IMG/VR virus record: IMGVR_UViG_3300014202_001519
Strand: one strand, 5' to 3'
Origin: a virus
Length of the DNA: 20,537 nt
Shown here: piece by piece, positions 1 through 20,537 of the stretch
Layout of the letters: the number at the start of each line of letters is the position of its first letter
Position numbering within the stretch: the first letter of the stretch is position 1
The notes under the pieces: model-generated
What the model was told of the DNA's origin: nothing
The model's database searches: none
The model's input: the letters and a program-made list of their open reading frames with translations, nothing else
Position numbers and translations under genes: made by a program

Positions 1-43
1 ACAAGAATCGGTACTCTTTGAAGAAGCCTTTTACATCGCTCAT
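1..43 (-). CDS. Probable NADAR family protein, N-terminal fragment (runs off window)
   Basis: ATG at 43 overlaps the upstream stop (ATGA); reads MSDVKGFFKEYRFL, resembling the F-x-x-EY-x-FLSNF N-terminus of NADAR proteins. Only 14 codons are visible. Confidence 0.5.
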   Translation of the reverse strand, partial: MSDVKGFFKEYRFL

Positions 44-249
44 GGTAGTTTTTCCTTTATATCAGTACATTTGACACAGGTAAATTTACTATCTTCTTCC
101 ACATAGTTATTCGCTAACGCTTTGCACTTCATTCGCATCAAGTCATCACGTCGCATCCGTTTTTGTAACCGCCCCATATTATCTAGGTAATCAAGTAATC
201 CCCAGGCGGCAAGGCAGATCATTGTAAACCCAAAAGTTAACTCTAGCAT
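40..249 (-). CDS. Small membrane-anchored hypothetical protein
   Basis: 69 aa, hydrophobic N-terminus, C-terminal CxxC; directly downstream of a sigma70-like promoter. Confidence 0.65.
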   Translation of the reverse strand: MLELTFGFTMICLAAWGLLDYLDNMGRLQKRMRRDDLMRMKCKALANNYVEEDSKFTCVKCTDIKEKLP

Positions 250-255
250 TCATAC

Positions 256-283
256 ATCATAACATAAAAATTTCAGTTGTCCA
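256..283 (-). promoter_or_regulatory. sigma70-like promoter, probably leaderless transcript
   Basis: Minus strand TGGACA-16 nt-TATGAT with extended -10 TG; ATG (249) is 6 nt after the -10 box. Confidence 0.5.
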
Positions 284-332
284 ACATAAATAGATTAGGC
301 GAAAGATTCGCAAACACAAGAAAAGGATTTCT

Positions 333-1475
333 ATGACTACCCTTGTTGGTGATTATGTATTCACAAAAGCTGATTGGTTCACTGTAACAGAACCAGGCCA
401 AGGTGTTGATAATCTAGGCCGATGGAAACTTGCACACGCTGGCAATCCTATCGGTACACGAAGCTATAATTTCCAACTAACCAGCCCATCAACGTTCGTC
501 CCATCAGGTGACGACGCCTATCAAATAAACGCAAACAGCATCGGTGTTACTGGTGGCTCTGCTGTTACTGGTGGTTACGACTTCTTGACTCAAGGCAACT
601 ATGTAAGTCCAGTATACCAAGTAAATGATATTAACGGCATCCCTATCCCTAACGGCAGATTGTACTACGCAGGAGATGCTCCAAATTTCACCTCCCCAGC
701 GAATACTCCACCTACAAGATCACCAGCAATCGTTAGAGATTGGGCCGAAGTCACTAGCACCGCCGACCTGGATACATTAATACCATTAGTCGATGGGAAC
801 TCCTATACGCTAAACGTACAAAACGTAAGTGCAAGTTCTTTTGGTATAACAAGATACGCAATGGGGACCGCTGCCGCTGACAATAACACAACTGTAACCA
901 CACCTGTATTCGGCGGGGTCACTAATGATGTTATTATGATAAATGTAGGTTATATTCAGAGTAATACAACCGCAGCACCTACTGTAACTTGGAACGGCAA
1001 TACTGTGACAGCAGGAGCGGCAAGATCGAGAGGATTGGGCGGTACTGTTACTTTAATCGGACGTAATTATCCTTATATTGTTTCAACTGGTGGTACATCT
1101 GGAGTTACCGTTTCTTGGGGTTCCTTAGTAACGTCTTACGGCATCACGGTGGTAGTAATAAGTGGTTTACCGTCCGTGCTTGAGAGTGGCATTAATGCTG
1201 ACGGTAGCACTACCAATATGATTTCAACCTTCCCAAATGTTGCTTTCCCGCCTCAGTACCTGCACGCTTTCTGTGCTGTAGCAAAAACTTATTCAGAAAG
1301 TCATGGTACATTCACTGGTGATGCCACCAATGAAGGTCAGTCTGATGGCACAACAAACATTTGGGTAGCTGAGCAATACGGCTTTTCTAACTCAAGTCCT
1401 GCATCTTGGACATATAGAAGAAATGGCGTACCAACACCTACTAATTGGGTGTATCTGCCTCTAACTTGGGAGTAA
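333..1475 (+). CDS. Putative virion structural/surface protein (Thr/Gly/Ser/Asn-rich, beta-rich)
   Basis: 380 aa, low charge, beta-type composition; AAGGA SD upstream; CATAAATA at 285-292 resembles a T4-type late promoter. Confidence 0.55.
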   Translation: MTTLVGDYVFTKADWFTVTEPGQGVDNLGRWKLAHAGNPIGTRSYNFQLTSPSTFVPSGDDAYQINANSIGVTGGSAVTGGYDFLTQGNYVSPVYQVNDINGIPIPNGRLYYAGDAPNFTSPANTPPTRSPAIVRDWAEVTSTADLDTLIPLVDGNSYTLNVQNVSASSFGITRYAMGTAAADNNTTVTTPVFGGVTNDVIMINVGYIQSNTTAAPTVTWNGNTVTAGAARSRGLGGTVTLIGRNYPYIVSTGGTSGVTVSWGSLVTSYGITVVVISGLPSVLESGINADGSTTNMISTFPNVAFPPQYLHAFCAVAKTYSESHGTFTGDATNEGQSDGTTNIWVAEQYGFSNSSPASWTYRRNGVPTPTNWVYLPLTWE

Positions 1476-2237
1476 ACCTTCTTCTGGCGGTGCATCCCCA
1501 TCGAAATTAGAAGCAACAGTCTTATCAACTTCCCCGCAGACCGTGCATGTTCTTATGGATACATAAGTCTTACGGAACATCCATGCGGGAGCCTTATTAA
1601 GTTCCAAATCAAGAGCCTTGTTAGGATCAATCTTCTTAGAACTGCTGTAATTATCCCTACGAACCTTAATGCTTTCTAGCATTTGTTCGTAGGCGGAATC
1701 AATTAAGACACGCTTCTCAACATCCCACTTGTGTTTACATTGTTCCTTAGTCCAAGCAGGAGCAGGCACAGGACTGGTAACTTCAGTAGTTTTATCTAAT
1801 GCTCCACAGTTTTTACATGTCTGAATTAGGATGAATTTTTTCTCATGTGGCATTTCCAAGTTCTGGTACTGCACACAACTCCAGTCATGCTTGCAAGGCG
1901 GGGGCGGTAACGGTTTAGGCAATGGTGCGGGTGGTGGCAACGCACTGGTTGTTTGCACGGTTTTGTCCACCATGCCACAGTTACGACACTCAAGGACTAA
2001 AATTTGTTTCTTTTCGTGGGGCATCTCCAAAACGCGATCCACAATAGGAGTCCAGCTATGGGTGCAAGTGGCCGCACTTAAAGACAAAGGGGTTAAAGTG
2101 GTTACATCTTTATTTGGGTCAAACTCTTTCAAAGCACCCAAATACTTAGTTTTATTGTTCTTGATAAGAACAAGTATTAGGGTGGTTAGCATAACTAAAT
2201 GTAAGCCACCACCAGCAATAAGAATAAATTCAATCAT
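1461..2237 (-). CDS. Membrane-anchored protein with three tandem CxH...CxxCG zinc-ribbon repeats
   Basis: N-terminal TM segment; repeats CTHSW..CRNCGMVDKT, CKHDW..CKNCGALDKT, CKHKW..CTVCGEVDKT separated by Pro-rich linkers. Confidence 0.75.
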   Translation of the reverse strand: MIEFILIAGGGLHLVMLTTLILVLIKNNKTKYLGALKEFDPNKDVTTLTPLSLSAATCTHSWTPIVDRVLEMPHEKKQILVLECRNCGMVDKTVQTTSALPPPAPLPKPLPPPPCKHDWSCVQYQNLEMPHEKKFILIQTCKNCGALDKTTEVTSPVPAPAWTKEQCKHKWDVEKRVLIDSAYEQMLESIKVRRDNYSSSKKIDPNKALDLELNKAPAWMFRKTYVSIRTCTVCGEVDKTVASNFDGDAPPEEGLLPS

Positions 2238-2670
2238 AATTCCTCAGCTTCCATATTTCTTTATTCTTTTGGTCCAACATCGCTGACGCTTTAGACAGTT
2301 CGTTCCTATGTCTAATTAACTGCTTGTGTTGTTCTTCTAAAAGTATTTGTTGTTCATCCAATTTCTTTTGCTGTTCTTCCATCTTCATACCAAATAAATC
2401 AGCTAGATTCTGTGTTAAGTTCTTTCTCTGGTCTTTATTGTTTTTCTCATGTTCCTCTAGTTCTAGCTGTTGTTGGAGTATTTTTGCGGCGAAGGCTTCG
2501 AACAACTCCTGGTTTTTAAGGTTGTGATACACCTGCTGAAAGCCACATACAGAGGTTAAAAAACACCCAACGGAAACGAAATAGTCGCCTTTTAGAGCTA
2601 GGTATAGCCCAAAAATAAGCGGAAAGAATCCTGTCATGATAAACGACAGACCGATAAATAACCGTTCCAT
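2230..2670 (-). CDS. Two-TM plus coiled-coil hypothetical protein
   Basis: Two hydrophobic segments then a Q/E/K-rich heptad region; overlaps the next gene start. Confidence 0.75.
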   Translation of the reverse strand: MERLFIGLSFIMTGFFPLIFGLYLALKGDYFVSVGCFLTSVCGFQQVYHNLKNQELFEAFAAKILQQQLELEEHEKNNKDQRKNLTQNLADLFGMKMEEQQKKLDEQQILLEEQHKQLIRHRNELSKASAMLDQKNKEIWKLRNYD

Positions 2671-2674
2671 GAGG

Positions 2675-3316
2675 TTACAACATCCCTACATATGAATACT
2701 GGTTCTTTATCTTGTTTATTTCTGTAGGTTGCAGGAAGTTATGAATCCCATGATACCCCAGCGTCCCCAAATGGAAATGGGCCTCACAACAGAACTTTCT
2801 TGCTACTTCGATTGGGGCAATGCTGCCGCCCACTCTTTTTATATTCCTATGGAAATACATGTCTTCCGAGTCACCAGCATAGCGACATTTCTCTACAACC
2901 GCAATCATTTTGCTCCTAGATCGTAGAGATAGCCCGCCATTATATCCTTGCCACCAGGAAGGACCGCCAACCCAATCCCACCTAAGAAAGCTTTCAATGC
3001 CAGCTTTCAACAACATGCTATCATGCTGGAAAATCAGTATTTTTTCATGTGGTATTTGTAGCCAAAATGCCTTAGTGCATAATAAGGAACTATACGAATC
3101 TCTGCTAAGGTTCCTTCTAATATTTATCTTTTGGCCTGGAATATTTTTAACTAAGTGATAGTTGGCGTCACTATGAAAAATAAATAAGCTCCACCCACGC
3201 AACCATTTCATGTGACCATCAATAATATCCTTTAAATTTGATATTGTTCGCGTTTCCACGATTACGGCGGCATGTGTTCTTTTGCTTGGAGTGGTAAACT
3301 TATTTATTTTAAGCAT
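2675..3316 (-). CDS. DUF5672-like (glycosyltransferase-like) protein
   Basis: Motifs ILIFQHDSML, WDWVGGP, NGGLSLRS, EDMYF. Confidence 0.7.
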   Translation of the reverse strand: MLKINKFTTPSKRTHAAVIVETRTISNLKDIIDGHMKWLRGWSLFIFHSDANYHLVKNIPGQKINIRRNLSRDSYSSLLCTKAFWLQIPHEKILIFQHDSMLLKAGIESFLRWDWVGGPSWWQGYNGGLSLRSRSKMIAVVEKCRYAGDSEDMYFHRNIKRVGGSIAPIEVARKFCCEAHFHLGTLGYHGIHNFLQPTEINKIKNQYSYVGML

Positions 3317-3321
3317 ACCGC

Positions 3322-4098
3322 TTATATAGCGGTCAACACCTCATAACCTGATTTGGTTACTAGGATGGTATGCTCGTATTGGGCGGATAATTGATTGTCG
3401 GCAGTACGGACAGTCCAGTAGTCAGTTTCATCAATAAGAACCTCTGGAGTACCAAGGTTAATCATAGGCTCAATCGTAAAGATCATCCCCTCAAACATGA
3501 TAGTACCTTCGTTCTTTTTGGCAACATGACAAATTTGCGGGGGTTCATGAAATTTTACACCTACACCGTGGCCGCAATAAGCTTCAACCACTGTGCAGCC
3601 TTGCAAAATTGCGTAGCTGTGAATTGCATACCCAATCTCGCCTGTCAAAGCTCCAGGTCTTACTTGTTTGATACCTAAATCCAAGCACTTTTTTGTGACA
3701 TTCAACAAGTGTTGTGCGTTTTCTGATATTTTACCAACGGGGAAAGTCGAGGCTGTATCGCCGTAATAGCCGTTTAAAATGGTGGTTACGTCGATACTAA
3801 CCACGTCCCCTTCTTTCAGAGTTGTTTTATCAGGTATTCCGTGGCATACTACCTCGTTCAACGAGATACAACTGCTTTTTGGGAAAGGAGGCTGTTTGGG
3901 GTTATTAAATCCTTTGTATCCCAATGGTGCTGGAATCGCTCCATTGTCTCTGATAAACTTCTCTATTAAACGGTCAAGTTCAACCGTTTCTACCCCAACC
4001 TGAACATGGGGTTTAATGTACTCCAAAGTCGCAGCAGCCAACTTAGAACTGGCTCTAATTCCCGAAATTTGTCTTTCAGTTTTGATAATTATATTCAT
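3322..4098 (-). CDS. map: Methionine aminopeptidase type I
   Basis: SLNEVVCHGIP, IDVT..GYYGDTA, GHGVG..FHEPP, TIEPMIN, SAQYEHT: full M24A metal ligand set. Confidence 0.97.
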   Translation of the reverse strand: MNIIIKTERQISGIRASSKLAAATLEYIKPHVQVGVETVELDRLIEKFIRDNGAIPAPLGYKGFNNPKQPPFPKSSCISLNEVVCHGIPDKTTLKEGDVVSIDVTTILNGYYGDTASTFPVGKISENAQHLLNVTKKCLDLGIKQVRPGALTGEIGYAIHSYAILQGCTVVEAYCGHGVGVKFHEPPQICHVAKKNEGTIMFEGMIFTIEPMINLGTPEVLIDETDYWTVRTADNQLSAQYEHTILVTKSGYEVLTAI

Positions 4099-4156
4099 AA
4101 CACTCCCAATTTTTGAAAAACCAGTTGCACAAAACTATCTGTAGAGTTTACTATAT

Positions 4157-4669
4157 ATGGCAAAGGAGAACCTTATGCCGACTGTGCAAGAAGACGTATC
4201 TCGCATTGTAACCGTTGCCCAAACATTTATTCCACAAGAAAAACTTACAGAATTACTTATTAAACTAGATGAAGAAATTGGTAAAAAAAGTGAAAACGAA
4301 ATCACGAAAGAATTTTTATCAAAACTACGCGGCATAGTAGACAAACCATTGCCACCGCCGCCAATGTGGTTGTGGACAGCATTTTATTCCTTAGTCGTTT
4401 TGCACATTATACTTGTGCTAATGGTAATCATATCCTTTTTCGTACTGCCGTTTCTATCACCGTGGTACATTGCTGTGCCATGTATGACATTTATATGGTT
4501 CTTTTCTACTACAAAAGTAGACTGCCAACTCACCAACCTTGAGAATGTAATGAGAAAGAAGTTGGGATTAAAGAGAATTGGTGGGTTTGTAGGACACTAC
4601 TTCTTAAAACCTGTTAAGATTCTATATTACAAGAAGTTTACCAAAGTCCGTCGTCCAGTGCAGCAATAA
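4157..4669 (+). CDS. Membrane protein, DUF2784-like C-terminal domain
   Basis: Two TM helices with His, then CQLTNLEN..R..LG....GGFVGHY. Confidence 0.6.
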   Translation: MAKENLMPTVQEDVSRIVTVAQTFIPQEKLTELLIKLDEEIGKKSENEITKEFLSKLRGIVDKPLPPPPMWLWTAFYSLVVLHIILVLMVIISFFVLPFLSPWYIAVPCMTFIWFFSTTKVDCQLTNLENVMRKKLGLKRIGGFVGHYFLKPVKILYYKKFTKVRRPVQQ

Positions 4670-4907
4670 ACTCACTCTTAACGCCTTGGGCTTCATCCTC
4701 AAGCATTGATACGGCCATAGCAATCCACTTGTCCTTGGATGTGCGAAGCTCTTTTAGCTCGGTATCGGTTGGTGGATTTTCAGCTATGTCCTTTTCGAGG
4801 AACGCAAAAATAACTTTTGCATCTAATTTTACAATAGGAGCAAACTTTTCACTAAGCTCAGTGATAAAGTCTCTCATTAGTTTCTGATCGGTCCAAAGAT
4901 TCTTCAT
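4638..4907 (-). CDS. Hypothetical protein
   Basis: 89 aa; ATG 3 nt after the tRNA-Gly discriminator. Confidence 0.7.
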   Translation of the reverse strand: MKNLWTDQKLMRDFITELSEKFAPIVKLDAKVIFAFLEKDIAENPPTDTELKELRTSKDKWIAMAVSMLEDEAQGVKSEFIAALDDGLW

Positions 4908-4910
4908 AAG

Positions 4911-4982
4911 AGCGGCTGATGGGAGTCGAACCCACTGAATCCTGCTTGGAAGGCAGGTGCAAAACCGTTATGCGCCAGCCGC
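4911..4982 (-). tRNA. tRNA-Gly(TCC)
   Basis: Acceptor GCGGCTG/CAGCCGC, anticodon arm CCTGC-CT TCC AA-GCAGG, T loop TTCGACT, U73; no CCA. Confidence 0.93.
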
Positions 4983-5007
4983 ATACATTATATATAGTAA
5001 CTAAATA

Positions 5008-5041
5008 ATAAAAGCCACGATTTTTAGATCGTGGCTTTTAT
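5008..5041. terminator. Intrinsic terminator (likely bidirectional)
   Basis: ATAAAAGCCACGAT-TTTTAG-ATCGTGGCTTTTAT 14-bp inverted repeat with U-tracts on both strands; just downstream of 5059..5451. Confidence 0.75.
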
Positions 5042-5058
5042 GCGAGTCAACCTGACCA

Positions 5059-5451
5059 TTAGAAATACTTGTCCTTGTTGTAGGCGAGTGCCTTTTCTTT
5101 CAATGTCCGCTTCTTCCCGTTGTGACCGTGAGACGGATGGCATGGATCGGAACAAATGTCGATCTTGCCGCCCGTTAACTGAAGATAGAACTCAGCGGCT
5201 TCTTCGGGATTGTCGAAGATTTCCACCAACTCTTCTTCTTCTCTGAGCGTCTTCCGTTGCTGTTCATCGAGATTCAGGCAGGTAACGGTGTCTTTGCAGA
5301 GAATATAATCCACAAAGAAGAAACCGTCGTGGGTGGGATAGCAGGATAGATCACACTGCATCCCGATTTGCTGATTCCGCTTCAGCAACGTTACAATGGC
5401 AGTTTTCAGGTCTTCAACTTGGGCAACTTCTTCCACCAGAGCAGTCGTCAT
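5059..5451 (-). CDS. Hypothetical protein
   Basis: 130 aa, AAGGAG SD, followed by terminator. Confidence 0.8.
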   Translation of the reverse strand: MTTALVEEVAQVEDLKTAIVTLLKRNQQIGMQCDLSCYPTHDGFFFVDYILCKDTVTCLNLDEQQRKTLREEEELVEIFDNPEEAAEFYLQLTGGKIDICSDPCHPSHGHNGKKRTLKEKALAYNKDKYF

Positions 5452-5601
5452 CCTGAGACTCCTTTACGATATTGTAGTAACCTCGTCCTGGCAACATTGC
5501 CCCTGACAAGTTTCCCACAACTTCGCACCATTTAACAGAAACCAACGAATTGATATAATTCCACGGGCGTAGAGTTATATCAAACCGTTCCAACCTCTGA
5601 G

Positions 5602-5672
5602 AGCCGCCACTGCGAATCGAACGCAGGTCTTATCCGTACCAAGGATACGTTATGCCACTATACTATGGCGGC
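5602..5672 (-). tRNA. tRNA-Thr(GGT)
   Basis: GCCGCCA/TGGCGGC acceptor, TATCC-TT GGT AC-GGATA, TTCGATT T loop. Confidence 0.92.
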
Positions 5673-5969
5673 TTACTTAAACTCTATGCTATCTACCCAT
5701 TCCTTGAAAACTTTTATGTCCTCTTCCGCAAGTTTATCATCAGAATAACGCATGAACTTCATAATTTCGTTCAAAAGAGGCATCATCAACGTCTGCAAGG
5801 GCTTATCAGGCTGAGCAATGAATTTGCCCCGATACCCAACCGACATTACCGACTTGCCCTTTTCATTGCACTGGCCTATCTCGCGGAGAGCAATATAAAG
5901 CTTATTCGTCTTCAAAATCTCGCCATCACGAAATTCTGTGACCACAGGAACTTTCTTTGCTTTCGCCAT
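5673..5969 (-). CDS. Hypothetical protein
   Basis: Start re-assigned to MAKAKK (GAGGGG SD); stop TAA abuts tRNA-Thr +1. Confidence 0.7.
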   Translation of the reverse strand: MAKAKKVPVVTEFRDGEILKTNKLYIALREIGQCNEKGKSVMSVGYRGKFIAQPDKPLQTLMMPLLNEIMKFMRYSDDKLAEEDIKVFKEWVDSIEFK

Positions 5970-5976
5970 GATCCCC

Positions 5977-6216
5977 TCATAGATCAAACAATTCAATATC
6001 TTGCCCGTTTGCACGAATCTTGTCAAGATATTCAGGAAATATTTCTTCCCTGGCTTTTTTCTCAATTACCGCCATCAATGTACCACCTTCATCAAAAGGC
6101 GGTTGCAAGCCAGTCCGAGTATACCAATCCACACTGGTATGCCAGTAACGAATTTGGTTATACGTTATCTGACAATACTCTTTTAATCCAGGCCACGCAA
6201 GAGTAATCATAGACAT
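5977..6216 (-). CDS. Hypothetical protein
   Basis: ~79 aa, starts just after tRNA-Thr(CGT). Confidence 0.65.
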   Translation of the reverse strand: MSMITLAWPGLKEYCQITYNQIRYWHTSVDWYTRTGLQPPFDEGGTLMAVIEKKAREEIFPEYLDKIRANGQDIELFDL

Positions 6217-6223
6217 TTCCAAG

Positions 6224-6294
6224 AGCCGCTAGAAGGAATCGAACCCTCATTTTCTGATTACGAAACAGACGTAATACCATTATACGATAGCGGC
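6224..6294 (-). tRNA. tRNA-Thr(CGT)
   Basis: GCCGCTA/TAGCGGC acceptor, TCTGT-TT CGT AA-TCAGA (one U-U), TTCGATT. Confidence 0.9.
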
Positions 6295-6705
6295 AGGATT
6301 CCAGACAATCTTGTGACCTTTTATCCCAAGTATTGTCTCCACATAATGTAAGCCATTGCATGGCTTGCATAGCATATTGTATTTAGTCAAATCTACTTTT
6401 TCATTGATAATATCTCTGTATAATTGCGCTCGATTTTTTGTTCTAAGTTCTTTGCGACCACCACCTTCAACATGATTAAGTTCAAGTATGTTTTCAACAT
6501 CACACCCGCAATTAGCACAACAGAACCCGCCAATTTTTGCTACTGCTGCCTTTCTGATACGACTCCAGTAGTCTTTACGATGTTCGTTATACTTCTTACC
6601 ATTCTCTTTACATGCAGCACGATAACGCTGCATGTATTCCCGTTGATATTTACGCTTGTATTCTTTTCTCTTTTTTGGATCGTTATATCTTGATGAATCT
6701 TTCAT
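6280..6705 (-). CDS. HNH endonuclease (free-standing, homing-type)
   Basis: Basic N-terminal helix; CANCGC..ILELNHVEGGG...YNMLCKPCNGLH zinc/HNH motif; last 15 nt lie inside tRNA-Thr(CGT). Confidence 0.82.
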   Translation of the reverse strand: MKDSSRYNDPKKRKEYKRKYQREYMQRYRAACKENGKKYNEHRKDYWSRIRKAAVAKIGGFCCANCGCDVENILELNHVEGGGRKELRTKNRAQLYRDIINEKVDLTKYNMLCKPCNGLHYVETILGIKGHKIVWNPAAIV

Positions 6706-6737
6706 GGTCTAATTGAGTGTTAGACCATGAAAGATTC
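6695..6737. promoter_or_regulatory. Perfect 18-bp hairpin sequestering the HNH start codon
   Basis: GAATCTTTCATGGTCTAA-TTGAGTG-TTAGACCATGAAAGATTC; ATG 6705-6703 is in the stem. Confidence 0.8.
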
Positions 6738-6743
6738 TCTAAA

Positions 6744-7088
6744 TCATTGCTTGAGCATATCTTCGGGAGTCATCATCATCCCAAAGAACACCACATCCCC
6801 AAGTGCAAGATGATACTCGCGCTCTGGAGAGCGAGTAAATTCATGCACAAACACCATCAACTCTTCCCGCTGCGATCCATTGCTTTCAATCGCACCCCTA
6901 CACTTCACAATTTCAGGATCATCCTGGGTGCGATTCATGTCCTTAATCAACAAAGACATTTTGGTGCGGGCTTCCTTTTCAGCAGCGTAGTAGTTCGCCA
7001 AACACTTCTTGGCAAAGGGGAGCAAGTCCTTGCCTGTATAGGTATACTTCCAGCCGCTACGATTCACGTTCCTAAATTCGTGGTACAT
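6744..7088 (-). CDS. Hypothetical protein
   Basis: 114 aa, GGGAG SD. Confidence 0.75.
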   Translation of the reverse strand: MYHEFRNVNRSGWKYTYTGKDLLPFAKKCLANYYAAEKEARTKMSLLIKDMNRTQDDPEIVKCRGAIESNGSQREELMVFVHEFTRSPEREYHLALGDVVFFGMMMTPEDMLKQ

Positions 7089-7237
7089 TTGTCACTCCCT
7101 TCAGGTTTCTTCTCTGATTCTTTCAATAGTCGCGCTGCTAACTTTTCCAGTCTTTCAAAAGAACGAATTACAGTGGCCTTTGCCATCTCAGCTTCTGAGA
7201 GAATTTCCTTCACCAATTCTTGTTCAAATTCAGTCAT
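7064..7237 (-). CDS. Small hypothetical protein
   Basis: Start re-assigned to MTEFEQ after AGGGAG SD; 57 aa helical. Confidence 0.6.
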   Translation of the reverse strand: MTEFEQELVKEILSEAEMAKATVIRSFERLEKLAARLLKESEKKPEGSDKCTTNLGT

Positions 7238-7373
7238 TAGACAGTATCTCCCTGCTTTGCGAACAAGAGAAAGGGAGGAAAAGAACAAATCCCTTTGTCT
7301 TTTAGATCAAGGAAAGCCCAAAATCCCTGTTGGGTGGCGTCTTTCCTGCAAGTGGGCAACGATGTGCCTACTT

Positions 7374-7402
7374 AAGCATACTGTAAATTGCTGAGTTGTC
7401 AA
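7374..7402 (-). promoter_or_regulatory. sigma70-like promoter
   Basis: Minus strand TTGACA-actcagcaatttacag(16)-TATGCT just downstream of tRNA-Thr(TGT). Confidence 0.6.
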
Positions 7403-7415
7403 AAGGAATTTCAAA

Positions 7416-7487
7416 AGCCGCCCGTGGGAGTCGAACCCACAACCTCAAGTTTACAAAACTTGTACACTGCCATTGTGTTAGAGCGGC
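7416..7487 (-). tRNA. tRNA-Thr(TGT)
   Basis: GCCGCTC/GGGCGGC acceptor, CAAGT-TT TGT AA-ACTTG, TTCGACT. Confidence 0.93.
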
Positions 7488-7493
7488 ACGCCG

Positions 7494-7628
7494 TTAATCG
7501 GCCTTTCGCTTACGCTTCAATTCTCTTCGCTTGCGCACCCATGCTAGACCATCAATCTTTGGTCTAGGTTCTAGTCGTGCCTTTTTTCTTTCTTCCCTTG
7601 ACAACCAAGCGTATCCAATCTTACCCAT
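7494..7628 (-). CDS. Small highly basic protein (44 aa; not in ORF track)
   Basis: GGAG SD; MGKIGYAWLSREERKKARLEPRPKIDGLAWVRKRRELKRKRKAD fills the gap. Confidence 0.6.
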   Translation of the reverse strand: MGKIGYAWLSREERKKARLEPRPKIDGLAWVRKRRELKRKRKAD

Positions 7629-7639
7629 ATGTATTACTC

Positions 7640-7843
7640 CTAATCATACATTTTATCATAATAGGCTTCTGCACTAATTAGCTCTACCTGATCCACGTCA
7701 GGTAGAAACACATTCAGCAAATCACCATCGTTTACAGCGTGACGCGCAACATTCATTGCCAAAATGTTGATTGGCGACTTATAATATACATCGTATTCAG
7801 CATCCTTCGAAGGATTTACACGCAGTCGCCAGTATTGCATCAC
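7640..7843 (-). CDS. Hypothetical protein
   Basis: 67 aa, coupled to upstream gene. Confidence 0.65.
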   Translation of the reverse strand: MMQYWRLRVNPSKDAEYDVYYKSPINILAMNVARHAVNDGDLLNVFLPDVDQVELISAEAYYDKMYD

Positions 7844-8265
7844 TTTGCCCTACAAATTATGACGAAATCACATCCAAATGTCGCTTTCAGTTTTTCATCA
7901 TAATCAATCTTTATCTTATCGCACATCTCAAAAAAGCTATGTTTGTAATATTCACACAGGAATAACTGTCCGTTATGCCAAACCATTACACCAGTCTCAT
8001 ATACAGAGAAAAATCTCTTAATAGCATTCCAAAACCCAGGTTTTTTGTCACGCTCAAACTGAAGCTTTAGGGACGTAACATGGCTGTTTTCGTTCGTACA
8101 GACTTTGATCCTATGAACCTTATTTAGCGTCTCAATCATCAACGGCAAATAAGGCGTCAAAAGAAAGTCATTGATTATGTTAAAGGCTTCAGTACGTTGC
8201 CAACGCTTATTTGGATATTCAAGAAGACGTTTAGCTAGTGCGTCTGATCTATTAGAAATAGTCAT
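7840..8265 (-). CDS. Hypothetical protein
   Basis: Start likely MTISNRS; tightly packed operon. Confidence 0.65.
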   Translation of the reverse strand: MTISNRSDALAKRLLEYPNKRWQRTEAFNIINDFLLTPYLPLMIETLNKVHRIKVCTNENSHVTSLKLQFERDKKPGFWNAIKRFFSVYETGVMVWHNGQLFLCEYYKHSFFEMCDKIKIDYDEKLKATFGCDFVIICRAK

Positions 8266-8626
8266 CTTTTGTGATTTTCTTTTTTGGTTTTTCAACTTTC
8301 GGCTCCACTACTGGTTCCACTTCAACAGGCTTCTTCTTCCCCCGTTTACTAATTGGGGGCGGAAGCGGAGCTTTAATTTCGGGTTTCTCTTTAATTTCGG
8401 GTTTCTTTTCCCGTTCAATCACCTTCCTGTGAACAATCTCCATTAACTTCCTATCAAATACTATAGCAGACCTTTGGTGTTTTTCAGCGGCTTCGTCAGC
8501 TTTGGCTTGTGCTTCATTAAGTTTTTGAGACTCAAAGAAGTCCTTATAGCATTGAAAGTCTGTCACATCCTGTAAAGATGCAACAAATCTCGGCCCGTCA
8601 TCCTTCCAGGGTCTTTCATCTGCCAT
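8252..8626 (-). CDS. Hypothetical protein with Lys/Glu/Pro-rich tail
   Basis: Start likely MADERPW (GAGG SD); KPEIKE duplication. Confidence 0.7.
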   Translation of the reverse strand: MADERPWKDDGPRFVASLQDVTDFQCYKDFFESQKLNEAQAKADEAAEKHQRSAIVFDRKLMEIVHRKVIEREKKPEIKEKPEIKAPLPPPISKRGKKKPVEVEPVVEPKVEKPKKKITKDDYF

Positions 8627-8807
8627 TTTTAGCCTCGACAATCACTACGGGTTCGACCATGTTGTTAATATGATGTTCACAAGTCAGGCAATGGGCTTCA
8701 CCCTTCTTGGCCACCTCTCCGTAGCTAATACCCCAACAACCACCAGCACATTGATGCTCGTCAGGATGCATGTGGCACCAGAGCGGAACTTGGTCAAGAC
8801 TGTACAT
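8616..8807 (-). CDS. Small Cys/His-rich hypothetical protein
   Basis: GGGGAG SD; CHMH..HQCAGGC...HCLTCEHH. Confidence 0.65.
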   Translation of the reverse strand: MYSLDQVPLWCHMHPDEHQCAGGCWGISYGEVAKKGEAHCLTCEHHINNMVEPVVIVEAKNGR

Positions 8808-8815
8808 AACTCCCC

Positions 8816-8862
8816 TTGAAAATTCGGAAATTCAGCATATCATGTTCTGGAGATTCTCACAA
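8816..8862. promoter_or_regulatory. Overlapping divergent sigma70-like promoters
   Basis: Plus: TTGAAA(8816)-16-TATCAT(8838); minus: TTGTGA(8862)-17-TATGCT(8839). Confidence 0.45.
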
Positions 8863-8872
8863 GGAGGTTCAA

Positions 8873-9052
8873 ATGGATTTCCAAACCACTCTGTTGCGGC
8901 TGCGGGACAAACTTGAACGGGATTTTCAATTCCGCCGTTCTGATCTAGTTGGTGGGAAACCAATTTCTCAAAGCACCGAACCCATTGCCCTATTCCTGGC
9001 ATGGTTAGAGAACACGCCAGAAGCACAACAAATTATTAAAGATTTGAAATAG
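8873..9052 (+). CDS. Small hypothetical protein on the counter-strand
   Basis: AGGAGG SD then MDFQTTLLRL; 59 aa. Confidence 0.7.
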   Translation: MDFQTTLLRLRDKLERDFQFRRSDLVGGKPISQSTEPIALFLAWLENTPEAQQIIKDLK

Positions 9053-9058
9053 GTCGAA

Positions 9059-9481
9059 TTACCATCGTTCCTTCCCCAGCCATGAGTCATTGGTGCGATG
9101 CTTGCCAAGACCCAATGTATCAAACTCGTCCTTGTCGCCTTCGCAAACAACGCCCAATGCTTTCATAGCATTGTCTATGTTGCCACCGTATCGCTCGCGG
9201 TATCTGTGCTTATTACCCTTAATCCAGGTAATAGCACTTTGCTCGCCCGCGCCGCCAAAGTAGTCCGTTTCAATCCAGGCAATAGAGTCTTTGCCAAGTT
9301 TCTTAGCCAGCCACTTCATCGGCTGTGGGTTATACTTATAAACTTCATCGTATAACTCGCTACCCAATGGCAGAAAGGCCATTCCTTGTGCCAAAGGAAT
9401 CACTTGTGCGTTAGTCAAATCCTTTGTTTGTTCTTTTAATTTGTCTTCTGGACCTATAAAACCAGATATATGATGTGTCAT
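9059..9481 (-). CDS. Conserved hypothetical protein
   Basis: IETDYFGGAGEQSA...DEFDTLGLGKHRT, a motif I recall from an uncharacterised bacterial/phage family. Confidence 0.8.
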   Translation of the reverse strand: MTHHISGFIGPEDKLKEQTKDLTNAQVIPLAQGMAFLPLGSELYDEVYKYNPQPMKWLAKKLGKDSIAWIETDYFGGAGEQSAITWIKGNKHRYRERYGGNIDNAMKALGVVCEGDKDEFDTLGLGKHRTNDSWLGKERW

Positions 9482-9483
9482 TT

Positions 9484-9774
9484 CTAATCTCCTAACACAC
9501 TATCAATACGCTCATATATTGCTTTCTCTTCTTCTGGTGTCAATACTCGATCTGGAATCGCTTCCAACTGAATTTCAACTGCTGTTCCAGCTTCAATGGT
9601 AGAACACTTAAAACGCCGCCGCTCCCTAATGCCCTTGGCTAAAAGCTCTGCGGCGGGGTAAGTTCCGTACATCATATCGCCATGCTCTACACTCTTGAGT
9701 GTTACATAAGCGATACCGTCACGCATTTGGTCAACGAAACCTTCAAAATTTTCAAGAGTTTGCATGTTCATCAA
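9484..9774 (-). CDS. Hypothetical protein
   Basis: ~96 aa, TAG stop. Confidence 0.7.
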   Translation of the reverse strand: MMNMQTLENFEGFVDQMRDGIAYVTLKSVEHGDMMYGTYPAAELLAKGIRERRRFKCSTIEAGTAVEIQLEAIPDRVLTPEEEKAIYERIDSVLGD

Positions 9775-10237
9775 GCAGGTCTTCTCGCAGACCTGTTAAG
9801 GTTTCACCTAACCAATTTGTCCCACGCCACTTGTCACGATCTTTGGCGTCTTTATCAGTCGCCCTTAACCCAATGCCCCAAATACAATCATAGGGACTCG
9901 CTTCTACTAGCGTCGTCCCCTTCGTTGCCAAGAGTTTTTCTAATAGGTCAGGGTTCTGTGTGAACTTGGCGTAATTGCCTTCGTAAACATATTCCCTGGC
10001 AACGTTGTTCCAACGCTCAGCATTGAAACCTTTAACTTGCCGTCCCAGCTTCTTCTGTTCTTTTGGGCTATCCTCTGCCATAATACGCTCAAGCGTATCA
10101 TAATCATCAAACAGCTTGGCTTTCATCGCCATCATAAACTGCTCAGCACAGTTGTATGTTACGTCATCAAACTTGAATTTACACGGTTCCCATTGAGAAA
10201 ATGGACCGTCCCAAAAGAATGTAAATTGTTCGCTCAT
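9752..10237 (-). CDS. NADAR (YbiA-like) family protein
   Basis: FSQW..C.F..D..YNCAEQFMMAMKAKLF, KKLGRQVKGF, KFTQNPDL, LVEASPYDCIWGIG, GTNWLG..L. Confidence 0.93.
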   Translation of the reverse strand: MSEQFTFFWDGPFSQWEPCKFKFDDVTYNCAEQFMMAMKAKLFDDYDTLERIMAEDSPKEQKKLGRQVKGFNAERWNNVAREYVYEGNYAKFTQNPDLLEKLLATKGTTLVEASPYDCIWGIGLRATDKDAKDRDKWRGTNWLGETLTGLREDLLDEHANS

Positions 10238-10321
10238 TTATAAAACCAAGAGAATTATAGCCGCAATAATTGCGACTATCCAGAACCAAGCATGACGCAA
10301 TGGTTCAAAATATAATTTCAC
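10238..10321 (-). CDS. Putative 27-aa single-TM peptide (not in ORF track)
   Basis: GTG start; MKLYFEPLRHAWFWIVAIIAAIILLVL; stop TAA abuts the NADAR ATG. Confidence 0.45.
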   Translation of the reverse strand: MKLYFEPLRHAWFWIVAIIAAIILLVL

Positions 10322-10337
10322 AGCATTCCAAATTAAG

Positions 10338-10412
10338 TGGGCCATATTGGATTTGAACCAATGACCTCCACCATGTCAAGGTGGCGTCCACTCCAAGCTG
10401 GACCAATGGCCC
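10338..10412 (-). tRNA. tRNA-Val(GAC)
   Basis: GGGCCAT/ATGGCCC acceptor, GTCC/GGAC D stem, CCACC-TT GAC AT-GGTGG, TTCAAAT T loop. Confidence 0.92.
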
Positions 10413-10835
10413 TTAATCTTTAGAACACCAAGTTTCTTTTGAAATAGCAACTTTATCTGGATCGCTACTCCACCATTCCGCCATATACCATTCATTGTCT
10501 GGCATACATTCACAAACAATATTATGCCTATCCTTACCAGTTGTGTCTATTAACGTAGGAAAAATTCTTCTCATCGAAAGACCATTAGCACATCTTTCCT
10601 CTTGATGTGCGACAATCTGCTCTCTTGTATACCGATCCGATGGAACAAATTTCTTCTCGCACTTAACAGGTACTTTAGATAAAGCTGCCTGAACTACCTT
10701 ATAACATCCTTCACAATATCTATCATTGTTATATGGGTAGTTTACTTCATCCCCACCATAGAATGATGGATGATAAATGTAAGATTGCTGACAGTGATGA
10801 CACCTAGTTCTTGTCGCAGTCGTCATGAGCAACAT
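10413..10835 (-). CDS. Hypothetical zinc-binding protein
   Basis: CHHC...CEGC; stop abuts tRNA-Val +1. Confidence 0.75.
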   Translation of the reverse strand: MLLMTTATRTRCHHCQQSYIYHPSFYGGDEVNYPYNNDRYCEGCYKVVQAALSKVPVKCEKKFVPSDRYTREQIVAHQEERCANGLSMRRIFPTLIDTTGKDRHNIVCECMPDNEWYMAEWWSSDPDKVAISKETWCSKD

Positions 10836-10843
10836 CCTTACAG

Positions 10844-10914
10844 TGGAAGATACGGGATTCGAACCCGTAATTCTACAATGCCATTGTAGCGTGATCCCAT
10901 TTCACTAATCCCCC
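10844..10914 (-). tRNA. tRNA-Ala(GGC)
   Basis: GGGGGAT/ATCTTCC with G3:U70, A73; CTACA-AT GGC AT-TGTAG. Confidence 0.92.
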
Positions 10915-10915
10915 A

Positions 10916-11098
10916 TTACCAAGTCTCGCCTCTTTCCTTAAGCAACTGTGCCGCAAACGCAGACGCTTCTGGTTGCCACTTGCCATATTCAGCGAGGTAT
11001 TCATCGTGGCCAAACGTCCCGTCCGAACCACCCTGATATATAAAATAGTAGGGGTCATCTGCTATTTCTATTTTCAGGCTTTCAGGAAGTTCTCTCAT
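10916..11098 (-). CDS. Hypothetical protein
   Basis: 60 aa; stop 1 nt before tRNA-Ala. Confidence 0.6.
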   Translation of the reverse strand: MRELPESLKIEIADDPYYFIYQGGSDGTFGHDEYLAEYGKWQPEASAFAAQLLKERGETW

Positions 11099-11297
11099 TT
11101 TTCATTGCCTCATACAGCGTTCTCTTATCACCAACAGCTTCTCTTTCTAACCGCTTCTGCGTGAAGATTTCCAGAGCCAGTTTGAAACCCTCTTCACCAA
11201 TCTCCAGAATCACCATTTCCTTCAAATCTTTGGTGGTTAGCTCAAACTCATGGAACGCTGTGTAGTATAAGACGAAAGCTTCGAAATTAGGGTCCAC
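11082..11297 (-). CDS. Hypothetical protein
   Basis: 71 aa, GGAGG SD. Confidence 0.65.
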   Translation of the reverse strand: MDPNFEAFVLYYTAFHEFELTTKDLKEMVILEIGEEGFKLALEIFTQKRLEREAVGDKRTLYEAMKNERTS

Positions 11298-11535
11298 TCA
11301 AATACTCCTCCAACGTTTCAATATGAGCATCTGTAAGAAACATAGCAATATTCATTTTTGATTTTATTACTTCTTGATCCCTTGGCAACTCATTGGTGTA
11401 TTTCTTCATTACCAAAATAAAAGACCGTATCGCCTTAACAGATTCAATTGCTTGCTTCTTGTCTTCAGGCAACTTTATACCTAACCACAACCGCATTTTT
11501 GCTAAAACCCATACAATCATCACATACACCGCCAA
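11287..11535 (-). CDS. Hypothetical protein
   Basis: ~82 aa, start uncertain. Confidence 0.55.
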   Translation of the reverse strand: MAVYVMIVWVLAKMRLWLGIKLPEDKKQAIESVKAIRSFILVMKKYTNELPRDQEVIKSKMNIAMFLTDAHIETLEEYLSGP

Positions 11536-11959
11536 GACTATTTATATCTCCAATCAAATATTGTTTCAATTCTTTATTATCCAATATTTCAACTAAAGTG
11601 CCAGGTTTGTTTAACTCCTTACCACAGAAGGACTTCTGACGCTCTGCTTTATCATTAATCTCGATCTGTGTCTTGTAAGCCACCCACGCTGGTTGAGTCT
11701 TCATCCATTCTTGAACCTTCTTGCTAAACTTTTTATACTTCCTTTCTGCTGCCTTGTATTCCTTGGTTTTAACGATCCTCTCATATTCTGGCGTGTTAAA
11801 TCTCGCACCACCTAGCAGTGAGTCAAATTCTTTATAAGCCTGTTCCGTGGTCTTGCCAAATTCTTTCTTCATCTCGTTTTTCAAAAGCGGAGGCGATGGC
11901 ATATCCTTCCAGTCCCCATAGAAGGTCCAAGGCAAACCACACTTAATCCACTTGCTCAT
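11465..11959 (-). CDS. Hypothetical protein
   Basis: 164 aa, ATGA-coupled; YLIGDINSLGGVCDDC C-terminus. Confidence 0.75.
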   Translation of the reverse strand: MSKWIKCGLPWTFYGDWKDMPSPPLLKNEMKKEFGKTTEQAYKEFDSLLGGARFNTPEYERIVKTKEYKAAERKYKKFSKKVQEWMKTQPAWVAYKTQIEINDKAERQKSFCGKELNKPGTLVEILDNKELKQYLIGDINSLGGVCDDCMGFSKNAVVVRYKVA

Positions 11960-12354
11960 AGGAATTTCTTTTTCTTCCCCGTTCGAGGAATCAAGTCCTT
12001 ATCCCACATATTAAACATGAAAATACCTGGGAGGTCTTGCGTGAAGGCTCTTAGATGATACCCCCACTTGGGATCGCCTGTTTCAGTCACCGTAGCCCTG
12101 ATATAGTCCTTGATTAGAGAAAATTCACCAGGCTTTACATAGACCTTATCACCAACTTTGAACTTATTAGTTGTGTGCCACTTGGCCCAAACTTCTTCGC
12201 AAACTTCCAAATATGTTTTAATGTTTTCTGGTTTCAGGAAACCATAATGATCTTCAATACCACGCTCCAAACAGAGTCCTTTTAAGTCCTCTCTGGCATC
12301 CTTACCGCACATAAAGATGCGGTCATAAAACAGCATGGTTTCCTGATTAATCAC
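11956..12354 (-). CDS. Hypothetical protein with possible SH3/KOW-like C-terminus
   Basis: KFKVGDKVYV motif. Confidence 0.7.
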   Translation of the reverse strand: MINQETMLFYDRIFMCGKDAREDLKGLCLERGIEDHYGFLKPENIKTYLEVCEEVWAKWHTTNKFKVGDKVYVKPGEFSLIKDYIRATVTETGDPKWGYHLRAFTQDLPGIFMFNMWDKDLIPRTGKKKKFL

Positions 12355-12761
12355 AGGTTATCCATTACTTTTCTAGCGAACAAAAGGTATCTTAAAGGAA
12401 CCAACCCATTGCGGTCCCTAACTTTCCTGCCTTTTCTGAGAGGATTAAACCCATCCCCGCCAAACTGACAGGATGTAAAGTCTACCTCTTCGCCGTTAGG
12501 CAATCTATTCCAGTAATGCGGTTCGCCTTTAATGCGGCCTGTTACGATAACACCGCCATATAGCGCTTGAATTACTGTTGCAGCGGCGGCACAATGAAGA
12601 TAGAGAGGTGACTTTACTCTTTTTCTTCTATATTGTTCAGGCCAGCAAGCAGTGTCTGGACCCGCAGATTTGAGCAGAGCTTTTCGGATTCTAACGCGCT
12701 CTTTTTCCAAGAGCCGTCTGCCATCCACTTGTGACACCACTTTTGATCGCTGTTTGAGCAT
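12351..12761 (-). CDS. YunG-like protein
   Basis: HCAAAATVIQALYGGVIV...HYWNRLPNGEEVDFTSCQF; start uncertain. Confidence 0.65.
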   Translation of the reverse strand: MLKQRSKVVSQVDGRRLLEKERVRIRKALLKSAGPDTACWPEQYRRKRVKSPLYLHCAAAATVIQALYGGVIVTGRIKGEPHYWNRLPNGEEVDFTSCQFGGDGFNPLRKGRKVRDRNGLVPLRYLLFARKVMDNL

Positions 12762-12910
12762 TTAGGACACACCCAGCCATCATTGGTTGCTACCAAGGTT
12801 TGATGGTCGCAATGAGTAAATGGATGAAAATGCTCGCACGCCTGATAAGCATTCAGGCTTTGAACTTCCTCATCCGTCCACGGTGCTAAGTTCAAATTAT
12901 AGTCTAGCAT
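12614..12910 (-). CDS. Hypothetical zinc-binding protein
   Basis: Start MLDYNL 2 nt after tRNA-Glu; APWT.EEV.SLN.YQ....HPFT..C...LVAT.DGWVCPKC. Confidence 0.7.
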   Translation of the reverse strand: MLDYNLNLAPWTDEEVQSLNAYQACEHFHPFTHCDHQTLVATNDGWVCPKCSNSDQKWCHKWMADGSWKKSALESEKLCSNLRVQTLLAGLNNIEEKE

Positions 12911-12912
12911 AG

Positions 12913-12984
12913 TACCCCGTATGGGAATCGAACCCACCTATACTGGTTGAGAGCCAGTCTACATCACCTGACGTATCACGGGGC
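12913..12984 (-). tRNA. tRNA-Glu(CTC)
   Basis: GCCCCGT/ACGGGGT (G1:U72), ACTGG-CT CTC AA-CCAGT, TTCGATT. Confidence 0.9.
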
Positions 12985-12990
12985 ATGTAA

Positions 12991-13257
12991 GGGGGTAAGA
13001 ATGAGCCGCGAACGGTTGTCATCCCTGGCGGTTCATAATCCTTTATAGGATATGATTACCACCTAAACCCCCACCTTTCGTTTATGGACGGAAAGGCTCG
13101 GTCCACCTCTTTTTATGACTTAGGTTGGTCGTCCTGATTTAAGGACAACAGGCTATGTCCCTCACTGACGCAGCCAGCGCGCTCCACAACGTTTAAGTCC
13201 CTATGGAGTAAGACTATGCAACGTTTAGGGCCGATTGCACAGGGCCACCCGAAGGTA
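12991..13257 (-). ncRNA. Structured ncRNA: UUCG hairpin, five tandem H-type pseudoknots, then a three-way junction
   Basis: No ORF >=60 aa; repeated stem1/stem2 crossing pairings each joined by a TAAA linker; G-U pairs favour the minus strand (see findings). Confidence 0.7.
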
Positions 13258-13656
13258 TCAATGGTTGTCCTGTAAGTAGAGCCAATTTGCTGTTAGCCAT
13301 ACTCCGATACTGGACAACTTGCCATAAGCTATATAAAGATTCGTTTTATCGCCGTAAGCGTCCCAAACAGCAGAATGCTTGCCGTCTTCAAACCTGTATT
13401 CACCACCCAAATCCGCAACCACTTCCTTGAACTTGGCGACTTTCTCTTCTGGTTTAACTGAATAGACTGCCAACGTATCTCTCATAGTGATACACTTGGC
13501 ACAATCCTTCTCGCTAAATGCGTCGTTACGGAATACCTGTTGTGGAATCTTTCGGCCACAAAGGGTCTTCTTACCATCTATTGTATGATGATTATTCGAC
13601 CACTTGCCAGGGCCGCGAGTAGTCAGGGATTGCCACGCAATACGACGCACCATCAT
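13258..13656 (-). CDS. Hypothetical protein (zinc-binding N-terminus)
   Basis: HH...TLCG...CAKC. Confidence 0.75.
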   Translation of the reverse strand: MMVRRIAWQSLTTRGPGKWSNNHHTIDGKKTLCGRKIPQQVFRNDAFSEKDCAKCITMRDTLAVYSVKPEEKVAKFKEVVADLGGEYRFEDGKHSAVWDAYGDKTNLYIAYGKLSSIGVWLTANWLYLQDNH

Positions 13657-13862
13657 AGGCTCCGCTGATAGTTGATGATATAATCCGCCATATCATCAAT
13701 TGATAAAGGCATTATATCTTCTGTGTCTTCCTTCAATCTAAATAAGTATTCGTCTATGATTAACGCTTCCTTTTCCTGTTCATCAAAATGGTTAATCATG
13801 TTGAAACTATAGCCAAGGTAAAGCAAAGCCTTGTCTACTTTATTGAGCCACACGTTCCTCAT
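13653..13862 (-). CDS. Hypothetical protein
   Basis: 69 aa; ATG 2 nt after tRNA-Ile discriminator. Confidence 0.7.
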   Translation of the reverse strand: MRNVWLNKVDKALLYLGYSFNMINHFDEQEKEALIIDEYLFRLKEDTEDIMPLSIDDMADYIINYQRSL

Positions 13863-13864
13863 AG

Positions 13865-13954
13865 TAGGGGATGAGGGAATCGAACCCCCGCTTTAGCTTT
13901 ATCAGAGCTTACCCGCCGTATAAAAGCGGTGTGCTACCATTACACCAATCCCCC
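13865..13954 (-). tRNA. Atypical 90-nt tRNA-Ile(TAT) with 23-nt extra arm containing a CT-GAT-AA loop
   Basis: GGGGGAT TG GTGT AATGGTA GCAC A CCGCT TTTATAC GGCGG GTA AGCT CTGATAA AGCT AAAGC GGGGG TTCGATT CCCTC ATCCCCT A. Confidence 0.85.
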
Positions 13955-14173
13955 AACATTCAATATTCTTTGCAGATTATATATGGGACTCATGATTTGT
14001 CCCATCAATAATTCTATCTGACGACGATGTTCGTCGTCTTCATCCATAGCCAATCCCACAACAGGTGGGTTAGGTGGCAATCCCATTACAGCACAAGTCT
14101 CGCCGCACTGTAATCCTTCACCAACACCACGCCAGGGATAACCAACCATGATTCTCATTTCTTCATACTCCAC
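13940..14173 (-). CDS. Hypothetical protein
   Basis: 77 aa; stop codon lies inside the tRNA-Ile D arm. Confidence 0.55.
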   Translation of the reverse strand: MEYEEMRIMVGYPWRGVGEGLQCGETCAVMGLPPNPPVVGLAMDEDDEHRRQIELLMGQIMSPIYNLQRILNVGGLV

Positions 14174-14514
14174 ATTTTAGCAAAACTCTCAGCCATTTTC
14201 CAGCCCCTGTCTGTAGGCTCAAACCTGGCAATCGGTGAAAGGTATTTTGAGTTTTTGGAAAAATGCGGATCAATTAACTTTTGACCACGCAATGACTTTG
14301 CTGTAACGCCTTCAAAAACCAAAATCTTTCGACCTTCATAGTTCTTGCAGTCGGGATACTGAATATCAGCAATCAGTATATTCCCCACTGTTAGAGTATC
14401 AATGATCTTATAATTAGCGGGGTCAGGATTCCCAGGCGGAACGTCCACGGGAACAACTTTATATGGTTGTTCAGGCGGGTAACGGTCTGCTGAAAATAAT
14501 CTAATGACGCCCAT
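14155..14514 (-). CDS. Conserved phage hypothetical protein
   Basis: NPDPANY..YPDCKNYEGRKILVF..DPHF..SPIARFEPT..GW, a pattern I recall from large phages. Confidence 0.8.
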   Translation of the reverse strand: MGVIRLFSADRYPPEQPYKVVPVDVPPGNPDPANYKIIDTLTVGNILIADIQYPDCKNYEGRKILVFEGVTAKSLRGQKLIDPHFSKNSKYLSPIARFEPTDRGWKMAESFAKMWSMKK

Positions 14515-14794
14515 GTTTTTTATCTACCCCTAAGAACTCCCTTAATTCCTCTAACTTGCCTTCCTCTCCCGCTTCATAAGCATCTGTGTGCGTCATAGGA
14601 AGCAATTCTTCCAGGTCTGTGACGCTGTGATAAGTGAAACTGCCTGGAGAGAAATACTTCCATGTATCAGGACCGTCTTGAAGAGTAAAATAATATCCAT
14701 GTAGCTTCATTCGCCAAATGTCTACAAGGATACCATTGTTATTCTTTTGTTGCTCAAAACCTAATTCTTTAAGCAATTCAACGGTGATTTTCAT
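14501..14794 (-). CDS. Hypothetical protein
   Basis: 97 aa, IT.ELLKELGF start. Confidence 0.7.
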   Translation of the reverse strand: MKITVELLKELGFEQQKNNNGILVDIWRMKLHGYYFTLQDGPDTWKYFSPGSFTYHSVTDLEELLPMTHTDAYEAGEEGKLEELREFLGVDKKHGRH

Positions 14795-15012
14795 TTTTTG
14801 GCTTTCTCAACTTCTAACCAGCCGCACTTACAACCACCCCAAAATAGTGATTTGATATCACAAGTGCATTTGGTTGGGCCTGTCACAAAAGCACCACACT
14901 CACTATTGCCGTTTGCGTTTCTTCGATAACCACAAGCGTAATAGTGTTTATCTTCTTTGGCAACAACTTTGTTTATACCGCAAACAGGACATTTAGAAGT
15001 ATTGTCTGTCAT
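14791..15012 (-). CDS. Small Cys-rich hypothetical protein
   Basis: CPVCG..ACG..CG..CTCDIKSLFWGGCKCG. Confidence 0.7.
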   Translation of the reverse strand: MTDNTSKCPVCGINKVVAKEDKHYYACGYRRNANGNSECGAFVTGPTKCTCDIKSLFWGGCKCGWLEVEKAKK

Positions 15013-15014
15013 GA

Positions 15015-15365
15015 TTATGCCCTACCACAATAAACTTCTGGTTTCGTGGCGAAGTCCACTACCTCGTAACCTAGTTCAAAATCACTCAAACGTCGCGGCC
15101 AGTCCATCGTTTCGATCCGCCAGCCTCTGGACTTGATGTATTCAACACCTTCATCGCCAAGATAGACCGCTCCCAAAAGCCATCCTTTTCGGATATTCCT
15201 TTGAGCAAACCGCTTAGCTGTATCTTCGCTGTTGAAAGTAACCACAATGGGTGTTGGGTCATCACCTTTGCGATAGACTAGAACAGGAACCCATTTGTTC
15301 TTTTGACATTCGTTATAAATGTCAGACAATTGCATCACGCCATCTGTGCAGAGAATTGCAATCAT
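15015..15365 (-). CDS. Hypothetical protein
   Basis: Start re-assigned to MIAILC; the upstream extension runs through tRNA-Arg. Confidence 0.75.
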   Translation of the reverse strand: MIAILCTDGVMQLSDIYNECQKNKWVPVLVYRKGDDPTPIVVTFNSEDTAKRFAQRNIRKGWLLGAVYLGDEGVEYIKSRGWRIETMDWPRRLSDFELGYEVVDFATKPEVYCGRA

Positions 15366-15370
15366 TTTAG

Positions 15371-15442
15371 TACCCCTGGCAGGAATCGAACCTGCGTGGG
15401 ACGGTTTAGAAGACCGTTGCCTATCCACTAGACTACAGGGGC
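15371..15442 (-). tRNA. tRNA-Arg(TCT)
   Basis: GCCCCTG/CAGGGGT, GGA (A20) D loop, ACGGT-CT TCT AA-ACCGT. Confidence 0.93.
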
Positions 15443-15443
15443 G

Positions 15444-15650
15444 TCATTCAAATGATTCAAACGATTCAAACGATCCTAATGCGATTTCTAGCTTCTTTTT
15501 AACCGCCTCATGCAAGTCTTCTGTATTATAGTCCCTACTACAATGAGCAATATAGGTTTTCGATAATTCAGAGACGCCATACAAAAGATACTTTAATTCT
15601 TGCTTGTTTAATTCAAGAATTGCAGCAAGCTTTTTTGGTTGATTTTTCAT
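15444..15650 (-). CDS. Hypothetical protein
   Basis: Start MKNQPKK via ATGA overlap. Confidence 0.6.
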   Translation of the reverse strand: MKNQPKKLAAILELNKQELKYLLYGVSELSKTYIAHCSRDYNTEDLHEAVKKKLEIALGSFESFESFE

Positions 15651-15826
15651 TCTGGATAGTCCCAATTCCAGTCTATAGGATTATTAACACCACTGCATTT
15701 TGGGCAATAATACGGTGCAGCCGTGGCTTGTCCAGACTTCTTACGACAAATTGCGCACTTATAACGCTTTAGTCGTACCGCTGTCTTCGGTTTCTTAATA
15801 TTGCGTCTTGGAGGTGAGCCACGCAT
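15647..15826 (-). CDS. 59-aa basic zinc-ribbon protein (not in ORF track)
   Basis: MRGSPPRRNIKKPK..YKCAICRKK..YYCPKCSG..; TAATG and ATGA coupling on both sides. Confidence 0.7.
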   Translation of the reverse strand: MRGSPPRRNIKKPKTAVRLKRYKCAICRKKSGQATAAPYYCPKCSGVNNPIDWNWDYPE

Positions 15827-16209
15827 TAGTTTAAATCCTGTGGTTTTGGCTTCTCATCAAAAGGACTTCGCAGCTTATAAGCACCCATACTATAACCCAT
15901 GTTATAAACGGCGGATAGCAAAGTCTTTAAGTTCATCTGGTCAAGCTGAGTAAGCTTGCCCCATGTAGTCATGTTATAAGCCAAGCATAGACCCGTCAAA
16001 GGCAAATTCATCTTTGAGTTAGGGGTTGTGTGCCACTTATAAATTAAGTCCATCGTCCACATCGCCAAATGATGGTCAGAAGGTGGATTAGCTGGGTCGA
16101 ATCCATAAGCCTTATATGCGTCTTCAATTTCTTTTGTAATTTCTGGAGCCTGAGCGATTTGCTCAGGCATATTCTCTAATAGCTTTTTCAATTCGGCAAA
16201 AAAGTCCAT
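15826..16209 (-). CDS. Hypothetical protein
   Basis: 127 aa ORF. Confidence 0.75.
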   Translation of the reverse strand: MDFFAELKKLLENMPEQIAQAPEITKEIEDAYKAYGFDPANPPSDHHLAMWTMDLIYKWHTTPNSKMNLPLTGLCLAYNMTTWGKLTQLDQMNLKTLLSAVYNMGYSMGAYKLRSPFDEKPKPQDLN

Positions 16210-16235
16210 TGTATATACTCTACAGTTAAAGTAAG

Positions 16236-16305
16236 TAGCCCATGAAGGAATCGAACCCTCGCAATCGACTTTAGAAGAGTCAACGCCTGATCCACAGGAT
16301 GGGCC
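16236..16305 (-). tRNA. Atypical compact tRNA-Arg(TCT)-like (70 nt)
   Basis: GGCCCAT CCTG TGGAT CAGG CG TTGACT CT TCT AA AGTCGA TTGC GAGGG TTCGATT CCTTC ATGGGCT A. Confidence 0.75.
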
Positions 16306-16309
16306 ATTA

Positions 16310-16405
16310 GCGGGTGTTTTTTAGATGCTTGCCCGCAAAAGCATCAGTCCCCTGTAAGCCGAGGTCGGCCATGACGCTTCACCTACTATACTACGAATAG
16401 TAGGT
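16310..16405 (-). ncRNA. Structured leader: 9-bp hairpin, small hairpin, H-type pseudoknot
   Basis: ACCTACTAT/ATAGTAGGT; GCCG/CGGC; GATGCTT-TT-GCGGG-C-AAGCATC-TAAAAAACA-CCCGC. Confidence 0.55.
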
Positions 16406-16420
16406 TTGGTAAATACGGAA

Positions 16421-17038
16421 TTATCTCTTCTTAAACAACAAATTTCCCCATTCCGCGCCACCTTCCCTATCCATATCTACCAACTCAAACCCATAGGGTT
16501 GCAAAAAATCAATATATTGTTGTTGAGTCACACAATCCTTATAATACTCAACCCAAATTACCTCTGTGTATATGTATTTAACACCAGAGTTTTTTAAGAA
16601 CCAATCAGCCCCTTGTAAAGCATGAAGCTCAAACCCCTGAACATCCATCGTCAGCAAAGCATAACTATTAAACCCAAACGGCGTCTCCAGCAACAATTTG
16701 TCTACCGTAATCGTATCAACCTGCACCTTACCAACTTCATAAACGCCATTCGGCATCTTTTGACCGCACGATAATAACGAGTTATTATCCGCATGACTGT
16801 ATAAAAGCAAGTCTGCTTTACCGACAGTATCAGAAATTGCTGCCTTGACAACGTGATGACCAATCCCTAATTTGTGATCTAAAATTGGCCATTTATGGGG
16901 ATTCGCTTCGACCCAAACTACGAATTTTGCGCCAATTTGCTCATAAAATCCCAACTCTTCGGCTTCGTGTGCCCCTAAGTGAAGAACGCCGCCATTGAGA
17001 TTATGTATTTCATTTCTAGCAAAGACTTCTCTATTCAC
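16421..17038 (-). CDS. FkbM family SAM-dependent methyltransferase
   Basis: VLHLGAH..EE, VWVEANP, TITVD, MDVQGFELHALQGA, YIYTEV, WGNLLF. Confidence 0.9.
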   Translation of the reverse strand: MNREVFARNEIHNLNGGVLHLGAHEAEELGFYEQIGAKFVVWVEANPHKWPILDHKLGIGHHVVKAAISDTVGKADLLLYSHADNNSLLSCGQKMPNGVYEVGKVQVDTITVDKLLLETPFGFNSYALLTMDVQGFELHALQGADWFLKNSGVKYIYTEVIWVEYYKDCVTQQQYIDFLQPYGFELVDMDREGGAEWGNLLFKKR

Positions 17039-17657
17039 GCTCTCTCCTGTAGTAATTTACGGTGATTTCATTCACCCAGGTAAACTTGCGTCCTTGCTTC
17101 ATCCACGTTTCAACTAATTGCCAATCATCCTCATAATAATCTGTTTTCCAATTTACGCTCTTAATCAACTCAGTCTTATGAATTAGCATATTCGTGTCAA
17201 CCATTGCTTGTCTTGGCAGTCCATCACCGATAACAGACTCTCTTATTCCTGTAGGCCCAAGCACCTGCATCTTGCTATAGACCCAATCAGCTTCATTAGA
17301 CCTAAGTGCTTCTAATAGTATTTTAAGGTGGTTTGGTAGCCAAACGTTGTCGTCGTCAAGATATGCTATGTATTCGCCTGCTGCTATATAGGTTCCTACC
17401 AATCTAGGTGAAGCACCAGGGCTTAATCCACCACTAAAAGACCGCCAATTCCTACCTAAACTAATTAATTTGCAGTTCTGATTTTGTAATAATTCTTCCA
17501 ATTTTGGGTCAGGACCATCTGAAACTACTATATGTTCAAAATCAGTAAATGTTTGTTCGCTGACTGACTCAATTGCTCTTGATAATTCCTTATGCCTTTG
17601 CCATGTGGCAGTAATTACGCTAATCTTTGGCAGGGGACTTTTCTTTAATTTAAGCAC
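17031..17657 (-). CDS. Glycosyltransferase family 2
   Basis: ISVITATWQR..L..AIESV..QTF.DFEHIVVSDG, YIAYLDDDN, EDDW. Confidence 0.92.
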   Translation of the reverse strand: MLKLKKSPLPKISVITATWQRHKELSRAIESVSEQTFTDFEHIVVSDGPDPKLEELLQNQNCKLISLGRNWRSFSGGLSPGASPRLVGTYIAAGEYIAYLDDDNVWLPNHLKILLEALRSNEADWVYSKMQVLGPTGIRESVIGDGLPRQAMVDTNMLIHKTELIKSVNWKTDYYEDDWQLVETWMKQGRKFTWVNEITVNYYRRERE

Positions 17658-17669
17658 AACATATTATAG

Positions 17670-17743
17670 TGGAGCCAGAGAGAATTGAACTCTCAAGCGG
17701 ACTCAGCCTTTCGGTTTAGAATCCACCCATCCATTGTAGCCCC
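17670..17743 (-). ncRNA. Ala-acceptor tRNA-like RNA without D stem or anticodon loop (tmRNA tRNA-like-domain mimic?)
   Basis: GGGGCTA CAATGGATG GGTGGATTC TAAA CC GAAA GG CT GAGTCCGCT T GAGAG TTCAATT CTCTC TGGCTCC A; G3:U70, A73. Confidence 0.7.
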
Positions 17744-17903
17744 ATTCTTCAACGATAGGTTCACGTCTCTTATTGCCGTGCATCCTACCACTCGTACACC
17801 AAGGACAATAACCATGATTTCTACATGAACGATCAAAAGCCTTACTTTTGCGATAAGGTTTCCGTTGATCTTTACGGTTTGGATAGCTGTTGTCAAAAGC
17901 CAT
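17703..17903 (-). CDS. Small conserved phage zinc-binding protein
   Basis: RKPYRKSKAFDRSCRNHGYCPWC motif; ATG 2 nt after tRNA-Arg(CCT); 3' end reads into the tRNA-like RNA. Confidence 0.75.
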   Translation of the reverse strand: MAFDNSYPNRKDQRKPYRKSKAFDRSCRNHGYCPWCTSGRMHGNKRREPIVEEWGYNGWVDSKPKG

Positions 17904-17905
17904 AA

Positions 17906-17977
17906 TAGCCCTACCAGGAATCGAACCTGGACTTTCGGTTTAGGAAACCGATGCGCTGTCCATTACACCATAGGGCC
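17906..17977 (-). tRNA. tRNA-Arg(CCT)
   Basis: GGCCCTA/TAGGGCT, TCGGT-TT CCT AA-ACCGA, TTCGATT. Confidence 0.93.
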
Positions 17978-17984
17978 AAACATC

Positions 17985-18236
17985 TTATTTATTCCGTTGC
18001 TGACAATATTTACAGTTTCCTTTGTGGGTAACTGTAAAACTATTGCCAGTACCAAAAGCAATATACTGGCATCCGTCATATTCAAATTCACGAATCATAT
18101 GACCGCCAATATGCCCCTTCAATTGTAGGGTAGAGTCCGTTGCAACCGTGCGAGTATCTTCGCTGACAACCTTCGTCTCTGTGTTGGCACATCCACAAAG
18201 AAATACCAACAGTATAAAAGAAAATAAGTATTTCAT
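17985..18236 (-). CDS. Putative lipoprotein
   Basis: MKYLFSFILLVFLCGC lipobox; C-terminal FEYDGCQYI..THKGNCKYC. Confidence 0.75.
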   Translation of the reverse strand: MKYLFSFILLVFLCGCANTETKVVSEDTRTVATDSTLQLKGHIGGHMIREFEYDGCQYIAFGTGNSFTVTHKGNCKYCQQRNK

Positions 18237-18541
18237 TCTTTGTTTCTCCATTGCGGAATGCTGGCACGATAACGGTCAGCAATTTCCTTGCCCATCGCCT
18301 CTTCTACTAATTGAATACTGTCGAGTGTCTTGTATAGCTCAAAGCCGCCTTCGCCCTTTGTGTAGACCTCAATCTTCTCATATCGTTGAGATTGAGTCAT
18401 ATCTACAAGTTCTTTCTTCGCCCAATCGACAGCTTCATCAGGGGTGAGAAAGCCGCCCCACTCATTCATCTGGTCGAGTAGGATTCGCTTGCCATTCCAC
18501 TTCGTCGCCACACACTCATTGCCCATCATACCTAATCGCAT
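18233..18541 (-). CDS. Hypothetical protein
   Basis: 102 aa, coupled at both ends. Confidence 0.7.
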   Translation of the reverse strand: MRLGMMGNECVATKWNGKRILLDQMNEWGGFLTPDEAVDWAKKELVDMTQSQRYEKIEVYTKGEGGFELYKTLDSIQLVEEAMGKEIADRYRASIPQWRNKE

Positions 18542-18711
18542 TACTCTTCTTCTTTTTCTAGTAGAATATGATAGAATTTAGTTTTGAAAGCAGCAAGAGC
18601 ATTTTCTATATCTTCATAGTAACTTTCTTGGTCTTCGTAGTAGGTCAGTCTGGCTATTGCTGTCTCTAATTCTGTTAAGGATAGAATTAAATCCTGTTCT
18701 TGCTTTGTCAT
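18541..18711 (-). CDS. Small acidic hypothetical protein (56 aa; not in ORF track)
   Basis: MTKQEQDLILSLTELE...LLEKEEE; ATGA/TAATG coupling. Confidence 0.65.
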   Translation of the reverse strand: MTKQEQDLILSLTELETAIARLTYYEDQESYYEDIENALAAFKTKFYHILLEKEEE

Positions 18712-18845
18712 TGTTCCACTATAACGTCAGGGTTAACACCGTCATATAAAAGCTCATTGAGAAAATCAGGATCAATGCGCATAAAGTCTATAAGCTCACG
18801 CATCGCCTGCATACTTTCATCAAATTGTCTCTGAAAGTCATCCAT
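18708..18845 (-). CDS. Small acidic hypothetical protein (45 aa; not in ORF track)
   Basis: MDDFQRQFDESMQAMRELIDF...VIVEQ fills the gap with overlaps. Confidence 0.55.
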   Translation of the reverse strand: MDDFQRQFDESMQAMRELIDFMRIDPDFLNELLYDGVNPDVIVEQ

Positions 18846-19026
18846 TTTGCTCATCTTCTCTGAGAGCCTCAAGGATGCCAGTCCCACATGGGTCTAATTC
18901 ATCCATTTCTTTAAGCAGTTGCTCTTTCTCAGTTTCTTGTTCTGAAGTAAGTGTGCCCTTAACCTCAGCGTGCATTAAGACCCACAATTTGGACCATATT
19001 TGCTCAAGTTGCGGTCTATTTTCCAT
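18838..19026 (-). CDS. Hypothetical protein
   Basis: Start MENRPQ after GGAG SD; upstream extension is within tRNA-Cys. Confidence 0.65.
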   Translation of the reverse strand: MENRPQLEQIWSKLWVLMHAEVKGTLTSEQETEKEQLLKEMDELDPCGTGILEALREDEQNG

Positions 19027-19039
19027 AATAAACTCCAAG

Positions 19040-19124
19040 AGTCGGCGGTAGGATTCGAACCTACGCGGTGCTTTCGCACATCGGTTTTGCAGACCGACAG
19101 TTTCAACCACTCACTCACGCCGAC
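19040..19124 (-). tRNA. tRNA-Cys(GCA) with long variable arm (85 nt)
   Basis: GTCGGCG TG AGT GAGTGGTTGAA ACT G TCGGT CT GCA AA ACCGA T GTGC GAAA GCAC CGC GTAGG TTCGAAT CCTAC CGCCGAC T. Confidence 0.88.
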
Positions 19125-19183
19125 AAGGTGCAGACTAATGGATTCCTACCACTTAGTTGACCTGTATTATACAACCGTCCGCA

Positions 19184-19570
19184 TCATCCTAAAAGCCAAT
19201 TGCCACCGACTATTCTCTCAAGAAACACCTGACATGACAAGATCAATGTGCAGGCGTGAATCAATTGGTCAAATCCAACAGTTACAAAAAACAAATATAT
19301 TTGTTTCTTCTCGAACAAGTAGCTAGTGATCTTACTGGTTATCGCATCCGTAACATAGTGAGCAATGAGATTAAACGCGATAAACATGATGAATACTGAC
19401 AACGGAACCGCTTGGGGAGTGACGAAGTATAGTCCAGTTGTCAATACTATGCCGTATGTTATTACATGGCACAGCAGGGCAAATTGATTATGACTCTTAT
19501 TGTTGGCCATCCAGCGAATTTGAAATAAAAAATCGCCTACGAAGTGCAACAACAATAAGAAGTATATCAT
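19184..19570 (-). CDS. DUF3307-like membrane protein
   Basis: LLHFVGDFLFQ..WMA.NK...HV..Y...HYVTD...GFDQLIH. Confidence 0.82.
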   Translation of the reverse strand: MIYFLLLLHFVGDFLFQIRWMANNKSHNQFALLCHVITYGIVLTTGLYFVTPQAVPLSVFIMFIAFNLIAHYVTDAITSKITSYLFEKKQIYLFFVTVGFDQLIHACTLILSCQVFLERIVGGNWLLG

Positions 19571-19592
19571 TATCTATACCGAAAATTAGTAG

Positions 19593-19664
19593 TGGTCACT
19601 GCTGGGATCGAACCAGCGACCTCCTGAATGTAAGTCAGGCATTCTACCACTGAACTAAGTGACC
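19593..19664 (-). tRNA. tRNA-Val(TAC)
   Basis: GGTCACT/AGTGACC, CCTGA-CT TAC AT-TCAGG, TTCGATC. Confidence 0.93.
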
Positions 19665-20155
19665 AATCGCAACTGCTTGTTCGTAACCGCTCGCTCTTTC
19701 AAATTCTCCAAAGCGTATTCATCATAAGCCTTTGCCGCTTCTTCTGGAGTGACAAACCACCCAATGGTAATGTTTCTTTTCACGCCACCAGATCGCCTAC
19801 ACATAATTGCTCGATATTTCTTTGGGCTATTCCTCCCACCATGAAAATCGACACCTTTGTATCCTGTCTTGCTTCTTACCTGTGCAGGGCACCTTGCAGA
19901 TGCTATGTTGCATTTCAAATGACTAAACCCAACATTCTTAACTTCAAAATACAAATCTTTTGGCGAATTGCTATGCAACCACGGGATTAGATGCTCAATA
20001 CTAAAATCCTTGAACTCAATCCTCTGAAAACAATGAACACAACCAATCCGATCTAACTCGCAGGCTTGTGAGTAAATAATCTTTTTGAGCAAAATGCCAT
20101 AGGCTTTGCCAGTAGACATTCCCAACTGCGTGCTTTTTTCTTTATTACAACCCAT
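19655..20155 (-). CDS. HNH endonuclease with C-terminal AP2 DNA-binding domain
   Basis: CVHC..SIEHLIPW...NVGFSHLKCN (HNH) then SKTGYKGV..YRA..IGWF.TPEEAAKAYD (AP2); start re-assigned to MGCNKE. Confidence 0.88.
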   Translation of the reverse strand: MGCNKEKSTQLGMSTGKAYGILLKKIIYSQACELDRIGCVHCFQRIEFKDFSIEHLIPWLHSNSPKDLYFEVKNVGFSHLKCNIASARCPAQVRSKTGYKGVDFHGGRNSPKKYRAIMCRRSGGVKRNITIGWFVTPEEAAKAYDEYALENLKERAVTNKQLRLVT

Positions 20156-20182
20156 ACTTACCCCTGCAATACAAGAGTAAGT
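20156..20182 (-). promoter_or_regulatory. Hairpin sequestering the RBS of the HNH-AP2 gene
   Basis: Minus: ACTTACTCTTG-TATTG-CAGGGGTAAGT immediately followed by ATG. Confidence 0.6.
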
Positions 20183-20212
20183 GAGCAGTATTTTCAAACA
20201 ATTATTGTCCAG

Positions 20213-20283
20213 TGGAGGATACGGGAATCGAACCCGTATTTCTAGCTTGCAAAGCTAGCACACTCCCGTTGTGTTAATCCCCC
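20213..20283 (-). tRNA. tRNA-Ala(TGC)
   Basis: GGGGGAT/ATCCTCC with G3:U70, CTAGC-TT TGC AA-GCTAG. Confidence 0.93.
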
Positions 20284-20477
20284 ATTGCCATTCTTCGAAT
20301 CTTTATTACTCTTCCGCCTTCTTTTAATATAGTATGAATGATATGTCTTCTGGCGGTTTCATCCAAAGAGTCATCATGGGATGATACCATATCATTGTAG
20401 TTCACGTCAACCTCGGCTCCAAGAAGATCGCCCTCAGAAGATTCATAGTCCACAAAATAACTTAAAATTGTCCCCAC
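20274..20477 (-). CDS. Hypothetical protein
   Basis: Likely GTG start 2 nt after tRNA-Arg(TCG); stop inside tRNA-Ala. Confidence 0.55.
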   Translation of the reverse strand: MGTILSYFVDYESSEGDLLGAEVDVNYNDMVSSHDDSLDETARRHIIHTILKEGGRVIKIRRMAMGD

Positions 20478-20479
20478 AG

Positions 20480-20537
20480 TAGCCCGTAAAGGAATCGAAC
20501 CTTTACCTTCAGTTTCGAAGACTGATGCGCTATCCAT
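20480..20537 (-). tRNA. tRNA-Arg(TCG), 5' end outside window
   Basis: ..TGGATA GCGC A TCAGT-CT TCG AA-ACTGA AGGT AAAGG TTCGATT CCTTT ACGGGCT A. Confidence 0.88.

Follow-up and report, generated by a model that had tools for sequence, protein, structure and literature searches.

A question raised by this locus is what kind of element occupies the space between a small open reading frame (ORF) and a tRNA gene in a phage tRNA island. The locus is part of a stretch of 20,537 nt of viral DNA (IMG/VR virus record IMGVR_UViG_3300014202_001519; the whole stretch is called the window here), and the source is a contig of a double-stranded DNA phage that carries tRNA genes and T4-like content. Along the minus strand, 13-14 tRNAs alternate with small ORFs and make the window a tRNA island, which includes phage-like genes for an FkbM-type methyltransferase, a glycosyltransferase, DUF5672, YunG and an M24 peptidase. 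The minus-strand interval 12985-13256 is wedged between the TGA (13258-13260) of an ORF of 132 amino acids (13258-13656, minus strand), which belongs to a conserved family, and the gene for tRNA-Glu(CUC) (12912-12984, minus strand). An initial annotation, made from the sequence, had proposed that this interval encodes an RNA built from tandem H-type pseudoknots with an A-rich loop 3 and a three-way junction, ending shortly before tRNA-Glu. This was borne out by covariation, and the interval encodes a genuine non-coding RNA domain that is conserved across a clade of huge T4-like phages, with a family size of about 270-300 nt per RNA.

All elements of the annotation were located at their minus-strand coordinates. 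In the 5′ to 3′ direction the RNA consists of a cap hairpin, five pseudoknots (PK1 to PK5) with an irregular element in the middle, and a three-way junction. The cap hairpin ACC-UUCG-GGU (13247-13256) lies 1 nt downstream of the TGA of the ORF. It is followed by PK1 (13216-13246), which has a stem 1 (S1) GGCC/GGCC, a stem 2 (S2) GUGCAAU/GUUGCAU and a loop 3 CUAAAC, and by PK2 (13182-13215; S1 AGUCUU/GGGACU, S2 CUCCAUA/UGUGGAG, loop 3 UAAACGU). Downstream of the middle element (13162-13181) PK3 (13132-13161; S1 GGGACA/UGUCCU, S2 (G)CCUG/CAGG, loop 3 UAAAU), PK4 (13105-13131; S1 GAC/GUC, S2 ACCU/AGGU, loop 3 (A)UAAAAAG) and PK5 (13073-13104; S1 GGAC/GUCC, S2 GCCUUUC/GAAAGGU, loop 3 AUAAAC) are arranged. 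The three-way junction (12991-13072) has a closing stem GGGGGU/ACCCCC and two hairpins, and a single-stranded tail UUACAU (12985-12990) connects it to the first nucleotide of the tRNA, in agreement with the annotated distance of 6 nt. The tRNA-Glu(CUC) scored 41.3 bits, and its 5′-end is a presumed RNase P site. Further downstream the AUG of a zinc-ribbon ORF of 98 amino acids (12614-12910, minus strand) follows 2 nt past the tRNA discriminator.

The non-coding nature of the interval agreed with the homologues described below, which shared no ORF; their longest open stretches were 33-59 codons and were in different frames, and a UAA is present in every loop 3. A stimulation of stop-codon readthrough by the knots was considered and rejected, because the frame closes after 10 codons. 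In Rfam, no family matched the RNA. Using Rfam 15 and gathering thresholds, only tRNA matches were obtained in the window. A scan of the region at E<=10, which included riboswitch models and GP20-b, yielded no match on the RNA, and three snoRNA matches (12-14 bits) lay downstream of the tRNA and outside of the RNA. At five homologue loci only tRNA models matched at E<=1, and two sub-threshold matches were on the tRNA or a tRNA-derived stub. ARAGORN found no tmRNA in the window and the homologue loci, and full-text literature searches on tandem pseudoknots, phage tRNAs and huge phages retrieved no description of such an element. The RNA family is new, and its architecture is of a known kind.

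A comparison with shuffled controls, as had been suggested in the annotation, gave a mixed result for the single sequence. The nested minimum free energy of -100.3 kcal/mol was lower than that of 200 dinucleotide shuffles (z = -3.6). In addition, non-overlapping knots that fit a generic H-type pattern (S1 of 4-6 bp, S2 of at least 5 bp) were counted, and four were present in the flagged stretch versus 1.58 +/- 1.04 in dinucleotide shuffles, but 12 of 300 shuffles also reached four. The single-sequence case for a knot array is only moderate, suggestive but not compelling. Across the 20.5-kb window, knots with a (U/A)AAA loop 3 clustered at this RNA, and one further good example was found at 16345-16310. 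This lone pseudoknot (16310-16345, minus strand) has the same design, GAUGCU...AGCAUC UAAAAAACA CCCGC, and is located 4 nt upstream of an aberrant tRNA-Arg(UCU).

The decisive evidence for the predicted fold is comparative and comes from eight distinct homologues. The protein collection contained 13 relatives of the upstream ORF with 60-100% identity, and the contig of this ORF itself is 623 kb long. RNA homologues were gathered via the contigs of such relatives and through a single pattern scan of metagenomes. In this way seven other distinct versions of the RNA were obtained from metagenome contigs (L001, L002, L005, L006, L007, L009 and L010), so that the comparative set including the window had n = 8; L011 is identical to L001 in the RNA, and the two were counted once. 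A covariance model of PK5 and the junction (R1) matched all eight loci with 87-132 bits and revealed no paralogue within the 63 kb scanned. No match to the RNA region was found with blastn among the INPHARED phages, and no relative was found in IMG/VR by protein, protein profile and two DNA patterns, or in GTDB genome contigs by pattern and profile.

The position of the RNA was found to be fixed on both sides. In every homologue it starts 1-5 nt past a stop codon, which is either that of the 132-aa ORF itself or that of an extra inserted ORF of 63-70 amino acids, which sits upstream of the RNA in L001, L006, L007 and L010. In all eight cases the RNA ends 3-6 nt upstream of tRNA-Glu(CUC) or a tRNA-derived stub. 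The more distant ORF relatives L003 and L004 have the ORF, and neither the RNA nor the tRNA is present.

For the analysis of covariation the eight sequences were segmented by element, aligned by hand, and pair cells were counted. In this alignment 520 of 544 pair cells were canonical (95.6%), and changes on both sides had occurred in 37 of 75 pairs. Because the hand alignment is fitted to the fold model, the count was repeated on a plain, unfitted MAFFT alignment (A4). There, 88.2% of the cells were paired, in contrast to 36-48% when the partners were slid by 1-3 columns, and both-side changes were observed in 30 pairs versus 4-12 for the slid partners. None of 500 column shuffles reached the observed values. 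When PK5 and the junction were analyzed with the distant L002 included, 94.8% of the cells were paired versus 40-53% after sliding, and 14 pairs had both-side changes versus 1-5. These numbers come from a set of eight sequences, which is too small for a formal test of the R-scape type. The counts also settled the strand: G-U cells (59) outnumbered A-C cells (12), and therefore the RNA is the tRNA-sense strand, and an element acting at the DNA level was ruled out for the same reason.

The comparison indicates that the best-supported stems are the crossing stems, which are critical for a pseudoknot, and that those of PK1, PK2 and PK4 covary strongly. In the hand alignment all 45 cells of PK1-S2 were canonical and five of seven pairs were compensatory, with variants such as GUGCAAU/GUUGCAU, GUAUGA/UCAUAU, ACAUGAU/AUCAUGU and GUGGGA/UCCCAU. 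PK2-S2 was likewise canonical in 45 of 45 cells, and all seven pairs were compensatory (GCCGUGA/UUACGGC in L001, CCAUGA/UCAUGG in L006 and L007). The values for PK4-S2 were 27 of 28 cells and three of four pairs (variants ACUU/AAGU, ACCC/GGGU, GCCA/UGGU and CCUA/UAGG). The annotation had asked for covariation of the S2 pairings, and it was seen in these three knots. The core CCU/AGG of PK3-S2 is invariant and does not covary among the eight homologues. The same is true for PK5-S1 (GGAC/GUCC), and these two stems therefore agree with the fold without proving it. PK5-S2 keeps its four outer pairs and its closing C-G pair, and the inner two are often mismatched; L002 has CCCUG/UAGGG at this site.

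The remaining helices gave a similar picture. The S1 stems of PK1, PK2, PK3 and PK4 contained at least one compensatory pair each, with one in PK1-S1 (28 of 28 cells canonical) and three in PK3-S1 (hand alignment). The cap hairpin was paired in 21 of 21 cells of the hand alignment. Its tetraloop is UUCG, GAAA or GCAA among the homologues, and since it switches its type, it looks like a stability clamp and not like a docking site. The junction stems were canonical in 142 of 144 cells with 13 of 18 pairs compensatory (hand alignment), hairpin H2 had seven of seven compensatory pairs, and both junction hairpins bear a conserved 3x1 internal loop (YAA / C). A hammerhead or a 5S rRNA as the identity of the junction was dismissed, because the junction strands have only 1-4 nt and Rfam yielded no match. 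One element of the annotation failed in this comparison. The hairpin CGCUGGC/GUCAGUG between PK2 and PK3 forms 7 bp only in the window, and a consensus helix was not obtained (RNAalifold -1.5 kcal/mol). The middle element GCG...CUNCG...AGUG is conserved in sequence, without a conserved hairpin.

The comparison of the individual units revealed a common design. They are 24-36 nt long and abut directly, with linkers of 0 nt in seven of eight homologues and a single linker of 4 nt in L002. Loop 3 reads (U)AAA(C/A) in each of the 36 unit copies. In PK5, loop 2 is always one C, and six of seven PK1 copies also have a C there. The S1 stems of PK3 to PK5 have a common GAC/GUC core, and PK2 has the strand-swapped version. 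Stem 2, in contrast, is unrelated between units. The earlier statement that the units repeat in structure and not in sequence therefore applies to stem 2, but not to the S1 core of PK3 to PK5 and to loop 3, which are common to the units. The identity across homologues was 82% in stem 1, 71% in stem 2 and 89% for the unpaired letters of the junction.

The array also varies in its composition. L010 lacks PK4 and has an additional knot between PK1 and PK2. In L002 the 5′ half is different, although knot-like by eye, and PK4, PK5 and the junction are recognizable. A near-identical copy of the lone knot at 16310-16345 exists at L002:806-841. Knots are thus gained and lost, the letters of stem 1 and loop 3 are kept and stem 2 drifts, and the knots therefore seem to be independent repeated units. 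The data favour a modular and mechanically robust RNA that is closed by structure at both ends, with selection on the stem-1 and loop-3 sequence of its repeated units.

As a next point, the neighboring genes and possible expression signals were considered. The 132-aa protein was examined as a possible toxin or partner of the RNA; no match was found in Pfam, PHROG or PADLOC, and an AF2 model (pLDDT 69.5) gave no fold match in the PDB. The eight neighboring ORFs had no match in PADLOC, and no toxin-like neighbor was present. Scans for promoter-like (sigma-70-like) sequences, T4 late promoters and intrinsic terminators revealed none flanking the RNA, and it is therefore most simply read as part of one transcript with the ORF and the tRNA.

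How the 3′-end of the RNA might be generated is suggested by the tRNA variants. A homologous tRNA is present in L001, L002, L005 and L007. In L010 it is reduced to the acceptor stem and the T arm, and in L009 it has no anticodon arm, while in both cases the knot array upstream is intact. These stubs cannot decode. RNase P recognizes the acceptor and T-arm parts of a tRNA. The stubs retain the RNase P determinants and the spacer of 3-6 nt, which supports the view that RNase P sets the 3′-end, and a release of the RNA by RNase P at tRNA-Glu is plausible. The two stubs suggest that these phages employ tRNA-shaped elements as signals for the processing of other RNAs.

From these observations a mechanism can be proposed, to which we would give about an even chance: the RNA would be a modular nuclease-resistant molecule with a multivalent protein-binding or a serial-block role. 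A polycistronic minus-strand transcript would contain, in this order, ORF, RNA, tRNA and ORF. The stable tetraloop hairpin that opens the RNA 1-5 nt past the stop codon would shield the 5′ side. It would be followed by about five abutting knots with a G/C-rich stem 1, and their (U)AAA(C) loop 3 would be able to occupy the minor groove of stem 1. The cut of RNase P at the tRNA or tRNA-like element would leave the junction and a tail that is too short to be gripped by a 3′ exonuclease, and the knot array could then persist as a nuclease-resistant module. The knots would be read as repeated units and not as one catalytic fold, and would serve either as multivalent binding sites for protein or as a series of mechanical blocks that would stabilize the upstream message as well. 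Two functions are judged most likely and may coexist, namely that of a stable RNA with about five protein sites and that of a 3′-end module protecting the message. The fold, its conservation, the strand and the fixed position were confirmed by the comparison, and the processing of the RNA, its stability and its part in binding or protection are inferred.

The protective role could also be the only one, and the RNA would then be a cis-acting element of the transcript end, which either stabilizes the upstream mRNA against 3′-to-5′ exonucleases after excision of the tRNA or insulates tRNA folding and the access of RNase P from the translated ORF. The fixed place between stop codon and tRNA, the GC-rich closing stem together with the short 3′ tail, the absence of a terminator that would otherwise protect the message, and the conservation in L002 of the lone knot upstream of another tRNA all fit such a role. 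However, the RNA stays with the tRNA and not with one ORF, as the inserted ORF in four homologues shows. Moreover, a comparable structure is absent from most of the other ORF-tRNA junctions of the window, and therefore a general need for a protective 3′ structure is not evident. The size of 270-300 nt and the conserved unpaired letters far exceed what a roadblock needs, and the elaborate, sequence-conserved design, which goes beyond a simple GC-rich hairpin block, argues for something more specific. A purely cis-acting element is rather unlikely on this balance, but it is a serious candidate.

In a further reading, the array would be the RNA core of a new phage ribonucleoprotein or decoy. Each knot would capture one copy of an RNA-binding protein of the host or the phage, about five per processed RNA, and the tRNA or tRNA-like element would be nothing but the signal for the RNase P cut. 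The capture would occur via the conserved stem 1 and the UAAAC loop, and the protein may be, for example, an exonuclease, ribosomal protein S1 or a nuclease of host defence. This reading is regarded as rather improbable. A sponge for proteins of the CsrA or Hfq type was rejected, because GGA motifs, as estimated by eye and uncounted, are near chance and are located in stems. Should the knots turn out to trap proteins or to block exonucleases, phages would have a new strategy of RNA stability or counter-defence, and the array would also be a natural scaffold that is compact and made of knots with high mechanical stability.

A decoy of a particular kind is suggested by the design of the units. 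Phage phiTE reportedly uses a pseudo-ToxI as a decoy against a ToxN-family endoribonuclease, and the RNA could similarly mimic ToxI, CptI or TenpI and soak up one or several host endoribonucleases of this family. The repeats of TenpI differ from one another and are H-type knots in which stem 1 is conserved and a loop is rich in A (PMC12283969; PMC13682666). The phage RNA has five tandem H-type units with covariation, in which stem 1 is likewise conserved and an A-rich loop is, as in TenpI, positioned for A-minor contacts. Its units of 24-36 nt overlap the range of 31-62 nt described for ToxI repeats (PMC3401426). The repeats of type III antitoxins range from identical to about 35% divergent (ranges in PMC3401426 and PMC12283969), while the phage units have only the stem-1 core and loop 3 in common, and their second stems are unrelated and drift freely. 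In solved units of ToxI, CptI and TenpI, single-stranded 5′ and 3′ tails bind in the groove of the toxin and contain the site of cleavage (PMC13682666), but in the phage RNA the units abut and are not flanked by such toxin-binding tails. The layout of promoter, repeats, terminator and toxin was not found at the RNA, which has no dedicated promoter or terminator, and Rfam gave no match. The cap hairpin, the middle element and the three-way junction have no counterpart in the antitoxins. No toxin-like ORF is nearby, but a decoy without a toxin would lack this gene as well, and so its absence leaves room for mimicry. Taken together, mimicry of a type III antitoxin is quite improbable. In a spot check of the Klebsiella pneumoniae plasmid NZ_CP056218.1, named as a carrier of tenpIN (PMC12283969), no similar array was seen; neither Pfam nor PADLOC confirmed its toxin, and its tenpI knots could not be delimited. 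The only string common to this plasmid and the RNA is GUCCAUAAAC (10 nt), which could be due to chance.

It is very unlikely that the units are an array of ligand-binding pseudoknot aptamers like preQ1-I, which would sense or buffer a small molecule. The general design of preQ1-I, with a short stem 1, a stem 2 to which the loop contributes and an A-rich 3′ strand in the groove of stem 1, is similar, and the C in loop 2 of PK5 and PK1 would fit. However, riboswitch models, that for preQ1 included, gave no match even with a threshold of E<=10, the stems 2 of 4-7 bp are long for such pockets, and the location with an ORF upstream and a tRNA downstream offers no obvious expression platform. A relation to trans-translation, with the knots as the pseudoknot ring of a split or degenerate tmRNA, can practically be dismissed: tmRNA carries three consecutive pseudoknots (PK2-PK4 are adjacent H-type knots in one RNA and individually replaceable) and huge phages are known to encode tmRNAs, but neither ARAGORN nor Rfam detected one, a tag reading frame is missing, the ends of the phage RNA do not form an acceptor stem and thus no tRNA-like domain, and the order of knots, junction and a separate complete tRNA is unlike that of standard or permuted tmRNA.

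Regarding known systems, the nearest analogue is a different one for each aspect, and the RNA is a member of none of them. In its unit design it is closest to the type III antitoxins. In its layout it is closest to the upstream pseudoknot domain (UPD) and tRNA-like structure of tobacco mosaic virus (TMV), where consecutive H-type knots, stacked head to tail in a non-coding region on the 3′ side of a message, are likewise immediately preceded by a stop codon and immediately followed by a tRNA-shaped element. In tobamoviruses three pseudoknots of the 3′-UTR are contiguous with an uncleaved tRNA-like end that can be aminoacylated. TMV is, however, a plant RNA virus, the knots are in the 3′-UTR of its plus strand, and the tRNA-like end is never cut off, whereas the RNA described here comes from a double-stranded DNA phage and has about five knots plus a junction and a genuine tRNA gene, for which excision by RNase P is expected. 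There is no sequence similarity between the two, and the resemblance is one of layout only.

In its setting the RNA is closest to rnaC and rnaD of phage T4. The non-tRNA content of tRNA islands in giant phages is almost unexplored, and the RNA adds to it a well-supported family without an Rfam match. Both T4 RNAs are non-coding, are part of a T4-type tRNA cluster and are matured together with the tRNAs (AF158101 annotation). In contrast to the RNA studied here, they have only 119 and 139 nt, are located downstream of tRNA-Arg and have no pseudoknots with a UAAA loop. The T4 rnaC ends in a T-arm-like hairpin.

At the position of the tRNA-Glu gene, which follows the structured RNA, two relatives were found to carry only reduced tRNA-like elements. 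The element of contig L010 (L010:862-905, minus strand) consists of an acceptor stem and a T arm only, and that of contig L009 (L009:1380-1430, plus strand) comprises an acceptor stem, a D-like hairpin and a T arm, while it is devoid of an anticodon arm. Both look like processing signals that were kept, and not like decoders. In the window, the tRNA discriminator and the AUG of the downstream ORF are separated by 2 nt (A-CU-AUG, 12908-12913, minus strand), and the spacing is identical in L009, L010 and a further relative, L001. Because the AUG is only 2 nt past the discriminator, 3′-processing of the tRNA would yield a nearly leaderless message.

A solitary H-type pseudoknot, GAUGCU...AGCAUC UAAAAAACA CCCGC, is built like those of the RNA and is located at window positions 16310-16345 (minus strand), 4 nt upstream of an aberrant tRNA-Arg(UCU). 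A nearly identical copy is present in the more distant relative L002 (L002:806-841, plus strand); no tRNA was called downstream of it.

Ten letters of the fifth pseudoknot, the 3′-strand of its stem 1 plus loop 3, recur identically as GUCCAUAAAC on the Klebsiella pneumoniae plasmid NZ_CP056218.1 (L015:3880-3905), upstream of a 187-aa gene that is the toxin gene tenpN according to PMC12283969. A knot was not definable at that site, and the identity could be due to chance.

Upstream of the RNA lies a 132-aa ORF (window 13258-13656, minus strand), in whose 13-member family certain Cys, Trp and His residues are invariant, e.g., in TLCG...C.KC. It had no match in Pfam, PHROG or PADLOC and no fold match in the PDB; its structure model was confident in the C-terminal half only. 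In some relatives the 132-aa ORF and the RNA are separated by an inserted ORF of 63-70 aa with a CxxC-containing motif at its end (L001:2892-3098, L006:2610-2801 and L007:1489-1680, all plus strand), which is missing from the window. Whichever ORF supplies the stop codon, the RNA 5′-end was at most 5 nt away from it in every case.

In phage T4, species 1 RNA (rnaC; L014:1409-1547, minus strand) ends with a perfect T-arm-like hairpin, CCGGG-UUCGAAU-CCCGG, which is closed by a terminal stem. rnaC is a stable RNA with a tRNA-like 3′-domain.

Follow-up and report, generated by a model that had tools for sequence, protein, structure and literature searches.

Reading of AUA codons in bacteria normally depends on the essential enzyme TilS, since both IleRS and the ribosome handle a plain UAU anticodon badly. 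TilS-independent tRNAs-Ile with a UAU anticodon, called Ile3, have been described in Mycoplasma mobile, Bifidobacterium and Neorickettsia (PMC3575796; 10.1101/614032). For the IleRS of Escherichia coli, a UAU tRNA is a poor substrate unless W905 of the enzyme is replaced by Arg, as found in M. mobile (PMC3575796). UAU is also among the commonest anticodons of the allo-tRNAs, which are found in Acidobacteria and other soil bacteria (PMC5389517, PMC7609411). Here, we describe a tRNA-Ile(UAU) gene whose long variable region folds into an extra arm presenting a second isoleucine anticodon, GAU. It is located in a 20,537-nt stretch of viral DNA (IMG/VR record IMGVR_UViG_3300014202_001519), referred to below as the window. 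Measured against the M. mobile type, its variable region reaches 23 nt, so that it is not of the short type.

ARAGORN calls a tRNA-Ile(tat) at 13864-13954 on the minus strand of the window, and Rfam matches RF00005 to 13865-13954 over the full model (1-71) with 56.2 bits, an E-value of 6.5e-10 and a gathering score of 29. Being above this threshold and having a 7-bp acceptor stem, a D arm, an anticodon arm and a 5-bp T stem, the sequence at 13865-13954 (minus strand) belongs to the RF00005 family and is a genuine tRNA with a UAU anticodon. The two programs and the sequence delimit a gene of 90 nt up to the discriminator A73 (13865); CCA is not encoded. All its parts lie on the minus strand. 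In the sequence and in the ARAGORN drawing, the 5' strand of the acceptor, GGGGGAU (13948-13954), pairs with the 3' strand AUCCCCU (13866-13872), with a G1.U72 wobble. The D arm GUGU-AAUGGUA-GCAC (13931-13945) comes from the same drawing. ARAGORN also gives the anticodon arm CCGCU-UUUAUAC-GGCGG (13913-13929), whose loop, read from the sequence as UU-UAU-AC (13918-13924), has UAU at 13920-13922 and canonical U33 and A37. The 23 nt that follow, GUA-AGCU-CUGAUAA-AGCU-AAAGC, can be read from the sequence as a 5' linker GUA (13910-13912) between the anticodon arm and the extra arm, the 15-nt extra arm AGCU-CUGAUAA-AGCU (13895-13909) and a 3' linker AAAGC (13890-13894). The loop of the extra arm is at 13899-13905 and its GAU at 13901-13903; besides the sequence, the arm is supported by a helix predicted by RNAalifold and by compensatory changes. 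One stem strand (4 nt) and the 3' linker (5 nt) make 9 nt, as is canonical between an anticodon loop and the T stem. Finally, the sequence and the range of the Rfam alignment place the T arm GGGGG-UUCGAUU-CCCUC, which includes a G50.U64 pair, at 13873-13889.

This anatomy bears out what an earlier note on this DNA had described, namely a normal 7/5 cloverleaf with UU-UAU-AC (seen by ARAGORN, by Rfam and in the sequence) and a second arm in which AGCU/AGCU closes CU-GAU-AA (a 15-nt hairpin within the 23-nt variable region). It had also been claimed that deletion of the UAU hairpin plus GU (19 nt) would leave a nearly canonical tRNA-Ile(GAU) with a 4-nt variable loop. ARAGORN indeed reports the shortened sequence as a 72-nt tRNA-Ile(gat) with this 4-nt loop and A.A at 27:43, and removal of the GAU arm gives an ordinary tRNA-Ile(tat) of 73-76 nt. 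Folding of the 90-nt tRNA as a single sequence yielded a z-score of -1.1, which is not significant, and a minimum free energy structure that fuses both arms. Since such folding is uninformative here, comparative evidence was used for the extra arm. As indirect signs that isoleucine may be accepted, the sequence has A73, the main loop A35-U36-A37 and the extra loop G-A-U; the E. coli minor determinants C4-G69 and C29-G41 are absent from the window tRNA as read from its sequence. ORFs and tRNAs are tightly packed around the gene: the upstream ORF (13940-14173, minus strand) terminates 15 nt within the 5' end of the tRNA, with its stop region at 13940-13942, and the downstream ORF (13653-13862) begins 2 nt past the discriminator, at 13860-13862.

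Judged by sequence comparison, GAU in the loop of the extra arm is not due to chance: the architecture is conserved, the stem covaries and the arm is exclusive to UAU. Scanning IMG/VR for TTATA followed by a gap and the T arm of the window tRNA retrieved four other lineages of tRNA-Ile(UAU), 93-94 nt long, all with GAU in the middle of a 7-nt extra-arm loop. Their extra stems are unrelated (GCAC/GUGC, CCGC/GCGG, GCGC/GCGC and GCCC/GGGC). A second scan, of viral contigs, was blind to the extra arm (TTATA, a gap of 26-38 nt and a generic T loop) and returned at least 120 loci. The long-form set was composed of all distinct sequences from both scans that ARAGORN calls tRNA-Ile(tat) of at least 88 nt, the window being counted. 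Among the matches listed, 34 of 36 long tRNAs-Ile(UAU) have a 7-nt extra-arm loop NNGAUNN; of the other two, one has UGGACGA as its loop and one a UUCG tetraloop. Since GAU is kept in these 34 of 36 relatives among the matches listed and the stem undergoes compensatory changes, more than chance must be involved. With a looser regular expression applied to the arm-blind scan, an NNGAUNN loop was found in 27 of 40 long-armed UAU candidates among the matches listed. About one-third of the candidates found in this way, again among the matches listed, are without a GAU loop, and at least one other type of long arm is included. A second recurrent type of long UAU tRNA-like sequence without a GAU loop occurs in five viral contigs (L146, L202, L216, L232 and L246); its variable region approximates AGAAAGGGUAACUGGUYACAUG and ARAGORN does not call it tRNA-Ile(tat).

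In the alignment of the 36 sequences, pairing at the three inner positions of the extra stem is 97-100%, and double compensatory changes there number 5, 21 and 10. The whole structure reaches a pairing of 95.4% versus 60% in shuffles and a covariation score of 0.865 versus 0.20 in shuffles, a score that 0 of 500 shuffles attained. Sliding the partner columns destroys the covariation signal. Both hairpins were predicted independently by RNAalifold, and 40 distinct extra-arm stems were found. Furthermore, a reverse scan of viral sequences that was blind to the anticodon (CAGATTA, a gap and a T loop) gave 114 distinct sequences, 106 of which are tRNAs with UAU as main anticodon. The remaining eight correspond to four sequences that are not tRNAs and four ordinary tRNAs-Leu or -Arg that contain the heptamer elsewhere by chance. 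Hence, no GAU extra arm was found in the reverse scan on a tRNA with another anticodon (106 of 106 true tRNAs have UAU). According to the earlier note, homologues with variable extra-arm loops would make GAU a coincidence; the idea survived this comparison, with GAU invariant, the stem covarying and the arm found only on UAU tRNAs. Close relatives of the window itself were also sought: an exact 24-nt pattern from its tRNA had no match in viral contigs, blastn of the tRNA against GenBank phages yielded no more than a 35-nt match in the T arm, and a search anchored on the neighboring YunG-like protein gave no relative in IMG/VR.

The pooled family comprises 156 distinct sequences: 102 from viral contigs, 52 from contigs of bacterial or archaeal genomes, one from Lactobacillus phage LpeD and that of the window. 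Its main loop is Y-U-UAU-A-N in 156 of 156 members, including the UU-UAU-AC of the window. The extra arm has a stem of 3-5 bp and a 7-nt loop with GAU at positions 3-5, a description to which AGCU-CUGAUAA-AGCU conforms. Between the last nucleotide of the GAU loop and the T stem lie 9 nt (73 members) or 10 nt (83 members) in all 156, the search patterns having permitted 8-13; the 5' linker plus stem covers 4-12 nt across the same members. Since 9-10 nt equals a 5-nt stem strand plus a variable loop of 4-5 nt, the GAU arm stands in canonical register with the T stem. The same holds for the UAU arm relative to the D stem, a single nucleotide (position 26) lying between them. The whole resembles a tRNA in which two anticodon arms follow one another.

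The two loops differ in their flanks. The usual extra loop of the family is CAGAUUA, with A at 33 and U at 37, and is seen in the arm-blind sample as well. Among the matches listed from that sample, only 5 of the 34 members with a GAU loop have U at position 33, and most have U, not a purine, at 37. With A33 and U37, the usual extra loop is not usable for decoding in most members. The CUGAUAA of the window is the only one of its kind, and the only fully canonical loop, among the 156. The flanks C-A...U-A are strongly conserved in a sample of which part was collected with CAGATTA/AGAT patterns. A73 is conserved in at least 90% of the family and is present in the window. The G1.U72 of the window recurs as G.U at 1:72 in 23 of 34 relatives. 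More broadly, G1.U72 (or A1-U72) closes the acceptor of most phage tRNAs-Ile(UAU), long and short, and 1:72 is a Watson-Crick pair in the other window tRNAs that were read (Val-UAC, Ala-UGC, Ala-GGC, the three Thr, Arg-CCU and Gly).

The family extends beyond phages. A deliberately specific pattern scan covering one genome per species found at least 46 long-form genes. Some of them lie within multi-tRNA arrays (Acidobacteriota, Elusimicrobia and Saccharibacteria); others are solitary, as in Microbulbifer (three species), Marinobacter, Ruegeria (two) and Pseudoxanthomonas (two). The tilS gene was found in all three bacterial genomes carrying the long form that were tested, so that the long-form tRNA is redundant there and not the sole AUA decoder. 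Bacterial arrays with a long tRNA-Ile(UAU) (L261, L251, L250 and L276) also hold tRNA-Leu genes of 74-78 nt, which have Leu anticodons without the usual long arm and thus represent the reverse anomaly. In Microbulbifer guangxiensis, a DTW-domain gene (L269:3519-4112) is located about 1 kb from the long-form tRNA. DTW-domain proteins form a family of tRNA acp3U transferases; the two genes are not linked in any other locus and their proximity is probably a coincidence. Among phages in GenBank, homologues are present in Lactobacillus phages LpeD and Lpa804, where no feature is annotated. A metagenomic relative has a D arm identical to that of the window and nearly the same acceptor, with the extra arm ACC-CAGAUUA-GGU and unrelated flanks. 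In Lactobacillaceae, a covariance model found the long form in 0 of 151 genomes (few candidates scored), and a pattern search in 0 of 400, apart from one chance match. The chromosomal tRNA-Ile(UAU) of L. plantarum was reportedly not charged with isoleucine in work that Tomikawa and colleagues published in 2018. Since the long form was not found in Lactobacillaceae, that experiment probably concerns a short-form tRNA and has no bearing on the two-arm family.

The window is a tRNA-rich part of a giant phage. It contains 13 tRNA genes according to ARAGORN and 14 according to Rfam, all on the minus strand with small ORFs in between, in the order Gly, Thr (three), Val, Ala, Glu, Ile(UAU), Arg(UCU) (two), Arg(CCU), Cys, Val and Ala. 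This order agrees with that of LR756511.1, an uncultured phage of 595 kb, except that Val(GAC), Ala(GGC), Glu and Cys are missing from the corresponding run there. A YunG-like gene is common to both, with 73% DNA identity. It is located at 12351-12761 in the window, where the small intervening ORFs also encode a methionine aminopeptidase-like M24 protein (3322-4098), a NADAR domain protein (9752-10237), an FkbM methyltransferase (16421-17038), a family 2 glycosyltransferase (17031-17657) and an AP2-domain protein (19655-20197). Neither an IleRS gene nor a TilS gene was found among the ORFs of the window. ATA makes up 24% of the Ile codons of the window (13.9 per 1000), AGA and AGG are also frequent, and the tRNAs next to tRNA-Ile(UAU) serve AGA and AGG. 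Frequent use of these three codons and the side-by-side position of their tRNAs fit a set supplying rare codons.

In the same slot of the gene order, LR756511.1 carries a tRNA-Ile(UAU) of 75 nt with a 6-nt variable loop, no extra arm and a different D arm; its T arm and G1.U72 are common with the window tRNA. Hence, either a long or a short form can be found at this place and the arm is not universally required. Further short phage tRNAs-Ile(UAU) exist besides this copy.

Several other tRNAs of the two phages deserve mention. A 54-bit Rfam tRNA missed by ARAGORN (4911-4982, minus strand) has the loop CUUCCAA and is a tRNA-Gly(UCC), corresponding to the Gly(tcc) that precedes the Thr genes in LR756511.1. 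The 86-nt tRNA-Cys(GCA) of the window (19039-19124, minus strand) has an extra arm GUGC-GAAA-GCAC, and the 83-nt tRNA-Thr(UGU) of LR756511.1 (L032:19720-19802) a similar GAAA-capped insert in its variable region. The inserts of these Cys and Thr tRNAs are capped by a GAAA tetraloop, unlike the Ile arm with its anticodon-like 7-nt loop. LR756511.1 also contains, at 220338-220430 (L032:5337-5430, minus strand), a 94-nt tRNA that ARAGORN calls Pro(cgg) and that looks like a tRNA with a CAU anticodon: its loop UUCAUAA lies between GGGGA and UCCCU, with a hairpin of about 21 nt (loop UAUC) just 5' of the anticodon loop.

The function of the arm is strongly indicated to be tied to isoleucine identity; the specific mechanism set out here is a proposal. 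To our knowledge, only two things in a cell read GAU specifically, the AUC/AUU codon on the ribosome and IleRS. Confinement of the arm to UAU tRNAs, invariance of GAU amid drift and the register with the T stem together suggest that IleRS uses the arm as an identity handle. The best explanation, which we hold tentatively as close to an even call, is that the tRNA is a TilS-independent AUA decoder whose GAU arm may give IleRS the G34-A35-U36 identity missing from a UAU anticodon. It would be a functional elongator tRNA in which a UAU of the unmodified type reads AUA, so that lysidine synthesis by TilS would not be needed. The GAU hairpin would act in cis as an identity element presenting G34-A35-U36 to IleRS. 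Recognition probably would take place in a conformer in which the GAU arm occupies the normal position of an anticodon arm relative to the T arm and the core, and the UAU arm would be the one presented to the ribosome. We infer IleRS binding, the conformer swap and charging with isoleucine from the conserved architecture. That removal of the UAU arm leaves a tRNA-Ile(gat) valid for ARAGORN also counts for this reading. IleRS reads G34 in a pocket separate from that for A35/U36, and charging is reduced when the anticodon is altered (PMC13752280).

Other data count against the identity handle. Modification t6A37 is a strong determinant for bacterial-type IleRS (PMC9976931), and the usual extra loop, having U37, makes t6A37 impossible there. 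PMC3919564 reports that Bacillus subtilis devoid of both TilS and the canonical tRNA-Ile2 can nevertheless translate AUA; were that so, U34 would not be prohibitive in every case. Moreover, given the short phage tRNAs-Ile(UAU), whose sequences are without it, the arm is dispensable in some settings. Two further observations weigh against the handle: among the matches listed, about one-third of the long-armed UAU candidates from the regular expression have no GAU loop, and in three long-form bacteria the tRNA is redundant because tilS is present.

An unlikely alternative is that the GAU arm serves decoding or modification, either by recruiting or positioning an enzyme acting on U34 or A37, or by curbing the wobble of U34 so that AUA and not AUG is read by an ordinary ribosome. 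The exclusive tie of the arm to UAU tRNAs is also consistent with this role, and an unmodified UAU misreads AUG on E. coli ribosomes (PMC3575796). In addition, conservation of the C-A...U-A flanks suggests selection beyond the triplet, in a sample that was partly collected by pattern. However, no bacterial factor other than IleRS and the codon is known to read GAU specifically, this role would not account for a loop that copies the cognate anticodon, and no candidate enzyme gene is present within the window.

The arm could also be a decoy or sponge for a host anticodon nuclease, toxin or other factor attacking tRNA-Ile(GAU), or a shield from it, a role already suggested in the earlier note and which we find quite improbable. 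Phage tRNAs can counter tRNA-targeting defences, and the extra loop, which usually is without U33 and A37, is not itself a decoding loop. Nevertheless, a decoy could ride on any tRNA, yet 106 of 106 true carriers have UAU; this exclusive tie is what the suggestion does not explain. The family is also present in bacterial chromosomes and tRNA arrays, and we know of no nuclease specific for tRNA-Ile(GAU).

It is very improbable that the tRNA is class II-like and receives its amino acid from LeuRS, SerRS or TyrRS, with AUA being recoded or ambiguous. A long variable region on a tRNA whose anticodon is neither Leu nor Ser would suit this possibility, A73 is compatible with LeuRS, and precedents exist in the nematode nev-tRNA-Ile(UAU) (PMC3333845) and the bacterial allo-tRNA(UAU) (PMC5389517). 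The arm is nonetheless unlike those of class II, with its 7-nt loop and a 3' linker of 5-7 nt, the fold is 7/5 and not 8/4 or 9/3, the discriminator is not G73, and the invariance of GAU is left unexplained.

The earlier note had seen the molecule as bifunctional or switchable. What finds support in this view is a link of the function to isoleucine identity or to the decoding of AUA; dual decoding is conceivable only for the CU-GAU-AA of the window. Two forms of it can be considered. In a two-state adaptor, which we regard as highly improbable, either hairpin would stack under the D stem: GAU in place would allow charging by IleRS and possibly decoding of AUC/AUU, UAU in place would allow decoding of AUA, and one gene carrying its own identity element would serve three Ile codons. 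In an extremely improbable variant, the tRNA is simply two-headed, either arm working on the ribosome so that one gene reads AUA, AUC and AUU. The window loop CU-GAU-AA is a perfect tRNA-Ile(GAU) loop, the form deleted of its UAU arm is a valid tRNA-Ile(gat) and the 3' register is canonical; but decoding by the extra loop is ruled out by the presence of U33 in only 5 of 34 arm-blind GAU-loop members among the matches listed, mostly with U37, and CUGAUAA is unique to the window among the 156.

Equally far from likely is a scenario in which one arm, like an intron, is cut out to leave a tRNA of about 71-75 nt, or in which the anticodon arm was once duplicated in tandem and the extra arm persists as a neutral relic. 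In support, deletion of either arm gives a valid cloverleaf and the corresponding slot of LR756511.1 is filled by a tRNA of normal length. Against it, both loops are under purifying selection, both stems covary across widely diverged members, and neither bacteria nor phages are known to have machinery for excising an insert of this kind. Excision of the UAU arm, which the earlier note had envisaged, is contradicted in particular, since the GAU loop of most members, with A33 and U37, is unfit as a mature anticodon loop and the UAU loop is always canonical. On the grounds given against each of them, excision of the UAU arm, the decoy and recoding to Leu or Ser were rejected as primary explanations.

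If the IleRS handle is true, the arm would represent a new kind of identity element, one that separates the triplet read by the enzyme from the triplet read by the ribosome. With it, one could understand how AUA decoding is supplied by phages and mobile tRNA arrays whatever the host, and both codon reassignment and the making of TilS-independent strains would gain a portable design. Members of the family can go unannotated, as is the copy in the GenBank record of Lactobacillus phage LpeD. No description of a GAU extra arm in a tRNA was found in a search of full-text literature, a corpus that mostly leaves out subscription journals. The sequences collected thus suggest a large conserved family in phages, tRNA arrays and some bacterial chromosomes for which we found no published description.

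By its sequence, the window tRNA would be classified in the tRNA family and, through its anticodon, in the rare bacterial tRNA-Ile(UAU) group; it is neither a class II tRNA nor an allo-tRNA. It resembles Ile3 in its 7/5 cloverleaf, its A73 and a UAU that reads AUA with no need of lysidine. In contrast, Ile3 tRNAs have a short variable loop, with an adapted IleRS (Arg865) in M. mobile, and the window tRNA has a GAU arm. The nematode nev-tRNA-Ile(UAU) (PMC3333845, PMC4300185) also combines UAU with a long extra arm. However, nev-tRNAs are eukaryotic, have a class II arm of the Leu type and accept leucine in vitro; a GAU loop has not been reported in them, and in origin they are not comparable. 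As for allo-tRNA(UAU) (PMC5389517, PMC7609411), it shares a long variable arm with the window tRNA. Its branch is 8/4 or 9/3, its discriminator G73 or U73 and its identity, as inferred, serine, whereas the window tRNA has a 7-bp acceptor, a 5-bp T stem, A73 and a 7-nt GAU loop. Like class II tRNAs (Leu, Ser and Tyr), it has an extra stem-loop between the anticodon and T arms. The Leu, Ser and Tyr arms from the same loci (139 tRNAs) mostly have 3-4-nt loops and 3' linkers of 1-3 nt; a class II arm would be expected to show a loop of 3-5 nt and a linker of about 1-3 nt, but the window arm has a 7-nt loop and a 5-nt 3' linker in the register of an anticodon arm.

In its proposed mode of action, the closest counterparts lie outside tRNAs. 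The operator of E. coli thrS is an mRNA mimic of an anticodon arm that binds its synthetase. Anticodon mimics are also described for mRNAs of yeast aminoacyl-tRNA synthetases (PMC6542539, PMC9956033). By analogy with both, a hairpin copying the cognate anticodon loop may capture the synthetase. These mRNA mimics regulate translation, whereas here the putative mimic lies inside a tRNA and would serve its own charging.

Follow-up and report, generated by a model that had tools for sequence, protein, structure and literature searches.

We identified a conserved, structured phage RNA gene of 74 nt on the minus strand (17670..17743) of IMG/VR virus record IMGVR_UViG_3300014202_001519, a stretch of 20,537 nucleotides of viral DNA hereafter called the window. 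The gene encodes a mini-tmRNA-like molecule, with a tRNA-like domain (TLD) and no message, and this RNA is probably related to the TLD-only tmRNAs, including the one of Mycobacterium phage DS6A. The kind is already known: DS6A is the precedent for a phage TLD-only, or CDS-less, tmRNA, and the RNA of the window is not unprecedented. What is particular here, as judged from sequence, is that the D loop and neck are reduced and lack the SmpB signature. Also particular are a conserved module made of a tRNA-Arg, a zinc-knuckle ORF and the RNA, in which the ORF enters the RNA in three frames, and the placement of this module in an island punctuated by tRNAs.

Read on the minus strand from 17743 to 17670 (RNA position n is window coordinate 17744-n), the molecule is GGGGCUA-CAAUGGAU-GGGUGGAUUC-UAAA-CC-GAAA-GG-CU-GAGUCCGCUU-GAGAG-UUCAAUU-CUCUC-UGGCUCC-A. 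The gene as a whole is supported by its fold, by the covariance models R1 and R2 described below, and by covariation. The 5' strand of the acceptor stem (GGGGCUA, 17737..17743) pairs with 17671-17677; its 3' strand UGGCUCC and the discriminator A, the latter at 17670, occupy 17670..17677. CCA is not encoded and the gene is followed by a CU trailer. The acceptor contains G3:U70, located at 17741/17673 of the window, and G3:U70 together with discriminator A73 constitutes the identity of AlaRS substrates. The D region (17729..17736) consists of 8-9 unpaired nucleotides, CAAUGGAU(G), for which no D stem is possible; the alignments reveal a near-invariant GG in this region that would form the elbow contact to the T loop. 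The long helix that follows is topologically the helix 2a (H2a) of tmRNA. Its 5' strand GGGUGGAUUC lies at 17719..17728 and its 3' strand GAGUCCGCUU at 17695..17704, adjoining the T stem with a linker of zero nucleotides; the helix GGUGGAUUC/GAGUCCGCU counts 10 bp when G16.U49 is included. Its apex is a 14-nt hairpin module, UAAA-CC-GAAA-GG-CU (17705..17718), recognized by its conservation, in which an internal loop UAAA/CU containing an AAA bulge lies below CC-GAAA-GG, a CC/GG clamp closing a loop of variable length. Finally, the T arm GAGAG-UUCAAUU-CUCUC (17678..17694) presents an invariant loop and a covarying stem and is the site of a local match to RF00023.

The minimum free energy (MFE) fold computed with RNAfold (-28.8 kcal/mol, z = -3.44) was not equaled in stability by any of 200 shuffled sequences. 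The original prediction, made from the letters alone, had described an acceptor GGGGCUA/UGGCUCC with G3:U70 and A73, an unpaired segment in place of the D arm, a 9-bp helix capped by an internal loop and a CC-GAAA-GG tip, and a perfect T arm. All of these elements are present on the minus strand: the MFE fold leaves the D region single-stranded, draws the same helix (extended to 10 bp by G16.U49), internal loop and tip, and draws the T arm identically. The RNA thus combines the 7-bp acceptor with G3:U70 and A73, the tRNA-like T arm and the stemless D loop with its GG that characterize the TLD of tmRNAs. It has no anticodon arm, a single helix runs straight into the T arm with a linker of 0-1 nt, and no tag is reported by ARAGORN; the absence of an mRNA-like domain and of a tag ORF from these 74 nt corresponds to the CDS-less subtype of tmRNA. 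The cloverleaf of a canonical tRNA is lacking, since the molecule has neither a D stem nor an anticodon arm with its 5-bp stem and 7-nt loop.

Standard annotation models do not recover this gene. Neither ARAGORN nor Rfam, applied to the whole window, called a tRNA or a tmRNA at the element, and no match to RF00005 was found there at the gathering threshold or at E-values up to 10. The original prediction had proposed a comparison with the tRNA, tmRNA and mt-tmRNA models using cmscan. Run permissively on 17600-17820, this search left the window copy without a call and returned only a local RF00023 match of 8.1 bits confined to the T arm, well below the gathering threshold of 47 bits. On the same interval, no match to RF02544 (mt-tmRNA) was reported at E-values up to 10, a null result to be read with the suppression of two lower-scoring overlapping matches of the same clan whose families were unnamed. 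The relatives of the window RNA scored 17.7-35.9 bits with RF00023, also below 47 bits. Because this model, in the same search mode, also gives 27.6 bits to an ordinary tRNA-Ala of Nostoc, we did not count sub-threshold RF00023 scores as evidence. RF00023 expects an internal domain of ~300 nt and is therefore uninformative in the present case. In the clan competition of Rfam, the relatives were attributed to tmRNA and not to tRNA.

We then relied on homologues of the RNA. Fifteen further distinct copies were collected from contigs encoding homologues of P0001 (the small ORF that overlaps the RNA gene), from a scan of metagenome contigs with a DNA pattern, and from the phage record LR756511.1, which contributed one; together with the window RNA, they form an alignment of 16 sequences. 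LR756511.1, a 595-kb uncultured huge phage, was the only related published phage record identified with a 2.9-kb BLAST query. The 74-nt RNA used as a BLAST query against published phages yielded chance matches to the T arm only, and two pattern scans of IMG/VR for the RNA found nothing. The R1 covariance model was built from nine close copies. It scored the 16 family members at 42.9-96.8 bits, relative to at most 31.8 bits for true tRNAs; the window RNA, present as a single copy in the window, reached 95.5 bits.

The alignment supports the fold through compensatory changes. In total, 95.8% of the cells of the 16-sequence alignment are paired, as compared to 36-56% when the partners are slid, and 16 of the 24 pairs change on both sides, a number reached by none of 500 shuffles (shuffle mean 10.0). 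The covarying pairs comprise all ten pairs of the long helix, four of the five T-stem pairs, and the acceptor pairs 4:69 and 6:67. In contrast to these variable pairs, G3:U70 and A73 are kept in 16/16 sequences, the T loop is UUCRAUU in every sequence, and the GG of the D region is nearly invariant. The pairs of the CC/GG clamp are kept in 15-16 of the 16 sequences and the AAA bulge is conserved as well; the capping loop varies (GAAA, GAAAA, GAAUA, GAGA, GAACAA, GGAA and others). Most copies fold on their own into the same shape. The covariation among homologues that the original prediction had suggested looking for thus upholds the proposed structure. A reading of the conserved UCUAAA as a CUA anticodon, which would make the RNA a suppressor tRNA, was discarded: the sequence around it allows neither a 7-nt loop nor a 5-bp stem, and the motif is part of the AAA/CC..GG tip.

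These data bear directly on the possibility that the RNA is a pseudogene left by the decay of a tRNA-Ala, or an unusual tRNA that decodes without a D arm. An alanine-type acceptor, a perfect T arm and weak cross-matches of R1 and R2 to tRNA-Ala genes all speak for this origin; with R1, the two tRNA-Ala genes of the window score 25.4 and 22.4 bits. The compensatory changes, by contrast, hold a non-tRNA fold across at least 16 lineages, which rules out the ordinary tRNA-Ala in decay that the original prediction had named as the case against itself. The covariation also excludes that the homologues are recent copies lacking substitutions of their own. The window does encode two ordinary tRNA-Ala genes (GGC and UGC), as had been claimed, and their acceptor GGGGGAU differs from the GGGGCUA of the candidate. 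In addition, a 7-nt anticodon loop is missing, its place being taken by a 14-nt apical module that forms a separate hairpin with a loop of variable length, and the 0-1 nt linker between helix and T stem leaves no variable region. We consider a tRNA-Ala origin of this sort very improbable.

The closest known counterpart of the window RNA is found in a phage. Hudson, Lau and Williams listed "Mycobacterium phage DS6A (TLD only)" among tmRNAs (PMC4131195), and a 2025 database paper counts DS6A with mitochondria and the plastids of Mallomonadaceae as carriers of CDS-less tmRNAs (PMC11915505). The DS6A element is placed at JN698994.1 28478-28557 (tmRNA Website tmID 11587) and reads GGGGCCG-CAAUGGUGGUCGAC-CGCCG-ACGAAAA-CCGC-AC-GCGG-UAC-CGGCG-G-CAC-T arm. 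It scored 43.2 bits with RF00023 and 43.3 bits with R1, above the tRNA background of the latter. We also built a reciprocal model, R2, only from canonical TLD-only forms: DS6A and the Nostocales and metagenome-assembled genome (MAG) forms described below. With R2, the window RNA is the best match in the window at 50.1 bits relative to at most 26.1 bits for the window tRNAs, part of these 50.1 bits being built in since the pattern used to find the canonical forms other than DS6A came from the family itself. The covariance models therefore link the window RNA and the TLD-only forms in both directions, which supports the earlier claim that this is a tmRNA tRNA-like domain without a message.

The resemblance to DS6A extends to many details. 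Both RNAs are phage-encoded, measure ~75-80 nt and present an acceptor of the GGGGCC/UA type with G3:U70 and A73. In both, the D loop begins with CAAUGG, a single helix of ~9 bp runs straight to the T arm, the tip combines an AAA bulge with a CC..GG hairpin, no tag ORF is present, CCA is not encoded and the trailer is CU. Only DS6A, however, possesses the tmRNA signature, as GGUGGUCGAC ... G-CAC ahead of the T arm. Relative to DS6A, the D region of the window RNA is shorter by 4-5 nt, its helix has G.U G.U at the base, and linker and GGAC are both absent; the window RNA also differs in its location, among the tRNAs of a huge-phage island, and in being overlapped by an upstream ORF.

Similar likenesses and differences are observed with cellular and organellar molecules. 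Bacterial tmRNA (RF00023) shares with the window RNA the acceptor, the stemless D loop, helix 2a, the T arm and the AlaRS determinants, as well as a T loop suited to m5U/pseudouridine and to the D-T elbow contact, whereas the window RNA is devoid of pseudoknots, mRNA-like domain and resume codon. The CDS-less tmRNAs of organelles (jakobid and oomycete mitochondria, RF02544; Mallomonadaceae plastids, ~65 bp) likewise consist of a tRNA-like domain without a tag frame and have been conserved despite having no stop codon of their own on which to terminate (PMC11915505). Unlike the window RNA, they are cellular and organellar, usually permuted into two pieces, and co-occur with an imported SmpB (PMC11915505).

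Our genome scan further identified a canonical TLD-only gene of 81 nt in 20 genomes of Nostocales, where it is a stand-alone chromosomal gene; a normal tmRNA is also present in both of the Nostocales genomes checked. The possibility that the Nostoc mini-gene arose by internal deletion of the resident tmRNA was ruled out, as the ends of the two genes differ. Single canonical TLD-only copies were found on Saccharibacteria and Bacteroidales MAG contigs. The Nostocales and MAG genes resemble the window RNA in overall size, plan and GAAACC...GG tip (36.7-47.6 bits with R1). They differ from it by their full GGnGUUCGAC...GGA(U/C) signature, by RF00023 scores of up to 46.6 bits and by their cellular loci. 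The AAA bulge and CC..GG clamp are common to the DS6A, Nostocales and MAG forms and to the window family. Two metagenomic members (L016 and L018) are intermediates, in which the full tmRNA D loop and neck (GGUGUCGAC/U ... GGAC), including the tandem G.A pairs and a linker of one nucleotide, is combined with the AAA/CC..GG tip of the family. Finally, LR756511.1 encodes a full tmRNA (122 bits, tag ANPEFAMAA), a 137-nt RNA positive for RF00023 (50.4 bits) and the 75-nt homologue of the window RNA; no SmpB gene was found in this record.

The window has the organization of a phage-type tRNA island, in which small minus-strand ORFs are interleaved with tRNAs (13 according to ARAGORN and 14 according to Rfam, all on the minus strand). 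P0001, at 17703..17903 on the minus strand, encodes a basic CHCC zinc-knuckle protein of 66 aa with 27 homologues and invariant C27, C33 and C36. It matched no Pfam or PHROG family, and Atlas returned only unnamed viral clusters. Its ATG lies 2 nt past the discriminator of a tRNA-Arg(CCU) gene (17906..17977, minus strand), the upstream member of a conserved tRNA-ORF-RNA module; the order tRNA-Arg, zinc-knuckle ORF, RNA recurs in L001, L003-L005, L007-L010, L014 and L019. P0001 overlaps the first 41 nt of the RNA, such that the final 13 codons and the TGA stop, the latter at RNA positions 39-41, are inside the RNA gene. This overlap was absent from the original prediction.

Across 11 loci, the zinc-knuckle ORF enters the RNA in all three frames (0, 1 and 2), with tails such as ..WGYNGWVDSKPKG, ..GATMDGQTLNRK.. 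or ..GPHGEVYSKAEKEE and stops at RNA positions 39-51. Because the ORF tails use three reading frames, it is the nucleotide sequence and structure that are conserved and not the peptide; the idea that the 5' half of the RNA is conserved as a peptide tail was rejected on this ground. The two partners are also found separately: five loci carry the RNA without the zinc-knuckle ORF (L013, L016-L018 and L020) and two carry the zinc-knuckle protein without the RNA (L002 and L012).

Ending inside a downstream RNA gene is not specific to P0001. At least five ORFs of the window end inside downstream tRNA or tRNA-like genes, with their stops in Thr-CGU (15 nt), Ile (15 nt), the candidate RNA (41 nt), Val-UAC (10 nt) and Ala-UGC (10 nt). 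The original prediction had noted that the candidate shares its CU trailer with the real tRNAs, and this holds for most of them: among the 14 complete tRNA genes, N73 is followed by CU in 12 and by UU in the other two, and the candidate has CU. The common CU trailer implies that the RNA and the tRNAs share their processing. The gaps between genes leave no room for separate promoters, and we therefore infer that the RNA is cut from a polycistronic transcript.

On the downstream side, a GT2 gene and a FkbM-methyltransferase gene follow the RNA, the GT2 start being 12 nt past its end. The suggestion, made on account of these neighbors, that the RNA might be a non-ribosomal alanine donor did not survive the synteny comparison. 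Only the window and the near-identical locus L003 keep GT2/FkbM, and the neighbors kept across loci are the upstream ones, i.e., tRNA-Arg and the small zinc-knuckle ORF. A functional tie between the RNA and GT2-FkbM was discarded on this ground.

This layout raises the possibility that the element is purely a processing signal, a tRNA-shaped site, placed between the small ORF and GT2, at which RNase P and RNase Z would cut and whose excised product would have no function of its own. Throughout the island, tRNAs indeed adjoin or overlap ORFs and punctuate them, the upstream ATG comes 2 nt after tRNA-Arg, the next gene comes 12 nt after the RNA, and the 3' trailer is that of the tRNAs. Yet RNase P and RNase Z need neither G3:U70 nor A73 nor the AAA/CC..GG module, all of which are invariant or nearly so across divergent homologues. 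Moreover, some copies of the RNA do not lie at an ORF junction of this sort (L013, L017 and L020), and its relatives are stand-alone genes in Nostocales chromosomes. For these reasons, a role limited to processing appears distinctly unlikely to us.

The window clade departs from canonical tmRNAs in a feature that concerns SmpB. In E. coli, the pocket for Trp122 of SmpB is formed by A15, U17 and A334, and C18 and G19 stack on SmpB, with the substitution G19C abolishing binding (PMC8363625). These nucleotides belong to GGAUUCGAC and to the GGAC on the 3' side. The corresponding signature, GGnnUCGAC ... GGAC with its tandem G.A pairs and the contacts A15, U17, C18, G19 and A334, is absent from the window RNA, in which CAAUGGAU is followed by G16 and U48U49 directly precede the T stem. 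R2 can place U15 and G17 of the window RNA opposite U17 and G19, and leaves C18 and A334 without a counterpart. In the window clade generally, the D region falls short of the GGnUUCGAC loop of tmRNA by 4-5 nt, and the base of the helix is G.U G.U instead of G.A A.G; both the linker and GGAC are absent. DS6A, L016, L018, L043 and the Nostocales forms do carry the signature. From its sequence, the window RNA thus falls outside a strict definition of the tmRNA TLD on the SmpB signature. SmpB binding is uncertain and should not be assumed, because the clade lacks the contact nucleotides of the D loop and neck.

This result qualifies the proposal, made in the original prediction, that the RNA is a decoy for SmpB and EF-Tu. 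On the one hand, inhibition has a precedent in the DS6A form. PMC4131195 notes strong inhibition of tmRNA by a DS6A-like molecule, perhaps through titration of SmpB, and both PMC4131195 and PMC11915505, which cite Mao et al. 2009, describe inhibition of endogenous tmRNA in E. coli by the DS6A TLD-only RNA. On the other hand, the nucleotides with which SmpB is contacted (PMC8363625) are missing here, and binding of SmpB cannot be taken for granted.

Another possibility is that the RNA is an alanine carrier independent of SmpB, a tRNA mimic without an anticodon that left the tmRNA-SmpB system behind and serves another partner. This partner could be the basic zinc-knuckle protein, an aminoacyl-tRNA-dependent transferase, or AlaRS and EF-Tu themselves if the RNA acts as a sink for them. 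The retention of the AlaRS determinants in 16/16 sequences and not of the SmpB-contact nucleotides (PMC8363625) is consistent with this scenario, as are the tight linkage of the RNA to the small basic CHCC protein (11 loci) and the conserved AAA/CC..GG tip, which suggests a specific ligand. The linkage is nevertheless broken in both directions, by the loci L002 and L012 that have the protein without the RNA and by L013, L016-L018 and L020 that have the RNA without the protein. No transferase is conserved beside the RNA, GT2/FkbM being limited to the window and L003, and the AAA/CC..GG tip is also found in canonical TLD-only forms that retain the SmpB signature. We regard the carrier scenario as unlikely.

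The reading that we favor, by a modest preference over all others combined, is that the gene yields a processed and alanylated message-less tmRNA derivative that competes in host trans-translation or substitutes for it. RNase P and 3' processing would release the RNA from the polycistronic transcript of the tRNA island, CCA would be added, and the host AlaRS would charge the RNA through G3:U70 and A73. The Ala-RNA may then engage AlaRS, EF-Tu, stalled ribosomes and possibly SmpB, in competition with the host tmRNA. No degradation tag would be added in the process, and this would reduce the ssrA tagging and turnover of phage products. On this analysis, the element probably interferes with host ribosome rescue or replaces it.

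The architecture of the island offers a possible rationale. Cleavage by RNase P would turn the ORFs whose stops are inside RNA genes into non-stop mRNAs, and non-stop mRNAs are the natural substrates of trans-translation. The presence of stop codons inside RNA genes thus fits a manipulation of trans-translation by the phage. The context in LR756511.1, with a full tmRNA and no SmpB gene, and the CU trailer common to the candidate and the tRNAs also count in favor of the main reading. Several observations count against this main reading: the D region is short, UCGAC...GGAC is missing and RF00023 finds nothing beyond the 8.1-bit T-arm match. In addition, a ribosome that takes alanine from a message-less RNA has no stop codon on which to terminate.

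A more elaborate variant can also be considered, in which the reduced huge-phage clade lost canonical SmpB recognition and the RNA came to serve the phage itself, rescuing ribosomes without a tag or counteracting tagging on its tRNA-punctuated transcripts, with the zinc-knuckle protein perhaps replacing SmpB. Here, the release of the RNA and of the neighboring tRNAs by RNase P would remove the stops of the upstream ORFs, and the Ala-charged mini-RNA would clear the non-stop ribosomes, leaving phage proteins unmarked for degradation. We give this variant little credence relative to the competing or substituting tmRNA derivative that we favor.

TLD-only tmRNAs are known from a handful of documented cases and are missed by standard annotation tools. 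The RNA described here represents a conserved subfamily in the tRNA islands of huge phages, in which alanine identity is kept and the nucleotides known to hold SmpB have been trimmed. It raises the question of the minimum of a tmRNA that is needed to interfere with ribosome rescue or to perform it. The R1 and R2 covariance models would allow such genes to be annotated. Finally, transcripts whose own processing should yield non-stop mRNAs would provide a rationale for phages to manipulate trans-translation.

The related 595-kb uncultured huge phage LR756511.1 carries a size series of three tmRNA-type genes with alanine acceptors. The largest is a full tmRNA with the tag ANPEFAMAA (341278-341632, minus strand; comparison locus L021), followed by a 137-nt RNA with a canonical tRNA-like domain (TLD) at 2250-2386 on the plus strand (L022 1501-1637). 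The latter clears the cut-off of the Rfam tmRNA model RF00023 at 50.4 bits, and ARAGORN found no tag in it. The third gene is a 75-nt homologue of the mini-tmRNA of the window. A search of the LR756511.1 genome for an SmpB gene found none.

Genes consisting of the TLD only were also identified on contigs assigned to cellular organisms. A highly conserved canonical TLD-only tmRNA-like gene of 81 nt is present in 20 Nostocales genomes from the genera Nostoc, Calothrix, Tolypothrix, Aulosira and Dendronalium (loci within L031-L053; for example, L035 427-507 and G001:C1:7000427-7000510). Both Nostocales genomes that were checked possess a normal tmRNA as well. The 81-nt gene is not an internal-deletion copy of this resident tmRNA because the ends of the two differ. 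Its adjoining genes (DUF3370 and AAA_35) were uninformative. Canonical TLD-only mini-tmRNAs were further found on contigs of a Saccharibacteria (CPR) MAG and a Bacteroidales MAG (L043 3515-3592 and L049 5119-5196, both on the minus strand). The Bacteroidales copy adjoins a tRNA-Glu/Lys/Tyr cluster, and both contigs may represent phage DNA binned into MAGs.

At one homologous locus (L020), the mini-tmRNA is followed 1.3 kb downstream by an ORF of 214 aa (6091-6735, plus strand). The ORF has a partial PCRF domain and an RF-1 (GGQ) domain and encodes a short, release-factor-like phage protein. The next gene is DHO_dh-like, and a DHO_dh-like ORF is likewise located near the 75-nt RNA of LR756511.1 (L001 3774-4505). 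At another locus, L016, the 12-nt string CCGCACGUCGGA occurs twice (within 1-29 and 30-108), once just upstream of the mini-tmRNA and once in its apical loop. This string is close to the loop sequence of the mini-tmRNA of Mycobacterium phage DS6A, and the repeat may be a scar left by recombination or attachment.

Beside the mini-tmRNA, the window encodes a small zinc-knuckle protein (P0001; 17703-17903, minus strand). Our alignment of its family (A1) comprises strongly basic proteins, about 55-70 aa in length, in which a C-x2-H-G-x-C-x2-C zinc knuckle is invariant. Across the loci compared, the gene directly follows tRNA-Arg(CCU) or tRNA-Arg(UCU) or lies inside a tRNA array. Metagenomes yielded 27 homologues; the family had no match in Pfam or PHROG, and in the Atlas it falls in viral clusters only, all of them unnamed. 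An RNA-binding role for these proteins is plausible.

Other minus-strand genes of the window encode an M24 methionine-aminopeptidase-like protein (3322-4098), a NADAR-domain protein (9752-10237) and an HNH/AP2 homing-endonuclease-like protein (19655-20197). Two minus-strand tRNA genes exceed the standard length, tRNA-Ile(UAU) with 91 nt (13864-13954) and tRNA-Cys(GCA) with 86 nt (19039-19124), which suggests an insert or intron in each. At other loci tRNA-Ile(UAU) measures 90 nt (L007, long again) and 72 nt (L005). ARAGORN and Rfam differ at two minus-strand sites of the window: tRNA-Arg(UCU) at 16235-16305 was called by ARAGORN and is not reported by Rfam at gathering score, and a tRNA at 4911-4982 was called by Rfam and missed by ARAGORN.

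The minus-strand island at 4907-20537 is punctuated by tRNAs, with ORFs ending in or against downstream RNA genes. Upstream stop codons lie inside the genes for Thr-CGU and Ile (15 nt in each) and Val-UAC and Ala-UGC (10 nt in each), and the mini-tmRNA likewise contains the stop codon of its upstream ORF, 41 nt in. Upstream stop codons abut the Thr-GGU, Val-GAC, Ala-GGC and Arg-UCU genes, and 2 nt separate tRNA 3' ends from the next start codons. RNase P processing of this island should be expected to produce non-stop mRNAs.
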